Shown: positions 1 to 64,000 of the stretch, in pieces
Layout: each line of letters opens with the position of its first letter
Position numbering within the stretch: position 1 is the stretch's first letter
Source: Methanotrichaceae archaeon
GTDB taxonomy: Archaea; Halobacteriota; Methanosarcinia; Methanotrichales; Methanotrichaceae
DNA: 64,000 nucleotides
Reading direction: 5' to 3'
Assembly: GCA_963754945.1 (NCBI GenBank)
Contig: CAVWIG010000018.1
Span: 132,031-196,030 of the forward strand
Translations under genes and position numbers: made by a program
The notes under the pieces: model-generated
What the model was told of the DNA's origin: nothing
What the model saw: the letters and a program-made list of their open reading frames with translations, nothing else
The model's database searches: none

Positions 1-116
1 TGTGGCTTGTCTATGGATAGAGATCTCAATGCAGCGGTCAACATTCTGAGATTGGGGATGCAATCTCTTCGCAAAAGCGATAGAAGTCCCCGCCCTTTAG
101 GACGGGGAGCGTTCAC
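1..116 (+). mobile_element. tnpB: 3' end of tnpB-type IS200/IS605 element (end of tnpB, stop at 98-100, right-end hairpin, terminal TTCAC)
   Basis: Near-identical to about 7219-7333; encodes CGLSMDRDLNAAVNILRLG; hairpin CCCCGCCC-TTTA-GGACGGGG followed by AGCGTTCAC. Confidence 0.9.
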
Positions 117-141
117 TGAATCACGCCTTCATTAGACTGAC

Positions 142-423
142 CCCACATTCCGCAGTAAAGCTCAATTGAGCCAATAGTTTTCTGCATAGCGATTTTGCTA
201 TATTAATAAATATTTCAAAATATGCATTTATTTTTCAAATTTATAGATTTTGCAAAACGTGGCTAAATGCAGATTCCTGAATAGGATCTTGGTCCTGGAA
301 TCGCCGCAAAGGGCTTGGCAAATGAGATTATAATTAATTTTATATGATTAGGTTTTATAAACAAATTGCTAAATCGCTATCAGGCAAATTATTCATCATT
401 CAATCCTTACTGCGGAATGTCGG
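142..423. mobile_element. MITE (282 bp) with IS1634-type ends
   Basis: TIRs CCCACATTCCGCAGTAA / TTACTGCGGAATGTCGG (1 mismatch); 5-bp TSD CTGAC at 137-141 and 424-428; no ORF; first 12 nt match the IS1634 end at 696. Confidence 0.85.
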
Positions 424-2222
424 CTGACTAAATTGAAACACCAAATGAACGATACTTAGGAGTATTCCTAAAAACTAGCTTTCAACAAGCTTCTATTCTT
501 TCTTTCAAGATTCACTACCGAATGACCTAGCCTTTTGGTTCAATTGTTATGAATTTCATTGAATTAGCCCTCTCTCAATCTGTTCTTCGATAGCTTCCGC
601 TATGTTCAGATGACGTTGGCTTTTTTCGATGTACAGAGCTGAAATAGGTCAAAAGCGAAAGCTGTAACCATCAATTCAACATGAACCCTCTTGACCCCAC
701 ATTCCGCGGTTCACTCCATCCCGTAATATTTTTTGCACTCGCAGCCTAATAATTCAAGAATAGTGATCTGTGGGTCGCTTAGATGTACTATTGTCTTAAT
801 AATTGTTCCACCATCCGTAACAGCCGATACAATCACGCCCATAAAGATCTCAAAGACCCAGCGCATAGTAGGCCGCTGAGTTGGTTTGTTTATCTGATTC
901 GGTATGGTCTGCTCTTTCTCTTTGAGTTCCTTCCTGAGCTTCCATTCGGCGAATGAGTATATGAGAAGACTCAGGACCATGATCATGCAAAGTGCTTCGA
1001 TCCTCTCCTCTTTTTTGAGATAGACCTCGGAAACCTGGAAGCTCTTATCCTTCAGGAATCTGAATCCACGTTCGACCGCTTGCTGTCCTTTATAATAATT
1101 TAGCATGACCTCGGGGTCGAGATCGACTTGATTGCTGGCCAAAACAAATCGACCTAAGTTTTTGCGAGCTTCTATAAGAGCGTCCTCGTTGAGCTCTATC
1201 TCGCATTCAATCATGTAGCTTATGTTCAAAAGCTCATCTTTTTTCGGACGTCCCCGTTTCTTTTCTATTTTTTCCATAACCGGCATGACCTGCACATTCT
1301 TGAGCAGATGATGCGGGTGCCCGGATTGCCATAATCTCAAATCATTATCGGCGTCCGGTACACAGGCAAATTTCTTTCTCATTAACTTTCTGAGATCTTT
1401 TTCGGCCTCAGTCGTTTCTTTTTCAATTTTCTTCTCGAACGTTTTTTGGTTCCTTGTTTCCATTTCTTTAGACCAAACAACAACCGCACGCTGAGGAATT
1501 CCTGCATAATTAAGAGCGGTTGTAAAAAAAGCGTATCTTGGATCGCTGCCAGGTATCATATTTAAGTTGGAGTTGAGTAGTTTTTGAGCTTCTGATACAG
1601 TGGCTGGGATATGCGTAATCCATTTTGTATCTGTTCCCAAAAATTTGATATTTTCTTCTGTGTACAAAGCGCTATCCGCGATCCAATAGCTTTCATCGTC
1701 AAAATCAATCGCTTGTTGCGTTTTTTGTATCATTTCCATTATACTCTTCTTATCCGATTTATTTCCCGAGTATGCTTTAGCAAAGAGCGGCAAACCAAAT
1801 TGATTTGTAACCATACCGAGAACGAACCTCTTCAGATCCATTCTACCGTCTTTGGCATGACCAAAAGTAACCTGGATTGAATCAGTACCGTCTGGCGCAT
1901 CATTTTCATATTTCCCATAGACGCTGAAGTTTGTTGTATCTACATGGATTAGTTGAGTCTCGAAGGAAAATTGTTTCATTATGTGCAAAGAGATCTCATT
2001 GAAGAGCTCAGTGGCACCGTTTTCGTAAATCGCATCAAGTGTCCTGCCAACTACGTCGTCATTGAGGTCGGCTGGATTGATGCCTTCACCAAGTAGCTTT
2101 CCGGTAGGAATCGTCATGAAAAAGTTGGGAAAAAGGTACAGCCGCTGACCAGTAAAACCCAAGCCGTTCAAGATCATAGCTTTGATAATTACTGAATGAA
2201 GAAGATTTCGGGTCGTGAATTG

Positions 2223-3443
2223 TTAATAGGTTTTAATTTTGATATAGGAGAAGGTCAATAGTTCATGCAAGCTCCAGATGTGATCAATTAAGCCGGCTTG
2301 CTTCGCAGGACAATTGAGCCTTGTTATCCCTCGCTCGTCCCTGTATTTCAGAGAGCGATGCTTTCTGCAGTAATTGAAGTTTGCGAAATAGAGGGTCATT
2401 TGATGATCTAATTCCATATTTTTCTTAGAAAAGCCTATTGTTTTCCTGGATATGCGGTTATTATCTTGTCTGCATGTTAGATTATGTCGTTCTATATAGC
2501 TAGTAGATATCATCTTGAGTTTTATATTCGCCCCAAATATGATCCTTTTAACAACTTTTTTAAGTCTGCCTTCTGCCCGAATCTTAATAACCTGCGCGTA
2601 GTTTAACAGTTCGTCTACTATTAATTTAGGACTTCGAGGTCGTCCTCGTTTGCCAGTTGGTGCAAACAGTTGTAACTTTCCATATTGCTTTCGGAGAGCT
2701 ATTGTATATAATTTTAATCCATCAGTTACAAATAATGGTATTGATCTCAGTATTTTCGCGGTATTTGTGCTGTGTTGCGTAACTCAGGACCGTGATGCTT
2801 ACAGATGTCGATTTTGCTCATTTATCGATCATCACTGGTATTGCCCCGATGCATATCGATTTTGCCAGAGTTATTCAACACAGCAGGTATTTGCAACGAG
2901 CTTATCTGCGATTTTCTGAGACCGCTCACCAACTACATGGGAAAGCACCAGACGACATTCAGTAGCCATGCTTATCCAGATCCAATTCCCAGAGTCTTCG
3001 AATTCATCTTTTCTGGGCAACGTTTTTTTTTCCACAAAAGTCCAGAGTTCGTCCATCTCTACTTTTGGTGTCTCGATGTCTTTCAAAATAACCTCATTTA
3101 CCCGTTCACAATGCTCTCCAGCTCTTGAGATCCAGGTGCTTACAGTAGACGGCTGTACCTCAAGAGTTTCTGCGATACCTAAAATGCTCATTCCGCGCAT
3201 AGACATTTTTAAAGCCAGCTTGACTTTATCTTCATCTGTCCGTAGGTCATATAATGGCGTGTTAGTTCTATCGCAGAACTTAGTTGTGCATGAATGGCAG
3301 ACGAATTTTCTACCCTTGCCGGAACTTCTCTCATAGGTTCCGTAAACAGTAACGTTTCCTTTTCCAGCAATTCCAAATAGTGCACACTTTTCATTTGGAC
3401 ATGCTACATCCAAAAATCGAGGTTTTGGACCTCTTAATCCCAT
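2223..3443 (-). pseudogene. IS1-family transposase (Zn ribbon, HTH, DDE) disrupted by MITE 2768-2885
   Basis: CPNEKC...CHSC, VEMDELWTFV, FVTDGL, STSYIERHNLT; a single frame is restored when the MITE and one TSD copy are removed. Confidence 0.85.
2768..2885. mobile_element. MITE (118 bp)
   Basis: TIRs TGCTGTGTTGCGTAACTC / GAGTTATTCAACACAGCA (2 mismatches); 8-bp TSD GGTATTTG at 2760-2767 and 2886-2893. Confidence 0.9.
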
Positions 3444-4724
3444 TTGCTACACCCCATATAGCATAGTAGACAGGGGCTATTTATAACAGCCTATAATTGA
3501 TTCACGACCAGATTTCGCGAACCTCTCTTGGGAAGAACTCGATCAATTACGTCAGCGATATTCAATGCATCAAATATGCCAGCAACTATGCCAAGGTGAC
3601 CTATCAAATATGATTGGACATCCATATCCATGCTACTTCCCTTCTTGGAAGCAGTAGAAAGTCGTTATTAAATAATCTTTCCCATTTTAATCATAGGCTA
3701 TTTCTGGATTATTTGATGCGAAGCGCGGAATGTGGGCTTGACTGTTGTAACCAACACTCTTCCCATCCCAAATACTCTTTTTATAACAGCATGAGGCCGT
3801 TCTCCCGGGGATCTTAGTATGCTTATCAACCTGTTTCGCTCTTTATCAAGCTCCTCAAGAGGCTTTTCTGATGTTCTGCGTTTCATCGTGAAATCGATAC
3901 CCCTTGCTTCAGCGCCAAAATATCCTCTATCTCTAAGGACGATTTCATCTTTGGTTGATAAGTCAACCTGACTATCATGCAATGAAGCGGTTGTTGTCTC
4001 GATTTCGCGTATTAGGCAGTAATCGATATCGGTTTTTTGGTGCAGCTTATATCCAAAATGAGTCTCATTTCCTTTCTTTGCCCAGGTTCCATCTCGACTG
4101 CGTCGAGTCTTAGCATCCTCACCACGAGGTTTTTTTGAAGAACCGGGATCTGCTTCAATGAATGTTGCATCTTGCACCGTTCCACACTTAACCTGCAAAC
4201 CCATAGCGACTAACTGTCTTTGCAGTTCTGACCAGATCAACTCAGCTTTTCCGGATTCTGCAATGCGTTGCTTGAATAGCCATATCGTTCGGGAGTCTGG
4301 CAAAGGATCAGGATAATCAAGGAACGCCATAAATGATATGCGGTCAGCCATTTGTCTTTCAATTCCCAAATCGCTCAGACCATGCCATTTCTGAAGGATC
4401 AAAATCTTGAACATCATGATGACATCGCAGTTTGGTCTTCCACCTTTCTCGCTTTTATTATCATACATCTCTTCGAGAATTTGGCGGAAAGGTGCCCAAT
4501 CAATCTTATTCGATATCTCTGAGAGTCGCGACTTCTCTTGCTTGGCATGGAGACCTTTAAGCATCCAAGTAGTAAATGAATCCATAATATACAATAGTAT
4601 TAATAGTATATAAACTTTACTATAATTAAAGCCAGGTAGGTTTATAGGAATTCTCTTAGAACCGCTATAATAGATGAAATTCTATAAAATAGAGGTTAGG
4701 GGAGATGTCTCCCCTATATGTATT

Positions 4725-5693
4725 TTAAGGTTTGCAGTACGGGAACGGACAGGACGTGCAGTCGAAGAAGCCCTTCGCGCTGTGGTATCTCTGGTCGTGG
4801 ATAGTCATATCGTTCCAGCCTTCATTACAGGTGCATGGCAGCCAGTCGTATGTGGGCTTGTTCCTGGAATAGGGAGCTGCCAGGGTCATGTTCTTCTCGA
4901 CGTGGTATGTTCCGAAGTAATCCTCATCGATTTCGACCGCTGGTTTCTTCCAGGCTGTTACTTCCATCGATGATAAGGAGTTCGGAATTATTCCTGTGCC
5001 ATCGGCGTTAGCCTGCAACACACCGATGTGTATCTTGCCTTCCCCTACATCCTCTTTTATCCTCATCTGGGTGACTGCGTTAGCCGTGTAGAGCGGGTCG
5101 TAAGTGAAGTTGGTGAAGTCCTTTACGGTGACGCTGAGATCCTTGTCGAGCTTGTGGGCGTACTCGACCTCGTTCTGCATCTCTGAGCCTGCAAGCCGGT
5201 TCTTTACCCAGGTCTTCTCCTTGATCAGGGAATCGTAGTTCAGCGGATTGACTGCGTAGTAGCCGGTCCCTATTGCGATTCTCGTCGGAGCGTACACTGC
5301 ATGGGTGGTCTCTTTGTACTGGATGCACGACACAGCGGCGTCATTCCAGTCTGCATTCCACAGATGGTACTGGTGGGTTGTTTGGTAGTTGCTCAGAACA
5401 GCCTCGTTGTCCAGAGACCCGCTTCCATGGGCGTAATCCTTGAACTCGGCATTTCCCATCTTGGCGTATTTGTAAGTCATGTAGTAGCCGTTGCCCTGAA
5501 CGGACTGCTCAAAGCTGAAGCTCACGTTCTTGTCTACTATCTGATTCGCGTATTTAATAGGATAATCATATCCTACAAAACCATTCACAGCCTCTTGAGT
5601 ATAATCGGGCTGTGGAATCAGAGCCGCCGTCACAATTGCCGTTGTTCCTAAAACCGCCATTAGGACCAACGCCGCTAACATAATACTCTTCAT
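4725..5693 (-). CDS. secreted hypothetical protein, Cys-rich C-terminus
   Basis: 322-aa ORF with signal peptide MKSIMLAALVLMAVLG, GGAGG RBS upstream, C-terminal CTC...CTSC...C. Confidence 0.8.
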   Translation of the reverse strand: MKSIMLAALVLMAVLGTTAIVTAALIPQPDYTQEAVNGFVGYDYPIKYANQIVDKNVSFSFEQSVQGNGYYMTYKYAKMGNAEFKDYAHGSGSLDNEAVLSNYQTTHQYHLWNADWNDAAVSCIQYKETTHAVYAPTRIAIGTGYYAVNPLNYDSLIKEKTWVKNRLAGSEMQNEVEYAHKLDKDLSVTVKDFTNFTYDPLYTANAVTQMRIKEDVGEGKIHIGVLQANADGTGIIPNSLSSMEVTAWKKPAVEIDEDYFGTYHVEKNMTLAAPYSRNKPTYDWLPCTCNEGWNDMTIHDQRYHSAKGFFDCTSCPFPYCKP

Positions 5694-6095
5694 GTAATCC
5701 CTCCATGTAAATACGAGTTATCCTCTTTGAGGTCCTTTGGAATTCTTTTGTTACTCTTCTATTTGAATCTGTTGATCCTGAAGGATACGCCTAATAGAAT
5801 TCGACATAGAAAAGCTGCACGGTTCACCCTACCAGCCGGAGGAAGCGACTCGGTACTATAAACATTTCTGGTGGCCGCAGTTCTCAATTGAAGCAATGAG
5901 CACGAAATGAATCTTGATGGATGATCCTAATAATTTTTTTACTATGACAAGTAAATTCGGTAAGAAATGCTTCGATTAGACAGATTAATCAATTCTTTGA
6001 ATATAATGCCCATAGATATGCCTATTGATTCATGATTTAGACCGCTCTCTAACTGAATTCGTTGAGGGCGCTATATACCTCGCAGGAGCGGAGAG

Positions 6096-7333
6096 GGCGG
6101 GGCGAGAAGGCCCCCTCCTTCATGGTAGGGATGAAAGCGGAGTCCTCCCGGTTCCTATAGATAACTATATACGCTAAAACAACTTCTTATATTTCATGCG
6201 TAAATCGTATCGCTATAGGCTCTATCCCACTAAGTCCCAACGGTCTGTTTTGAATCAGACTCTGGAGCTTTGTAGGCAGGTCTATAACGATACACTTGGT
6301 TTGCGAAAAGGTGCCTGGGAGAATGAAGACAAATCTATCTCCCTGTACGAAACCAACAGCGTCCTTGTAACCTGGAAAGCCAAAAGACCGGAACTTAAGC
6401 TGGTCTATTCTCAGGTTCTTCAGAATGTCCAGGTTAGGGTAGATCTGGCCTTGAAAGCCTTTTTCCGAAGAGTCAAAGCCGGAGAAGAACCTGGATATCC
6501 TAGATTCAAGGGCAAAGGTCGCTATGATAGCATCACCTACAAACAATTCGGTGTTGAAATCAGAGATGGTAAGCTCCATCTAGCAAAGATCGGCGATATC
6601 AAGATCAAACTCCATCGACCTATTGAGGGAGATATCAAGACCTGCACTCTTCGGAGATCGACAACGGGCAAATGGTTTGCTTGTTTCTCGGTCGAGATTG
6701 AAGATGTTCCTTTGCCTCCATGGAAAGACGGTTCAGTCGTTGGAATCGATGTAGGATTAGAAAGCTTTGCAACTCTTTCTAACGGAGAAAAGATCGCTAA
6801 CCCTCGATTCTTCATAGTCGAAGAAAAAGCATTAGCCAAAGCCCAAAGGAAGCTCTCAAAAGCTCCGATGGGATCGTCTGAACGGAAGAAAGCCAAATGG
6901 GTGGTCGAGCGAGTCCATGAGAGGATTGCTAACAGACGAACCGATTTTGCCAACCACGTTAGTCGTGTGCTGGTAGATCGCTTTGGTGTTGTTGTCTTTG
7001 AAGATCTTGATATCCAAAACATGCTCAAAAACCACTGCCTAGCTAAATCAATCTCGGACGTGGCTTGGAATATGCTGGTGAACGCAACTGAGAGCAAAGC
7101 AGCATACGCTGGCTCTAAGGTTGTGCTAATAAATCCAAGAAACACATCTCAGATATGTTCTAGGTGTGGCCTAGTAGTCAAAAAAGATCTCTCTGAAAGA
7201 GTCCATAGCTGCTCGGAATGTGGCTTGTCTATGGATAGAGATCTCAATGCAGCTATCAACATTCTGAGATTGGGGATGCAATCTCTTCGCAAAAGCGATA
7301 GAAGCCCCGTCCTTTAGGACGGGGAGCGTTCAC
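6096..7333 (+). mobile_element. IS200/IS605-family tnpB-only (IS1341-like) element; left end approximate
   Basis: GC-rich imperfect left-end hairpin at about 6096-6140; perfect right-end hairpin CCCCGTCC-TTTA-GGACGGGG then TTCAC; no tnpA. Confidence 0.8.
6196..7317 (+). CDS. tnpB: RNA-guided endonuclease TnpB
   Basis: YRYRLYPT N-terminus; RuvC motifs GIDVG, VFEDL, DRDLNAA; Zn finger CSRCG/CSECG. Confidence 0.95.
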   Translation: MRKSYRYRLYPTKSQRSVLNQTLELCRQVYNDTLGLRKGAWENEDKSISLYETNSVLVTWKAKRPELKLVYSQVLQNVQVRVDLALKAFFRRVKAGEEPGYPRFKGKGRYDSITYKQFGVEIRDGKLHLAKIGDIKIKLHRPIEGDIKTCTLRRSTTGKWFACFSVEIEDVPLPPWKDGSVVGIDVGLESFATLSNGEKIANPRFFIVEEKALAKAQRKLSKAPMGSSERKKAKWVVERVHERIANRRTDFANHVSRVLVDRFGVVVFEDLDIQNMLKNHCLAKSISDVAWNMLVNATESKAAYAGSKVVLINPRNTSQICSRCGLVVKKDLSERVHSCSECGLSMDRDLNAAINILRLGMQSLRKSDRSPVL

Positions 7334-7699
7334 CTATTTATCGCATAGTCGTAGATTCGTGGTATCATAACCAAAAGGTTAATACGTAAAGGGTTGGTGG
7401 GTATGTACAACATGCCCACTAACTTCGATCTTATAGTATAATAACTAGTCTTAGTCTTAGCATCACTAGTCTTGAAATCGCGGGCAATATTTCGAAGGAT
7501 TGATAGTTCGATTCGGCAAAATAGTTCGGGCCGAAGCGCTTAGTATAGTCCGCTTCATAAGATCGGCAAATAGGACGTGGGAAACCCCAAAACTTGAAGT
7601 GCCTTTAGGAACAATACGCCTACGGGCGAAAGTTCTCGATCGAGGATCGGGGGTATCAAGAACCCCAGCAATATGCTGGAACAGGAGGACCAAAGGGGG

Positions 7700-8560
7700 A
7701 TGCTGGCAGAACTGGAAGATAAAAAGGCAAAGATCAGACAAGAATCTTTTACGTACAAGGACCGCCGCAGCCAACTGAATTCAGAGGCGAGCAAATGGGC
7801 CGCCAAGAGAAATGATCTCAACAAGTCCACTAAGGAGTTAATTGAGAAGGCCCAGGAACTCAAAAAGCAGCGGGACGAGAACAACAAAAACGTCGCCGAT
7901 GCCAAGAAGCACCGAGATGAATTCAACGAAAAGACCAATGCACTGTACGCCAAGATAGACGAGATCCGCAAGAAGTATAACTTAACTGGCGACCGGTCTA
8001 TAAGGGATCTGCGCAGAGAGATAGACCACCTGGAGTTCAGGCAGCAAACTGAAGTCCTAAGCCCGGACAAAGAGAAACAACTGGTCGACAAGATATCTGC
8101 CCTCCATGCAGAGTTTCGCAGCCGCAAGGAACAGCTTGAGAAGAACGACGAGCTGCGTAAATTGCTTGATGAGGCTCAGGGTCTGAGGGACGAGGCCTCC
8201 AAGTTCCACGACGAAGTCACCAAGTATGCGGAGCTGGCCCAGGAGTACCACGACCAGATGATCGCTACCTTCAAAGAGGCGGATCAAACAAGAGCAGAGG
8301 CGGACGCTGCGCACAAGGAGTTTGTAAAAGCTCAGGAAGCCGCAGATGATCAGCACAAGGAGTTCATCCGCACCCAGCGTGAGGTCCGCGACTTCGATAA
8401 GGTCATCGTGGGACTGAAAAAGAAGAACCGCGATAGCAAGGAAGATAGGGCCAAAGAAGTTGCTAAGCGTGAGGCTGAAGAGATTATGACCCACTTCCGT
8501 CAAGGCGAAAAACTGAATACGGCGGATCTGCTTAGATTGCAGCGTGCTGGCCTAGTGTAA
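7700..8560 (+). CDS. archaeal coiled-coil protein (COG1340-like)
   Basis: Long E/K/R heptad pattern, LEFRQQTEVLSPDKEK and GEKLNTADLL motifs; start chosen at the ATG after AGGGGG (alternative 7673). Confidence 0.8.
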   Translation: MLAELEDKKAKIRQESFTYKDRRSQLNSEASKWAAKRNDLNKSTKELIEKAQELKKQRDENNKNVADAKKHRDEFNEKTNALYAKIDEIRKKYNLTGDRSIRDLRREIDHLEFRQQTEVLSPDKEKQLVDKISALHAEFRSRKEQLEKNDELRKLLDEAQGLRDEASKFHDEVTKYAELAQEYHDQMIATFKEADQTRAEADAAHKEFVKAQEAADDQHKEFIRTQREVRDFDKVIVGLKKKNRDSKEDRAKEVAKREAEEIMTHFRQGEKLNTADLLRLQRAGLV

Positions 8561-8860
8561 AATCGAATTAGACGGGCAGAATTCAGGCTGCCCTGTTCTT
8601 AGATTTTGTTGTGGCGCCCATTTTAGCTTTGCTTTTGTGTGGTTGAACGTTGTAGGACACAGAAGTGGTAACCTTAAAACAAGGTAAGCAAAGGGACTAT
8701 CAAGTTCTGGGCATAGAATTAGAGAACAATGCGACTTAACGCACTTTTGTCTCAGATTTTTGCTTCCATCCTCCAAAGCTACGATGAAATAAATTCGCCA
8801 TCATCTTAAGACTCAAGCAACGACCGCAAGTTTTTAAACATCCTTGCCAGATCTTCAGCG

Positions 8861-9376
8861 ATGGACCAAACACGTCTGCTCTTTGGAAAACCGCTCATAA
8901 AGGATAGCAAAGAGTTCATCTCCGCAATAAGAGATCTTCAGGCTAGGACTGGATGCATGATCCAGGCCTTCGATGCTGATAAAGTGGCCAGTGAGAGACA
9001 TCTGATCTTTGCGATCGAAAAGGCATTTGCGGCCTTCTCCGAAGAGAGGAACATCGCCAAAGACTTAGGTGTAGAGATTCTGCGCTACGCCTCGGGAGAG
9101 CGTCAGATCGAAAGAGCCCTGTCGATAGGTGTATCCGGGTCAACGAAGAGAATAGCTTTAGCGATTACTAGCCCAGAGTTCGCGGGGGCACCGGCCTGGC
9201 CGGACTGCTCTGAACTATCCCAGCTAATAGAAGTCGATGGCATAGGGTGCTCTTTTAAGCTCGACGCGTTAAGAGAGACTTTCAACATATCGGAAGACGA
9301 GATACGGGCATCGGATGAGGCGCGAATCCCGGATCTTGTCCTTGAAAGGGTCGCACTAGTAGATACAATAAGGTAA
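8861..9376 (+). CDS. cgi121: KEOPS complex subunit Cgi121
   Basis: IQAFDADKVA, EILRYASGERQIERAL, LVLERVAL motifs. Confidence 0.85.
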   Translation: MDQTRLLFGKPLIKDSKEFISAIRDLQARTGCMIQAFDADKVASERHLIFAIEKAFAAFSEERNIAKDLGVEILRYASGERQIERALSIGVSGSTKRIALAITSPEFAGAPAWPDCSELSQLIEVDGIGCSFKLDALRETFNISEDEIRASDEARIPDLVLERVALVDTIR

Positions 9377-9385
9377 GGCGGTGGC

Positions 9386-9991
9386 ATGAAGGAAGAGTTC
9401 TATACAGATAAGCGCTGGCAGAACTGGCTCAGCAAAGTCAAAGATAGCAAGTTCACGCTTAAAGATTCTGATGAGAAGAATGCCGGCGCAGTCTTCGTCT
9501 ATATAATGGATGACGTTGTACTGGCCTGCTTAAAGGTCATAGCTAGATGTGAGAGAAAGGTCATACCTCTGGATGAGGCTCTATCTGAACTGGATAACAT
9601 AAGGAACATCGTCTTCAAGGAGCATGATTCCCTGGGGGAGGATGCCGATCTCATGATCGATTCTCTCAAGACGTCTCTAGCTGCCGTCTTCGCATCCTGT
9701 CAGCGTTACATCGCTGGAGACTACGATCGCGAATCTGACCTGAGGCAGATGGTGAAGAAGGCAATCGAGGCTGAGAACCTGGAGAATATAGACGAAGCCT
9801 TCGACATTCTCGGCCATGTTGGGGCCAGAGTGATAGGAGGAGAGAGCCTTCCCGAGGAGGCCATGGCCGATTTGCCCTACAGTATGACTGTAGAGCTTCT
9901 GGACGGCATAGATGCCATCTCCGCCGCTATGATTGGAGACGACTCCTACAAGGAAGACGACGGAACTGAAGAATGCAGCGAAGGATTGTAA
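9386..9991 (+). CDS. DUF2150-like conserved methanogen protein
   Basis: EFYTDKRWQNWL N-terminus; follows cgi121 in an operon. Confidence 0.7.
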   Translation: MKEEFYTDKRWQNWLSKVKDSKFTLKDSDEKNAGAVFVYIMDDVVLACLKVIARCERKVIPLDEALSELDNIRNIVFKEHDSLGEDADLMIDSLKTSLAAVFASCQRYIAGDYDRESDLRQMVKKAIEAENLENIDEAFDILGHVGARVIGGESLPEEAMADLPYSMTVELLDGIDAISAAMIGDDSYKEDDGTEECSEGL

Positions 9992-10065
9992 TTCTTAGCT
10001 ACAAACGCCTTATTTAGCCATCAATTCGGTTCCGCTACATTTCGAGATGAATCTATCAACGTTGG

Positions 10066-10956
10066 CTAATCAGAACCGTTGAATCTTGTAGTAACCTCAC
10101 AGCCGTTCTCCTGGACGATAACCGTATGCTCCGCTTGAGAAACCAGAGCGCCCTCTACCTCCCACAATACCGGATAGCTGTGAATTATTCCAGCCCTCAA
10201 AAGTTGCGACAGGGCGTAGTCTATCCTCTCCCCGACCAGCCACCTGCGCGCGAAAGGCAGGGTCTTATACTTTTCCTGGATCTCCTTCGCGAGTTCTCTT
10301 GCCTGGGGTGATCTGATCGGCCTGTGGCCAGAGAAACCAAAAATCTCGGTTTGAGGCGCCTCGGAAATTCTTCCTGAGCCATTCGTGGCAAAAGGCTCGA
10401 TTGCGATAACGTCTCCATCCTTCAGGGTCACTCCCTTTTCCAGGACTTTGTTGGGTATGATTGGCTCGGCGTGAGCCGAGTACCTCTCCAGGCCATGCCC
10501 GGTGAGGTTGGCAACCGGTTTGAAGCCGTAGCCAGTTATGGCCCGCTCTATGGCCGCCCCGATATCGGCTGTGTTTGCTCCGGGAGTTACCAGCTCGATG
10601 GCTGCATCTAATGCCGCCTGCGACGCCTCCACCAGCTCGGTGTGTCCGCTGAGGTCCACAGTGATTGCGGCGTCGGCTATGTAGCCGTCAACGTGAACCC
10701 CTATGTCGAGCTTGGTCATGCTCTCGCCAAAGGTGCTCTCGTCCTTGGGGCCGGGAGTATAGTGGGCGGCCACTCTGTCCCTTGAGATGTTACAGGGAAA
10801 GGCAGGTTCTGCTCCTTCTTTTCTGATCGACCCTTCCACAAACTCGGCCACCTCGATCAATAGCACGTCCACGTCCACCTTAGACCGGGCCTCCTGGCAA
10901 ACCTTGGCCAAGATCCTTCCGGCCTTCCTGTAATTTTCTAAGACATCTGATTCCAT
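10066..10956 (-). CDS. map: type II methionine aminopeptidase
   Basis: AAHYTP, KLDIGVHVDGYIADAA, NLTGH, AIEPFAT, QAEHT. Confidence 0.95.
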   Translation of the reverse strand: MESDVLENYRKAGRILAKVCQEARSKVDVDVLLIEVAEFVEGSIRKEGAEPAFPCNISRDRVAAHYTPGPKDESTFGESMTKLDIGVHVDGYIADAAITVDLSGHTELVEASQAALDAAIELVTPGANTADIGAAIERAITGYGFKPVANLTGHGLERYSAHAEPIIPNKVLEKGVTLKDGDVIAIEPFATNGSGRISEAPQTEIFGFSGHRPIRSPQARELAKEIQEKYKTLPFARRWLVGERIDYALSQLLRAGIIHSYPVLWEVEGALVSQAEHTVIVQENGCEVTTRFNGSD

Positions 10957-11044
10957 GTATCCACCTAAATTTCAGGTCCGGGTTCGGTCATAAGCCCGTC
11001 ACCAATCTGTGGTTAATATTTGAAGGAATTATTTGAAGGATTTC

Positions 11045-12190
11045 TTAGACGACTAAACGCCTCTCGAACTCGGTGAGGTTATCGCATCCCTCTGGCCTAA
11101 CAACCAAAAGATCCTCCAGACGGACACCGCCCAGGTCCGGATAGTAGAGACCAGGCTCGACTGTGACAACACTGCCGGCCTGCAGCACCCCTCCAGCCTC
11201 GCTGAGGGATGGGCTCTCGTGGACCTCCAAGCCCACCCCATGACCGGTGGAGTGGATGAACCCACTATCATCTCCCTCCGGATAACCGCGGTCTAGGAAA
11301 ATCTGGCTTACACTGGAGTGAACTTCTTTGCCGTCGACTCCCGCGCGCACGGCATCTATTCCGGCATTCTGGGCTGCTACCACAGCGTCATAGATGTCCA
11401 CGATCTCGGGACTGGCCTCCCCCCTTAGCACTGTCCTGGTCATGTCGGCAAAGTATCTGCTGCGTTTGGACCTAGGGAAGATATCGATCACAACAGGGGA
11501 GTTGGCCGGGAGTGGGCCGCAGCCACTAGCGTGGGGATTGGCGGCAGCAGTCCCTCCGGCCACTATTGTGTCAAACGCGTCGCACCCCTCCTCGAGGAGG
11601 GATATCTCGATGGAGCTTCGGACTTTCTCCGATGTCAGAGGGTTGCCGTCCGCGTACAGGTAATCTCCTTTGGGTTCCGATCTGGAGATCGAGTCGATAG
11701 CCAAGCGCATGGCCTTTTCACAAGCCTTCTGCACCCTCCCTATGGCCTCGATTTCCTGCTCGCTCTTGACCTCACGCCACTTGGAGACGGGACTCTCAAC
11801 GATTGTGATCTGGAACTCCTTGGAGAGCGTTGTGAAGATTCCCGCCGGAAACCTTTGTGGCACACCGATTCGACGCACTCCAAGGTCGCGAAGAAACTCG
11901 ACCAGAGCTGCTGAGTAGGCAACGCCAGGTTTTCCCGAGGCTTTGAGCAACTCCCTGATGCCATACTCGGATGTGCTGACCACCTTGTCGGCAGAGCTCT
12001 CGTGCATTGCCCTGCGTAGCTCCATGGACGAGACGAGCATGGTAACTTTCTCCGCGGCCAGGATGGTGAAGCGATCGACAGCGGAGAACCTGGTAAGATA
12101 GTACATATCAGGATCGCAGATGCTGTCGCCGACAAGAAGAAGCCCGTCCAGTTTCTGCTCTTCCAGGTACTTCTTCAGCTTTGTCTGCAT
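11045..12190 (-). CDS. Xaa-Pro peptidase, M24 family
   Basis: YFADMTRT, HSTGHGVGLEVHE, TVEPGLY, GVRLED. Confidence 0.9.
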   Translation of the reverse strand: MQTKLKKYLEEQKLDGLLLVGDSICDPDMYYLTRFSAVDRFTILAAEKVTMLVSSMELRRAMHESSADKVVSTSEYGIRELLKASGKPGVAYSAALVEFLRDLGVRRIGVPQRFPAGIFTTLSKEFQITIVESPVSKWREVKSEQEIEAIGRVQKACEKAMRLAIDSISRSEPKGDYLYADGNPLTSEKVRSSIEISLLEEGCDAFDTIVAGGTAAANPHASGCGPLPANSPVVIDIFPRSKRSRYFADMTRTVLRGEASPEIVDIYDAVVAAQNAGIDAVRAGVDGKEVHSSVSQIFLDRGYPEGDDSGFIHSTGHGVGLEVHESPSLSEAGGVLQAGSVVTVEPGLYYPDLGGVRLEDLLVVRPEGCDNLTEFERRLVV

Positions 12191-12942
12191 TTTATGGCCC
12201 TGGTGACATCGAGGACGAAGGCTGTCACGTCCTTGCTCTTCTCCACCGCGGTTCCTGTTACTATCAAGTTCGCGCCCGCCTTCACTACCTCGGCGGCCGC
12301 AGCTCCGCTTCGGATCCCTCCACCGACCACCAGGAGGGTCTCCCCCAAAACACGTTTCACAGCTTTGACCATCTCAAGGGGCACGGGCGTTTCAGCTCCC
12401 GATCCGGCCTCCAGGTAGACCATGCGCATACCCAAGTACTTGGCTGCTAGAGCATAGGCGGCTGCTATCTCCGGTTTCTTTCGGGGTATGATCCTGGCAT
12501 CCCCCACCCAGCCCACAGTCCCTCCAGGCTCTACTATTATGTAGGCCATGGGCAAGGGCTCGAGATTATACCTCATAACCAGGGGTGCACCGAGCACCTG
12601 GTTCTCTACGATGTAGCTGGTGGACCTGGAGTTCAAGAGGCTCATGAAAAATACGGCATCTGCATTCTGACAAAGTCCAGCTGCGCTGCTGGGAAATAGG
12701 ATGACTGGCAGTTCGGTCCGCTCTTTGATCTGTCTGACAGTCTCTTCAAGTATAGAACCACTGGCCCCTACCGAGCCGCCCACCATGATGGCATCCGTGC
12801 CTCCAGCCGCTGCGGCCTCAGCAATCCTGCCTGCCTCTGATGGGCTCTGGGAATCCGGATCTATCAGCGTCAGATGGGCTGCTCCGTTGGCTACAACTGC
12901 CTGGACCAGTCCTTCCTCGACCCGGCCGATATTAAGCCTCAT
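12175..12942 (-). CDS. geranylgeranylglyceryl phosphate synthase
   Basis: HLTLIDPD, TDAIMVGGS, FMSLLNSR, YLEAGSGA, VGGGIR; start moved to MRLNIG to avoid overlapping rpl40e. Confidence 0.9.
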   Translation of the reverse strand: MRLNIGRVEEGLVQAVVANGAAHLTLIDPDSQSPSEAGRIAEAAAAGGTDAIMVGGSVGASGSILEETVRQIKERTELPVILFPSSAAGLCQNADAVFFMSLLNSRSTSYIVENQVLGAPLVMRYNLEPLPMAYIIVEPGGTVGWVGDARIIPRKKPEIAAAYALAAKYLGMRMVYLEAGSGAETPVPLEMVKAVKRVLGETLLVVGGGIRSGAAAAEVVKAGANLIVTGTAVEKSKDVTAFVLDVTRAIKCRQS

Positions 12943-12950
12943 GCAGAAGC

Positions 12951-13100
12951 TTAGGCAGCCCTGCTCTCCTTGGACTTCATCCTCAGCCCATGATAGCCGC
13001 ACTTGCGGCAGCGAGTAGCCTTAACCGGGTTACGCGCATTACAGTGCATACAGATCTTCAAGTTCAAAATCCTGTTTTCAGCCTCTGGAAACCTAGCCAT
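12951..13100 (-). CDS. rpl40e: 50S ribosomal protein L40e
   Basis: [10 protein letters not shown]...[11 protein letters not shown]...CRKCG. Confidence 0.95.
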
Positions 13101-13342
13101 TATAATCGCCTCATAAATCATTCTTGGATTGCGGTTCTTGAATTGTAATTGGTTTTGATTCTGTCTCAATTCTCGAAATCGCCAAGATAGGTTGTCTGCT
13201 CTGATATTAAGCTTTCCAGCAGATTTTGAAAGGATGGCACGATCTCGATCGAGAGTTCGAGACCCTAAGAAGCCAGTATGACTTCTTCGTTAGGTGCTGC
13301 AGCTAATGCTATCCCGGGAAAAAAAGGCTTCCGGTGATCTCT

Positions 13343-15427
13343 CTACCAGATCACCGGCCTCTCACTCTCTGGCCTGTAGAGTTTATCCCCCGGCTTTACT
13401 CCCGGGAACGCCTTGTAAAACTCGGGCACGTTGAAGACCACGCCGTCGACCCTGAATTTGGCGGGCGAGTGGGTATCGGTCAGTGCTCGCGTCCTCAGGG
13501 ATTCGTTCTTGTCCGATTCCCTCCAGATCTGGGCGAAGCTTAAGAAGAACCTCTGATCTCCAGTGAATCCATCGATCATCTCTGGCTCCCCTTTCAGTGA
13601 GAGCTTATAGGCCCGGTAGGCCATGGTCAATCCGCCGAAGTCTGCTATGTTCTCCTGTAGGGTCAGGTTGCCGTTGACGTGCAGGCCGGGCAGGACCTCG
13701 AACCTGTTGTACTCGTCCACCAAAACCCCCGTGCTCTTGTTGAAGTTATCGGCGTCCTTTGACGTCCACCAATCCGTCAAATTTCCGCTGGCATCGAACT
13801 TCCTGCCCTGGCTATCGAAGTTGTGAGTCATCTCGTGTCCTATAATGACACCTATGGCACCGTAGTTGACTGCGTCATCGGCGTCCTTGTTGAAGAAGGG
13901 TGGCTGAAGAATGCCTGCCGGGAAGACCATTAGGACTTTGTTATAGTCCGCATAGGCGTTAGTCTCCTGGGGGTTCATCTCCCATAGCTTGCGATCTACG
14001 GGCTTGCCTATCCTGTCCAGGCCGATGGGACCGTGGTGGAACTGGAATTTAGAGGCCGCCAGGACATTCATGACGTACGAATCGTTCTTCACTTCGAGCT
14101 TTGAATAATTCAGCCATTCATCGGGGTAGCCTACCTGGACATCCAGGACCTCAAGCTTCATGAGGGCTTTCTTCTTGGTTTCAGGCTCCATCCATGTCAG
14201 GTTTTGAATTCTCTCCCTGAAGGCCTTCTTTAGGTTGGATACCATCTCCTGCATCCTGGCCTTGGAGCCTGGGTCGAAATAACTGTCCACGTAGACACTT
14301 CCAATGGCTTCACCTATGGCCCCGTACTCTGCATCGAGGACCCTCTTCCAGCGGGGCTTCATCTCCTGCTGGCCATTGAGCTTTCTCCCATAGAAGTCAA
14401 AGTGCTCCCCCTCCAAGTCGGAGCTGAGATAGGGGGACGCGGCTAAGATCAGCTTCCAGCGCAGGAAGGTCTTCCAGTCAGCTATGCTCTCGTCCGCCAG
14501 GGCGGTGCTCAGCTCCTTGAAGAAGGACGGGTTTCTGACGTTCACCTCGGATACGTCCGGGCGACCAAAGGCGCTGAAGAGACGAGACCAGTTCATGCCC
14601 GGGGCAAAGGCCTGGAGCTCCTCAGGGCTCATCTTGTTATACGTTTTGACCTCATCGTTGTCGGCCACGTTGGTGAAGGATGCGTTGGCCAGGCGAGTCT
14701 CTATCGTCATAACGGTCCTGGCATTATTCTCAGCGACTTTTTGGCTATCGCCGAGGAAGACGAACATCTTGGCAACGTGAGTCAGGTACTGTTCTCTGGT
14801 CTTGATAGATTCGTTGTCCTGCCTGAGATAGAAGTCTCTTTCCGGAAGGCCTAGACCTCCCTGAGTGAGGGTGGCTATCATGACCTTGCTGTTCTTCTTG
14901 TCTGGTGCAGCGTACATGGAGAAGAAGGGGTCCATGCCATAGTCCATCATTTGCGTCGATACGGCCTGGACTTCGGAGCTGTTGGAGATATTGTCTATCA
15001 TCTTTAGCTCGTCTTTGATGGGATCCAGACGCTGCTTTTCCAGGGTGGAATTATTCATTCCCACGCGGTAGAACTCGCCGATCTTCTGGTCGAGGCTTCC
15101 CTTAGGGGCGGAGGTGTTGTTGGCTGCGCTCCCAACAATTGTTTTGACGCTGTCGTAGGTTCTGTCATCTACTATCTGGAACTCTCCGTATCGGGATTTG
15201 TCCGCGGGCACGGGGTGGCTATTTATCCAAGCTCCATCAACATATTCATAGAAGTCATCTCCGGGTTTTACTGAGAGGTTCATGCTCCCAGGGTCGAAGG
15301 CCTTCTCGTGGCCTGAGGTGCTCGTGTTAACAATCGCGGCTTCAGAAGAACCAAAAGCTACGAGGGTTAAAGCGATAGTTAGTGCGATGCCAAAAGCGAA
15401 TAGACATACTACTCCCTTCCTCTTCAT
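13343..15427 (-). CDS. secreted M13 (neprilysin/PepO-like) zinc endopeptidase
   Basis: Signal peptide; PGDDFY, NAY, FPAGILQPPFF, GHEMTH, ENIAD, HSP motifs. Confidence 0.92.
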   Translation of the reverse strand: MKRKGVVCLFAFGIALTIALTLVAFGSSEAAIVNTSTSGHEKAFDPGSMNLSVKPGDDFYEYVDGAWINSHPVPADKSRYGEFQIVDDRTYDSVKTIVGSAANNTSAPKGSLDQKIGEFYRVGMNNSTLEKQRLDPIKDELKMIDNISNSSEVQAVSTQMMDYGMDPFFSMYAAPDKKNSKVMIATLTQGGLGLPERDFYLRQDNESIKTREQYLTHVAKMFVFLGDSQKVAENNARTVMTIETRLANASFTNVADNDEVKTYNKMSPEELQAFAPGMNWSRLFSAFGRPDVSEVNVRNPSFFKELSTALADESIADWKTFLRWKLILAASPYLSSDLEGEHFDFYGRKLNGQQEMKPRWKRVLDAEYGAIGEAIGSVYVDSYFDPGSKARMQEMVSNLKKAFRERIQNLTWMEPETKKKALMKLEVLDVQVGYPDEWLNYSKLEVKNDSYVMNVLAASKFQFHHGPIGLDRIGKPVDRKLWEMNPQETNAYADYNKVLMVFPAGILQPPFFNKDADDAVNYGAIGVIIGHEMTHNFDSQGRKFDASGNLTDWWTSKDADNFNKSTGVLVDEYNRFEVLPGLHVNGNLTLQENIADFGGLTMAYRAYKLSLKGEPEMIDGFTGDQRFFLSFAQIWRESDKNESLRTRALTDTHSPAKFRVDGVVFNVPEFYKAFPGVKPGDKLYRPESERPVIW

Positions 15428-15696
15428 GTCTCCTCAACTCCTATGAAGCTAAGGAACCTCTTACACTGCATATAAAGGTTGCTTATTGTATGTGGTTAGT
15501 CCTCCGAGAAACACTCTATTGACAAGACGATCCGTACAAATATACATACTCATAGGAACTGGGATTGGCCTTTGTATCCCAGCTCCTTGGCTTTGACCAA
15601 TGCGACGCAGGATTCACTTTTTCTTTACATCCTGAAGCGATCAAAACCCTTCGCCACTTTGTCTTAGTTTAACGTAGTCCTGCACTTTATACAGAT

Positions 15697-16785
15697 TAGG
15701 ACTTACGCAGTTGAATCTTTCGACAATGAATAATAAGGATATTTTATATATTCGCGAATTGACTCGCGAATAATTCTTCGCTTAGATTCGAACCAACTTA
15801 TTCCTATTCTAAGCCTTTCTACTTCTAATCTGAGAAACGCTCTCAGGGAGAACATTATGTGTGCTCTCTGGGACTGACTTTTTCTTGCTTGACAGCTTTC
15901 GACTCCACAGAATTGCTTTATGCCTCTGTGATATTCCTCAATCTTCCAGGAATATCCACCAAATTTTTCGCGTTTAGCTTCGTCTATCTCCAGCACGTCA
16001 GTTGCCCAGTATCCTATGTCACCGTCATTAGAGACTATCCGGAATACTTTTATAAAACCATAAGCTTTTAAATGCACTTCCCTGCCTTGCAGCGGTATCT
16101 CTATCTCCTGAATTTGCATATTTTTGGTGTTATTCGGATTCACTAGCCTATTTTTCTTCAATCGGGTCAGCCAGTGCCATCCAGACTTTCGTATGGTTTT
16201 GAGATTATCTACACTGGCATACCAGCTATCGAAGAGAACAATACAGGGCTGAAAACGCCGTTCTTTTGCTTTGGCAAGCATATCTCGAAAATGATCATTT
16301 TTTGTCTTGCCGTCGACATCTATATCGTAGATTCGGAAATCAACGGGAATTATAGCGTTTCCATCTGTCCACAGCAACGTACAAATATTGATTCCATTCA
16401 CCAATCGATGCTGTTTTCCACTCCATTGATGATAGACTAGGCTCATATTTTTAGCATATGGCTTGTCCAACGTCGTATCGTCAATAACCAAGAAACCATT
16501 TTGAGGCTGAACAATATCCTTTACCTCATTCCACAACGTATCCGTATCTGGAGGCTGTCTTTGTAGAAGACGGGTAAATGCATCATGCGATGGACTATTT
16601 TCTCCTACTGGCTGGCACCTTGCAGCCTCAGTACAGGTAAAAACATCTACTGATGCTATCAGAAAGTGAATATAATCAAGATCATCGCACTTGGAAGGAT
16701 TCAAGTTCAGCCCTATCCCATTTATTTGTTGGTATTAATATAGCATATGCAATATAAGAAGATTCTGCCAAGTGCGTAAGTCCTA
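15697..16785 (-). mobile_element. IS701-family element (copy 1)
   Basis: TIR TAGGACTTACGCA at both ends; TSD CAGAT; matching copy at 55335-56423. Confidence 0.92.
15703..16704 (-). CDS. IS701-family transposase
   Basis: LVIDDTTLDKPY, VLFDSWY, WKIEEYHRGIKQ; TTG start. Confidence 0.9.
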   Translation of the reverse strand: MNPSKCDDLDYIHFLIASVDVFTCTEAARCQPVGENSPSHDAFTRLLQRQPPDTDTLWNEVKDIVQPQNGFLVIDDTTLDKPYAKNMSLVYHQWSGKQHRLVNGINICTLLWTDGNAIIPVDFRIYDIDVDGKTKNDHFRDMLAKAKERRFQPCIVLFDSWYASVDNLKTIRKSGWHWLTRLKKNRLVNPNNTKNMQIQEIEIPLQGREVHLKAYGFIKVFRIVSNDGDIGYWATDVLEIDEAKREKFGGYSWKIEEYHRGIKQFCGVESCQARKSQSQRAHIMFSLRAFLRLEVERLRIGISWFESKRRIIRESIREYIKYPYYSLSKDSTA

Positions 16786-16794
16786 CAGATAAGA

Positions 16795-18204
16795 GAGAGT
16801 TTCGAAAAACTAATCAATCGAAATACTTATATACTATTAATACTATAATATAATGCATGAGGACTCTCATTGATTTTGCCATTCGAGCAGAATATGCTCG
16901 AGTAAAAGCCCTCGGAGATGATCTATCCGAGATCGGATCGTTGATCAATTGGGAGCGTTTCAGATTTTTGGAACCATTGATATACAAAAATAAAACTAGC
17001 CGCGGAGGTCGTCCGAACATTGACATCGTGATTATGGTGAAAGCTCTCGTAATTCAGCATTGGTTTGGTCTAACAGATCCAGAACTGGAGCGACAGGTTG
17101 CGGATAGGATCTCTTTTCGTATTTTCCTTGGCACCACTGAAGTAATTCCTGATTTCAGCACAGTTTGGCTATTCCGTGAACGTTTGATTAAGTGCGACGT
17201 ATACGATGATCTTTGGAATGAGCTTCAAAGGCAGCTCGATGAGATGGGGTTTACTGTAAAGAATGGCACTATCCAGGATGCAACCTTCATAACTTCGGAC
17301 CCAGGTCGGAAGAGGAACAAGAAAGACGAGCAAGGCGGGGACAAAAAGGGGTCGTGTATGTGAGCTACTGAAAAGCGCTAACAAGTGTCCAAATGGATAT
17401 TTACCGGGAAATCGACCCTTAGCACCTGATTTGGGCAATGATTTTCAGCAATATTCACCCACGACCCAAAAAGGAAGGTCAAGATTCCGAAGCCACCAGT
17501 ACGAGCCTGAATCAGGAGTTTGATAAAGAGCTAATTGGTATTTCAAATAATATTATTGATGACAAGGCCAAACCACAGAGACTCGAAGAAGAGCCAATAA
17601 ATGAGGGAAGTTGGGCAAAAAAGGGTGTCAAATCCTTTTTCGGATATAAAGGTCATATCTCAATCGATACCAATTACCACCTTATCAGATATTTTGAGAC
17701 TACAACTGCTTCTGTACACGATAGTCAGGTAGATCTTGGAATTGAAGGGCTACCACGTTACGCCGATAAGGGATATGATGGTGCAAAAACTCGAGGATAT
17801 GATGCAGCCATGAAAAAAGCTACAAGAGGTCACAAGCTTGGAATCATAGATCTTCTGAGGAATAAGAGAATCAGTAAAACGCGATCGCACATCGAAAGAT
17901 GCTTCGCTGTTATGAAGCGGGGGCATAAGGGAGCACATGTTTATGTAACAACTGTCGCAAGAGCTGGAGTAAAATTCATGATGAATTCGGTCGTTTACAA
18001 CCTGGAACAGTTGAAATATTTAGTGCATAAACAAACAGCCTAGCGGAAGCTCTCTAAAAAAGCGCAAAAATTAGAAACAACAAGGTAAATTGAAATCTAA
18101 TAAGCCAATTTAGGGGTGAAATATGCTAAAAAACCACTATAAAGATTGAAAATATTAACGCAAGAATTTAAGGCTTCATTAACCAACACTAAATCGAAAC
18201 CCTC
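16795..18204 (+). mobile_element. IS5-family element (multi-copy type), transposase disrupted by a MITE
   Basis: TIR GAGAGTTTCGA / TCGAAACCCTC; TSD AAGA; ORF 16857-18043 broken at 17350. Confidence 0.9.
17350..17466. mobile_element. MITE (117 bp) with IS1-type ends
   Basis: Ends GGTCGTG...CACGACC; 8-bp TSD CAAAAAGG; empty site visible in the IS5 copy near 40250. Confidence 0.9.
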
Positions 18205-18261
18205 AAGAGATGAAATAAGTTAATATTCACGGACTTCAATTCATCGTGTAGGAGGGGACGA

Positions 18262-19887
18262 ATGAGATACAACTTCCTTCTGATAGGAATCACCCTGACA
18301 ATGACAATATTTGTCGCCACGCTTATTGCAAGCTGCCAGATGCAAGGCAGAACTGGCCAGAACAGTACCCCTGATTTAACGGCTAAAGAGGCCTATGACC
18401 GGCTCCTGAACACTTCCGTTGAGATGGCTTACCTCGAAACGATGATAAGCCTCTCTGATTGGGATCAGGCCATTTCAATGCCTCAGAATGCGACTGAATA
18501 TCGGGCCAAGGCCCAAAGCTATCTTGTGGATCTGGAAAACAAGAAAATGATCGATCCTGAGTTCGGCAGGCTTCTCTCCATTGCCAATAATGGCAGTAAT
18601 TGGTCGACAGCCGAGGCCGCCAACCTCAGGCTCTGGAATCGCGATTACAACAAGAGGATAAAATTGCCCCCAGACTTCGCAGCCCGTGAGTCAGAGATGT
18701 CTTCTCTGGCCGAGGCCGCCTGGGAGGAAGCCAGAACGAAGGACAATTACTCCATATTCCGGCCCCATCTGAAGGCAATGGTTGAGCTGGACAAAGAGAA
18801 GATCAGATATTGGGGCTATAAAGAACACCCTTATGATGCCCTCCTGGATGACTTCATGCCCGGCATGACTGTGGCCAAATGCGACAAGCTCTTTGATGCC
18901 ATCAAGCCCCAGATCGTAGAGCTGATAACGAAGATAAAAGAATCCAACGCGACTGCTACAAAGAATATCTACGGCAACGCCTCTTATCCGGAGGACAAGC
19001 AGGAGGAGTTCACGAAGAATGTAACTTCTGCCCTTGGCTACGATTACGGATCTGGGATTATGGTCAAGACCAATAGGCACCCAGCGACTTACGGAATCGG
19101 AGCCCATGATGTCAGGACCAGCCTAAGGTATGATGTGCACAACCCGGAGGATGCCATCCTGACGGCGATTCACGAGGGAGGCCACGGCATCGCTGCCCAG
19201 AAGATTCCAGATGAGTACTACGGAATGCCAATCGGTACCGAACCGGGCATGAACATGGCCGAGGCCGAGTCGAGGCTGTTCGAGAACAACTTGGGTCGCA
19301 GCAGAGCATTCTGGGAGTACTGGTTGCCTCAGTTGAAGAAAGAGTTCAGACCCGAGATGAATAACGTCTCACTGGATGATATGTACAGACATGTCAATAG
19401 GCTAAACATCGGCCCCATACGCACAGATGCGGACGAGGTATCCTACATTCTCCATGTCATCATCCGTTATGAGATAGAACGCGATCTCTTCGATGGAAAT
19501 ATTAGCGTAGACGACCTGCCGATGATCTGGAGTCAAAAGTACAAGGAGTATTTAGGAGTGAACGTCACCGATGACAAAAACGGCATACTTCAAGACGATC
19601 ATTGGGCTGCAGGATACTTCGGCTACTTCCCGGCTTATGCCCTGGGTTCCATGAACGCAGCTCAGCTTGAGGCGACCATGAGAAGAGACCACCCAGACCT
19701 GGACAAGAGATTCGCTTCAGGCGACTTCTCCATACCCGTCTCATGGATGCAGGAGCACGTGTACATGTATGGTGCTATCTATGATACGCCTGAGCTGATG
19801 AAGAAAGCAACAGGGAACGAGACAGAGGCTTATGATTTCCTGAACTACCTGAACAGCAAGTACAAGACGTTATACAATCTTAAGTGA
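18262..19887 (+). CDS. M32 (carboxypeptidase Taq) metallocarboxypeptidase with N-terminal hydrophobic signal
   Basis: HPYDALL, HEGGH, IRTDADE, ILQDDHW, GYFPAYALG. Confidence 0.9.
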   Translation: MRYNFLLIGITLTMTIFVATLIASCQMQGRTGQNSTPDLTAKEAYDRLLNTSVEMAYLETMISLSDWDQAISMPQNATEYRAKAQSYLVDLENKKMIDPEFGRLLSIANNGSNWSTAEAANLRLWNRDYNKRIKLPPDFAARESEMSSLAEAAWEEARTKDNYSIFRPHLKAMVELDKEKIRYWGYKEHPYDALLDDFMPGMTVAKCDKLFDAIKPQIVELITKIKESNATATKNIYGNASYPEDKQEEFTKNVTSALGYDYGSGIMVKTNRHPATYGIGAHDVRTSLRYDVHNPEDAILTAIHEGGHGIAAQKIPDEYYGMPIGTEPGMNMAEAESRLFENNLGRSRAFWEYWLPQLKKEFRPEMNNVSLDDMYRHVNRLNIGPIRTDADEVSYILHVIIRYEIERDLFDGNISVDDLPMIWSQKYKEYLGVNVTDDKNGILQDDHWAAGYFGYFPAYALGSMNAAQLEATMRRDHPDLDKRFASGDFSIPVSWMQEHVYMYGAIYDTPELMKKATGNETEAYDFLNYLNSKYKTLYNLK

Positions 19888-20137
19888 CTCTATAACAATT
19901 AAGCTGGCGTCTGATGGCTTGCAGTAGTTATTAACGCCTGCAAGCTATTATATTTTTAAGTAGGATTATTTCCAACAGCTCGTATCCAAGGGGACTGCAG
20001 GAGCGGGCTTACACTTATATAATATCAAAGCGGCTGCGGCTTTAGCCTTCACCAAGCCAGAGGTATAATTGCGGGAAGATCCGAGGTTCTAGAGCAATAT
20101 AAAGATGCGAAGGCATTTTGCTTAGTAAATAAGTACC

Positions 20138-20446
20138 GGGGAATGAGGACTTTACAAAAGCATCTGTACCTAAAAGGGACCTCGTTTCCATCTTACAGAT
20201 GTTCGCACAGAACGATCGCCTGAAGATAGCCAAAGGCTTGAATTTCGGCCAATTTTATCTGAGGAGCTAAAATTCTTTAGGGTTAAAGTCGATCTCAATA
20301 CAGCACACGATTCTTACGGCTGCTGGATGGACGGCGAACACGACGACTTAATATTATCGACTGCCATTGCCCTTTCGACAGCAGAGCATCGATTTAGGAG
20401 CGATGATGATCACGCAATTATCGTGAGGCTCATCCGCTCAGGTTAA
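20138..20446 (+). pseudogene. remnant of terminase large-subunit nuclease (RNase H-like) domain
   Basis: Two frames joined: SVPKRDLVSILQ..QNDRLKIAKGL / LSEELKFFRVKVDLNTAHDSYGCWMDGEHDDLILSTAIAL. Confidence 0.6.
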
Positions 20447-20707
20447 GTTTACCAATATGGGGGACAGCTCCTCTTCTTCCTTCTAGGAGCCTGCCTGGGG
20501 TGGTCCTGCCTGATTTGCAGGGCCACCTTTAGATAGATGCTTTTTTGGATTTGCCTTAACATAGCGCCGGCAATTGGCGGCAACTCTGACTCAGGACGGT
20601 ATTTTATAATAATATAGACGGAAGGTTGTACGCTCAAATATCATCTAACAATATAGCTATCTACCGAAAACGGAATAAAGTACTTTGGTTATGGCTAATA
20701 AAGCGAT

Positions 20708-21296
20708 ATGACAGATGATTTTGAGATCATGGGGTCTTGGTGGTTACCAGAAAATGAAAATAGAAAAATACCAGGTTTATTGAAATTTGTGGCTGAAAAA
20801 GAGATAGAATTGGAGCTAATGAGTTCATTCGATGAATCTCAAGAACAATTCTTCGAAAGGGAACAGCCTCAATATTTTGATATCATACTCGGAGAATCTA
20901 ATGGACACAAGATAACTCTTCTCAGATCTCAAGAAAAAAACAGAAACGGGGGATCTGTAGGCGACTCAGCGTTTCGACGTTCGTCGTTCCATTGCGATTA
21001 TATCATAAAAGGGATCCACTTTCTAAGCTTAGATGATATTAAATTTGCTCGAATGAGTGTCAATTTCACTTATTTAGAAGATTGGATATCCCCAAATCCG
21101 TTTGTATATGAAGAACAGGATGGTATGGATGTTATTAGGTATGTTAATCCACCGAGTCACGATATAAAAATTGAAAAGATAAATTCGGTTATATCAATAG
21201 TATCATCTGAAACCTATTCGAATGATTTCAAGACTGTATCAATGAGTGTTCATTCAGCTTTCATAATTAAGCCAATAGCAGAATCGAAAGATCTAG
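20708..21296 (+). pseudogene. ApeA-like N-terminal domain protein (HEPN-family defence gene), 3'-truncated by IS5
   Basis: GSWWLPENENRKIPGLLKF...IELEL, GHKITL and LEDWI pattern; ORF runs into the IS5 end at 21297. Confidence 0.6.
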
Positions 21297-21858
21297 GAGG
21301 GTTTCGATTTAGTGTTGGTTAATGAAGCCTTAAATTCTTGCGTTAATATTTTCAATCTTTATAGTGGTTTTTTAGCATATTTCACCCCTAAATTGGCTTA
21401 TTAGATTTCAATTTACCTTGTTGTTTCTAATTTTTGCGCTTTTTTAGAGAGCTTCCGCTAGGCTGTTTGTTTATGCACTAAATATTTCAACTGTTCCAGG
21501 TTGTAAACGACCGAATTCATCATGAATTTTACTCCAGCTCTTGCGACAGTTGTTACATAAACATGTGCTCCCTTATGCCCCCGCTTCATAACAGCGAAGC
21601 ATCTTTCGATGTGCGATCGCGTTTTACTGATTCTCTTATTCCTCAGAAGATCTATGATTCCAAGCTTGTGACCTCTTGTAGCTTTTTTCATGGCTGCATC
21701 ATATCCTCGAGTTTTTGCACCATCATATCCCTTATCGGCGTAACGTGGTAGCCCTTCAATTCCAAGATCTACCTGACTATCGTGTACAGAAGCAGTTGTA
21801 GTCTCAAAATATCTGATAAGGTGGTAATTGGTATCGATTGAGATATGACCTTTATATC
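21297..21858 (-). mobile_element. IS5 3' fragment truncated by IS256
   Basis: Reverse complement of about 17643-18204. Confidence 0.9.
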
Positions 21859-23129
21859 GGCAGTGTAACGATTTTTCTGTACTTTGATAATAAGAATGAT
21901 TATCGGCCCTGTATCCTATCCAATCTTGAGAAAAGGAGGACACAGGACCATGATACCCATAGCACTCTTGGAAGATTACCTTATCGATCAGGAAGATGGA
22001 CTAAAGAAGCTTCTGACCTGGTTCTTGAACCTTGTAATGCAGCTAGAAGCGGCGCAACAGGCAGATGCAGAACCGTATCAGAGAGTCGAATCCCGAAAGG
22101 CACATAGGAATGGCTACAAGGAAAGATCTCTGAAGACGCGAGTTGGAGAGCTCCGACTCAAGAAACCTCAATTCCGTGAAATTTCCTTCGAAACCAAGGT
22201 GTTCGACAGATTTTCGCGCGTAGAGAAGGCTTTGGTCAACGCTGTACTCGAATCGTATCTCCAGGGGGTTTCAACCAGGAGAATCCAAGATATTGTCTCT
22301 CGATTTGGCATCGAGAATTTATCTGCCTCTAGCGTTTCCAGGATATCCAAAGAGCTTGACGAGAAGGTAGAAGAATTCCTGAAGAAACCTATCGAACGTC
22401 CTATTCCTTATCTTTATGTAGATGCAAGCTACTTCAAAGTAAGAACAGAATCAAGATATGTTACCAAAGCTTTCATGATCGTCACAGGTGTTAGAGATGA
22501 CGGTTATCGCGAGATACTTGGCGCAAGAATAGCTGACAGTGAAGATGAACTCTTCTGGTCGGGATTATTTCAAGATCTGGCGGATCGTGGGTTGTCCGGA
22601 GTAAAGCTCGTGATATCAGATGGTCATAAGGGAATCCAGAAAGCGGTTGAGAAATCATTTCTTGGTGCTTCATGGCAAATGTGTCACGTTCACTTTTCAA
22701 GAGCGGTCTTGAGAAACGTTGCCAAGAAGTATCATAAGGAGATCGCCGATAAGATCAAGATCGCTCTGGAAGACGAAATCAAGATACAGGACTTAGCGAA
22801 AGAATTGAGGGAAAGAGGTTATGCGAAATCTGCTGACACTATCGACCGCTTCAGATTCAGTCTGTGGAATTACAGGGCATTCCCCAGAGGTCACTGGAGA
22901 AGGATTCGGACTACAAACGGGCTGGAGAGGATCAACAAGGAGCTGAAAAGAAGATCCAGGGTAGTCGGTGCCTTCCCAAGTGAGAGCTCGTTCATGAGGT
23001 TAGGGGTTTCGATCCTCATCGATATCAACGAAGAATGGCTGACCGCTAAAAAGTATTTATCTATGGATGCTGATTGAGTATGTTGGGATACAGGGCAACT
23101 CCAAATTACAGAAATCTCGGCACACTACC
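21859..23129 (+). mobile_element. IS256-family element (copy 1), transposase 21950-23077
   Basis: Ends GGCAGTGTAACG / CGGCACACTACC; motifs YLQGVSTR, LYVDASY, ISDGHKG, TTNGLERINKE. Confidence 0.92.
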
Positions 23130-23290
23130 CCAAGAGCTACATTTGCTGAAGTGTTGATGGTTAGACCTGGGGTATTTATTTCATTTAAAACAGCCTCGCC
23201 TTTTGCGCCACTTAGATCTACTTGCGCAATTGCTCCATAGATTAAGGCCATTGTCAAAAGGATTATGCTTCCGATCACCAGATTTCTCAT
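23130..23290 (-). pseudogene. N-terminal half of a small secreted protein split by IS256; C-terminal half at 26526-26633 (+)
   Basis: MRNLVIGS...SANVALG continues ALGGSENVSAASPL...GWLPS* across the inverted TSD GCTCTTGG. Confidence 0.8.
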
Positions 23291-23421
23291 ATCAGTTCTC
23301 CCTGAAATCTCTCATCAAAGTAGGCCTTCATACGAATTTAGCGGATATAAAGAGATGGTACGGCTTCGATTATATTAAAGAACCATGCCTTGCTAAGTTC
23401 TGGCTTCTACGTAGTCTTGAT

Positions 23422-23772
23422 TTACATTCCTTTCTTCAAAATCATTGTAAATCCTTTAGTGCTAGATGTTATGTTTTGCGTCATTGATCCGTAATAGTAA
23501 CTGCTTCCTATAGCCACTGAAGCACTAAAAGTATGCACGCCCAAAGTTGCCCCATTTATGTCAAAATATAAATATCCATTGTCATTTGTCGTCCCCATGT
23601 ACTGATTATCTCTTGATACATCAGCATTAGAAGCCGGGGAAGTGTTTCTTATTGATCCAGCATCATTTGAGTATAGCACTCTTATAATGCCTATATCAGT
23701 ATCTGCCATCGTAACGGGTATTGAGAGCAGTAAGCAACAGGCCAATACTGCAAAGGCGAGTTCATTAATCAT
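23422..23772 (-). CDS. small secreted protein, beta-sandwich-like
   Basis: Signal peptide; YMGTTNDNGYLYF motif typical of Ig/carboxypeptidase-regulatory-like folds. Confidence 0.65.
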   Translation of the reverse strand: MINELAFAVLACCLLLSIPVTMADTDIGIIRVLYSNDAGSIRNTSPASNADVSRDNQYMGTTNDNGYLYFDINGATLGVHTFSASVAIGSSYYYGSMTQNITSSTKGFTMILKKGM

Positions 23773-23828
23773 TCCTTAATTGACCCCCTGAAAGAAGCGA
23801 GGCATATCTAAAAATAAAGCATAGCCGT

Positions 23829-24239
23829 TCAAGTGTATGGCGGGTTTTGGATCAATATGGGTTGGCCTGTTTCTTGAGCGACGGCATATGGGTCCTCTAG
23901 CATATAGGGAGACGAAAGCTGGGCTTCAGTCAGATGACTAGGATTATTTTCGGGAGCATTCAAAGTTGCATTCCCAATGATAGGAGTTGGATTGGTAACA
24001 AAGGCAGGAGTTATCAGCACGGAATTACCGTCGCCCAGTGATTCCAATTTGCCATTCATGAGTATGTGTCCTATGGGAGTTACTCCCCAGTCCCAGAGGC
24101 CTGACGAATTCGGTATTGTGTTCTTATTTCCAGAATTGTTAAGCCAGGTCTGCCCATAGTTTCCGCCAACATTAACCGGCAAACTTACCGATGGGATTAT
24201 CAGCAGTGCAAGGCAGAGAAAAACTAGCGATGTCTTCAT
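23829..24239 (-). CDS. small secreted protein
   Basis: MKTSLVFLCLALLII signal peptide after GAGGA RBS; GQTWL, LWDWG and EDPYAVAQETGQP motifs. Confidence 0.7.
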   Translation of the reverse strand: MKTSLVFLCLALLIIPSVSLPVNVGGNYGQTWLNNSGNKNTIPNSSGLWDWGVTPIGHILMNGKLESLGDGNSVLITPAFVTNPTPIIGNATLNAPENNPSHLTEAQLSSPYMLEDPYAVAQETGQPILIQNPPYT

Positions 24240-24905
24240 TGGAGATTCCTCACCATTTACATTTTTGGTGTTTCGAGCATTTAAAGACGTGGTATAGCTC
24301 ATATAAAATCTCAAAATAGCATACTTAACTTGACTTTTCAGCTTGGTCAAACCTAAGCTGGGCAGACCTTTGATGCTGCAGAAAAAGATCTATATCCCTG
24401 GGCCAGGACTTCGGGATAGAGCATTCGGGTTTAAGGAGGCTTTACAACCTTTACAAATCTAGGTTTGCCTTAACAAGCTTCAATTCCTTCAACTTCTAGG
24501 AGTCAACCTTCAATCTCCGTACCTTCTGCATCTGGCCAAAATTTTCCAATCGATTGGATCGCAAGGTAACAAAAACAGTGGGTAATTTTCTGGCACCCAG
24601 GAGGGTTTGTCACATTGTCACACCCTGCACTTGTCATCTCAATTTTGTCAATTCATGTCAACGAGTCATGTCCATTAATGTCCAGTTGTCCATCTTGCAT
24701 AAACAGACAAATTATACAAATCTTAGACATAAAAAGAAAGCTTCTACCAAAAACCGTTATACATAGGCTTGATGATTAGAAACATATGCCCTGGGAGTCT
24801 GTTAATTGTGTTAATTTTGTGTAACAATGTAAATTCCACGATTTAGCAGAACGGCTAATCAATAAGGCAATCTAATCAAGGCATTCCTGGAAGCATATTA
24901 TATAA

Positions 24906-25254
24906 GAGAGTTTCGAAAAACTAATCAATCGAAATACTTATATACTATTAATACTATAATATAATGCATGAGGACTCTCATTGATTTTGCCATTCGAGCA
25001 GAATATGCTCGAGTAAAAGCCCTCGGAGATGATCTATCCGAGATCGGATCGTTGATCAATTGGGAGCGTTTCAGATTTTTGGAACCATTGATATACAAAA
25101 ATAAAACTAGCCGCGGAGGTCGTCCGAACATTGACATCGTGATTATGGTGAAAGCTCTCGTAATTCAGCATTGGTTTGGTCTAACAGATCCAGAACTGGA
25201 GCGACAGGTTGCGGATAGGATCTCTTTTCGTATTTTCCTTGGCACCACTGAAGT
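24906..25254 (+). mobile_element. IS5 5' fragment truncated by IS256
   Basis: Matches 16795-17143. Confidence 0.9.
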
Positions 25255-26525
25255 GGTAGTGTGCCGAGATTTCTGTAATTTGGAGTTGCCCTGTATCCCA
25301 ACATACTCAATCAGCATCCATAGATAAATACTTTTTAGCGGTCAGCCATTCTTCGTTGATATCGATGAGGATCGAAACCCCTAACCTCATGAACGAGCTC
25401 TCACTTGGGAAGGCACCGACTACCCTGGATCTTCTTTTCAGCTCCTTGTTGATCCTCTCCAGCCCGTTTGTAGTCCGAATCCTTCTCCAGTGACCTCTGG
25501 GGAATGCCCTGTAATTCCACAGACTGAATCTGAAGCGGTCGATAGTGTCAGCAGATTTCGCATAACCTCTTTCCCTCAATTCTTTCGCTAAGTCCTGTAT
25601 CTTGATTTCGTCTTCCAGAGCGATCTTGATCTTATCGGCGATCTCCTTATGATACTTCTTGGCAACGTTTCTCAAGACCGCTCTTGAAAAGTGAACGTGA
25701 CACATTTGCCATGAAGCACCAAGAAATGATTTCTCAACCGCTTTCTGGATTCCCTTATGACCATCTGATATCACGAGCTTTACTCCGGACAACCCACGAT
25801 CCGCCAGATCTTGAAATAATCCCGACCAGAAGAGTTCATCTTCACTGTCAGCTATTCTTGCGCCAAGTATCTCGCGATAACCGTCATCTCTAACACCTGT
25901 GACGATCATGAAAGCTTTGGTAACATATCTTGATTCTGTTCTTACTTTGAAGTAGCTTGCATCTACATAAAGATAAGGAATAGGACGTTCGATAGGTTTC
26001 TTCAGGAATTCTTCTACCTTCTCGTCAAGCTCTTTGGATATCCTGGAAACGCTAGAGGCAGATAAATTCTCGATGCCAAATCGAGAGACAATATCTTGGA
26101 TTCTCCTGGTTGAAACCCCCTGGAGATACGATTCGAGTACAGCGTTGACCAAAGCCTTCTCTACGCGCGAAAATCTGTCGAACACCTTGGTTTCGAAGGA
26201 AATTTCACGGAATTGAGGTTTCTTGAGTCGGAGCTCTCCAACTCGCGTCTTCAGAGATCTTTCCTTGTAGCCATTCCTATGTGCCTTTCGGGATTCGACT
26301 CTCTGATACGGTTCTGCATCTGCCTGTTGCGCCGCTTCTAGCTGCATTACAAGGTTCAAGAACCAGGTCAGAAGCTTCTTTAGTCCATCTTCCTGATCGA
26401 TAAGGTAATCTTCCAAGAGTGCTATGGGTATCATGGTCCTGTGTCCTCCTTTTCTCAAGATTGGATAGGATACAGGGCCGATAATCATTCTTATTATCAA
26501 AGTACAGAAAAATCGTTACACTGCC
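25255..26525 (-). mobile_element. IS256-family element (copy 2, inverted), transposase 25307-26434
   Basis: Same protein and ends as copy 1. Confidence 0.92.
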
Positions 26526-26752
26526 GCTCTTGGGGGTTCGGAGAACGTTTCGGCTGCTTCTCCACTAAGTCAATTAGACCAAATGAGTCAGGAAGTATTA
26601 TTCGGCGATATGAGCGGATGGCTACCTAGCTAAAAGCTTTACTTCTGGATGTCAAGAATTCTAAAGAGGAGTAAAATCCAGCTACTCGCCTCTTTCAATT
26701 ACCCAAATCCATTTTTAGACGAATGGCTATTATTGCAATTAGAGGTTCAACC

Positions 26753-28553
26753 ATGAAATTGCTAATTGGCATAGTGTCCTTGTTATTGGTAATTGGCATA
26801 GCGACATCTGTACCGGGCAATTCTTCCGTCAAAAGCATAATACCGGGTAGCATAGCGAGGAATATCACAAATCGTATGTGTTTAGCTGGTTAGCTTTGCC
26901 GTTAGCATTTGGAGACAATCCAGATCTTTCTGTCCCCAGGTTGCCAGCACCGTCATGATTCGCTCGTGAATCGATGTCCCTTTTTCATTGCGCAGCGTGC
27001 CCAAGATCTTTCTCAAAACGACATGGGGTCGCAACGCTCTCTCTGCTCTATTATTGGTCGGCTCTACGCCCGGATTAATGATAAACGTGAACCAGTAATT
27101 GAATCCGTTGCTAATTTTACCGATGAATTTTTGGATTATTTCTAGAGGATACTCTTTCATGATCCATTGCTTTAGCGCTTCTCGTGCCGAATGCCATAAA
27201 TCCGCTCGGATTTCTGGTGGAGGATCACTTTCCAGAGCTTTAGTCAATGATTCATAAAGCGTTTTTAGCGCTTCATGCAACGGAATCGCTTCCTCGAACT
27301 TCTCGGCAAGGTCTTTCGATTCTCGAAGTAGATGGGCCCAACATCGTTGCAAGCGATTTGTGAATTTAGCATAAGGTTTCCACCCATCGCATACGATTAT
27401 TCCCTTGAATCTCCGTGTCAGAACTTCCGTCAGAACCTTCATGCCTCGGCTCTTTCGAATCACGAAAAATGTCTCAGATTGTGTGGTAAATGTCCAGATC
27501 CAGTGTTTTTCTCCCTGGACGTGGATTGACGTTTCGTCTACGTAGAGAATCGGAGCATCTCGAATTTTGTTTAAAATCGCATCGTATTCAGATCTAACGG
27601 CATCAGCAGCGCGCCGGGTTAAATCAAGTATCGTAGCAGGACTTATTTTCAGCCCATACAGTCTCTTCAGAGCGTCTCGGATTTTTCTGTGAGGCAGTCT
27701 ATCTTCGTATCTGAATAGTGTCGCCAGTGAGATTATGTTTTTACCAAATTTACCTTCGTGTGGGCAGTCAGAATTGCCTGCAACAACTTCTTTTTGGCAG
27801 CAGGGACATCTGTAATGCGCGATTTTGTATTCAGTGACGGTGATAGGTTGAGGTTCCGGAATTTCTTCAATAATCTTCGAATCAATTCGAAAAGGAAGGC
27901 CAAGTTCTGCTCCGCAATCTGGGCACAGATCCATTGTAACTTCCACTTGCTTATCTGGAGTCGCATAAGGTCTCGCTAAACCTTTGTGCCCACTCTTTTG
28001 ACCGGGATTTCCCTTGAGGTTCTTATCCTGACTTATTCTTTGATTCCGCCCTCGTCTTAGACTTGGTGGAGTATGTGCATTCTCATATTGAACTAGTCGA
28101 GCCTCAAGTTCTCGTATTTTTGCCTTAAGCAACTCATTCTCACGCTTTAAAAGCTCATTCTGTTCCCGAAGTTGCTTATTGATCTCTCCTTCGTCCATAA
28201 TCCCATTTGAGGATTATTATTATTATATTATTTAATTTTTCTGGTCAAAATGGGTTAGGCAATTTTGGATTAATTCACGTGGGAGCTAAACACATACCAC
28301 AAATCAAACGAATAATTCGATAAATCAAACAAACATCACGATTCGAGTGAATAACTCGAACCAGACAAATACAACGACCCCTCGATCAGTTCTGAGGAGC
28401 AATGGGATAATTCGGTTAGACACGGCAACACCATTAAAGGCTGCCTTTGAGTCTGAACCACAAAGTTCTCCTGGCTCTGCGGTAGATAGAGTGGCGGAGG
28501 GTGCTGTTATGGGAACGCCATCACAGGCAGCCTTTGAATCTTCTGTGTTTTGA
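26753..28553 (+). pseudogene. small secreted Asn/Thr-rich protein interrupted by IS66
   Basis: MKLLIGIVSLLLVIG...ARNITN joins QTNNSINQTNITIRVNNSNQTNTT...AAFESSVF* across the TSD. Confidence 0.75.
26874..28297 (-). mobile_element. IS66-family single-gene element, transposase 26882-28198
   Basis: TIR GTATGTGTTTAGCT; 8-bp TSD CACAAATC; motifs CPDCG, YVDET, VCDGW, QRCWAHLLR, PTNNRAERALR. Confidence 0.93.
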
Positions 28554-28961
28554 GTTCCATTATCGTAACAATTTAATTCCTTCTTTTCATATATTCGAGA
28601 ACGTGAGAAGGTTATGGGTGTCCTTTCCAGTGGCTACCCTCTTCTACATAACCCAAATCTTGAAGCATAGCCGAGATGTGCTCCTTTCGAGGTGGTCTGC
28701 CTCTCTTCGCCAGCTCTTCATTGATCTGTGAGACAGTGAACCCTGGCGGCAAACTCTTTGTTGCTGCCTTGACTATCGAGTACGCAGGGCCGCAACTTGA
28801 GCAGAAGCGGCTAAAATATGTACCGTGACCTTTGCCGATAGGATCGCCATCGACGATGCCGGTAGTTAAGGTTGAACGGCTTAATTGAGGGTTGAGGGTT
28901 CAATTGGAAGATTTGAGCGTTAGGAAGTATGGAAGTTTGTTCAATTTGGGATGCTCCAGTA

Positions 28962-30014
28962 TTATTCAGCTTCCTTTTTGCTTGGAGGTAGCAATCTCTT
29001 TACTTCCTGCTCGAACTCCCTTTCAGCCGATTCATCGTTCTCCTTAATTTGTCGTTGGCTAAAGACCTGATACTGCTCCAATGCACGATGCTTTGCGTCC
29101 TCCATAGAGATGTGCCCACTGTGCTCCAGTATTGCTCGCTGGTTGAATTGAAGGAATGCATTCAGTTTCTCGCGCCAGTCTTTCATATAGACTGGATTTC
29201 TACGGCTAGCCTGATCTTCGGCGTAATCCAACCACATGGTCACGAGGCGATTGAGATTGGTAATCTCTTCCTGCCGGAGGTAATTCTTGGCAACGACTAC
29301 ATCGGCCTGGTGGACACGAGCACCTTTCCAGCTAGTCAGACCCATATTGTTTTTGGATGCATCCGCTCTTTCGGCAATTAGTTCCGCGGCAGTACAGCCG
29401 CTGATGGCCCAATGAAGCTTATTCTGCACGATGCTGAAGAATTCCTTGGTGCTTTCGGCCCTTGGATCGTAATCCGCAGATAGAGTAAAGATATCGCGAA
29501 CCTTCTGATAAAAGCGCTTTTCTGAGGCCCGAATGTCACGAATGCGCTCTAAGAGTTCGTCGAAATAGTCTGCGCCGAGGGCTTTACCCTCTTTGAGCCG
29601 CTCGTCATCTAATGCGAATCCTTTAATCAGGTATTCGCTTAGGCGCTCAGTGGCCCACTTGCGGAATTGCATGCCTCGGTGGCTTCGAACCCGGTAGCCA
29701 ACAGCAAGGATCATGTCCAGGTTATAGAAATCTAACAGCCGCTCGACTTGGCGTCCGCCCTCGGTTTGAACTATTAGGAATTTCCTAATAGTTGCCTCTG
29801 GGTAAAGCTCGTGGTCGCCATATATAGTCGAGATATGCTCATTGATTGTAGGCACAGCTACCTGATATAATTCCGCCATAAGACGCTGATTCAGCCACAC
29901 AGTCCCATCATGTAAACGCACTTGTATGCGAGATGCGCCGTCCTCCATTTGGTAGAGGACAATGCTGGTGTCAGGTGCGGGAATGCCTCGTTGGCCGTTC
30001 ATGTTAGTCTCCAT
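28962..30014 (-). CDS. rhuM: RhuM-family (virulence RhuM) DNA-binding protein
   Basis: TVWLNQRLMAELY, YNLDMILAVGYRVRS, QFRKWAT, DYFDELLERIRDIRASEKRFYQK, VQNKLHWA. Confidence 0.9.
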   Translation of the reverse strand: METNMNGQRGIPAPDTSIVLYQMEDGASRIQVRLHDGTVWLNQRLMAELYQVAVPTINEHISTIYGDHELYPEATIRKFLIVQTEGGRQVERLLDFYNLDMILAVGYRVRSHRGMQFRKWATERLSEYLIKGFALDDERLKEGKALGADYFDELLERIRDIRASEKRFYQKVRDIFTLSADYDPRAESTKEFFSIVQNKLHWAISGCTAAELIAERADASKNNMGLTSWKGARVHQADVVVAKNYLRQEEITNLNRLVTMWLDYAEDQASRRNPVYMKDWREKLNAFLQFNQRAILEHSGHISMEDAKHRALEQYQVFSQRQIKENDESAEREFEQEVKRLLPPSKKEAE

Positions 30015-30466
30015 CCAATCGAGATAATTACCATCAATGCCTAAAGAGAGTTTCCATATCTTGGCTTGGGATGCTGCGATAGCTTTCCAGGCTTTTGAGG
30101 CTTAAACAATGGTACAAACACTTCATTATGCAGAGGCTTAAAAATGGACCAAACCTTTCGAAAAAACTCAAGAAGGCAAACCGCACCCTGGCTTAACAGG
30201 CCCTTGCTTAGCATCAAAAGCCGGGAAGGAAGTTTTAGCGAAGTTTGGGAAAGCTCCTTTTATTATGAACGAACTAAAATTAAGTCCCCGTGATACTTAG
30301 TAGCTCTAGAACATATGCTTCGAAAGGTTGTAAGTAAAATCGAGAGATTCGATAAGCTGATGAGGTGAGTGCGAAGGAATGGAAGGATAGGATGTACAAT
30401 GACACTTTGACATGGAATTGTTAGAATTGACATGCCCAATGCAGGATATGACATTGTTACATTTTG

Positions 30467-31165
30467 TTACACTTCCCTTTTGGCCCAGTGTTGTCTAAAC
30501 CGGATCATCGTTTTCTGGAGCGCAAGAATCGATTCACCAGCGAGGATATTAGCCTCGGTTAAAAGCCTACTATAGGTTTTATAGTGCATGTCTTTGGGTC
30601 TGGAAGTGACATAATGGCCATCTTCAAATCTTATGCTAAGCCTTCGATATATCTTTCCGGCTTTATGCGCTTGCCTCATATCTTTGGTTTTTCTCTGACT
30701 GCTGTAGGTTAAATTGTGGCAATGCCTACATAAAAAATATCCTTTCCGGAGATAGAGCTTGGCTACTCTTCTCCTACATCCTTCGCTTGGACAGATGAAC
30801 CAAGGTCGTTTTCCTCCATAATTGCACGTTGTCCAGGAAAGAGGTACTCTGCAGTTCACATTTTGTCTCTGTCCATTAATGGTTGTGGCGTATGACAGCT
30901 CAATGGTCTCTGGACTCGTTTCAATGCGGATATTACTTCCATCCCGCCAACTGCATATGCAGCTTCGGCAATTATCCAAGCCTCCCTTTTTGTTGAGAAA
31001 GCGAACATCGAGTTCTAGGTACTTTTCAACTAAGTGTTTGCTACTAAATCTGAGCCAGTTTCCAGATCCCAATCCACCCATATAAAACTCCGTTTTATCG
31101 AAATCATTAGGTAAATTCGAAATTTGACACAACTTCCGCAACAGCAGACCATGCTCAATTTCCAA
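30467..31165 (-). CDS. zinc-finger hypothetical protein of mobile elements
   Basis: YGGKRPWFICP...CRRRVAKLY...CRHCHNLTYSSQ, RPKDMHYKTY. Confidence 0.7.
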   Translation of the reverse strand: MEIEHGLLLRKLCQISNLPNDFDKTEFYMGGLGSGNWLRFSSKHLVEKYLELDVRFLNKKGGLDNCRSCICSWRDGSNIRIETSPETIELSYATTINGQRQNVNCRVPLSWTTCNYGGKRPWFICPSEGCRRRVAKLYLRKGYFLCRHCHNLTYSSQRKTKDMRQAHKAGKIYRRLSIRFEDGHYVTSRPKDMHYKTYSRLLTEANILAGESILALQKTMIRFRQHWAKREV

Positions 31166-31249
31166 ATTTGTCCATATTATCGATTGGCTTTCTTTAACTT
31201 TGCGTTCATGTTAAGCCTTGGCTGGGTTGCCTTAAACTAGAATGGCTTC

Positions 31250-34072
31250 TTAGCTGCTGGGTTCCTCTCGTTTAGGATATCCGCAGCCGGGTTGAGCGCA
31301 ATAGAATTGGCCGTTCTTCTGGCAGTATCCCTTCAAGATCTTTCCATCAACGACCAATTTATCGCCACACACAGAACATATCAAGGACCTTTCAGATTTG
31401 GGACAGTTTGTAGGCTTGATCCCTGAGTCATTCTCATGATCATGTGAACATGAATTTGCGGGTAGTGGGGATTTTCCATAATCGCTATCAATAGGACATT
31501 TTGCGGGTAGTGCGGGTAGTTGTTCTACCTCTATACACTTTATCAAATTGGACTGATTTTCACAAAGTGGCCGGCGTAGGGAACTACTACCCGCACTACC
31601 CGCAAATCGATCTACTGATTGTGATTCTTGATTTTCTGCACTACCCGCAACTTTCCAGAGGCTCACCTTGTTGTGGGAATCCTTCTCGCGACAAAGTTTC
31701 CGTCCAGAGGGATAGATCTGATCAACGTGCTTTCCAAGTATCACGCCTAGACTCAGGGATGCCTTGTGATCCTTGCGCACGGCTTCAGCGACATCATCCG
31801 GCATAGCATCCTGAAGAGTCTGGTAGACCTGCTCTTTTGATATCAGCTCGTCTCTCAGCTGTCCTGCGCTAATCAGATGATCGGCATGGATTGTTGCCCA
31901 TTCTCCTAAGAATGCGTCCCATTGTTGAACATCCTGGTCCATGGAGTCGTATAGCTCAGAGGCGTTCTCCAGGAAACCCTTTATGCCAGCAAACTCCAGG
32001 ATTCCGCTTAATAGATCAGACCATTCATTGAACCCACCTATTGCTTTGGCTGATCCGGCTGGTCTTTCCTGCCACGACCCATGCTCGGGCCATTATGAGC
32101 AGATCTGATAGCAGGCTAGCACGGTTCGCTCTGATCCATCCCAAGAGATCATCATGCTTGAATCCGCTCCGGAGCCACGGCCTGGCCATTGATGCATCCA
32201 TTCGAATCCAAAAGGATCGTCTAGCTAGATCGCCGCCTATCGAGATGTTATTTCCCGTGGCGGACCATACAGAGCGTTGAGGTAGATCTACCATTTCTGA
32301 TTTCCCAAGGAAGCGATCCCGCCAAGTCCTGGAAGTCAACGCCCTGGTCAAAGAGGAAGAACGCAGCTTCCCTACAACATTGTCTATAACAATTATTGGG
32401 CTGCCTTCGAGTAAGGTACTGGTTATTGCCTTCCTCCATTCATCCTCTGTATCAGGTGCGCCCATCATGTTGGCAGGTCTGCCCGTAGCGATCATGGCAA
32501 CAACTTCGGCCAAGAAGCTCGCGCCTGTCCCAGCTTGCGGTTTATCAAGTAGAGCCAACGGCACATTCCCATCAATCATGGGTCGAACTACTGGCGACAG
32601 CAGTAGTGCCAATGCATTAGCCCTAGAAGCTTCGTCTTTAAAGGGGAAATCTACCAAGATTTCATCAATAATGTGCTTAACCGCTTTTTTAGCATCATCA
32701 CTCGTGGGATTCGCAGGAACATTTAGGCCTTGAAGCTCTTTGCCTGGTTCATAGAACAGCGCAGTTGCCTCATCGTATCCCGGTACGATCAAAACTGTTC
32801 CATCAGGTCTGATCACAGGGGCTTCAATAACCGCCTCGATAATGAGAAAACCAGGCCATGTTCCCAGACCAAGGATGTCTCGGACCACGTCGAGCGGAGG
32901 GCGAGCTCTTGTGTACTTAGGTTCTCCCTTTTCGTCATTGCCTTCGAATGTCACAAACCCTGCTGCCCGAGCCAACAAGCCACGGAGGGCACTCTCACTT
33001 ACGGGCTCTATAACAAGGCGATCTTTCAGGACAAGCCGGACCAGGCTACCAGAACGGACAAATATTTTTGGTGGGCTGTTGTGCTCTTCCAACGCTTTCA
33101 GTGCATCTGCCGTTATATCCTGAAGATACCTGCCGTTGACCTGGATGTCCTTTGAGATCGAGATCTCAAATCCCATCTCCCTGGCTGCCTCAATAGTCTC
33201 CGCCAGTTTGCCGCTCATCTCAGGCACCCAGGCTTTGCATCCTCACAGTGGATGATGCCCTTAGTGACTGCAATCCATTCCAGTGGTCCACCACCGCTCT
33301 TATGCCTGAAACAATGCCAGCAATTCTTGGCGGTGTTGATTGCGAAGTTCTTCCCGGTGGTGGATCCATGCAGGGGATGAGATCCTCGAACCTCGGATCC
33401 TGCTCTTTCCTTGATATCCATGGGCCAAGCTACTTGATCAATCGGAATATGATCCCCGAGAGATGATCCACCGGAACTTCGCTTTTTCGTAGTCCTCTTC
33501 TGCTTTTCATCGCCGGTGATAACCTTCTTCAGAGGGCTCAAGATCGTCAACAGCTCCTCTTTTGAAATTACTGCGATTGGGATGTCTTTGATCACTTCGT
33601 ACCTGTTGCCGTTAGGATGAGTCGATCCAGGGCCGACGACCTGTTGCCCAATTGCCTGGACCTCCCCAAGATGCAGAGGATCACCCTCGGAGTCCTTCAA
33701 CTCCGGATCTTCCAGGATGATCTTATCCTTCAGGTCGTTGCAGATCAGATAGTAGTGAAGACCGCCTCGGCCCGTCTTAACTGTGAAGGTTGATGGAAGC
33801 TGGTCGATGATGCCCAACGCCTGCAACCTTGCGACATCGTCAACATCGAGAACCACGAGATCACCGATTCCGGTGAGCACTCCGTAATTATGGCCCTCTG
33901 CCAGATAGCCTGCCATAACTGCATGGCCGTAAGCATAATTTTTTCCGTTAGGACCGTTCCAGTCCTTGCCTATCGGGCTCTTATGGCCGTTTAGGATAAC
34001 CGCAAACCTGAAGGATGGCTCCTGGAGCCGAGCAGGTATCCTCTGCAGGGCTCTCTCAAAAGCTGAATCCAT
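31250..34072 (-). pseudogene. Prim-Pol + Zn-binding + P-loop helicase-like replication protein with two frameshifts (near 33220 and 32065)
   Basis: NYGVLTG..LVVLDVD, TGRGGLHYY, VVGPGSTHPNG; HPLHGS...WHCFRH; KPQAGTGAS, IVIDNV, ATGNN, DLARR; shifting frame gives GGFNEWSDLLSGILEFAG leading into ORF 31250-31942. Confidence 0.8.
31457..31649. repeat. six 10-bp iteron-like repeats, three facing three (candidate origin)
   Basis: TGCGGGTAGT at 31457, 31502, 31511; ACTACCCGCA at 31586, 31595, 31640. Confidence 0.8.
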
Positions 34073-34084
34073 ACCACAAACCTC

Positions 34085-34348
34085 CTAGGCGAAGGTCTTG
34101 ATTGGGTTTATTGCCTTTGGCTCAATAGGAACCGACTCAGCGATAACACTTATTCGGAAATCCTGATCGGTCCTAAGTATCCCAATTGTTTGCCCTAGCA
34201 GTTCTCTAAGCCTTGCCTCAAGCTCTTCAGGTAAAAGAACATCAATTTGGCCGATTCTTGCCAAGAGGCTTCCTTCAAATTCTTGGAGGTTATGGAGTGG
34301 GCCTATTACTTCTCCCCAAGGTCGCATGTAGCGATGTCGACCTTCCAT
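34085..34348 (-). CDS. small conserved element protein, paralogue of 52417-52647
   Basis: Shared pattern W..[VE]IG.LH.LQ...G.L.A.IG...V.LP.EL...L..L.G..I...R.D.D.R. Confidence 0.8.
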   Translation of the reverse strand: MEGRHRYMRPWGEVIGPLHNLQEFEGSLLARIGQIDVLLPEELEARLRELLGQTIGILRTDQDFRISVIAESVPIEPKAINPIKTFA

Positions 34349-34504
34349 TCAGAGCGCTCCATTGGAATAACAAAGCCTATTGGTAAACCTTTTAATCTCA
34401 AAAGTCGTAATCACATTGGACACCTCGATGCATTGCGCGTGCGTAGTTGTGTTCGCTCGCCCCTGATGTGCTGGAACACGTCGGGGCGCACTAATTCTCC
34501 TATT

Positions 34505-34681
34505 TCAGCAATTTTCTCCATGCTTCATGCCTCTGATTCCTGCATCTAAGACATGCCTCGCTGCCTCGCACAAAGAGATTTTTTGCTTCTCCGCATATTG
34601 CTCAACAAATTGTCTTTGTCCTTGCGATGTTCTAAAACAAAGCCCATCTGTCAGCCGCTCTTGACCAAGCCTTCCTCTCAT
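34505..34681 (-). CDS. small RHH-like DNA-binding protein (58 aa, not in ORF track)
   Basis: MRGRLGQERLTDGLCFRTSQGQRQFVEQYAEKQKISLCEAARHVLDAGIRG; first gene after the AT-rich divergent promoter. Confidence 0.6.
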   Translation of the reverse strand: MRGRLGQERLTDGLCFRTSQGQRQFVEQYAEKQKISLCEAARHVLDAGIRGMKHGENC

Positions 34682-34797
34682 AATTAATGCTTAAGTAATT
34701 ACATATTTAAAGTATTCTATTTACTATACTAATTTAATCAAGTATTTTGGATTTTTGAGAGAAATCCTTTAGTACTTTAATACAGACATTCTCTAAT

Positions 34798-35970
34798 ATG
34801 CCCAAATCAAAAGATCTTCATAGCCTCTTAACCGCGACAGAACGCGAACGCCTAGTTAATCGAACGGTTGACCCCAATCGATCGGATGAAGAAAAAGAGA
34901 AGCATCAAAATAGCATATATCATAACGATATGGTTGTTAGAACTAAAATAAAATCATGGTTAATTAAAGCTGAGGATATCTTATTTGCACTTGAAAGCCT
35001 GCCAAAGAGGACGTTTAAAAAGGAGCTTGACGATGATGATGTTTATGGGCTCTTTTGGGTAGGTATAGAGCTTCTTCGAATATTGGATTTTGCTCCAATT
35101 GAAAACCTGAGCGGCATTCCTGTTGTAAGTAAGTCTGTTTTAGCAACAGATAACGGTCAAAAAGATGCATGGACACGCCACGCCACAGAGAAGGATTTTG
35201 AAAGAAATTATTCTTTGTACCTAATCAAGAACAAGTTAGAGGAGATGGTTTCGACTGCTGACATTTTCAAACAATATAGATTCGAAAAAATGGGAAATGC
35301 TTTTTTTGATAGCTATGATCAGAAAAAGCGGCATTTCGAAGAAATGATCTCCAAATCTAATAAAAAGATAGCTGAGGATCCATCCAATGCTGAAGCCTGG
35401 TACGAAAAAGGTGTTGCCTTAAACGCTCTCGAAAGATGGGAAGAGGCATTAGAATGCCTTGATAAAGCAACGCATTTGCCATCGACATATTGGACATTTT
35501 CGAGAGCAATCAATGCTAAGAAAAATATGCTGTATTTTTCAGGTAGGCGTGCCGAAGCAGAAGCAGAAGAATTTATGGAACTGTTTGCCCTAGTTGAGAG
35601 CGATCCTTCGAACGCATATGATCGGGCCTTATTAGGGGAACTTCTTTGCGAAAAACGCAGGTATGGAGAGGCCATTGAGTGGCATAATGAAGCCATAAAG
35701 CTGGATCCTTCGAATGCTGGATTCTGGACCGGTAAAGGCAAAACACTTTATAAAATGGGAAAGTTCAAGAAAGCCATACAGTGCTTTGATAAGGCGATTG
35801 AATTAGGACCATCCTTTCCTCAGCCCTATGAGAACAGGGGTAAGGTACTCAAGGCCCTTGGTAGAAATGATGAAGCCGAAATATGCTTCTCAAAAGCCAA
35901 AGAATTGGAAGGTAAACTCAACGAAGCAATGGAAGCCAAAAAGTCAACACAGCCGCCTAAAAACGAATAG
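34798..35970 (+). CDS. TPR-repeat protein with uncharacterised N-terminal domain
   Basis: Repeated DPSNA.AW..KG..L...EEA..C.DKA TPR motifs in the C-terminal half. Confidence 0.85.
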   Translation: MPKSKDLHSLLTATERERLVNRTVDPNRSDEEKEKHQNSIYHNDMVVRTKIKSWLIKAEDILFALESLPKRTFKKELDDDDVYGLFWVGIELLRILDFAPIENLSGIPVVSKSVLATDNGQKDAWTRHATEKDFERNYSLYLIKNKLEEMVSTADIFKQYRFEKMGNAFFDSYDQKKRHFEEMISKSNKKIAEDPSNAEAWYEKGVALNALERWEEALECLDKATHLPSTYWTFSRAINAKKNMLYFSGRRAEAEAEEFMELFALVESDPSNAYDRALLGELLCEKRRYGEAIEWHNEAIKLDPSNAGFWTGKGKTLYKMGKFKKAIQCFDKAIELGPSFPQPYENRGKVLKALGRNDEAEICFSKAKELEGKLNEAMEAKKSTQPPKNE

Positions 35971-36238
35971 ACTGCACTCTCTTTTCTACATTGGTTTTAT
36001 GTTATTTTTACAGGATTACCCCAGAATGTCATTGAAAGTTTTGAGCTTAAAAGAAGCTCATCGCCATGTCTCCAATTTCGACAGCATTCGACCTCTCACT
36101 CATTCTTGCCCTTCGCATGATCTTCGTTAGATCTCCAGTGGCCAGGACCTCGATATCTCAGGGCCTCCTCCACTTGTACTCATCGGTCGACAGTTAGCTT
36201 CTTAACCTCATGAAAGGATTTAGCCCGAAGGTGGTTCA

Positions 36239-36775
36239 TTGAAACGCCTAATGATCTTCATCGATAATTCTAACATCTTTCGTGGATCGCGTAGGGAAGG
36301 CATCAGATTTGATTATCAGAAGCTAGTAGACTTCTTGGCGGATTCGAGTATCCAGAGGCTAGAAAAATACGATTTAACGCGAGTCATTATGTATTGTGCT
36401 GTTGATAGATCCCAGCCGGAGGACAGAATCCGAGCGCAGGAAGCGCTATATTCCAACTTTAACAGCTTTATCAAGTTTGATGTTAAAACCTTTGACCTAA
36501 AAGTGATCCGGGACGTAACCGGTGCCATCACGGATAGATATGAAAAGGGAGTCGATGTGGCCTTGGTTACCGATCTACTCTTGTTAGCATCAAGAGATGC
36601 ATTCGATGTAGCCATTATTTGCGCTGGAGATGCTGATTTCTTCCGAGCTGTCGAAGGCGTAAAAGAAATGGGGAAAGAGATTTACATCGCGAGCTTTGAT
36701 GATAGCTGCGCAACAAAGCTGAAGGATGCCTCATTAGGTTATATTTCTTTAACAATGAACTCTCATAGAATTTAG
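36239..36775 (+). CDS. NYN-domain (LabA/DUF88) PIN-fold nuclease
   Basis: IFIDNSN, EKGVDVALVTD, AGDADF; TTG start. Confidence 0.88.
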   Translation: MKRLMIFIDNSNIFRGSRREGIRFDYQKLVDFLADSSIQRLEKYDLTRVIMYCAVDRSQPEDRIRAQEALYSNFNSFIKFDVKTFDLKVIRDVTGAITDRYEKGVDVALVTDLLLLASRDAFDVAIICAGDADFFRAVEGVKEMGKEIYIASFDDSCATKLKDASLGYISLTMNSHRI

Positions 36776-36899
36776 TATTTTTTAGCGGAGAGCGAGCATC
36801 ACATGGATGCCAGAGACCTTTTGGTTCACTCCCCGCGAGTTATTTCCAAGACAACACCATGCATGTATGATATAAAACTTTTGCGCTACTACTACTTAT

Positions 36900-37502
36900 T
36901 TAAACCCCTAACTGCGGTATATGCGCCAGATAGCTCTCCCTCAGCTCTTTCTTGTCGATGTGGTTGTAGATGTCGATGGCCTCGTGCCTGACATCGCCTC
37001 GTAGCTCTTTTACGAAGTCCCTGGGCATTCCTGCCCTGATAAGGTGAGTAGTGAACCAGTGACGGCAGCAGTGAGGACTAAAGCGGTCTTCAAGACGTTT
37101 GGATCGCGGATTGTGCAGACCTATTCTAATAGCGTGCTTTTCGACAATGCGGCAAACTTCAATTGAGCTTATCCGTGACCCTAAGCGACTCAAGAATAGT
37201 GCAGCATCACCGGTTGGATATTTTTTCCCCCTGAACCGCAACCACGCCTGCAGGGCCTCCTCGGTCTCATTATCGAAGAACAGCAACCGGTTCGATCTTT
37301 TAGCTGTAGGCTTTAATTTTACTGTCATATTCTCATGGTCTATGTCATCTACATCTAATTGACAGAACTCGCCTCGGCGAATTCCCGTTTTGAACAAAAG
37401 GACAAGGATCGCCTTATCTCGACTGTTCAGGGTCGAATTCACGAGGAGAGATGCCTGTTCCACGCCTATGATCTGCCTAACCTCAGAGCCTTTATTATCT
37501 TT
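36900..37502 (-). pseudogene. tyrosine recombinase (XerA-like), 5'-truncated by IS5
   Basis: KTGIRRGE, AKR, SPHCCRHWFTT, ELRGD, IDIY; frame open up to the IS5 end at 37503. Confidence 0.88.
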
Positions 37503-38033
37503 GAGAGTTTCGAAAAACTAATCAATCGAAATACTTATATACTATTAATACTATAATATAATGCATGAGGACTCTCATTGATTTTGCCATTCGAGCAGAA
37601 TATGCTCGAGTAAAAGCCCTCGGAGATGATCTATCCGAGATCGGATCGTTGATCAATTGGGAGCGTTTCAGATTTTTGGAACCATTGATATACAAAAATA
37701 AAACTAGCCGCGGAGGTCGTCCGAACATTGACATCGTGATTATGGTGAAAGCTCTCGTAATTCAGCATTGGTTTGGTCTAACAGATCCAGAACTGGAGCG
37801 ACAGGTTGCGGATAGGATCTCTTTTCGTATTTTCCTTGGCACCACTGAAGTAATTCCTGATTTCAGCACAGTTTGGCTATTCCGTGAACGTTTGATTAAG
37901 TGCGACGTATACGATGATCTTTGGAATGAGCTTCAAAGGCAGCTCGATGATGTCACTGGCGGTCTAAAAATGCTCAATAGTGGCGGGATAAAAATGTCCA
38001 CCTGCCAATCCCTGACATCTAATCTCAGGGGTT

Positions 38034-39284
38034 GTGTGGATGCTGGACTTAGAGGAATTCCTCATGTTGCGAGATTTATTCAACAGAGAATTGAGCATCA
38101 GCGAGATCGCCAGAAGAACAGGACACAGCCGTGGAACGGTAAGGAAATATCTTCGCTCTCAAGTTCCCCCTACACCCCAGGAAAGATCAAGGAAGCCCAG
38201 CAAATTGGATGGCTATAGAGAATATATCATCCAGAGGCTTCAAGAGTATCCACTCTCTGCCAAGCGTATTTATCGTGAGATTCAAGAAAAAGGTTTTACC
38301 GGCAAATATACCATCGTGAAGGATTTTGTAAGAGAGGTACGACCAAATGTTTCAGTCTCTGCCGTGTATAGATACGAGACAAAACCGGGAATCCAATCGC
38401 AGGTCGATTGGGCGGAATGCGGTCGAATTGATATCGACAACGAATTGAGGAAACTCTACTGCTTTACTATGGTCCTCGGCTATTCTCGGATGAGGTACGT
38501 CGAGTTCACGCTGCATACCGATGTCCACACTCTGATTCAATGTCACTTGAATGCATTTCGTTATTTCGGAGGCTACACCGAAGAAATCCTCTATGACAAC
38601 ATGAAGCAGATCGTACTCAAGAGAGCGCCTGTGTCATCGGATTCCGTCTGGAACACAGATTTTGAGGATTTTTTTGATCATTACGGTTTTATTCCCAGAC
38701 TCTGCCGTCCCTATCGTCCGCAAACAAAAGGCAAAATCGAGAATAGCGTAGGTTTTGTAAAGAGAGATTTTCTCCTGGGATGCGAGTTTTGTTCGTTCTC
38801 TGATCTCAATCTCCAATCTCAGAAATGGTTAGCAAGAGTAAATTCGACCATCCACGGCACTACCAATGAAATACCTCTTGAACGACTTAAGAATGAGGGG
38901 CTCAGAGATTATGATACCGTTCCGCCGTATCATAATGTTCGGAAAGAGAACCGGAAAATATCGAGAGATTCGTATGTCTCTTATCTGGGTAATCGCTATT
39001 CAGTCCCTTATCGATTTGCGGGAAGGAATTGCTTGTTGCAGATCTCAGATAAGGCATTCAACGTTTTCGTCGGCAAAGAAGTGATCTGTACCCATGAAAT
39101 TCAGCCAGGTCGAAATAAGATTTCCCGAAACAAGGAGCACTTTCAAGGGCTGCTATCTGAAATTTTAAAGCAGAACTCCAATCCGCAAGCAAAGTGCTCG
39201 ACTATTTTCAAGTTCATCGAGCCAGAGGTAGAACAAAGAGCACTATCGATCTACGATTCCTTCAGTGAGGGGATGAGAAAATGA
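38034..39284 (+). CDS. istA: IS21 transposase IstA
   Basis: HTH; RYETKPG..QVDW, ILYDNMK, RPQTKGKIE. Confidence 0.93.
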   Translation: MWMLDLEEFLMLRDLFNRELSISEIARRTGHSRGTVRKYLRSQVPPTPQERSRKPSKLDGYREYIIQRLQEYPLSAKRIYREIQEKGFTGKYTIVKDFVREVRPNVSVSAVYRYETKPGIQSQVDWAECGRIDIDNELRKLYCFTMVLGYSRMRYVEFTLHTDVHTLIQCHLNAFRYFGGYTEEILYDNMKQIVLKRAPVSSDSVWNTDFEDFFDHYGFIPRLCRPYRPQTKGKIENSVGFVKRDFLLGCEFCSFSDLNLQSQKWLARVNSTIHGTTNEIPLERLKNEGLRDYDTVPPYHNVRKENRKISRDSYVSYLGNRYSVPYRFAGRNCLLQISDKAFNVFVGKEVICTHEIQPGRNKISRNKEHFQGLLSEILKQNSNPQAKCSTIFKFIEPEVEQRALSIYDSFSEGMRK

Positions 39285-40054
39285 GTCAGCTGGAATACGA
39301 GCGTCTTCACCATAATCTGTTGCTTCTGGATCTCATTACATTCGAGTCAATTCTGGACAATTATCTGGAAATTGCTGCCAAAGACGAAAGATCCACCATC
39401 GAGATCCTGGATTATCTGATCGCACAGGAGGTTCAAAGCAAAGAGACTCGGTCCCTCGATCTAAGGATGAGGCTGGCAGGATTTCCCGTGGAAAAGAGGC
39501 TTGATGATTTCGATTTCAAGTTTCAACCTTCTATCGATAAGGCATCGATCAAAGAGATAGCCTCTCTAAAGTTTATCCATAACGCTGAGAATGTTGTATT
39601 CTTGGGGCCGCCAGGAGTGGGAAAAACCCATCTTGCTATCGCTTTGGGAATCGAGGCTGCCAAAGCTGGATTCAGAGTGAATTTTATTAATGCATCTATC
39701 CTGGTTGAACGTCTTGCAAAAGCGGAAAAAGAAAAGAAATTAGAGGAAAAGATCCGAGGGCTATCGAAGTTTCAGCTTCTGATCATAGATGAGATCGGTT
39801 ATCTGCCGTTTGACGAGCTGGAAGCGCACTGTTTCTTCCAGCTGATCTCCAGGCGATACGAGAAAGCTTCTATCATTTTCACTTCCAATAAATCCTATGG
39901 CGAATGGGGAGATATCTTCAAGGATCACGTTATCGCGGCGGCTATTCTCGATAGGGTTCTGCATCATTGCACCACGATTAACATAAAAGGAGACAGCTAT
40001 CGCATCAAAGAACGAAAGAGACAGGGATTGATCCCTCAGAATTTCTCAAGATGA
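39281..40054 (+). CDS. istB: IS21 helper ATPase IstB
   Basis: GPPGVGKTHLA, LLIIDEIGY, FTSNK, AILDRVLHH. Confidence 0.95.
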   Translation: MSQLEYERLHHNLLLLDLITFESILDNYLEIAAKDERSTIEILDYLIAQEVQSKETRSLDLRMRLAGFPVEKRLDDFDFKFQPSIDKASIKEIASLKFIHNAENVVFLGPPGVGKTHLAIALGIEAAKAGFRVNFINASILVERLAKAEKEKKLEEKIRGLSKFQLLIIDEIGYLPFDELEAHCFFQLISRRYEKASIIFTSNKSYGEWGDIFKDHVIAAAILDRVLHHCTTINIKGDSYRIKERKRQGLIPQNFSR

Positions 40055-40989
40055 ACTGGGGAAAAATGTCCATACATGGAGAAGGTTTTTAAGATAGGTG
40101 GTCAATTTTATCCCGCCATAATTGGACAATTTTACGCCGCCATTGACAATGAGATGGGGTTTACTGTAAAGAATGGCACTATCCAGGATGCAACCTTCAT
40201 AACTTCGGACCCAGGTCGGAAGAGGAACAAGAAAGACGAGCAAGGCGGGGACAAAAAGGAAGGTCAAGATTCCGAAGCCACCAGTACGAGCCTGAATCAG
40301 GAGTTTGATAAAGAGCTAATTGGTATTTCAAATAATATTATTGATGACAAGGCCAAACCACAGAGACTCGAAGAAGAGCCAATAAATGAGGGAAGTTGGG
40401 CAAAAAAGGGTGTCAAATCCTTTTTCGGATATAAAGGTCATATCTCAATCGATACCAATTACCACCTTATCAGATATTTTGAGACTACAACTGCTTCTGT
40501 ACACGATAGTCAGGTAGATCTTGGAATTGAAGGGCTACCACGTTACGCCGATAAGGGATATGATGGTGCAAAAACTCGAGGATATGATGCAGCCATGAAA
40601 AAAGCTACAAGAGGTCACAAGCTTGGAATCATAGATCTTCTGAGGAATAAGAGAATCAGTAAAACGCGATCGCACATCGAAAGATGCTTCGCTGTTATGA
40701 AGCGGGGGCATAAGGGAGCACATGTTTATGTAACAACTGTCGCAAGAGCTGGAGTAAAATTCATGATGAATTCGGTCGTTTACAACCTGGAACAGTTGAA
40801 ATATTTAGTGCATAAACAAACAGCCTAGCGGAAGCTCTCTAAAAAAGCGCAAAAATTAGAAACAACAAGGTAAATTGAAATCTAATAAGCCAATTTAGGG
40901 GTGAAATATGCTAAAAAACCACTATAAAGATTGAAAATATTAACGCAAGAATTTAAGGCTTCATTAACCAACACTAAATCGAAACCCTC

Positions 40990-41470
40990 ATACGTCTACC
41001 ACCCATCTAGGGCACATAAGGAGAGATGGGAAAAGCTGGCAACCAAGGCCCATACCTCCCTTTCTAAGTTCATTATCGGCACAGTGGACAGTGTGATCGA
41101 TGAGGAAGAAGAGTTCAAGCCACGACGAGAAGCCGTGCGTGAGATAGAGGTCTTGAAGGCAGAAAACAAATCTCTCCGTGATGATCTCAAACAAAAGGGG
41201 ATTGTTCTGGAACGCTATGAAGCCGAGCTAAAGCGTTACCGCTCTCAGTCCTTCCTTGAAGAGGATTACCAGGGCATGAGGCGCTATTCTAAGGAGCTCG
41301 TGGAGATCTTGAAGGGACGCGGCCAGATGGATAGCTACCGAATTCTAGAGGCCCTGGGGATCGATCCTCGAGAATCGGATCTTGTTAAGGCGGTCTCTAC
41401 GCAGCTAGAAGAACTTGAAGGCTACGGCATGATCAAAACAGACGGGAGGTCCTGGAAGTGGATAGGCTAA
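40990..41470 (+). pseudogene. integrase-associated RHH/coiled-coil/wHTH protein, 5'-truncated by IS5
   Basis: YVYHPSRAHKERWEKLA...SLSKFII (RHH-like), coiled coil, C-terminal LEELEGYGMI...WKW; overlaps the integrase start. Confidence 0.65.
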
Positions 41471-43644
41471 ATCAAGACGACCTTTTCAGAGGTTTCAAAT
41501 CCTTGCGCTTTCTCTTTGAAAACTACTTGTGGATTGCTATTCGCCTTAAGGCGCACCTTGAGCAACTCTTCGCGAACATCGTACAACCTGCTTAGAAGGG
41601 TCTGCTTCTCGGTTTGTTCGAGTTTGGGATCATAATACACATACCCGTGGACTTCAATGGAGTCAATATTATATGTGATTGGTTTGGCAAAAATTGGGTC
41701 ATTGTTAAACTTATGGAGATATTTTACGTCATCGATATCCTTTTGTGCTTCAGTCATCAGCTGCTTAAGATCATTTAACTGCAACTTAGCAGCCATGATA
41801 AACGAAATATTATCGCCCATCAACTCCCGGAGATTGCTCAGGCTGAAGAATCCTCGATCCATTACTGCAATATAGTCCTGGATACCATGAGCTTTGATCT
41901 TTTTCAGAGTGCCGGATAGGGTACTGACATCAGAAATACTGCCCGGGAAGATGTCATACATCACGGGGATCCCTCGGTCCTTATCCAGAATTAAGGATAG
42001 ATTGATTTGAGGAAGCGATTCCCCATCACGATTATACCCATACTCGAGAAGATTGATGAGTTGTGAGTAGCTTGACAGGCTAGTAATATCGTAAATGAGG
42101 GCGTTTTTCGTGCCAGTTCCTTCGATAAGCCGGGACATGAACCGTTCCGGGATATTGCTTTCACCCAGTCGGCAGAGAAGCTCACTCACTCGCTGGCTGG
42201 CGAGATTGATTTGCGGAGATTCGAGAGCAAGAGATGTCCCTTCGTACCACGAATCGACATTCTTCATTGCCGTAGGTCGTATGATCCGGTTGAAGGCCAA
42301 TGCTCGAACCATGGACGCCTCCGAAGGGGGCAACAAATCCTCAAGATAGCGATCTAGATGGAGATCATCCGTAATCGACTGGAGAACGAATATAGAACCA
42401 TAATCAAACGACGACTTGACTGTCGCCGTTTTCTTTTTCGTCTTCTCTTTGACCTCACTAGGGGCTGAACGCATCCGGACTGGCTGGCCTTCTACATTTC
42501 TGCCTAAATATTTTGATTTGTGTCGGATCTGTTTCTTCTCCTTGTCATAATAAGGTGTCTCTTCGTACCAATATTCGATCCCATTTTTCACTTTGATTCT
42601 TCTAGTGGGTTTCATATGTGCCTCGATATAAGTAGGCGCATAAACTATAAAAACCTTTCGGCATGCAAGGCTAATCAGGGGTGTTTTCAAAAATAAAGGG
42701 CTTAAATTTGAGATCGACCAAGTAGTGCTCCTACTTGATCCGGGAGGTTAGGCCTGAACGACTGTGAGATTAGGGGAATGAGCCCTAGGACATTGCCTGG
42801 TTACAAATCGGCTCTTAAAACGTTTGGGCTTTATCTTAGCTCTCAGGGAGTAGATATCCTGAAGGCCGACCGTGATTCTCTGAGAGGCTTCATTGAGCAT
42901 TCCAGAGAATTAGGGCGATCACAACGTACAATAGAGCTGATTTTTTCGGTCCTCAGTTCGTTTTATGAGTATCTGGCATATGAAGGCCGAATTTCCTCTA
43001 ATCCTGTGCTTGCCGTTAGGAGACGCTACCTGAAAAGCTATAAAGACAACCACGACGGCCAGGAGAGGAAGCTGATAAGCGTCGAAGAGATGGCCCGGAT
43101 GATCAACAGCGAGATGGACATCAGAGACAAGGCGATCATAATACTCCTAGCCAAGACCGGAATAAGGCGAAATGAGCTTATCAGCCTAGATGCCTCAGAT
43201 TTCGATTTTGTACAGCAGAAGATCCGGCTCAAGCCCACTGCGAAACGATCAAACAGAACGGTATTCTTTGATGACGAGACCGCTTTCATTCTCCGGCGAT
43301 GGCTCCGAGTCAGAGAAGGAGTGAACCGACGCAAAGAGAACGCCATCTTCTTGAGTACATGGGGCTTTAGAATCAGCCGAAATGATGTGTATTTGCTGGT
43401 CACAAAGGCGGCAGAGCGAGTGGGTCTTTATGATACCAACTCCGAAAGGATGGAAGACCACTTTAGCCCCCATTGCTGCAGGCACTGGTACACGACATAT
43501 CTACTCAGAGCCGGGATGAAAAGAGAATATGTCCAGTGGTTACGCGGCGATACTATCAAGGAAGCTGTGGATATCTACTTTCACGTAGACCCAAAAGATG
43601 TGCAAGAGGCTTACCTGGCGGCTATTCCACAGCTGGGGATTTAA
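41458..43644 (+). pseudogene. tyrosine recombinase (XerA-like) interrupted after codon 13 by an IS1634 fragment
   Basis: GTG start with GGAGGT RBS: MDRLNQDDLFRGF (41458-41496) joins LNDCEIRGMSPRTL (from 42754); KTGIRRNE, SPHCCRH, LRGD, VDIY. Confidence 0.85.
41497..42752 (-). mobile_element. IS1634-family element, 3'-truncated (transposase starts near 42615)
   Basis: End CCTAACCTCCCG at 42752; motifs YDITS, YGYNRDG..LPQINL, VMDRGF; ORF runs out into integrase sequence. Confidence 0.85.
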
Positions 43645-43772
43645 ATGAATTTCTGCAAGGTACAATCTGGGCTCTTCTTTGATAGAGATTGGAATTAGGA
43701 TGATTTTAAATAAAACTTCGTGTGATAAGATCAATTTTAGCGAGAGTCCAATTCTAAAGGTAAGGTGGGTCT

Positions 43773-44819
43773 ATGGCTGGCGATACAAGGCGGGTTATAA
43801 TACACTTAGAGTCCAAAATTAAAAAAGAAAAGCCCGTTCCGGCCCTAAAAGTAGCAGAAGCATTCCAGAGATTGCAGAACGTGCTTTATCATATAGTAGA
43901 CGATCTAGAAGGAAACCCCCCACGTGGACGGGGGGATTTTCCGAATAGCGTTAAAGAAAGATGCGAACTAGTCATCACGAAAATGATTATCGGAAGCGTC
44001 GAAGCAGAATTAGCAATATCTGATTTGCAATCGGGTCTTCCTGGAGAAGAAACCTTCGGAGAGAAGGCCATTTCAATAACGGAAAAGCTTGTCCAAGCAG
44101 TATCCGAGGAAGCAGATGTCGGCGCAATGATATCTGGATTTATCAAGAATGAGCATCGAATGAATAGAATTCTCTCAGAATTCGATTTTTTGTGGCCTGA
44201 TGCTCAATCGAATTATAACATCGGCCTGAATTTCCGAAGAACACAAACAAAGTTCTTAGACCCAGTCCACAAGCACGTCATTCGAGATTTGCTTTCCAAG
44301 CCACCTGAAAAGACCGAAAAGTCTGCAATAGGCAGATTGATGGAAATCAGAGTCGACCAAAAGCGACGTTTCCAGATAGATACTTCTGATGGAGTTGTGA
44401 CTTGCTCATACACTCCTGAATTGGAAGACAAAATAGTGGAAAACATTGGGCGGTTAATTCGTGTTCGAGGCGTTATGGCTCTAGAGAAAGGTGGCCGGTA
44501 TACGTTGAGCCTCGAAGATGACAAGTCTATCGAAGACTTGAAATATATGCCATTGTATAATATAGAAATTAGAGGAAGGAACCTTGATCTAAAAGAGCCA
44601 CTGGATCTCGATCTTCTGTACGAAGATGATCGTTATATAGTCTCTAACGATAAACTCCATCTGATGGCAGTCGGCCCGAATCTGAAGGATGCGATCGAAG
44701 GGATAAATGAAGAGATTGAGATCTTGTGGGAGGATTATGTTGAAGCAAGCTTAGACGAGTTGAGCGAGGATGCTATGGAATTTCGGAAAAAGATAATTTC
44801 CTCCATGGAGAAGGCTTAA
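43773..44819 (+). CDS. hypothetical protein with OB-like region and HicB-like C-terminal domain
   Basis: GRLMEIRVD...VRGV, then AVGPNLKDAIEGINEEIEILWEDY. Confidence 0.55.
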   Translation: MAGDTRRVIIHLESKIKKEKPVPALKVAEAFQRLQNVLYHIVDDLEGNPPRGRGDFPNSVKERCELVITKMIIGSVEAELAISDLQSGLPGEETFGEKAISITEKLVQAVSEEADVGAMISGFIKNEHRMNRILSEFDFLWPDAQSNYNIGLNFRRTQTKFLDPVHKHVIRDLLSKPPEKTEKSAIGRLMEIRVDQKRRFQIDTSDGVVTCSYTPELEDKIVENIGRLIRVRGVMALEKGGRYTLSLEDDKSIEDLKYMPLYNIEIRGRNLDLKEPLDLDLLYEDDRYIVSNDKLHLMAVGPNLKDAIEGINEEIEILWEDYVEASLDELSEDAMEFRKKIISSMEKA

Positions 44820-45133
44820 TGTCCACTCATAAAACTCGTAAGATAGAATCGGCTTTGGCAAGAAAGGGATTTCATCTAAAGAGCGGAAGATCAAAACATT
44901 TGAAATATACATTATATTATGACGGAAAGAAAACTGGCGTATTTACCTTTATAAGTCATGGATTGAGTGAATATAATGACAACCTATTAAATGTCATGAG
45001 GAAACAATTGTATCTAGAGTCTCCTCAAGAATTGGATGATCTGATCGAGTGCCCAATGTCTGAGGAAGAGCTAAAATCGTTATTAGTAGCGCGGGGAGTA
45101 CTTAAAACAAAGGAAAATGATTTATCAAAATAA
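44819..45133 (+). CDS. HicA-like toxin
   Basis: IESALARKGF...KH..Y...T.ISHG...MRKQL.L; coupled by TAATG overlap. Confidence 0.6.
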   Translation: MSTHKTRKIESALARKGFHLKSGRSKHLKYTLYYDGKKTGVFTFISHGLSEYNDNLLNVMRKQLYLESPQELDDLIECPMSEEELKSLLVARGVLKTKENDLSK

Positions 45134-45409
45134 ATACAAAAGTCTAATGCATTAATAATAGAATGCTTGGGAATGACAAGACTGCTATAGTAAGCTGAGA
45201 TTTCTGCGATAATCTTTTTACCGTGTGGCTACTACTACCGTTGGCCAGGCTCTGTCTCACCCCCTATATCCTTTCAAGGCCGTCCTTGGCCATTTCTTCT
45301 AAGTTAAGAAATTCAAGTTCCCCCACCTACCTTTCATCAGAACTACAAGTTCTAAAAGATTATAGGTATGTGCGCTATGATCCATTCCTGTAGTCGAGGA
45401 GACTTAGAA

Positions 45410-45559
45410 ATGCCCCCTATCCTAAAATGGTCGGATTGCCCGCAATGTGGCCGAGTATATCGCTTAAGTCCTTCTAATATATGTGAATGCGGCGCGATCC
45501 TGGTGACGAGGCCATACAGCGAAAAGAAGAGCCGTGAGGGACGTACCGCTAAGTTCTAA
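45410..45559 (+). CDS. small Zn-finger protein
   Basis: CPQCG...CECG; GAGGA RBS. Confidence 0.45.
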   Translation: MPPILKWSDCPQCGRVYRLSPSNICECGAILVTRPYSEKKSREGRTAKF

Positions 45560-45599
45560 GATGGCTTCACTCCTGGGTTAGATGCTACCAAAGCTGAGG

Positions 45600-45680
45600 A
45601 TCTGGCGATAGATGCTTTTTGTGCTCAATCCTTATGTGTACTTTCTACGCTATTCTCTCAATCCCGTACACATATAAGGC
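45600..45680. repeat. repeated 80-bp site with internal inverted repeat (copy A)
   Basis: ATCTGGC..TAGATGCTTTTT...CCTTATGTGTAC-N24-GTACACATATAAGG; similar to 47509-47586. Confidence 0.7.
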
Positions 45681-45688
45681 CAATGTGG

Positions 45689-45775
45689 AAAGAGGCTATT
45701 GATATCTACGATCATATAGACCTTAAGGAGCTAAAAGAGGCTTACCTTGCCTGCATACCACAGTTGAGGGTTTAA
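45689..45775 (+). pseudogene. 3'-terminal fragment of a third tyrosine recombinase paralogue
   Basis: KEAIDIYDHIDLKELKEAYLACIPQLRV*, followed by ACGAATTCTGCAAGG, like the sequence after stop 43644. Confidence 0.85.
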
Positions 45776-46022
45776 ACGAATTCTGCAAGGCCAACCTTTC
45801 GCGGTTGATGCGGCCCGAGCTCCCAGGTAGAACGAGACCATTGTGCCGACGTATTGCGTCTACTGACCCAAAGGGTCCTTTGATCGCCGACGGATCCGCG
45901 TTATTATAGGCGATCGCCACATAACCGAAAGAGACAAACCGACAATCGTCAAAAATAGAGCGCGAGAATGACCTGCGCTTCAATGTCTCTGAGTTGGATC
46001 AGGAGGTACGGGATCGGCTATT

Positions 46023-47399
46023 TCATTCTCCTCCTGCTTCGATGCCGAGAAAGGCCTGCATCATCTCGGATTGCATCAGGTCCGCGACCCCCTGCGCTGC
46101 TGGAATGAACTTGAACTGGAAGGAATAGTTGTAGATTCCAGATCCAGCAAGCTTCATCCATACCAGCCAGAGGTTAGTACCTGCTGGTTGGGCCCGGATG
46201 TTGTGATACAGCCTATTCGCGTCCTTGAGCTGTAAGGTTAGGCCGCCAGCACCGAAGTTGCCCAGGCTCCTGTACTGGTAGAACGCCATGGCCTTGATAG
46301 GCACATCCAGATCTGGATATCCCGTCCTCTGGACAATAAGGTCCGTGGTCTTGACCCCAGTTATCGACATGACCATCAGAACGCCTCCTGCTGGAAGGAC
46401 AATATCACCAGCCGGGGCTATGGGAGTCAAGGTTATGGTCGCCTGGTATGTCTGCTTATCGATTACTGTGAAGGTCAGGGGATAATCCAGGTAGCCCGTC
46501 TTCCTGACTGTCGCTGAGTAGTAGCCTGGAATCAGGGCGATGAATTTGTCTGTTTGGCCTATGATAGCGCCTTTAACCACGATATCGGCCTTAAGCGATC
46601 CAGATGTGTTGATCTGGATTCCGGTTTGGCCAGGAGGCGGTGTAATCGACAAACTGTAGCCGTAGCCTGCATAAGCTCGGAAGATGCCGCACTGCCCATA
46701 TGCAATCTTGAACCAGCCAGGATCGCTCGGATCGCCCCATTGCAGGCCCCAAGAGTTCTTACATATCCAGCAACCTTGTACATCGTCGTAGCCGATTATA
46801 CAGACGCAGTGGCCTCCCACATAATCCCCACACTGAGGAGAATAGATGCCGCCAGAATAATCGAAGAAGTCAGAATCTACCTCCATCGCGGCCTGAATAG
46901 CCCCATTGGAGCTGAGCCACTGCTTAGCGACTGCATCAGAGGTGATTCTGGTAGCGGAGAGAATCCTGAGCTTGTTACCGTCACAGCAGCTTTGTTTACT
47001 GCCGTTGTATGGCCAGCACTTCTCAGGGCACACGCCCACAGATTGTAGCCGCGAATTCGCCTTTTCTAGCGTTGATCCACTGCCACAGTCACCAATCGTA
47101 CTGAACAGATCGGCCTCGGAAAGCTTGTCATCTTCGCCCGGGCTCTGATCTGCCACTTGCTTGGTGACTTCGAGAGCTGCCGTAGATCCGAATGCCACAC
47201 AGCTTCCACAATCACCCTGGTCCTGAATGGGTGTGGTATAGTTCTTGCCGTTGACATTGCGCCAGTTCCATGAGGTCGGTGTACCCCAGATGGTGTGGAC
47301 CTTAAGAGCCATGTCCCTGGCGTCCTCTGCAGCGGTACGTTTTAGTTGCTCGGTGATGATGAGCCCTAGCTTACGAATTTTACCTGTTCCTTTTTCCAT
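46023..47399 (-). CDS. C1A papain-family cysteine peptidase with PEGA-like and C-terminal beta domains
   Basis: QGDCGSCVAF, GGHCVCIIGY, KNSWG; PGYYSATVRKTGY. Confidence 0.9.
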   Translation of the reverse strand: MEKGTGKIRKLGLIITEQLKRTAAEDARDMALKVHTIWGTPTSWNWRNVNGKNYTTPIQDQGDCGSCVAFGSTAALEVTKQVADQSPGEDDKLSEADLFSTIGDCGSGSTLEKANSRLQSVGVCPEKCWPYNGSKQSCCDGNKLRILSATRITSDAVAKQWLSSNGAIQAAMEVDSDFFDYSGGIYSPQCGDYVGGHCVCIIGYDDVQGCWICKNSWGLQWGDPSDPGWFKIAYGQCGIFRAYAGYGYSLSITPPPGQTGIQINTSGSLKADIVVKGAIIGQTDKFIALIPGYYSATVRKTGYLDYPLTFTVIDKQTYQATITLTPIAPAGDIVLPAGGVLMVMSITGVKTTDLIVQRTGYPDLDVPIKAMAFYQYRSLGNFGAGGLTLQLKDANRLYHNIRAQPAGTNLWLVWMKLAGSGIYNYSFQFKFIPAAQGVADLMQSEMMQAFLGIEAGGE

Positions 47400-47508
47400 T
47401 CACAATCATCTCCTTAGCCTATCTATAACTAATGTCTAAAAATATAAATATTGTGTATACTTATTCAAAGGCTCCTAAACTCCCAGTGGGTGCTTGGAAG
47501 GACGAAAA

Positions 47509-47586
47509 ATCTGGCACTAGATGCTTTTTATTCTCGAACCTTATGTATACTTCAATGCTCCTCTCTCGGTACGGTGCACATAAGGC
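47509..47586. repeat. repeated 80-bp site with internal inverted repeat (copy B)
   Basis: ATCTGGCACTAGATGCTTTTT...CCTTATGTATAC-N23-GTGCACATAAGG. Confidence 0.7.
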
Positions 47587-47979
47587 TATTTTAGCTATCG
47601 ACTTTTGATAGAAGAAGACCGCGAAGACGCACGGCTGAGCCCAGAGGTGGCTCCATTACTCGGTTAAGGCTGCCCAGTTGAATGATCTGGCCGCGGAGTT
47701 TCTGGCATCAATCGATTTCAGCTGCACGGACCCAGAAGCAACGATCTTATTGAAAGAGAACTGGATGACTAAGAGGGAAGAAACGCTTCTCAGAGACGCT
47801 AAGAGCAATGAGATCCGAGTCTTCACTTGAAAGCAATCTAGTGCAATCATGCCATGGTCGCCAAAGATTATATGGCTAGAAAGTGAACTCTGCAAATTTA
47901 ATGCTGGTTGTAATCATTCAAAGCATCGATAGGTTTTCTATCTCATAAGATCTATATACCAATAAAAAACATTGCGCAT

Positions 47980-48903
47980 ATGAAATTGTTTGAAGTGTGT
48001 GCAATTTTATTTCTTCTAGGAGGAGTTATTTTTTTCGGCATCTGTGCCGGGGCAGCTCCAGGAAATAGCAGCTCAATTGCAAGTGTATCGGCGGCATCTA
48101 CAGGCATGGCTCATGCGGACCTCGTCGCATACGTAGATAATGCAGTGGCCTATGCCAAAACTAATGGAAAGGAGATAGCCATTAAGGAGTTTAATAATAA
48201 CAAGTCGGCTGAGTTCATTAAAGGTGATCGCTATGTCTTTGCTTATGATTTCAATGGTGTCACATTGGCTAACCCCCATCGACCGGATTTCGTCGGCAAT
48301 AACAAGCTGGATCTGAAAGATACCAATGAAGTTGGATTCATCAAGAACTTAGTTTCTGTAGCAAAGAGAGGTAATGGGTATGCCTATTATGTCTGGGCCA
48401 ATCCAGACAACAATAATAAGCAGGAGCTAAAGTTGACTTACGTCGAGAAGGTAGATGATACCTGGTGGTTGGCCTCTGGGACCTATCTGTCCAACATGTC
48501 TGCGAACTTCAGCCAGGAGTCTAGGAATAATCTCGTCAATTTCGTCGATACTGCTGTCAAATACGCCAAAGATAATGGGAAAGATAAGGCTTTGAAGGCA
48601 TTCAATGACAAGAATGGTACGTTCTTCAAGAAAGGCCTTTATGTGTTCGCCTATGACTTCGCTGGTAACACCCTGGCACTTCCTATTCAGCCTGACCTAA
48701 TAGGCAAGAACAGGATTGATAGTAAAGATCCCAATGGCGTTGACATCAATCGAGATCTGATAGCTCTGGCCCAAAACGGAGGCGGATTCGAGTACTATAT
48801 CTATCCAGATCCAGCAAGAAACATGACGCTGGGACTCAAGCTTAGCTATGTCACGAAGGTGGATGATACCTGGTGGTTGGGAGCAGGAATATACTCCAGT
48901 TAA
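47980..48903 (+). CDS. secreted tandem Cache-domain protein
   Basis: Signal peptide; two repeats of YVFAYDF.G.TLA.P..PD..G.N..D.KD.N...KL.YV.KVDDTWWL..G.Y. Confidence 0.9.
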   Translation: MKLFEVCAILFLLGGVIFFGICAGAAPGNSSSIASVSAASTGMAHADLVAYVDNAVAYAKTNGKEIAIKEFNNNKSAEFIKGDRYVFAYDFNGVTLANPHRPDFVGNNKLDLKDTNEVGFIKNLVSVAKRGNGYAYYVWANPDNNNKQELKLTYVEKVDDTWWLASGTYLSNMSANFSQESRNNLVNFVDTAVKYAKDNGKDKALKAFNDKNGTFFKKGLYVFAYDFAGNTLALPIQPDLIGKNRIDSKDPNGVDINRDLIALAQNGGGFEYYIYPDPARNMTLGLKLSYVTKVDDTWWLGAGIYSS

Positions 48904-49256
48904 GATTGAATTATGGTTGAACAGCCCCTAAAGCATTGGACCACTTTATAGGCTGTGATTCTTTCTTTTTTTGTACGTGTTTAGCTCTATCTACTTGTCG
49001 CGGATGCTGGTTCTTCGATGAAGGCATGACGATCAACAAATTCGCCTAAATCTAAAATCAATATCTATTGCAGGTATTGCGTGCAATTAGCCTTTCGGAA
49101 CTGGCCACAGATGACATCACGAAATCGGTTTAATGATGCTGATTGAGAGGAGCTAAACACATACGGCCACGGAAAAGAGAGAAATAGAGTCGAGCCTGTT
49201 TGGGCTCTTCTTTTCAGGCATATCGATTTTGTGGCTGATGGGTCACTTCTCTCAAT

Positions 49257-49305
49257 TAGTAGTACTAGATTATCCAATAACTCTATATATTATCTAGTAC
49301 TACTA
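49257..49305. promoter_or_regulatory. 14-bp perfect inverted repeat flanking a TATA-like element
   Basis: TAGTAGTACTAGAT-N21-ATCTAGTACTACTA, with TATATAT in the spacer. Confidence 0.6.
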
Positions 49306-49479
49306 TATCTTGTGAGAAACACCCTGAGCAAGGTGAAGTACCACAGGCGGGCCAAGAGGCGCAAAGGACCGTGATGGCGCACAAGGATCCTATGGGGATC
49401 CGGGCTAACTGGCGATAGCGATGCTTAGAACGGCCCGCCCAGGAAAAGCAACCAAGGAGACAAAGGAGATAGCACGAAA

Positions 49480-49878
49480 ATGGTTCATGACACCCCGGCC
49501 CGCAAGAGGGCGCGCGAACTGAAGGAAGAAGCCCTCAGCCTGATCAAGGAGGCCCGAACACTGGAGGGCATCGAGGGGTTGAAGGCAGAGTCCACGGCTC
49601 GGCAGGATAGGGCGAAGGAGTTGAATGAAGAGGCCAAAGGGCTCCAGAATAGGGCTCGGCTGGAGGACTTGAGCGTTCGGCAAGTGGATTACTGGAAGGA
49701 CACACAAAAGAAGGGCAGGCAGAACTATCCCAGGTGGGTCTGTTCCTGGCAAGAGGGCGACAAGGTCATCACCAAGTATCTCGGAAGTTCCAGGAAGCTA
49801 TCCAGAGAGGGGGCCCTGCAGAAGGCCAGGAAGATGAAGGCTGAGGCGTTATGGTTGGGTACTCGACCGGTTGATTGA
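49480..49878 (+). CDS. hypothetical protein: coiled coil plus small beta-sheet DNA-binding-like domain
   Basis: GGAG RBS; YPRWVCSWQEGDKVITKYLG motif. Confidence 0.65.
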   Translation: MVHDTPARKRARELKEEALSLIKEARTLEGIEGLKAESTARQDRAKELNEEAKGLQNRARLEDLSVRQVDYWKDTQKKGRQNYPRWVCSWQEGDKVITKYLGSSRKLSREGALQKARKMKAEALWLGTRPVD

Positions 49879-49962
49879 GTATACAATGCGCTGGGGGCCT
49901 GTGCCCAATAATCTCCCGAAAGGTTTTCAGAGTAGTATGACCAAGCAAATCGGAGGATACTT

Positions 49963-50388
49963 ATGGTAAACAAAGACGAGTTGGTCATTAGGTGGTTAGA
50001 AGAGCCCGTCGACGTACCTTGTGCTCTATGCAAAAGCAAGAAATCAAAGAAATTCAAAAAAGGGCCTGTTGTGTCTTTGGTTGGCGGAGAATTAGTTTGT
50101 CCAAAGTGTGCAACGAAATATAATAAAAATCTCTGGGACGTTTATTCAAGCTATGGCAGGCATCTTGAGGATCTCGACCTCAAGCTTCCCTCTGATGATT
50201 TGCGATTAGATAAACTGGACTTTAAAGAGCCAATAGTACCAGAATTCGACGATAAAGAGTTTCTAAAAACAGACAAGTACGATGATTTTCAAGTGCCAGA
50301 ATATGAGCCACTCTTCAAGGAAGAGGAGAGATGCGCTAGATGCGTCCACGCATTTTCGCCAAGAACTGGCCCTAAAACTACTAAGTGA
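49963..50388 (+). CDS. hypothetical Zn-finger protein
   Basis: GGAGG RBS; CALC, CPKC, CARC. Confidence 0.6.
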   Translation: MVNKDELVIRWLEEPVDVPCALCKSKKSKKFKKGPVVSLVGGELVCPKCATKYNKNLWDVYSSYGRHLEDLDLKLPSDDLRLDKLDFKEPIVPEFDDKEFLKTDKYDDFQVPEYEPLFKEEERCARCVHAFSPRTGPKTTK

Positions 50389-50593
50389 GCCTTACTTACT
50401 CGTTTGCGCTCGAGGGGAGTTAAAGGACGTTCCGCACTGAACTTGAGAAGAGAGGCGTATGACTCCTTTTCTATCTCGTCTTTGTCGTCATGGTGACAGA
50501 GCATGGGATGCGGTGGGATTGGGAACAAAATGCGCGAAAAGGACAATTCTGTTCTGATCTACCTGATGGTAAGGACTGAGATTTGCCAAGTGC

Positions 50594-51973
50594 CTACTCG
50601 GATTGGACCTTTGATTTGGTAAGCTTTGCCTTAATTTGATGGAGAATTTCAGTTATAGGTCTCAGATCTGATTTGAAGCCCGACATTTTAAAGGTAAAAC
50701 ATGGTCGAAGATATGCGAAAGGGTCCTCCATTGCTTTAGCAGAAAATAATTGATCGCCACGAAACCCAGGTTCCGGTGGCTCATAAATATGCGGTATGGT
50801 GCCAGGTACTAGCATCCCCTGTGATGCTTCTGGTGATAGAACTTGGTTATTGGTTTCCAGATCGATTATTTCATATTGCATGTTGTTGATGCATAGATGG
50901 AAATTTCGATTCGTTCCTTTCGTTCCTTTGTAATACAATTTTGCCACGTAGGTAAAAATATTATCAAAATGGGTGCTAGCAACATTCCAATAATATATGT
51001 ATTGCCTTACCTGAGCTTCCATTTTATTACTGTCAATAGTTCGATTTTTGAAAATCTCAGCCAAAATGTCTGGAAAGTTCATGTAAATGGCATAGGCTCG
51101 ATTGACCAAAAAATAAGGATTATCATTATCTATCAGGTAGCTGTCTTCAAATATCCTCTCAAATGGCCGTAAGAAGAGCAATCTCACCGGGCGATTGATT
51201 GGAGACGATGTGAATGGACTCAAATACATATCCAAATCTAAAAAATCATGATAGCATTCAGGAGAAGCGGTCTTATGAGCAATGCGCATTTTTTCAAAAA
51301 GTGTTCTTCTATAAAGTCTAACTGCTTCCAATGGGGTAAAGCTCATTAGCCTTTCGATGGGCTTAATAGATTGAGGCGACCATTCTTTCCCTGCCCCTTC
51401 CACCTGGTCCTGTAGACTTTTGTTTTCCTCACCGCTCGATTTTCGCTCGGGAATAATTTTAATACTAATTTTATTATAGTCGTCGATAGTGACCGGAAGA
51501 GTCAAGAGCGACTTGGAGGCGATTTCTCTGAATTTGGTACTTTCCTTCATTTCGGGCTCAATCATATCGTAGACCGCAATAAAGCCATATTTTTGGATTA
51601 TACTACTAGTAAAACCTGACCCCAGAAATTTTCCCGCGTTATCACTTAAGTAAAGCTTGAACATCCGTTCAAATGCAGGTTTAGTAGCCACGAGCTGGTA
51701 ATAATGCCGTGAGTCATAATTCATCTTCTTTGCTTTATCATTCGTTTTTCCTTTGAGCGGAGATCCAACTGGTTTAGTTCTGTGTAGGATCTTCCTATTT
51801 TTAAGATAACTTAGCGCTTCCCGAATTTTCGACTCGCCTGTGAATTCTCTTAGAGATTTCAAGTCATCATACGTATAGGGTCTTGCAGAATTTTCTATCA
51901 TCATGTCCAGAATTCTTTTTGCTGTAATGGGAATATTTTCTTTTTCTAACATATATATTAATTCCTGAAACAC
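50594..51973 (-). CDS. putative regulator with N-terminal winged helix
   Basis: AKRILDMM...ESKIREALSYLKNRKIL; divergent from the replication operon. Confidence 0.6.
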   Translation of the reverse strand: MFQELIYMLEKENIPITAKRILDMMIENSARPYTYDDLKSLREFTGESKIREALSYLKNRKILHRTKPVGSPLKGKTNDKAKKMNYDSRHYYQLVATKPAFERMFKLYLSDNAGKFLGSGFTSSIIQKYGFIAVYDMIEPEMKESTKFREIASKSLLTLPVTIDDYNKISIKIIPERKSSGEENKSLQDQVEGAGKEWSPQSIKPIERLMSFTPLEAVRLYRRTLFEKMRIAHKTASPECYHDFLDLDMYLSPFTSSPINRPVRLLFLRPFERIFEDSYLIDNDNPYFLVNRAYAIYMNFPDILAEIFKNRTIDSNKMEAQVRQYIYYWNVASTHFDNIFTYVAKLYYKGTKGTNRNFHLCINNMQYEIIDLETNNQVLSPEASQGMLVPGTIPHIYEPPEPGFRGDQLFSAKAMEDPFAYLRPCFTFKMSGFKSDLRPITEILHQIKAKLTKSKVQSE

Positions 51974-52023
51974 TAATTGGCTTTTAGGTAGAGTTATAGA
52001 TTCCTCGAACTTATAGTTTGCCC

Positions 52024-52185
52024 ATGAGTACGATGTGTGTCGAGGTGAACGACGCTCTCCTGAAAAAATTCAGGAGTTTCGCCGTTGAAAAGCATGGGCG
52101 CATCTACGGCGTCCTCGGGCCGGAAGTCGAAGCTGCACTAGCTGAGCATTTGAAAATGAACAAACCGCGGCCCAGAGTGGCGTAG
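52024..52185 (+). CDS. small RHH/CopG-like protein (53 aa, not in ORF track)
   Basis: MSTMCVEVNDALLKKFRSFAVEKHGRIYGVLGPEVEAALAEHL. Confidence 0.7.
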   Translation: MSTMCVEVNDALLKKFRSFAVEKHGRIYGVLGPEVEAALAEHLKMNKPRPRVA

Positions 52186-52416
52186 ATGAAAGAAAATGTA
52201 AACTCCGAGAGCGCGGGCAACGCTCTCAGGCGGACAATTCTCCAGATCACGTATCAGGAGACTACTACCCATGTTATACGATGGTTTTCCTCTTAAACAT
52301 TCCGTAAGATCACATCACGATCCGGAAGCCAGTTGGTGGCCGTGCTCGTGTGGACGGTGCCAGACCAGAGATCGACGCCGGTGGGACCGAAGAATCGCAC
52401 GCGGAGAGGTGCAAAG

Positions 52417-52647
52417 GTGACAACTTTTCCTGTTCGCCTCGAGATATGGACAGATGAGATTGGCCTCCTTCATGAACTCCAGGACCGTGACGGCTGTCTT
52501 GTGGCCAAGATCGGCCCCGATGTGGTAGCTCTGCCTTATGAATTGCATGAAGTTCTGAAGAGTCTGGTAGGCAGGAAGATCAGCGTGTTTAGGAGCGATC
52601 ACGACTATCGAGTGCGTTGCCGCGACGAAGGAGGGGTTCATGCCTGA
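52417..52647 (+). CDS. small conserved element protein, paralogue of 34085-34348
   Basis: GTG start after GAGGTG; aligns along its length with 34085-34348. Confidence 0.8.
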   Translation: MTTFPVRLEIWTDEIGLLHELQDRDGCLVAKIGPDVVALPYELHEVLKSLVGRKISVFRSDHDYRVRCRDEGGVHA

Positions 52648-53215
52648 TCACACTAACCCGCATCAGGAAGGCGGGGAGAAATCCCTTCCGGGAGACAACA
52701 GGCCAGAGGCGTCGACCACTGAAGAAAAGAAGGCAGCTTTCAAGAAACCAGAAACCGGGAACGATATCATAGATTGTGGCCCATGTAGGCTACCAATGCC
52801 AGACCCAGTTCTCCTGCCACCTCGAAATCAAGCTCCACCGAAGGGATTTCACATAGTTAAAATCCTCAATAAACCTAGGCCCGGAGATTCTGTTCACCGA
52901 ATTGATTATCGGAGCCTATTCAATCTTTTGTATTTCAAGATTTTTATAGAAACTAAAGATGGACTTGAGTGGAAACCTGTTAAGTGTGATCCTCGCGATC
53001 ATCGATTAGCACCACCTACAGATTATGTTTGTCCATACTGCAACGAACTGGCACATACGGCTATCTCAGGGGTGCTCAGGTGCATCCACTGCGGCCGGGC
53101 TGTACGCCCCACACCACTTCGAGCCTATGGTAAGCATGCAGTGGAGTTCATCGAAAACAAGAAACGTGAACGCAAATTTGACGAATTTCTTAATGACTGC
53201 AAGAGGCGATCCTGA
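52640..53215 (+). CDS. hypothetical Zn-ribbon protein
   Basis: CPYC...CIHCG; overlaps the upstream gene. Confidence 0.65.
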   Translation: MPDHTNPHQEGGEKSLPGDNRPEASTTEEKKAAFKKPETGNDIIDCGPCRLPMPDPVLLPPRNQAPPKGFHIVKILNKPRPGDSVHRIDYRSLFNLLYFKIFIETKDGLEWKPVKCDPRDHRLAPPTDYVCPYCNELAHTAISGVLRCIHCGRAVRPTPLRAYGKHAVEFIENKKRERKFDEFLNDCKRRS

Positions 53216-53358
53216 TGGAAGTCGATCCATGGGATTGTCGAAATTGCCCGGTAGCTAACGATCTCCTGCGATGGATTGAGTTGTCCGCAAAGAATGCAGG
53301 CTTAGAATTTCGAAATAAGCAGCTTCGGGAAAAATTGTCTGTCCTAGCGAGGCGCTAG
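53215..53358 (+). CDS. small hypothetical protein (47 aa)
   Basis: TGATG coupling; MEVDPWDCRNCPVAND...LREKLSVLARR; ends 2 nt before the primase start. Confidence 0.45.
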   Translation: MEVDPWDCRNCPVANDLLRWIELSAKNAGLEFRNKQLREKLSVLARR

Positions 53359-53360
53359 GC

Positions 53361-56300
53361 ATGGCCGCTAACTTCGATGCTATCCCCGAGGAGCTTAAAG
53401 CCCTAAAGAATTGGTCGCTGTGGAAGAAGGGTGTACGCGACGGCAAGCCCGCGAAGGTTCCTATTCAATTGAATGGTAGAGGCGCAAAATCAAATGATTC
53501 TTCAACGTGGATAACTTTTGCTGCAGCCCTAAACGCTTATCAGAACCTAGACGGCTTTGATGGCATCTGTTGTATGATGCCTACAACACCGGATAGCCTC
53601 ATTTTCATTGACCTTGACTATTGCATTGACGATAAAGGGGTTATCGAGCCGTGGGCGGCGGATGTAGTTAAAAGGTTCAACTCTTATACTGAAAAGTCAC
53701 AGTCCGGGCATGGTCTCCACATCTTAATCAAAGGAAAGAAGCCTTTCAAGCGATGCCGTAAACATGGCAGCCCCTTTGAGATCTATGATTCCCTAAGACC
53801 CATGTATCTTACTGGTGCTGGTGACTTTCCCGATGTCCAGGCTAAAATAAATCCTCGTCAGGATGAGCTAGACAGTCTTTTCTTTGATATCTTTGGGAAT
53901 AATGAGCAGGAAAAGCCGGGGCCCGCAGATAAGCCCTCAGAAGGCCGCTATCTAGAAGATGAGGTTTTGCTCAAACGGGCTATGCTCGCAAAGAACGGAG
54001 CAGCCTTTAAGGACCTTTGGGACGGCTCCACGCTCGGGTACAGCGGCGACGATAGCGCCGCTGACATGGCCCTATGTAATCATCTGGCATTTTGGACAGG
54101 TAAGAGCGCCCTGCAGATGGACAGGCTATTTAGAAAGTCCAGGTTAATGCGTCCTAAGTGGGACGAAAATCGAGGAAGTCAGACTTACGGTGAAAAGACC
54201 ATCAATGAAGCTATTGTCGGCTGTACTCAAGTATATGAACCACCAACAGAACCCATACACGAAGAGCCGATTAAGGGAACCTGTGACATAGAAAGACTGA
54301 TAGCGGTTTATAAGAAATGGCTGTACGTCAAAGAGGATTACAGCATTACAGGGCCAATGGTCGCGGCTGTGGCTAACTTTTGCCCTGGCGATCCTGATAT
54401 TATAGGGATCATAGCCCCCTCTGGATCTACCAAGACCGAAGGCATCAGGGCTCTAGGAGAGGAAGAGAACAAGTTTGTTTATCCTCTATCATCATTGACT
54501 GAGCATACCTTCATCTCGGGGTTTGTGGACAAGAACGGCAAGCCCGGCCGAGATCTAGTACCTTTGCTGAAGCATCGACTTTTGGTTATAAAGGATCTGA
54601 CCACTATCCTATCTAAGAAAGAGGATGTAAGAGGCCAAATATTCGCAGACTTCCGAGAGCTGACAGACGGATACATTGAAAAGGAATTCGGCAACGGTAC
54701 AAAAAAATTGTATAAGGATATTCATAGCTCTATATTATTCGCTTGCACCAATGCAATAGAACGATACTATTCAATGTATTCTAATTTGGGCCAACGCATG
54801 ATTTTTATGAGGCCCGAGGGCGATAAGATCAAGGCCCGAGAGCAGAGCGTCAAAAATCGGAGCAGCCTTAAAGAAATGCGTGCAGATATCCACACGGCAA
54901 CCGTGCAGTTTTTAGAGCTGAATGTGGAGAAGACCAAAGCCGGATTGCCTACAACTTCGGACGCAATAGCTGAAGAGATGGGACCATTGTTTGACTTTCT
55001 GGCGGTTGCTAGAACTTCGATTCACCACGATTTTAAAGGTGACATAGACGAAATACCAGAACCCGAGTACCCAACCAGGATAGCCAACACATTAACGCGG
55101 CTGCTAGAAGTCCATGCCCTGATTCATGGAAGGGATGAAGTAGACCCAGAAGATGTAGCCTTTGGGATTAGGATCATCAGGGACAACGTACCAACGACAC
55201 GGTATAAACTGCTAGAGATATTGAGCAAAACACCAACAATCTATCTCACTACACCCAATATTGCCACCACAGCCGAATTGCCAACAGGCACAGCGAAGAG
55301 AGTCCTCGATGAAATGTTCGCCCTTCATCTGTTATAGGACTTACGCACTTGGCAGAATCTTCTTATATTGCATATGCTATATTAATACCAACAAATAAAT
55401 GGGATAGGGCTGAACTTGAATCCTTCCAAGTGCGATGATCTTGATTATATTCACTTTCTGATAGCATCAGTAGATGTTTTTACCTGTACTGAGGCTGCAA
55501 GGTGCCAGCCAGTAGGAGAAAATAGTCCATCGCATGATGCATTTACCCGTCTTCTACAAAGACAGCCTCCAGATACGGATACGTTGTGGAATGAGGTAAA
55601 GGATATTGTTCAGCCTCAAAATGGTTTCTTGGTTATTGACGATACGACGTTGGACAAGCCATATGCTAAAAATATGAGCCTAGTCTATCATCAATGGAGT
55701 GGAAAACAGCATCGATTGGTGAATGGAATCAATATTTGTACGTTGCTGTGGACAGATGGAAACGCTATAATTCCCGTTGATTTCCGAATCTACGATATAG
55801 ATGTCGACGGCAAGACAAAAAATGATCATTTTCGAGATATGCTTGCCAAAGCAAAAGAACGGCGTTTTCAGCCCTGTATTGTTCTCTTCGATAGCTGGTA
55901 TGCCAGTGTAGATAATCTCAAAACCATACGAAAGTCTGGATGGCACTGGCTGACCCGATTGAAGAAAAATAGGCTAGTGAATCCGAATAACACCAAAAAT
56001 ATGCAAATTCAGGAGATAGAGATACCGCTGCAAGGCAGGGAAGTGCATTTAAAAGCTTATGGTTTTATAAAAGTATTCCGGATAGTCTCTAATGACGGTG
56101 ACATAGGATACTGGGCAACTGACGTGCTGGAGATAGACGAAGCTAAACGCGAAAAATTTGGTGGATATTCCTGGAAGATTGAGGAATATCACAGAGGCAT
56201 AAAGCAATTCTGTGGAGTCGAAAGCTGTCAAGCAAGAAAAAGTCAGTCCCAGAGAGCACACATAATGTTCTCCCTGAGAGCGTTTCTCAGATTAGAAGTA

Positions 56301-56536
56301 GAAAGGCTTAGAATAGGAATAAGTTGGTTCGAATCTAAGCGAAGAATTATTCGCGAGTCAATTCGCGAATATATAAAATATCCTTATTATTCATTGTCGA
56401 AAGATTCAACTGCGTAAGTCCTATGTTAGATAAAATCAGCTACCAATCGAAGACGGAAGCTGACACAGACCGGCGCTCTGACTCTTATCAGATCAGAAAG
56501 GAAGTTTTAGCCCCGGTCCTAAAACTGAAAGTATAG
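53361..56536 (+). pseudogene. AEP-type primase (NrS-1/P4-like N-terminus) + AAA+ helicase-like + wHTH, interrupted near the 3' end by IS701
   Basis: IPEELKALKNW, FIDLD, YTEKSQSGHGLHI, DDSAADMALCNHLAFWTG, APSGSTKT, LVIKD; frame resumes at 56424 as LDKISYQ...LKV*. Confidence 0.85.
55335..56423 (+). mobile_element. IS701-family element (copy 2), transposase 55416-56417
   Basis: TIR TAGGACTTACGCA; TSD TGTTA; protein identical to copy 1. Confidence 0.92.
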
Positions 56537-56666
56537 GGTTGCCATCGTCTAAGAGGGTATATCCCAAAGTCTCCTCTTAATTAAATATAAATTTATCGAT
56601 TACAAAGTCAAGATAAAGTACCTTTGTGGTAATATATCCTCTCCCCTAATGGCAACCCTATACTTT
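56528..56666. repeat. 18-bp perfect inverted repeat around an AT-rich core (candidate origin)
   Basis: AAAGTATAGGGTTGCCAT ... ATGGCAACCCTATACTTT; core TTAATTAAATATAAATTTAT. Confidence 0.75.
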
Positions 56667-56737
56667 TGGATTTTCATTTCAGACTATATAAGAATGTGGA
56701 GATGTGCGCAAGAATTGCGTTTAAATGAGGTTAAAGA

Positions 56738-56920
56738 ATGAGCAAAGGTAAAACGCATTGTAGAGGCTCCCGATGTAATATCGTCAGATCCAATATCAAC
56801 AACGCCAGACGCAAGGCTAGGAAGAAGGCGAAGATCTACGATTTGCACGATTATGATAAGCCGACTGGTAGTGAGCCTCTGGAGTCGAACCCGCGGAGGT
56901 CAAAACATGAAGAGCCTTAA
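56738..56920 (+). CDS. small basic hypothetical protein
   Basis: GAGG RBS; R/K-rich 60 aa; first gene of the coupled operon. Confidence 0.5.
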   Translation: MSKGKTHCRGSRCNIVRSNINNARRKARKKAKIYDLHDYDKPTGSEPLESNPRRSKHEEP

Positions 56921-57263
56921 GGACTTTGAGAGGCGGCTTGTCACTTTGTCGATCGGCTCACATGAGACCATCAGCGATGATAGCAAGGCATTTTTGGACA
57001 GTTTGACTTGGGCCGAGGAAGACCAAATGACCGAAATCTTCATCAAACACGCGCTTGCGGGCGATCAGCCTTATGAAAACCTGACCTCGGAAGAGGCTGA
57101 TTTTTTGATAACCTTGCTCGAGCGTCCAGTTAAGCCAGTGCCACCAAATGTTCGAATAAAAGAGGCAATCGATCGAGAAAGAGCGATAGACGAATGTTTT
57201 GCAAATATGCCTCGGGACAGCGGGGGTAACCGGATCGCATGCGGAGGCGGTCAGGATGTCTGA
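56907..57263 (+). CDS. small protein with degenerate N-terminal coiled-coil tag (FERRLVTLS)
   Basis: GGAGGT RBS, ATG at 56907. Confidence 0.65.
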   Translation: MKSLKDFERRLVTLSIGSHETISDDSKAFLDSLTWAEEDQMTEIFIKHALAGDQPYENLTSEEADFLITLLERPVKPVPPNVRIKEAIDRERAIDECFANMPRDSGGNRIACGGGQDV

Positions 57264-57381
57264 AGTACAAATCGCAAGGCGAAGAGTTCGAACCCTACAG
57301 AAGAAACCCTACTCGAAGGAAAACTACGACGGCTCCGAGGGGGCCGGGGATCAACCTGAATTCAAAAAGCGCTGGCGGTGA
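57256..57381 (+). CDS. microprotein with degenerate tag (RRVRTLQ)
   Basis: ATG overlapping the upstream stop; GGAGG upstream. Confidence 0.4.
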   Translation: MSEVQIARRRVRTLQKKPYSKENYDGSEGAGDQPEFKKRWR

Positions 57382-57384
57382 ACC

Positions 57385-57621
57385 ATGCCCGAAAAGAAGC
57401 GATATCTGCGACTTAAATTGAATAATCCAGAGGATGCACAAGAGTACATCCGTCGGCTGCTGAGGAATCTGAAAGAACGCGGTCCGGATGCTGAAATTGA
57501 ATATCTGGGTAGGATTAGCCAAATATTATCAGTCTGGTTGAAATCTTATGAATTGAATAAATTAGAGGATATCGAGGCCAGGCTTGCGGCCTTGGAGAAA
57601 GAGAAGGAGACCAAGAAATGA
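57385..57621 (+). CDS. small helical protein with C-terminal IEARLAALE coiled coil
   Basis: 78 aa, amphipathic helices; ATGA overlap with the next gene. Confidence 0.75.
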   Translation: MPEKKRYLRLKLNNPEDAQEYIRRLLRNLKERGPDAEIEYLGRISQILSVWLKSYELNKLEDIEARLAALEKEKETKK

Positions 57622-57887
57622 GAACCCAAAACTTGCAGAAACGTGTTGAGGCACTTGAGGCCACGCAAAGCCGCGTTCCCGTCGATCAATGGCCCCCGAG
57701 GGATTGCAATCCGAACAGGCGTCTTGCGAGATATGCCTCCTACTTCGATGACACAAAGCCATGGAAATGCACCGGGACACCGGAAAGAAGGGCTGAAAGA
57801 GATGCTAGATTCGCCCGAGACGCAAGGCTGGCCCGCTACCAAGATTATTTTGAAGACCAAGAGACCAGCGTCGCTGTCTCGGAGTGA
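57618..57887 (+). CDS. tagged microprotein (MRTQNLQKRVEALE...)
   Basis: AGGAG RBS, ATGA coupling, shared N-terminal motif. Confidence 0.75.
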   Translation: MRTQNLQKRVEALEATQSRVPVDQWPPRDCNPNRRLARYASYFDDTKPWKCTGTPERRAERDARFARDARLARYQDYFEDQETSVAVSE

Positions 57888-57889
57888 CA

Positions 57890-58072
57890 ATGAAAGCAGA
57901 TAACCTTTCCCGGCGACTCTCGGCACTGGAAGACGACCCAGAGGAGGATTTGGTCGCGTTTAGCTACCAGTGGCTAAACGAGGATGGCACACCCGCCGGA
58001 CCATTGATCGAGCGCCGGATCCCTCGTAGTCGTTATGAGATGTTCAATTTTGAATGGATTGATGAGAAATGA
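57890..58072 (+). CDS. tagged microprotein (MKADNLSRRLSALE...)
   Basis: GGAG RBS; alternative GTG start at 57884; shared motif. Confidence 0.75.
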   Translation: MKADNLSRRLSALEDDPEEDLVAFSYQWLNEDGTPAGPLIERRIPRSRYEMFNFEWIDEK

Positions 58073-58236
58073 AAACAGATTCCCTGAACAGCCGCCTGGA
58101 CGTCCTGGAAAAGCAAGCTAACCCCGTAAATATCAGGCTTATTTGGTACGACGATCCCGATTATGGAAAACAACCTGAGCCGGGCAATACCCGTATCAAC
58201 CTGCATTTCTTAGACGAACTGGAAGGAGTTTTATGA
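58069..58236 (+). CDS. tagged microprotein (MKTDSLNSRLDVLE..., 55 aa, not in ORF track)
   Basis: ATGA overlaps at both ends; shared motif. Confidence 0.75.
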   Translation: MKTDSLNSRLDVLEKQANPVNIRLIWYDDPDYGKQPEPGNTRINLHFLDELEGVL

Positions 58237-58475
58237 GCGTAAATGCACTCAACCGCCGCGTAGCAGCGCTAGAAAATAGTGCCCCTATTATTGATGATCT
58301 TGCTGATTACGCCCTCTGGCGTGCCCATGGCTGCGATCCGAACGTCCGATGGGACCCGGCATTTAAAGAGATGCTAGAGAAGGCGTTTGCGGAAATGAAG
58401 GAAAGACGTGAGCATCTGCTTAAGAAGACGGACAATGCCCGGGTCGATGTCAATGTCAATGGACGCGGTTCCTGA
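58233..58475 (+). CDS. tagged microprotein (MSVNALNRRVAALE...)
   Basis: AGGAG RBS, ATGA coupling, shared motif. Confidence 0.75.
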   Translation: MSVNALNRRVAALENSAPIIDDLADYALWRAHGCDPNVRWDPAFKEMLEKAFAEMKERREHLLKKTDNARVDVNVNGRGS

Positions 58476-59145
58476 TTGTATATTTCCAGCATCAAACATC
58501 GAAGGAGTTGCCGATCTCCTCGTAGACAGGCAAGGGGATTTCTTTGATTATCCTCTGGCCTGGGGATCTGTTCGCCGAACTGGAGATTTTCGGGGCAGAA
58601 CTATCCACTTCTACACGGACGATTATCGCTTTGCAGCGGTCTGGAATAAGCCCGATCGAGTGTGGCAAAGTGGTGCTCCTAGCTTTGTTGAGGTCAATTT
58701 CAGCACAAGTAACGCTCAACCTCGTTGGAGAGCTTTGGAGCAGATAGGCAAAAAGCGGTTCTTGTCAAGGTATTGGCAAGAGCGTGGAATGCTATGCTGG
58801 GTCGATCTCAACGTCGCTCCGAAATGGTGGGACATCAATCTTCTGGGCGTTCCTTTGGGCTGGAAAGCCTATGCGACCAGGATCGAGAAGAGCAGTTCGC
58901 TTCAAAGCATAATGGATCAGGCTTCTTTAGCAGAATCGCAAGCAGGAACAGATGAAATCAAGTTCGTAATCTATGGTCACCGGCAGGAGATGGAAGATCT
59001 CTGTCGGAGACGCGGCTGGATCTACGTCGACGAGCAAGCAACGATCTGGAATAAACGAGAATCAAACAAGGCAAGGAAAGTGTCGTTGCAATTAGAAGTT
59101 GAGCATTTTGAACAAACAAAACAACTGACTTTGGAGATGATATAA
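58408..59145 (+). CDS. DUF4417-like phage-associated protein (start uncertain)
   Basis: IHFYTDDYRFAAVWNKP, NFS, RYWQERG motifs. Confidence 0.65.
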   Translation: MSICLRRRTMPGSMSMSMDAVPDCIFPASNIEGVADLLVDRQGDFFDYPLAWGSVRRTGDFRGRTIHFYTDDYRFAAVWNKPDRVWQSGAPSFVEVNFSTSNAQPRWRALEQIGKKRFLSRYWQERGMLCWVDLNVAPKWWDINLLGVPLGWKAYATRIEKSSSLQSIMDQASLAESQAGTDEIKFVIYGHRQEMEDLCRRRGWIYVDEQATIWNKRESNKARKVSLQLEVEHFEQTKQLTLEMI

Positions 59146-59340
59146 ATGGGCGGTGACAAGGGCGGGACCCGCCCGGGTCGTAAGAACGAAATTGGAACAT
59201 CTGGATTTCAGGGCGGACCCGACGTACACGGTGGGACCTTAGGTCGAGATCAGACACCGAAACAGCCTAAAGTTCTTCTTAAAAACGGCAAAGTGCAACC
59301 TGGCACAAAAGCGTTTAGGTTGCAACAAACGAAAACGTAG
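59146..59340 (+). CDS. small Gly/Lys-rich protein
   Basis: Begins immediately after the upstream stop, GGAG RBS, MGG start. Confidence 0.5.
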   Translation: MGGDKGGTRPGRKNEIGTSGFQGGPDVHGGTLGRDQTPKQPKVLLKNGKVQPGTKAFRLQQTKT

Positions 59341-59422
59341 CATTGTTTGCTCTAGTTAGTTGGTATTTTACGGGTTAGTGATTCATGCTAACCCCCATTT
59401 TCTATATTATATATCTTGGGGT

Positions 59423-59563
59423 ATGAAGATGACAAATTTGTATGATAAGCGCATACAGGGCCTGAAGGCCCTAAAGAACCAATTGCAACTAACCGCAAAA
59501 CTGATTGACAGGCTTATCGACCTGGAGACGCGCATCCAGGAGCTCGAAAAAACAAAGAAGTGA
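59423..59563 (+). CDS. coiled-coil microprotein with two RhxxhE motifs, coupled to the tape-measure-like gene
   Basis: DRLIDLETRIQELEKTKK; GTGA overlap at 59560. Confidence 0.6.
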   Translation: MKMTNLYDKRIQGLKALKNQLQLTAKLIDRLIDLETRIQELEKTKK

Positions 59564-62361
59564 TTTTTGTGAGTGCTATCAGGGATTTCGTCATCCGTAC
59601 GCTTCTTCAAGGAAATGATGAAGCGAAAGATGGGATTCAAGAAACTTTGGATCTAGCTCAGCGACTTACAGAAAATGCATACGATGTTGTGGTTGATGCC
59701 GACACGAGTGGCGTCGATGCCCTGGTCGAATCTGTTGATCAACTAGGAGAATCCGAACAGGAAGCCAGCTCTCTCACGGAGTACCTGACAAGTGCACTGG
59801 AAAGCGTCCAATCGGTGGCAGAGGGTGTTTCAGAAAAAGTAGGAGACATGGTCGAGTCGATATCAGCCGCTAAGCTTGCTGCTGGAGCTGCTGTGGCCCT
59901 GGGAGCAGACCAGGTCTTCAAGATGCAGGAGACTAAAGATGCTCTCACTGAACATTTCAGCACGACCCTTACGGAGGCTCAATCTGATGGCGTGAACAAG
60001 TGGCTCGGGAATCGACCGCCAGAAGTATCGTTCACTCAGCGAGCCAAGGCTTACTTGGATCTGACGTTCCACAAGATAGGATCAGATCAGGCCATGGAAG
60101 CCACTAAAGCCGTTGAAGAGTTCGTGTTTCCAAGAACTGCTGAGTTAGGAGAACAGGGAGTAGACACATCAAGCATCATCGAGACCCTTTCCGGGTGGAC
60201 TCAACAGCAAGGCGGTCGCCAGGCCATGTCCAAGAACAACCTGGCTTCGATGGGCAATGCCGGTCGAGTTCTAGCTAGGATGGGGATCGATTCGCCAACG
60301 GATCAAGACATGGCAGCTTCTCGGGCTCATCTAGAAACCACAGGAGAACTTACAGGAAAGACGAAACAACAGGCAGACGCAGCAATCTTGCTCGGAGCAG
60401 TGCTACATCAGTTACAAAGTCAGTACAAAGCAGTCGATTATTCACAGTTAGACGCGTCTCAGCAGATGGAGATATTCAATGCTGACATGAGCGACATGAC
60501 TCAACAGATCGAGACTGGTGCTCTGCCATACCTGTTGATGCTAGTAGACATGATACACAATCTAGTTGACGTTGTAGAGTCCGTCCCTGGCCTTCCTCAA
60601 GTCTTAGGCATGATAACTGTCTTCACAATCTTAATGACCGTTCTTGGGCCTCTGATGGGTGTCTTGGGGCCAGTAATCGGATTGTTCACGGGTGCGGCTG
60701 AAGCCGTTGGGATGGTCAGTATAGCCGTTGCAGAAGGCACAACTGTAATTGATGCTCTGGTTGGCGTACTAATCGGTGTAGTTGGCTGGCCTCTCCTGAT
60801 CGTAGCTGGTCTAGTCGCCCTTGGAGTAGGCCTGTATGAGGTTGAACAGAAAACCCATGCCTTCTCAAACGCCTGGGCCGCCTTCAGCCAATCGAGCATT
60901 GGCAAAGATCTCATCAACGACGTGCAGATGCTTGTAGGGCTGCTAAGCGGCGGAGCAGCCGATCTGGGCGGTCATTTCCTCCAAGGAGCTGTCCAGGGAG
61001 TAACCGTTTTCGAAGAGGTCATTGGTGGTGCCTTCGAGAAGGCCGACGGACTCTACAAGTTCCTGAAGGCCCATGATGCGCTCGACGTGGTGCTGGGATT
61101 TGCCATAGGAGGGCCTATAGGAGCGCTGATAACTGGCATTCCTGCGATCGAGGCTCACCTGGACCCGATTGACTCTTTCACCAAGCTGATCTACTACCTG
61201 ATCCGGGAACTTCTGACAGCAGATACTGACTTTGTGACCTGGATCAAAGGGGTCTGGAGTGACGTTGTGAACGCGGTTCTGGGCATTGCGAAACCTATAA
61301 CTGACGAGCTTGAACGGCTAGGGAATTGGTTCCAGGGAAAAGGATATCAGACAAACGCGGAACTTGCCAAATCGCAGTCTGCTGGAGGCACAACGCCCGC
61401 GTTGAACCTGGATACAACGCAGATGCCGCCTGGATATAAAACAGCGCCTGGCGAAGGTGATCAGCTTATACTCGTTGGGCCAGATGGCAAATCAATCGGA
61501 GCAGCTACATATAATCATCTGCCAGACAATCAAAACCCTGACTTGATGAAACAAGCATGGGATGATTATTATAAGAACCACCCAGATGCAAAAAAACCAG
61601 ACACTCCAACGCCATCAACACCTGCCCCAAGAAATGTTCTCAGTGATGCGCGCGCTGGTTTAAGCCAGGGGGTTAACAACGAACTCCAAAATCAGGAACA
61701 ACAATTCAATGCGTGGGACAAAAACCAAGTCGGCCCAGCGTCGGCATCGGTCGATCAGGGTCCGGTTGCACTATTTAAATATGGATACTCGGCTGCAATG
61801 GGGCTAATCGACAATCTCAAAGGAACCCCAACACCAACACCAACACCAACAACCGATACAACACCATCTTCTCCAACTCCCTCATCGCCAACTCCAATAA
61901 CACAGTACAAGAGCAAGATCGATGGACACATCATAGATAAAAATACATACGACAACTATCTTGTGCCTGACCAGCAGCTCAATTATGTTCCTGCTCAAAA
62001 AGGCGGCCTAATCACAAGTTCCGGAGGGCTGATTGGTCACGAAGGAGAGCCTATCATCCCCGCCGAGATTGCAAGTTCGTCCAGGCTCCAGGAAATCTTA
62101 GAGTCCTTGATCGATTCTCCTGTGGCCGTTATGCCGCCAAAAGAAAGCTACTCGGGTGGAACTGCTCAGCCTGTAGTCTTCAATCTCGGTGGGATAAGCG
62201 TACCAGTGACCATCAACGGCAGCACTGACAAGCTAGATGAAGACTCTATTATCCAAAAGATTAAGGATGTACTGGAAACCAGGTTCAACGATTTCGAGAT
62301 GTCGCGTCTCATCGAGGAAGTCGTAAAAAGAGGAAGCGCACACTATGGGGGCGGTAGTTGA
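59560..62361 (+). CDS. phage tail tape-measure-like protein
   Basis: 933 aa; Ala/Gly-rich amphipathic helices, long central hydrophobic stretch, C-terminal AQKGGLITSSGGLIGHEGEPIIP and VVFNLGGISVPVTING. Confidence 0.7.
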   Translation: MIFVSAIRDFVIRTLLQGNDEAKDGIQETLDLAQRLTENAYDVVVDADTSGVDALVESVDQLGESEQEASSLTEYLTSALESVQSVAEGVSEKVGDMVESISAAKLAAGAAVALGADQVFKMQETKDALTEHFSTTLTEAQSDGVNKWLGNRPPEVSFTQRAKAYLDLTFHKIGSDQAMEATKAVEEFVFPRTAELGEQGVDTSSIIETLSGWTQQQGGRQAMSKNNLASMGNAGRVLARMGIDSPTDQDMAASRAHLETTGELTGKTKQQADAAILLGAVLHQLQSQYKAVDYSQLDASQQMEIFNADMSDMTQQIETGALPYLLMLVDMIHNLVDVVESVPGLPQVLGMITVFTILMTVLGPLMGVLGPVIGLFTGAAEAVGMVSIAVAEGTTVIDALVGVLIGVVGWPLLIVAGLVALGVGLYEVEQKTHAFSNAWAAFSQSSIGKDLINDVQMLVGLLSGGAADLGGHFLQGAVQGVTVFEEVIGGAFEKADGLYKFLKAHDALDVVLGFAIGGPIGALITGIPAIEAHLDPIDSFTKLIYYLIRELLTADTDFVTWIKGVWSDVVNAVLGIAKPITDELERLGNWFQGKGYQTNAELAKSQSAGGTTPALNLDTTQMPPGYKTAPGEGDQLILVGPDGKSIGAATYNHLPDNQNPDLMKQAWDDYYKNHPDAKKPDTPTPSTPAPRNVLSDARAGLSQGVNNELQNQEQQFNAWDKNQVGPASASVDQGPVALFKYGYSAAMGLIDNLKGTPTPTPTPTTDTTPSSPTPSSPTPITQYKSKIDGHIIDKNTYDNYLVPDQQLNYVPAQKGGLITSSGGLIGHEGEPIIPAEIASSSRLQEILESLIDSPVAVMPPKESYSGGTAQPVVFNLGGISVPVTINGSTDKLDEDSIIQKIKDVLETRFNDFEMSRLIEEVVKRGSAHYGGGS

Positions 62362-62399
62362 AAACAATAGGAACAGAGGTATGAGGCACTACAATGCTT

Positions 62400-62424
62400 G
62401 AGGGCAAAACGCCCTCCTTTTTTT
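62400..62424 (+). terminator. hairpin plus T-tract terminator
   Basis: GAGGGC-AAAAC-GCCCTC-C-TTTTTTT, 39 nt after the tape-measure stop. Confidence 0.65.
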
Positions 62425-63084
62425 ATCGACTTTATATTTTATCTCTGTATATTAATAATTTCTAAAAAGCCCTAGAATAGGCTATCTTCCGGCATGATGG
62501 ACCATAAGACAAGGTGCTCAAGACCGAGAGGCGTGCGGCCCTGAGACATTCGAAGCAAAGGGCTATAATTTTGAAAGACAGATCTACTTTGTTTTCATTT
62601 TTTGAGCTGATCAGCAGTTTGCTATTTGATCTACCGCCTCCATTCCATATGTCGAGGGACGGGGATGGCCGAACCGTGCCCTGGAAATAGGCGAAGGGAG
62701 ACTAGTGTCGCGTCAATATTGAAGTGTCACGAAGTAATTCGCCACAGAGATGCAAGAGTCAAACTATCTTGGCTTTATCCGACACTAGATAGCTGACGCG
62801 ACACTAGGAAGAACTGATGGCGTGATGGCAGATAGATTGGTGTGTCCCTTCGCTTGAAACCGCCCAATTGTTCTCAGACGTATTTAGGATGAGTGGCTTA
62901 GGAGATAATATGACTGGTACTTACAAAATAGATCGACGGATATCTGAAGACGAAGGGATTAGGATGCCAGAGGGACCAGATGGTTAAGTCCTTATTGGAG
63001 GTTGGTATCCCTTCGCTTGAGCTATTCTAATTATACCTCAAAGTTGGTATCCATTTCTCGGGGCGGAATGCATCAACAACCAGG

Positions 63085-63354
63085 TTAAGCCGGTCCTGCG
63101 GGACTCTTTTCGTCGGCTGGTACGGCCACGAGAGTCTCTATATCCATCCGGTCCGCCCTTTTTAAGGCCATATTCATCGCTACTTTTTCATTGGGGGCTT
63201 CAAATAGCACGACGGTATCGTACCTTCCGAGCGTCCAGTAGATGCCCAGGTATCGAACCTGTCCTTTCGTGTCGTCTTCTATATCCTTCAGGTTCTCAGC
63301 AATAACTTCCTTGCTCAGCTTTTTCTTGAACTTAGCCAATGCAATGAAAAGCAT
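63085..63354 (-). CDS. GYD-domain protein
   Basis: YWTLGRYDTVVLFEAP...ETLVA. Confidence 0.85.
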   Translation of the reverse strand: MLFIALAKFKKKLSKEVIAENLKDIEDDTKGQVRYLGIYWTLGRYDTVVLFEAPNEKVAMNMALKRADRMDIETLVAVPADEKSPAGPA

Positions 63355-63419
63355 TACGCATTCACCTCATCCCTTTTTCAGGGCATTCTAACATACGAAA
63401 AGGAGCTATTTAAAAATAC

Positions 63420-63600
63420 CTTATCGTATCCTCTTGATATAGGCAAACAATGGCGGTAAGATGGAGCGAAGCAGATTGAGGGCACGCACGGGGATGAGAT
63501 ATGCATTACTGAACCCTATTCTTGAGGAGCTGGCCAGGGAAGGCAGAATAAGGATTACTGCAGACAAGGACGGGGATTAGTATCCCTAATAGGTCAGTAG
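63420..63600 (+). pseudogene. degenerate winged-helix domain remnant
   Basis: YRILLI*ANNGGKMERSRLRARTGMRYALLNPILEELAREGRIRI with an internal stop. Confidence 0.4.
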
Positions 63601-63735
63601 GGCGCAGGATACTCCTTTCGTATCTTTCTAGTTTTTTTTGTACAAAGATTTTTCATAATGCAAGACTGTTGTTTTCGGTGGAGGGATGAAAATGCCGTAT
63701 GGATTATTCAATAAAAAATCTTCGCACACCTCTTG

Positions 63736-64000
63736 GAGGGTTTCGATTTAGTGTTGGTTAATGAAGCCTTAAATTCTTGCGTTAATATTTTCAATCTTTA
63801 TAGTGGTTTTTTAGCATATTTCACCCCTAAATTGGCTTATTAGATTTCAATTTACCTTGTTGTTTCTAATTTTTGCGCTTTTTTAGAGAGCTTCCGCTAG
63901 GCTGTTTGTTTATGCACTAAATATTTCAACTGTTCCAGGTTGTAAACGACCGAATTCATCATGAATTTTACTCCAGCTCTTGCGACAGTTGTTACATAAA
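63736..64000 (-). mobile_element. IS5 copy, 3' end (runs off the window)
   Basis: Matches 21297-21560. Confidence 0.9.

Follow-up and report, generated by a model that had tools for sequence, protein, structure and literature searches.

A conserved capsid-less integrative element with a tape measure protein gene in Methanotrichaceae-like archaea: a possible satellite of tailed archaeal viruses

Satellites of the PICI/P4-like type share a layout in which an integrase is followed by divergent regulators, a primase/replicase, an origin and then accessory late genes. The element described here, found within a window of 64,000 nucleotides (the whole stretch of DNA analysed) from a Methanotrichaceae archaeon, resembles them in that gene order, in its size class of 10–15 kb and in the absence of structural genes, but it has no homologues of TerS, Ppi, Cpm, Sid, Psu or Delta (Pfam and PHROGs), its regulators are not homologous to theirs and it carries a gene for a tape measure protein (TMP). 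A first-pass annotation had taken the PICIs as its model. The gene order agrees with this choice; among working systems, however, the Vibrio PLE, a satellite that itself encodes a TMP, stands closer. Every PLE is reported to have a TMP gene whose product enters chimeric tails and is required for transduction (10.1101/2025.01.29.635557). Like our element, the PLE of V. cholerae (helper myovirus ICP1) is a small integrated island that lacks capsid genes, brings its own integrase and replication functions, and encodes a TMP distant from that of the helper-type myovirus. The element differs in being archaeal, in using a tyrosine recombinase with a partner protein (p179) and a prim-pol/helicase replicase, and in having no recognisable homologue of a tail-assembly chaperone or baseplate hub beside the TMP gene in the window.

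The EPIP satellites of Mycolicibacterium aichiense are likewise small and encode a TMP with most tail genes missing, and tail hijacking has been proposed as the function of this TMP (PMC12822802). They are described there as particles that have been isolated, with genes for a serine integrase, TerS, head-tail adaptors, scaffold and capsid protein, none of which the window element has; according to the same preprint, satellites apart from PLE11 are without a TMP. Among archaeal elements, pSSVx, pSSVi, the SRCEs and NMV2S also combine plasmid-type replication with an incomplete virion module (10.1101/2025.02.15.638363; 10.64898/2026.08.12.739948), but these sources mention neither a TMP nor the backbone of our element for any of them. 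Most of these plasmid-derived satellites are described as parasites of spindle-shaped viruses and as carrying an ATPase or capsid protein from that viral lineage, and NMV2S as a 3.8-kb circle tied to a siphovirus, all unlike the element.

The region from about 40.99 to 62.5 kb of the window is best explained as an integrated, insertion sequence (IS)-damaged copy of a family of small integrative replicons of Methanotrichaceae-like archaea. Members are about 12–15 kb long, with the order p179–int, divergent regulator, p104-like gene, replicase and short module. The best explanation of the backbone is an assembly resembling an integrative plasmid in behaviour: a p179–tyrosine integrase pair, a divergent winged helix-turn-helix (wHTH) regulator facing an RHH/p104 early operon, a primase-helicase and an origin directly 3' of it. 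To this a late operon ending in a full-length, myovirus-derived TMP gene would have been added in the window's lineage. Homology places the 5' limit near 40.99 kb, at p179, making the element larger than first annotated; the ten features listed at that time, from the divergent regulator to the terminator, are all present and in the order given.

The conserved partner gene p179 (40991–41470, + strand) has lost its first ~20 codons to the end of IS-A, which stops at 40990. Its homologues lie directly 5' of int in L023, L027 and L029 and precede int in 78 of the 80 integrase-anchored loci. Between p179 and int sits IS-B (41488–42753, − strand; DDE_Tnp_1 transposase at 41467–42690 by Pfam), with a 99.8% identical copy on contig C30. 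The integrase, first annotated as 41458–43644, proves to occupy only 42778–43644 (+ strand), the rest being the IS-B transposase. IS-B costs it ~15 N-terminal codons, and excision of IS-B in silico lengthens its frame upstream. The 288 residues left are Xer-like (Phage_integrase, E 2e-25, with a SAM-like N-terminal domain) and 57–63% identical to the integrases of five small-element relatives. The int-proximal pair p348 and p104b (43773–45133, + strand) is possibly cargo; a p104b homologue adjoins int in L029, p104b weakly matches the toxin-like PHROG 353 (E 4.7e-5), and neither protein has a PADLOC match. At 45880–48903 we find a papain-family protease gene (46023–47399, − strand) and a Cache-domain gene (47980–48903, + strand; both by Pfam) which resemble host genes and whose membership in the element is uncertain. 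Protease homologues occur in 56 of 105 family genomes, with a paralogue on contig C28, and conservation at this locus is confined to the protease gene itself, the flanks being different. The small backbone genes p132 and p141 (49480–50388, + strand) have homologues between int and regulator in the G080 element (L086, 2184–3211), and p132 has a further one in L031.

The divergent gene p459 (50594–51973, − strand) encodes a predicted wHTH regulator. The protein itself has no Pfam match, but its AF2 model (pLDDT 84.4) places a winged helix at the N-terminus, ahead of a large helical domain whose fold has no counterpart in PDB; matches there fall on the winged helix alone (MarR/PadR/GntR). It has 125 relatives at E ≤ 1e-3, with five weak wHTH-family matches among the 29 members scanned, and a p459-like gene adjoins int in L105, L107 and L109. 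The rightward early operon opens with p55 (52018–52185, + strand), a microprotein without a Pfam match that is called RHH-like from its sequence pattern and has a homologue in L109 (E 2e-15), also divergent from the neighbouring p459-like gene. It is followed by p104 (52333–52647, + strand), a conserved small backbone protein with homologues in L023, L026 and L010; a profile made from its relatives matches 42 of the 80 integrase-anchored loci. For p191 and p47 (52640–53358, + strand) a weak match to PHROG 8032 is all that was found, besides a zinc-ribbon motif (CxxC...CxxC) read in p191 (52640–53215).

The replicase (53361–55337, + strand) joins an NrS-1-like primase-polymerase to a helicase (PHROG 1829, E 2.6e-79; NrS-1 HBD domain PF22763, E 1.2e-31). 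Its last 33 codons are removed by IS-C (55335–56423, + strand), a 1089-bp element with a 333-aa DDE transposase, terminal inverted repeats and the 5-bp target site duplication TGTTA, which separates the primase gene from the palindrome; the frame resumes at 56424–56527. Counting this one, the genome has 15 near-full-length copies of the IS-C transposase. The candidate origin (56468–56685) is AT-rich and contains an inverted repeat (56521–56562 and 56632–56673) with 42-nt arms that are 76% complementary. A 15.5-kb IMG/VR record, L089, encodes an 82% identical relative of the primase-helicase, and the DNA directly 3' of that gene is 75% identical to the candidate origin. Since p179, int and the replicase are all truncated by insertion sequences (IS-A, IS-B and IS-C, respectively), the window copy is probably crippled.

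Downstream lies a microprotein operon (56907–58475, + strand) of p136 (118 aa from 56907), p78 (57385–57621), p89, p62, p55b and p80. Alignments reveal an N-terminal leader, L-x2-R-[LIV]-x2-L-[ES], in all of these except p78. The strict form ending in LE has 11 matches among ATG-initiated ORFs genome-wide, nine of them in such elements; the p136 leader ends in LS and fits the looser form only. Homologues of p78 occur in L008, L025 and L031. By eye, and without a score, a 67-aa protein of L026 and a 123-aa protein of L030 look p80-like past the leader. The next gene, p245 (58408–59145, + strand), encodes a stand-alone DUF4417 protein (PF14386, E 1.1e-14; PHROG 940, E 6e-25) without the ParB domain found in phage relatives; in phage contigs the DUF4417 homologue lies just 5' of the terminase genes. 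Its AF2 model is poor (pLDDT 52.6). Two ORFs, p64 and p67 (59146–59563, + strand), lie immediately 5' of the TMP gene and overlap its start; p64 is basic and probably disordered, and p67 (likely 45 aa from 59426) is a coiled coil.

The TMP homologue itself (59560–62361, + strand; 933 aa; PHROG 1272, E 4.8e-10) has a coiled-coil region in its N-terminal part, hydrophobic segments in its centre, linkers rich in PT and, at the C-terminal end, the motif G-H-E-G-E-P-I-I-P-A. It aligns over its full length with nine relatives, two of which come from proviruses encoding sheath and baseplate. A terminator-like hairpin read from the sequence follows (62400–62424, + strand; 6-bp GC-rich stem, then T7). 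It need not mark the end of the element, because window and contig stop at 64000 inside another insertion sequence, which begins at 63730; the compact operon and clean terminator, on which the satellite reading was first based, are weak grounds for it.

A second, intact copy of the late operon lies on contig C8 of the same genome (G000), where it is joined to a different replicase type, indicating modular exchange. All ten ORFs compared are intact in both copies, and dN/dS is 0.13–0.68 for nine of them, p55b not being computable. Values are 0.23 for the TMP gene, 0.14 for p245 (97% identical to its counterpart), 0.31 for p64 and 0.19 for p67. The late operon is under purifying selection. In C8 the TMP gene is directly followed by host-like genes. 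DNA just after it is 96.7% identical to the GYD-domain region of the window (63058–63714, − strand; ORF 63085–63354), which is either cargo or shared flank, and window positions 62541–63057 have no counterpart there.

A search for syntenic homologues, proposed with the first-pass annotation, recovers at least eight other loci from five genera of the same family. The p179–int pair, p104-like gene, replicase, short module and terminal TMP gene recur in G016, G009, G082, G080 and G044b, with partial layouts in G031, G017 and on C8. In at least nine loci, collected by a TMP-based search, the layout ends in a full-length TMP gene whose surroundings lack genes for sheath, tube, baseplate, capsid and portal. 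From p179 to the end of the TMP gene complete loci span 12.1–14.5 kb, leaving no room for a head-tail module. The absence of capsid, portal, terminase ATPase and tail tube noted at first pass holds for 18 ORFs scanned against Pfam and PHROGs at E ≤ 0.01, and the same databases give no TerS-like gene in the window. Such absences are weak evidence, since profile searches miss most head genes of this family's real myoviruses (in the L022 myovirus, 2 of 19 ORFs scanned have a PHROG match). We found no att repeats and no excised or circular form of the element.

The backbone also occurs without a TMP gene (L105, L107, L109), and with TerL but no TMP gene after it (L152, L136, L121), so that TMP is an accessory rather than a defining gene. 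A split large terminase without a capsid gene is present in L029, L010, L083 and L085 (PHROG 7579, E 2e-42 to 1.6e-49), and in 12 of the 80 integrase-anchored loci. One could regard the element as an integrative plasmid that is never packaged, in which the TMP and the relatives' split terminase are decoys that poison myovirus tail assembly or packaging and so protect host and element. The virion-type genes would then be accessory cargo, as the backbone without any virion gene in L105, L107 and L109 implies, and the absence of a packaging gene in the window and the repeated swapping of TMPs with myoviruses fit as well. Interference with tail assembly is reported to be encoded by satellites and islands (PMC11364771), Rta of PLE11 being an example. 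However, full-length architecture would be superfluous in a decoy, and yet nine loci retain the C-terminal motif and hydrophobic core in proteins of 791–933 aa; PADLOC matches none of 21 element and flanking proteins; and the relatives' terminase genes suit packaging better than defence. We consider this reading rather unlikely.

The myovirus proviruses of Methanotrichaceae share with the element the TMP family, the p179–integrase module (flanking proviruses in L077, L078, L079 and L038) and a recurrent host HhH-GPD gene neighbourhood, but they have sheath, tube, baseplate, neck and head genes of their own, of which the element has none. Small-element TMPs align end to end with those of true myoviruses, which lie between tube/chaperone and baseplate genes. 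In the TMP tree the two groups interleave, with strongly supported branches forcing at least four label changes and a small-element TMP (G080) pairing with a myovirus one (G038; SH-aLRT 97); none of the myovirus TMPs in the tree sample is close to that of the window. Lengths are 872 ± 53 aa in small elements (n=9) against 979 ± 69 aa in myoviruses (n=10), rows that are not independent.

The three insertion sequences of this copy and the IS-rich window might suggest the leftovers of a head-tailed provirus after deletions and IS activity. L089 comes closest to the homologues with head-tail modules that the first-pass annotation had named as the mark of a deletion remnant, having TerL, portal, scaffold and capsid genes after its origin; syntenic TMP-bearing loci have no such modules, although G044b retains a prohead-protease-like fragment and G004 three baseplate-type genes beside TMP. 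Against decay stand the recurrence in several genera of one compact layout that closes with an intact TMP gene, dN/dS below 1 in nine of nine computable gene pairs, and the absence of sheath, tube and baseplate-J homologues within 10 kb in all 80 closest-integrase loci. Moreover, TMP genes of small elements point away from int while myovirus tail operons run towards it, and the myoviruses examined use other replication genes, such as a PolIII-alpha fusion in L021. An origin by provirus decay is thus unlikely, and the data place the element in a conserved family without capsid genes rather than among simple deletion remnants.

Recruitment of the TMP to a non-viral role, for example as a channel in the membrane or a scaffold that serves DNA transfer between cells or the export of vesicles, would suit a protein with several hydrophobic stretches and long coiled coils, and also the lack of another virion gene in the window, but Pfam and PHROGs give neither an ATPase nor a coupling protein nor any other gene for transfer in the element, and TMPs that stay near and exchange with viral ones argue for continued work in viral tails; we regard it as improbable. 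That the element is a virus in its own right, very small and of unknown morphology, with structural proteins among the unannotated small ORFs that profile searches might miss, is very improbable given that late ORFs other than DUF4417 and TMP encode charged, not hydrophobic, products of 45–118 aa, that p459 has the fold of a regulator and not of a capsid protein, and that ~2.7 kb separate origin and TMP gene.

We favour, with a probability of roughly one half, a satellite working like the Vibrio PLEs and spreading in particles of a tailed archaeal virus. The first-pass preference for a virus satellite over a decayed provirus is borne out as regards a capsid-less family conserved in synteny, orientation and span; satellite behaviour, that is excision, helper dependence, packaging and chimeric tails, is what we infer from it. 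A small element and a myovirus provirus were seen together in one genome only (G044). In the window's own genome (87.7% complete) there is no Phage_capsid, Phage_portal or sheath match, and tblastn with structural genes of the family's myoviruses matched nothing except TMP. On replication of one of the host's myoviruses, the element would excise and copy itself, its TMP would be incorporated into the tails of the helper, and it would leave in particles that the helper has made. The leader-motif microproteins and the DUF4417 protein are candidate manipulators of that helper.

The window covers positions 132031-196030 of contig C18 of the source genome (G000), and its right edge is the contig end. 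Using ORF, Pfam/PHROG and repeat evidence, we found all ten features listed by the first-pass annotation, in the order claimed. A divergent regulator, p459 (50594-51973, minus strand), faces plus-strand genes for p55 (RHH-like), the conserved p104 and p191 (a CxxC...CxxC zinc ribbon). These are followed by a prim-pol/helicase (53361-55337; PHROG 1829, E 2.6e-79; NrS-1 HBD, E 1.2e-31), an inverted repeat with 42-nt arms (56521-56673) and a late operon in which overlapping small ORFs precede a DUF4417 protein (E 1.1e-14), a 933-aa tape measure protein (TMP)-like protein (PHROG 1272, E 4.8e-10) and a hairpin plus T7 (62400-62424). The integrase had been placed at 41458-43644; a tyrosine recombinase ORF is present at 42778-43644, but the remainder is an insertion sequence, IS-B (41488-42753). 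IS-A ends at 40990 and has replaced the start of p179, the partner gene of the integrase, and IS-C (55335-56423, 1089 bp), which has inverted ends, is flanked by a TGTTA target duplication and occurs in G000 in 15 near-full-length copies, this one included, entered 33 codons ahead of the native stop of the primase-helicase. Removing IS-B in silico extends the integrase frame upstream, so the integrase is missing about 15 codons. Overall the description of the locus was borne out, with boundaries corrected and three IS insertions added, and this copy of the element is probably immobilised.

The AF2 model of p459, built from 29 sequences (pLDDT 84.4), has a winged helix at its N-terminus that matched MarR/PadR/GntR-type PDB folds with a probability of 0.9-1.0 across ~90-150 residues. 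No other part matched, there was no whole-protein fold match at E <= 0.001, and the ESM Atlas gave no usable match for this protein. Since homologues of p132 and p141 (49480-50388) lie within a related element of the host family (G080), and a p104b homologue adjoins the integrase in another (G009), we place the start of the window element at p179. The segment between p104b and p132, with a papain-type protease and a Cache protein, has a host-like look; protease homologues occur in 56 of 105 family genomes with flanks that are not conserved, and a search by way of the protease gene found no empty integration site, conservation being limited to that gene itself. A protease paralogue, 89% identical and with one in-frame TGA, lies on G000 contig C28 (177814-179187). 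A tRNA gene as integration target was dropped, as the window is without any tRNA gene, and between the flanks of five elements we saw no convincing att direct repeats and no shared core. Logan contigs of four public runs (three matching DNA runs and one more from the same study), which are short and at a depth of ~1-5, showed no circular, excised, junction or IS-free form; the best public run contained 0.31 of the words, and no RNA run was among the matches listed. PADLOC returned no match for 21 proteins.

Next to the element, at 36900-40990, a truncated second integrase gene (187 aa, minus strand, 51% identical to the window integrase) abuts a nested IS, a DUF772/DDE transposase broken by an IS21 istA-istB pair, which suggests that an older element was once at the same spot. 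The window is IS-rich elsewhere (15703-16704, 21884-23077, 25307-26500, 26882-28198 and 28962-30014), including a further IS-C copy, an IS66-family transposase, a RhuM-family gene and two transposase genes of the Mutator family whose Pfam scores are identical.

The claimed absence of capsid, portal, terminase and tube genes holds for the 18 ORFs searched against Pfam and PHROGs (zero matches at E <= 0.01), and the upstream ORFs likewise gave no capsid, portal or large terminase match. Around the TMP there are no tube, sheath or baseplate genes, only ORFs of 45-245 aa before it and the terminator and a GYD gene after it. These profile libraries perform poorly on viruses of the host family, missing most head genes of its real myoviruses, and the lack of a capsid gene in the window is therefore judged mainly from size and from the lengths of the ORFs. 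Genome-wide, G000 (87.7% complete) had no matches to capsid, portal or sheath families, and tblastn with myovirus structural proteins found the TMP only. A weak match to the large terminase (TerL) in G000 led to another small element on contig C21. This element (~19-33 kb; L034 3000-17100) lies beside a host HhH-GPD gene and encodes a primase-like protein (274 aa), an HNH-AP2 protein, a helicase (570 aa), an IS, a 407-aa ORF, an integrase and a large terminase divided between ORFs of 247 and 295 aa.

G000 holds a second late operon, from p136 to the TMP, on contig C8. Its DNA is 82-87% identical to that of the window, and the GYD-gene stretch after the TMP is 96.7% identical. All ten late-operon ORFs compared are intact in both copies, with dN/dS of 0.13-0.68 for nine of the ten (p55b gave no computable value). 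Ahead of the C8 operon is the C-terminal portion of another type of replicase, which an IS at the end of the contig interrupts; after the TMP come a TPR gene, a small block of conserved genes and then host-like genes such as GMP synthase, and its surroundings are free of any head or tail module. A mini-block of small genes (F23/F33, F24, which has a p104-like C-terminal domain, F25 and F7) recurs at C8 10317-13173 (L010) and L006 8691-10979; only one of the two copies includes an integrase. It adjoins the TMP end of several elements and may be a tandemly integrated mini-element.

The first-pass annotation had called for syntenic relatives within the Methanotrichaceae, and a TMP profile search of all 105 host-family genomes found them (e.g. 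G016, G009, G082 and G080). There were matches in 17 genomes, in two classes of context. True myovirus proviruses (G044a, G021 and G039 with two each, G038, G014 and G056), together with four IMG/VR contigs, carry sheath, tube, chaperone-position genes, TMP, baseplate J and Neck1. Small elements (the window, G000-C8, G016, G009, G082, G031, G017, G044b and G080, with G100 doubtful) share the order p179-int, divergent regulator, p104-like gene, large replicase, short variable module and terminal TMP, and, in those with both ends in view, span 12.1-14.5 kb between p179 and the end of the TMP. Their divergent regulators are non-homologous between elements (PadR-like in G082, for example) and their large replicases are of at least four types. 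One genome, G004, is intermediate, with three baseplate-type genes; the neighbours of its TMP are a GpU-like gene (a weak match, under the curated cut-off) and two baseplate-type genes. Four contigs with TMP elements (L023, L026, L030 and the window at its right end) break within ~1.5 kb of the TMP stop, which hints at a repeat or a strain-variable junction there. In the window, this right end has an IS at 63730.

Because these loci had been found with the TMP, we also sampled by other genes. A p459-like regulator is present in 7 of the 105 family genomes, and loci anchored on it include one, L109, that has the backbone without a TMP (p179-int, p459-like gene, RHH and a 976-aa protein); L107 and L105 are similar. 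Scanning species-representative genomes with the integrase gave 314 relatives, of which the best 80, mostly from Methanotrichaceae, Methanothrix or Methanosaeta MAGs, were examined with flanks of 10 kb on either side; some of them probably coincide with loci already described. Among these best 80, p179 was present at 78, a p104-like gene at 42, the reference-type replicase at 28 and a split TerL ATPase at 12, and sheath, tube or baseplate J at none. The TMP was counted at 3 of the 80, a floor, since a 10-kb flank misses most expected TMP positions. The window has all four traits of the family: p179, an Xer-like integrase directly after it, a p104-like gene and a large replicase. Since there are loci without a TMP and others with TerL and no TMP, the backbone is a distinct integrative replicon family in which TMP and TerL are accessory modules.

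Could these loci instead be myovirus proviruses that have lost their head and tail genes? A p179-int pair is likewise found flanking true myoviruses (L077, L078 and L079, at 45-49% identity, and L038), and a host HhH-GPD gene is a recurrent neighbour. However, the tail operon of the myovirus proviruses is transcribed towards the integrase, whereas the small-element TMP is transcribed away from it, so simple deletion cannot turn one layout into the other. We note two features of the proviruses themselves. In G038 a reverse transcriptase gene (L080 6485-9151; PHROG 1423, E 1.8e-126) adjoins a tail protein gene, an arrangement resembling a diversity-generating retroelement in a myovirus of the Methanotrichaceae; the G044 provirus (L021 2769-10512) encodes a 1319-aa UDG-PHP-PolIII-alpha fusion, a thymidylate kinase, an ATP-dependent ligase and a thymidylate-synthase-like protein.

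Ten TMPs, two from proviruses encoding sheath and baseplate, align from an N-terminal M-x-x-R-D through a hydrophobic core to a C-terminal G-G-x-I-x-x-S-G-x-L-I-G-H-E-G-E-x-I-x-P-A. In a maximum-likelihood tree of 18 TMPs, those of myoviruses and small elements are interleaved: G009 and G016 cluster with two myovirus TMPs (support 100), G080 is sister to the G038 myovirus (support 97), and G100 and G004 cluster with G044a (support 100). Strongly supported branches force at least four changes of the 'small' label, which is no more clustered than shuffled labels, and the two window-type TMPs occupy a separate long branch. Small-element TMPs are shorter than those of the myoviruses (872 +/- 53 vs 979 +/- 69 aa; Mann-Whitney p 0.005), a difference that is only a hint because the rows are related. 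The window TMP matched only itself in a word-index protein search, and a single TMP found nothing in IMG/VR; the TMP alignment recovered five IMG/VR loci on contigs of 25-127 kb, the four examined all being full myoviruses, and gave no match in a PDB profile search. Proteins upstream of small-element TMPs did not resemble myovirus chaperone-position proteins (hhalign probability <= 0.2%, with p64 and p67 of the window outside the comparison). We put at roughly 80% the probability that the locus belongs to a distinct family of capsid-less integrative elements carrying a captured myovirus tape measure.

Some relatives carry further virion-type genes. In G009, G044b, G080 and the truncated element at the start of C8, the stretch from replicase to TMP includes three genes, which encode a protein of ~200 aa, a ~252-aa TerL ATPase (PHROG 7579, E 2e-42 to 1.6e-49) and a ~230-aa PHROG 27743 protein with, in one case, a weak TerL-nuclease match. 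G044b has in addition a prohead-protease-like protein (192 aa), and no capsid or portal gene is recognisable in any of the four. In L152, L136 and L121 TerL is present with no TMP after it. An IMG/VR record of 15,533 bp (L089/L095; CheckV 100% complete) encodes a 154-aa gene product, TerL (397 aa) and portal (465 aa) following the replicase and repeat, and a scaffold-like protein (157 aa) and a capsid protein (292 aa) at the other end; we saw no tail genes in it. This record looks like a capsid-forming, cf-PICI-like archaeal element, and is not a syntenic relative of the window late operon. Its replicase is 82% identical to the helicase half of the window replicase, and the DNA directly after the gene is a 75% match to window 56468-56685, the inverted-repeat region, a likeness in sequence that supports the palindrome as part of a replicase-linked origin. 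The replicase-palindrome arrangement can be seen there free of IS. In the G009 element, five iteron-like repeats with the core CAGGGACGGTA lie in the 3' part of the 849-aa replicase gene (L029 6962-7242) and are likely its origin.

Five small proteins of the window late operon (p136, p89, p62, p55b and p80) share an N-terminal leader, M-x(2-7)-L-x2-R-[LIV]-x2-L-E, the final E being S in p136. The strict pattern, run over every ATG-started frame of 45 aa or more in the 2.97-Mb genome, has 11 matches, of which the two late operons account for eight, and another adjoins a p78-like gene on contig C22. Leader-bearing proteins of 67-245 aa also occur between replicase and TMP in G082, G031 (two) and G017. 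The leader, mapped to window 56907-58475, L026 6752-6955, L030 3591-4696, L031 7673-8005 and L008 12905-13219, is common to otherwise different proteins of 52-245 aa in the replicase-to-TMP modules of several elements and nearly absent elsewhere in the genome (9/11 strict matches in elements); the 67-aa G082 and 123-aa G031 proteins are, as judged by eye, p80-like past the leader too. Mimicry of a myovirus scaffold N-terminus was considered and dropped, as the sole myovirus match (L080, 144 aa) is not kept in its homologues.

Unlike its phage relatives, the DUF4417 protein has no ParB domain, the only part through which its alignment matched in a PDB profile search, and its AF2 model is poor (pLDDT 52.6). 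Its homologue in each of four phage contigs is closely followed by a gene of ~190 aa and a large ORF, which in L091 matches the TerL ATPase. A streptococcal phage is listed with a homologue at the same position, two genes before the small terminase gene (PMC8066415), and a ParB-fold survey describes DUF4417 as a phage-enriched fusion partner with its role unassigned (10.1101/2025.10.10.680097).

The layout had been likened to that of phage-inducible chromosomal islands (PICIs). The likeness extends to an integrase at one end, p459 facing p55 and p104 on the opposite strand, a primase-helicase and an adjacent inverted repeat, but not to packaging redirection: Pfam and PHROGs gave no match in the window to PICI-type terS, ppi or cpm or to PICI proteins, and where PICIs use these genes, relatives of the window element have a split TerL instead. 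By analogy, the nearest working model is the PLE satellites of Vibrio cholerae. As described for this system (10.1101/2025.01.29.635557), all PLEs encode a TMP, chaperone and baseplate hub that share 19-41% identity with their counterparts in the myovirus ICP1; the PLE TMP displaces the phage TMP in chimeric tails, shortening them, and its deletion lowers transduction by 96-99.9%. Like PLEs, the window element has its own TMP homologous to myovirus TMPs and no capsid genes; its backbone differs from theirs (serine integrase, RepA, TcaP), as the window integrase is a tyrosine recombinase. Mycobacterial EPIP satellites also have a TMP, and their tails are altered (PMC12822802). For Archaea, two studies describe pSSVx, pSSVi, proposed SRCE satellites of spindle-shaped viruses and one 3.8-kb circle, a putative satellite of an Asgard siphovirus (10.1101/2025.02.15.638363; 10.64898/2026.08.12.739948). 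Within the accessible portions of the literature we found no TMP-bearing archaeal element; methanogen virus compendia may hold an earlier description.

Parasitic satellites of tailed viruses are well documented in bacteria, and to our knowledge experimental proof of tail piracy with a satellite-encoded tape measure is so far limited to Vibrio PLEs. The preference of the first-pass annotation for a satellite over a decayed provirus holds in part: the family is distinct and capsid-less, with a TMP orientation opposite to that of the proviruses, but action as a virus satellite is only plausible, and we would give it about even odds. A bolder reading, which we regard as speculative and rather unlikely, is that head-tailed viruses of Archaea would here have their first satellites, built on an integrative-plasmid backbone that has time and again stolen the tape measure of a myovirus (relatives also a split terminase) in order to travel in chimeric helper virions. 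Phage internal proteins carry capsid-targeting leaders; by that analogy, the microproteins with the L-x2-R-[LIV]-x2-L-E leader might form a new class of tagged effectors, the leader loading them into, or aiming them at, helper virion assembly.

Methanothrix-type methanogens are key acetate-consuming methane producers in digesters, peat and sediments. If the satellite reading is true, tail piracy with a satellite-encoded tape measure would extend to Archaea through a conserved TMP-bearing, capsid-less family of Methanothrix-type hosts. The family would supply markers for virome mining (the p179-int pair, the p104-like gene, leader-motif microproteins and the terminal TMP) and would offer a testable model for interplay between virus, satellite and host that could affect methanogen population dynamics.

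What the first reader, a model, noticed from the sequence alone, without database searches (positions are those of the whole stretch)
56907..59563. Coupled array of microproteins sharing an N-terminal RhxxLE coiled-coil tag on unrelated C-termini
Seen: four consecutive coupled ORFs start in exact register with MxxxxLxxRhxxLE (MRTQNLQKRVEALE, MKADNLSRRLSALE, MKTDSLNSRLDVLE, MSVNALNRRVAALE) and then show no similarity to each other. One of them (58069-58236) is missing from the ORF track. Two upstream ORFs have degenerate tags (RRLVTLS, RRVRTLQ). Two other ORFs carry the motif at the C-terminus (57385: IEARLAALEKEKETKK; 59423: RLIDLETRIQELEKTKK). The DNA of the tags differs, so this is not a recent tandem duplication. 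Established: R-h-x-x-h-E is a trimerisation motif of short coiled coils. Inference: a modular plug-in system in which variable payload peptides dock through the shared tag onto a C-tagged scaffold, for example to interfere with a helper virus, steer DNA packaging, or load cargo with the tape-measure-like protein. I do not know a described system like this in archaea.
Basis: partly seen in the sequence, partly recalled or inferred. Interest (0 to 1): 0.88.

Follow-up and report, generated by a model that had tools for sequence, protein, structure and literature searches.

The report
Shared coiled-coil tag on archaeal microproteins
A run of tiny overlapping genes in an archaeal mobile element all begin with the same 14-residue helix, the same arrangement recurs in many related elements next to a stripped-down DNA-packaging protein that ends with that helix, and it probably lets the small proteins assemble together, though this is not yet shown.

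Summary
D, E, F and G (57618-58475) start in register with M-x4-L-x2-R-h-x2-L-E. In the whole 2.97-Mb genome this motif sits at 9 of 103,816 usable start positions, and 7 of the 9 lie in this array and a second copy on another contig. In 26 of 30 metagenome loci fetched through protein E, and next to the C gene in other genomes of the host family, there are tandem, overlapping tagged ORFs. Their C-terminal parts fall into at least 8 families with no detectable mutual similarity, except E~F and A~H4. All synonymous codons are used at the conserved residues, so selection acts on the protein. The tag is the published R-h-x-x-h-E trimerisation motif. The 78-aa protein C ends in the same motif. It belongs to a family of 648 database clusters found only in the host family. 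Its relatives sit directly upstream of the large terminase in tailed viruses, and one is fused to a recognised small-terminase domain. The arrays always follow a replication module, and no capsid genes were found. Best reading: a shared coiled-coil assembly helix on accessory subunits of a headless small-terminase-like hub in satellite- or plasmid-like elements. Binding itself is untested.

The parts
53361..55337 (+). Primase-polymerase/helicase gene of the element, cut at its 3' end by an insertion sequence
   Evidence: Pfam NrS-1 polymerase HBD 1.2e-31; PHROG DNA primase 2.6e-79. The ORF ends at the IS boundary. Relatives are 884-1066 aa against 658 aa here.
55335..56423 (+). Insertion sequence (DDE transposase); not part of the system
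   Evidence: Pfam DDE_5 and DDE_Tnp_1. More than 20 near-identical copies in the genome.
56907..57263 (+). A: 118-aa protein with a degenerate N-terminal tag (ends L-S instead of L-E); member of the helical H4 family
   Evidence: hhalign A against H4 probability 88.6%. Alignment A5. dN/dS 0.46 against the C8 copy.
57256..57381 (+). B: 41-aa ORF with a degenerate tag (R-V-x-x-L-Q), overlapping A by 8 nt
   Evidence: 93% identical to the C8 copy, dN/dS 0.49. No relatives were sought.
57385..57621 (+). C: 78-aa helical-hairpin protein ending in the tag motif (K-L-x-D-I-E-x-R-L-x-A-L-E-K); small-terminase-like hub candidate
   Evidence: Family of 648 clusters. The C-terminal motif residues are nearly invariant. 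AF2 gives helix 15-32 plus a long helix 34-77, pLDDT 81. Relatives lie upstream of TerL. A relative fused to a TerS domain is P0260. dN/dS 0.13.
57618..57887 (+). D: 89-aa tagged microprotein (family with repeated A-R-Y-x-x-Y-F motif)
   Evidence: 19 members. dN/dS 0.26. Not found in 60 related genomes.
57890..58072 (+). E: 60-aa tagged microprotein; N-terminal helix plus beta-hairpin
   Evidence: 16 database proteins at 67-100% identity. AF2 gives helix 3-14 (pLDDT about 60) and strands 21-26 and 40-45 (pLDDT 80-88).
58069..58236 (+). F: 55-aa tagged microprotein, paralogue of E
58233..58475 (+). G: 80-aa tagged microprotein (family with T-L-A-D-Y/F-x-x-W motif)
   Evidence: 21 members. The C8 orthologue is frameshifted just after the tag.
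58459..59145 (+). H: DUF4417 nuclease (start uncertain, 58435-58459), shared with tailed viruses
   Evidence: Pfam DUF4417 1.1e-14; PHROG nuclease 6e-25. 63-66% identical homologues in viral contigs, one lying 1.2 kb upstream of the C-like gene and TerL.
59146..59340 (+). I: 64-aa Gly-rich basic protein following the nuclease
   Evidence: Gly-rich proteins follow the nuclease in viral loci L009 and L013.
59423..59563 (+). J: 46-aa helical protein ending in a C-like tag (R-I-x-x-L-E-K-T-K-K), overlapping K by 4 nt
   Evidence: Its C8 counterpart lacks the C-terminal motif.
59560..62361 (+). K: 933-aa tape-measure-like protein; context only
   Evidence: PHROG tail length tape measure protein 4.8e-10. 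67% identical copy on C8. Absent from the other array loci examined.

Best explanation
The array is a conserved, translationally coupled operon of microproteins. They belong to at least eight families with no detectable similarity in their C-terminal parts.

Each protein begins at its first residue with the same two-heptad amphipathic helix. The consensus is M-K-x-D-S-L-x-[RK]-R-[LIV]-x-x-L-E. Its core is the R-h-x-x-h-E motif, which specifies short parallel three-stranded coiled coils.

The operon directly follows a 78-aa helical-hairpin protein (C). C is a 'headless' relative of viral small terminases, and its last helix carries the same motif.

The module belongs to primase/helicase- or polymerase-encoding integrated elements of one methanogen family. 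No capsid genes were found in the loci examined, so the elements look like satellites or plasmids.

The most likely mechanism is that the shared helix is an assembly module. The C-terminal helix of C and the N-terminal helices of the microproteins would pack into short parallel coiled coils. That geometry puts the body of C at one end and the small payload domains at the other. The small domains (beta-hairpin, zinc ribbon, helical) would then act as accessory subunits of a small-terminase-like hub that serves the element's DNA packaging or its exploitation of a helper virus.

Shown: the motif, its register, protein-level selection, the families, the gene order and coupling, the link with C, and the terminase link of C.

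Inferred: helix-helix assembly, hub docking, and the packaging role.
For: Motif and clustering.

Recurrence: 26 of 30 loci fetched with E carry tagged ORFs, most with 3-8 in tandem with overlapping stops and starts.

Tag conservation: the consensus was built from 88 distinct tags. M is 8 residues before R in 77 of 88. L is at +4 in 88 of 88 although the search pattern allowed L/I/V/M. E is at +5 in 84 of 88 although four residues were allowed. All six Arg codons and all six Leu codons are used.

Unrelated C-terminal parts: 34 of 36 family pairs have hhalign probability of 3.3% or less. None of 110 distinct tagged proteins reaches a Pfam cut-off.

Structure of E: AF2 gives an N-terminal helix 3-14 separate from a confident beta-hairpin.

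Motif function: the motif is a published determinant of parallel trimers (PMC3653964, passages read).

The C family: there are 648 clusters. It occurs in 30 of 105 genomes of the order. In a phylum-wide sample it was found in 0 of 388 genomes outside the host family. Its C-terminal motif is nearly invariant.

Link between C and the tags: where C ends in the motif, the next ORF begins with it in 28 of 39 loci, against 1 of 8 where C lacks it.

Terminase link: C-like genes overlap the start of TerL in 3 related viral contigs. P0260 joins a TerS domain (phrog_309, 5.2e-16) to a C-like domain (E 4.8e-11).

Element context: the arrays follow three different replication modules, and Pfam found no capsid, portal or terminase among the 52 of 84 ORFs of 95 aa or more that I submitted from 7 long loci.

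Coding status: the two genomic copies evolve under purifying selection, dN/dS 0.13-0.54.
Against: - No assembly or binding has been shown by any method here.
- Two heptads is very short for a stable coiled coil.
- C itself matches no terminase profile. No member of 52 hits a small-terminase PHROG, and no Pfam family is hit.
- The fold of C is a generic helical hairpin with no specific structural match.
- The synteny with TerL rests on one viral clade.
- The association between C and the tags is among related loci and could reflect shared descent.
- In 11 of 39 loci the ORF after a motif-bearing C has no clear tag.
- Both copies in this genome have an IS-disrupted replication gene, so this particular element may be inactive.
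- No integrase or helper virus was identified.
Confidence: 0.45

Rival explanations
1. Each microprotein simply forms its own homo-oligomer (most likely a homotrimer) through the N-terminal motif. There is no common hub. C shares the motif only because it too self-associates.
For: The motif specifies homotrimers in the model peptides described in PMC3653964. Every tag carries both the Arg and the Glu of the inter-helix salt bridge, so self-pairing is satisfied. Small terminases are homo-oligomers; this point is recalled and comes from no call here.
Against: Non-core positions (K2, D4, S5, R/K8) are also conserved across unrelated families and in the last helix of C. That fits a common partner or mixed assembly better. 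Tight translational coupling of C with the array and the co-occurrence point the same way.
Confidence: 0.25
2. The genes are old tandem duplicates. The tag is just the slowest-evolving remnant of a common ancestor, with no shared partner or special role.
For: E/F and A/H4 are demonstrable paralogue pairs. Fused E-F forms exist (L038), which shows recombination inside the array.
Against: The C-terminal parts differ in predicted or evident fold class. E has a beta-hairpin, another family has four Cys in a zinc-ribbon pattern, and H4 is helical by sequence pattern. 34 of 36 family pairs show no profile similarity. The same motif sits at the opposite end of C.
Confidence: 0.1
3. The tag is a decoy of the small terminase's C-terminal helix. 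The tagged proteins bind a helper virus's large terminase, or its small terminase, to block or redirect packaging, as satellite interference proteins do.
For: The tag equals the last helix of a small-terminase-like protein. Satellites are thought to use small-terminase homologues to redirect packaging (PMC9618062, passages read). A virus-type nuclease lies beside the array.
Against: The viral C-like proteins found here (L009, L083, L084) do not carry the R-h-x-x-h-E motif at their C-terminus. No helper virus was identified. That the C-terminus of a small terminase binds the large terminase is recalled, not tested here.
Confidence: 0.08
4. The tag is a virion-targeting propeptide, like the capsid targeting sequence of the phage T4 internal proteins. 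It would load the small proteins into helper capsids.
For: T4 internal proteins need only their first 10 residues for incorporation into the head (PMC9026906, passages read). Here too a short N-terminal peptide is shared by otherwise different small proteins.
Against: No capsid, scaffold or prohead protease gene was found in the window or in the 7 long loci. The same motif sits at the C-terminus of C. The motif is a textbook coiled-coil determinant.
Confidence: 0.06
5. The conservation reflects a nucleotide-level signal at the start of each coupled gene (re-initiation signal, RNA structure or recombination site), not a peptide.
For: Every tag starts at an overlapping stop-start junction.
Against: All six Arg and all six Leu codons and both Glu codons are used at the invariant positions. 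The tags in the window share only 19-28 of 45 nt.
Confidence: 0.01

Closest known systems
Short parallel trimeric coiled coils with the R-h-x-x-h-E trimerisation motif (coronin-1, ccbeta, GCN4 and cortexillin variants; PMC3653964, passages read)
   Same: The residue pattern is exact: Arg(g)-[LIVM](a)-x-x-L(d)-Glu(e). The helix is very short. The paper calls an R-LDALE version a strong trimer determinant in short coiled coils.
   Different: Here the motif is a fixed N-terminal tag starting at residue 1. It sits on at least 8 families of 50-120-aa proteins encoded in tandem, and at the C-terminus of a partner protein. The oligomeric state is untested.
Phage T4 internal proteins with an N-terminal capsid targeting sequence (PMC9026906, passages read)
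   Same: A short shared N-terminal peptide on otherwise different small proteins of a virus-related element.
   Different: The T4 peptide targets the prohead core and is cleaved off. The elements here have no capsid or protease genes, and the tag is a coiled-coil motif also present at the end of protein C.
Satellite-encoded small terminase homologues (PICI, SaPI and marine VEIME elements; PMC9618062, passages read)
   Same: The element has a primase/helicase, a small-terminase-like gene, a packaging-associated nuclease, and no capsid genes found. The paper lists just these gene types in phage satellites.
   Different: The host is an archaeon. C lacks the DNA-binding N-terminal domain and matches no terminase profile. 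The tagged microprotein array has no counterpart that I know of in described satellites (recalled, plus the searches). Helper dependence is unknown.
Putative archaeal virus satellites (bioRxiv 10.64898/2026.08.12.739948, passages read; it cites plasmid-derived satellites of haloarchaea and nanohaloarchaea)
   Same: Small archaeal elements with a helicase-primase and a nuclease, proposed to depend on head-tailed viruses.
   Different: The passages read mention no small-terminase-like gene and no tagged microproteins. The host lineages differ.

Membership tests
R-h-x-x-h-E trimerisation-motif coiled coil | Arg at g, I/L/V/M at a, L/I/V at d, Glu at e (PMC3653964) | tested here: met
   D, E, F and G in the window. 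Among 88 distinct tags, position +1 is L58/I13/V12/M5, position +4 is L in 88 of 88, and position +5 is E in 84 of 88.
R-h-x-x-h-E trimerisation-motif coiled coil | The segment is alpha-helical with a heptad pattern | tested here: met
   AF2 model of E has helix 3-14 at low confidence, pLDDT about 60. Hydrophobic residues fall at positions 3, 6, 10 and 13.
R-h-x-x-h-E trimerisation-motif coiled coil | [quoted passage not shown] | not testable with these tools
   This needs AUC, SEC-MALS or a structure. [quoted passage not shown]
Terminase small subunit (for protein C) | Gene lies directly upstream of the large terminase in a tailed virus | tested here: inconclusive
   Met for C-like genes in L009, L083 and L084, which are one viral clade. 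Not met for C in the window, which has no large terminase.
Terminase small subunit (for protein C) | Matches a small-terminase sequence profile | tested here: not met
   No member of 52 hits a small-terminase PHROG at E up to 1. No Pfam hit. However, relative P0260 carries a TerS domain (phrog_309, 5.2e-16) fused N-terminally to its C-like domain.
Terminase small subunit (for protein C) | N-terminal DNA-binding helix-turn-helix domain | tested here: not met
   The AF2 model has only two helices after a disordered basic tail.
Terminase small subunit (for protein C) | Ring-shaped homo-oligomer that binds the large terminase | not testable with these tools
Phage/virus satellite (PICI-like) | Own replication gene (primase/helicase) but no capsid, portal or large terminase | tested here: met
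   Window. Seven long loci: Pfam on 52 of 84 ORFs of 95 aa or more gave replication genes only. PHROGs was not run on those loci.
Phage/virus satellite (PICI-like) | Integrase and attachment sites | tested here: inconclusive
   No integrase family was found among the ORFs at 43.7-53.2 kb. The ends of the element are obscured by insertion sequences.
Phage/virus satellite (PICI-like) | Induced and packaged by a helper virus | not testable with these tools
   No helper was identified. The array was not found in the viral contig collection.
T4-type capsid-targeted internal proteins | Encoded by a virus with a prohead core and protease that removes the propeptide | tested here: not met
   No capsid, scaffold or protease genes in the window or the related loci.
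Leader-peptide arrays (RiPP or bacteriocin precursors) | Neighbouring modification enzyme or export and processing genes | tested here: not met
   None among the Pfam hits of the window or the 7 long loci. The definition of the family is recalled.

The most novel reading that the evidence does not exclude
This would be a split, modular small terminase. A headless oligomerisation core (C) recruits interchangeable microprotein subunits through a two-heptad R-h-x-x-h-E coiled-coil tag. The subunits include a zinc ribbon, a beta-hairpin and helical domains. Archaeal virus satellites of Methanotrichaceae would use this complex to recognise their own DNA and capture a helper virus's packaging motor. 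Tag-based plug-in assembly of a packaging complex has, to my knowledge, not been described in any domain. My knowledge here is recall plus the literature searches, which found nothing like it.
Probability: 0.15. Interest if true: 0.85.

Novelty: new variant of a known kind. Interest (0 to 1): 0.66.

Why it matters
The module is common. There are 648 database clusters of protein C, and it occurs in about 3 in 10 sampled genomes of a globally important acetoclastic methanogen family. It is entirely unannotated.

If the tags do mediate assembly, this is a compact natural example of a docking tag reused on many unrelated microproteins. It would also give a handle on how capsid-less archaeal elements deal with tailed viruses, a field with very few cases.

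The claim is directly testable with peptides and co-expression.

Tried and rejected
- **Complex prediction:** Complex prediction on C plus E (alignments A2 and A1) returned 'no answer', score 0.00, and no controls were run. It counts neither for nor against binding.
- **Sequencing runs:** The look-up of sequencing runs listed no RNA holder. Eight DNA runs hold small shares, at most 0.21. I did not lay reads. This says nothing about expression.
- **Fold searches with the C model:** Foldseek against the PDB gave no hit at E <= 0.001. The VIA wide search gave only generic helical hairpins, best Z 7.0, and no small terminase was listed.
- **PDB sequence search:** the C profile gave only coiled-coil noise, best E 0.19.
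- **Annotated phages:** tblastn of C and of the viral C-like protein gave no match.
- **ESM Atlas with D:** only unnamed clusters at 0.88.
- **Protein D in related genomes:** not found, apart from one E 0.009 match with an internal stop.
- **Viral contig collection:** no array relative with A1 and none with A2.
- **Tailed-virus loci:** tagged proteins have no significant tblastn match in the 17 tailed-virus or nuclease loci; the best E was 0.014.
- **Nucleotide-level signal:** rejected.
- **Tag-less versions of the H4 domain:** I looked for them as proof of modularity. Of 77 relatives, 53 have the motif Arg at residue 9 and 62 have it at residues 7-11. The rest are mostly longer or cut gene calls, so no clear tag-less form was found.
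- **Literature:** searches for a prior description found none (and passages of PMC4158269). Supplements were not opened.


Full report
**What is in the window**

Between 56907 and 59563 there is a chain of co-directional small ORFs:
- A, 118 aa
- B, 41 aa
- C, 78 aa
- D, 89 aa
- E, 60 aa
- F, 55 aa
- G, 80 aa
- H, a DUF4417 nuclease
- I, 64 aa
- J, 46 aa
- K, a 933-aa tape-measure-like protein

Successive gaps are -8, +3, -4, +2, -4, -4, -17, 0, +82 and -4 nt. So A to I, and J to K, are translationally coupled.

D, E, F and G each begin M-x4-L-x2-R-[VL]-x2-L-E. A and B have degenerate versions. C and J end in R-h-x-x-L-E-K.

Upstream lie a primase-polymerase/helicase (Pfam NrS-1 HBD 1.2e-31, PHROG primase 2.6e-79) and a 1089-bp insertion sequence at 55335-56423. 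The IS has more than 20 copies in the genome and cuts the end of the replication gene. The window ends at a contig end inside another high-copy repeat.

**Is it more than chance?**

In the whole 2.97-Mb assembly the strict motif occurs at 9 of 103,816 start positions that have at least 30 aa before the stop. Four are here, three are in a second copy of the element on contig C8, and two are strays. A looser pattern gives 44 ORFs genome-wide, 8 of them in the two arrays.

The C8 copy shares 82-87% DNA identity over the array and nuclease. dN/dS between the copies is 0.13-0.54 for A, B, C, D, E, H, I and K. F is too diverged to estimate. These values are as expected for coding genes under purifying selection.

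**The pattern recurs elsewhere**

Protein E has 16 database relatives, counting its own two copies. An E/F alignment retrieved 30 metagenome loci. Of these, 26 carry tagged ORFs on the E strand, usually 3-8 in tandem with overlapping stops and starts. The four without tags are weak partial matches.

I collected 121 tagged ORFs and dropped two singletons (a frameshifted G copy and one internal-start artefact). That left 119 ORFs and 110 distinct proteins.

From 88 distinct tag DNA sequences the consensus is M-K-[A/T/L]-D-[S/N]-L-x-[R/K]-R-[L/I/V]-x-x-L-E:
- M lies exactly 8 residues before the Arg in 77 of 88.
- The register is canonical in 93 of 119.
- L at +4 is 88 of 88, although my pattern allowed L/I/V/M.
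- E at +5 is 84 of 88, although four residues were allowed.
- All six Arg codons, all six Leu codons and both Glu codons are used at these positions.

In the window the tags share only 19-28 of 45 nt. So the constraint is on the peptide, not on the DNA or RNA.

**What follows the tag**

With the tag removed, BLAST groups the C-terminal parts as follows:
- E plus F, 49 members
- G-like, 21 members
- D-like, 19 members
- a helical family I call H4, 14 members
- a four-cysteine zinc-ribbon family, 9 members
- three small groups

Profile-profile comparison of nine family alignments gave two related pairs: E-F (probability 53.5%, E 1.3e-4) and H4-A (88.6%, E 2.7e-6). The other 34 of 36 pairs scored 3.3% or less.

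None of the 110 proteins reaches a Pfam cut-off. The zinc-ribbon family comes close to DUF7158 (25.8 bits against a cut-off of 27).

AF2 on the E alignment gives helix 3-14 at pLDDT about 60, a linker, and a beta-hairpin (strands 21-26 and 40-45) at pLDDT 80-88. The tag is thus a separate element that does not pack on its own domain.

The family order is broadly conserved across loci: H4, D, sometimes the zinc ribbon, then E, F, G. This looks like a conserved multi-subunit operon more than a cassette array of free payloads.

Database relatives of H4 almost always carry the tag. Of 77 proteins, 53 have the motif Arg at residue 9 and 62 have it at residues 7-11. Most of the rest are longer or truncated gene calls.

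**The motif itself**

**Protein C is the constant partner**

- C-like genes were found in about 20 of the E-derived loci by tblastn.
- A 13-row alignment found 648 database clusters, all unnamed. One homologue is labelled by NCBI as from a Methanotrichaceae archaeon.
- In whole genomes the family is present in 30 of 105 genomes of the order, all of one family.
- In an even sample of the phylum it occurs in 2 of 12 genomes of that family and 0 of 388 from other families.
- The last helix of C is nearly invariant: D62, I63, E64, R66, L67, L70, E71.
- That helix reads K-L-x-D-I-E-x-R-L-x-A-L-E-K. This is the same unit as the N-terminal tag, including the Lys seven residues before the Arg.
- AF2 gives helix 15-32 and one long helix 34-77 (pLDDT 81).

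Across all loci held, a C gene ending in R-h-x-x-h-E is followed within 40 nt by an ORF with the motif at residues 7-17 in 28 of 39 cases. For C-like genes without the motif the figure is 1 of 8. Five loci were skipped because they were broken or had less than 300 nt downstream. The loci are related, so this is descriptive and not a test.

A parallel coiled coil between a C-terminal helix and N-terminal helices would place the body of C and the payload domains at opposite ends. This is my inference.

**What C is related to**

In viral contig L009 a 99-aa C-like gene (tblastn against C, E 5e-9) overlaps the start of a large terminase (phrog_2, 1.6e-31). The large terminase is followed by portal, minor head, scaffold and major head genes. 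Two further contigs of the same viral clade show the same arrangement.

A profile search of 1.84 billion representatives found 138 relatives. One of them, P0260 (178 aa), has the C-like domain at residues 110-178 (E 4.8e-11). Its N-terminal part matches small-terminase PHROGs: phrog_309 at 5.2e-16, phrog_4044 at 5.4e-10 and phrog_4102 at 2.3e-6.

C therefore looks like the C-terminal, presumably oligomerising, module of a small terminase that has lost the DNA-binding head.

Several results weigh against filing C as a small terminase:
- C and 51 relatives hit no small-terminase PHROG.
- There is no Pfam hit.
- Fold searches return only generic helical hairpins.

The DUF4417 nuclease H has 63-66% identical homologues in tailed-virus contigs. 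In L009 it lies 1.2 kb upstream of the C-like gene.

**The kind of element**

In seven long loci the C gene and array follow a replication module. Three different types occur:
- NrS-1-like primase-polymerase or PrimPol with a DUF3987 helicase
- D5_N/DUF5906 helicase alone
- that helicase together with a family A DNA polymerase

Downstream there is heterogeneous cargo such as TPR/NB-ARC proteins, an Eco57I/MmeI-type restriction-modification gene, ParE and a Schlafen-like gene.

Pfam found no capsid, portal or terminase among the 52 of 84 ORFs of 95 aa or more that I submitted. The ORFs I left out were mostly antisense overlaps or under about 130 aa. PHROGs was not run on them.

The array was not found in the viral contig collection. 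No integrase was recognised near the window's element.

The gene set is a primase/helicase, a small-terminase-like gene and a packaging-type nuclease, with no capsid genes found. It matches what PMC9618062 lists for phage satellites, whose small terminases are thought to redirect helper packaging (passages). Putative archaeal satellites have been proposed (bioRxiv 10.64898/2026.08.12.739948, passages). Helper dependence is not shown here.

Both copies in this genome have IS-disrupted replication genes and may be inactive.

**Conclusion**

The most probable reading (0.45) is a shared coiled-coil assembly helix. It would join unrelated microprotein subunits with each other and with a headless small-terminase-like hub, in satellite- or plasmid-like elements of Methanotrichaceae.

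The rivals are:
- independent homotrimers with no hub (0.25)
- relic of duplication (0.10)
- terminase decoys (0.08)
- capsid targeting as in T4, whose internal proteins need only their first 10 residues (PMC9026906, passages) (0.06)
- a nucleotide-level signal (0.01, contradicted)

Nothing like this arrangement turned up in my literature searches (passages of PMC4158269). Supplements were not read.

Noticed in passing
window 55335-56423: A 1089-bp insertion sequence with a DDE transposase, present in more than 20 near-identical copies in the genome. It is inserted at the 3' end of the element's primase-helicase gene.
   Followed up: partly
window 63736-64000 (contig end): The end of another repeat, present in more than 40 copies at 99-100% identity across the assembly. 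It also ends contig C8 and creates a false 20-residue N-terminus on the 459-aa ORF there.
   Followed up: partly
L001 (own genome, contig C8:36000-52555), minus strand 9231-14792: A second copy of the whole A-K module at 82-87% DNA identity, with a different, also IS-truncated, replication gene upstream. Its G orthologue is frameshifted immediately after the tag (49-aa and 95-aa ORFs). The N-terminal third of K and protein J have diverged beyond DNA matching.
   Followed up: partly
window 63058-63714: The flank with a GYD-domain gene (63085-63354, minus strand) is 96.7% identical to the flank of the C8 copy. That is more similar than the elements themselves (82-87%), which suggests a repeated target region or recent homogenisation.
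   Followed up: no
window about 30467-34072, minus strand: Remains of another PrimPol-type replication gene. Its parts are 69-75% identical in protein to part of the L037 replication protein and 39% identical to the N-terminus of the L026 one. It is split over several ORFs and lies beside a RhuM-family gene (28962-30014) and an IS66 transposase (26882-28198). No C-like gene was detected there.
   Followed up: partly
own genome, contigs C22:12905-13458 and C31:45573-45800 (minus strands): Further C-like genes. The one on C22 is followed directly by a tagged 104-aa ORF of the H4 kind. The one on C31 lies downstream of primase fragments with no tagged ORF seen.
   Followed up: partly
protein P0205 (113 aa, one contig of 1948 bases): A C-like N-terminal part (residues 1-64) runs straight into the C-terminal domain of an H4 protein. 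The two tags are merged into one helix. This could be a natural fusion or an assembly artefact.
   Followed up: no
L038:204-443 and L037:9001-9186: Single ORFs that combine the front of an E protein with the end of an F protein. This is consistent with recombination between the paralogues.
   Followed up: no
window 59341-59422: The only real intergenic gap in the module (82 nt, AT-rich). It lies upstream of J and K and suggests a separate promoter for the J-K pair.
   Followed up: no
L031:5081, L037:7310, L043:7405, L052, L053: A further tagged family directly after C. It has Tyr instead of Leu three residues before the Arg and Pro at residue 6 (M-S-R-Y-S-P-Y-x-R-R-L-Q-x-L-E). My first pattern missed it.
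   Followed up: partly
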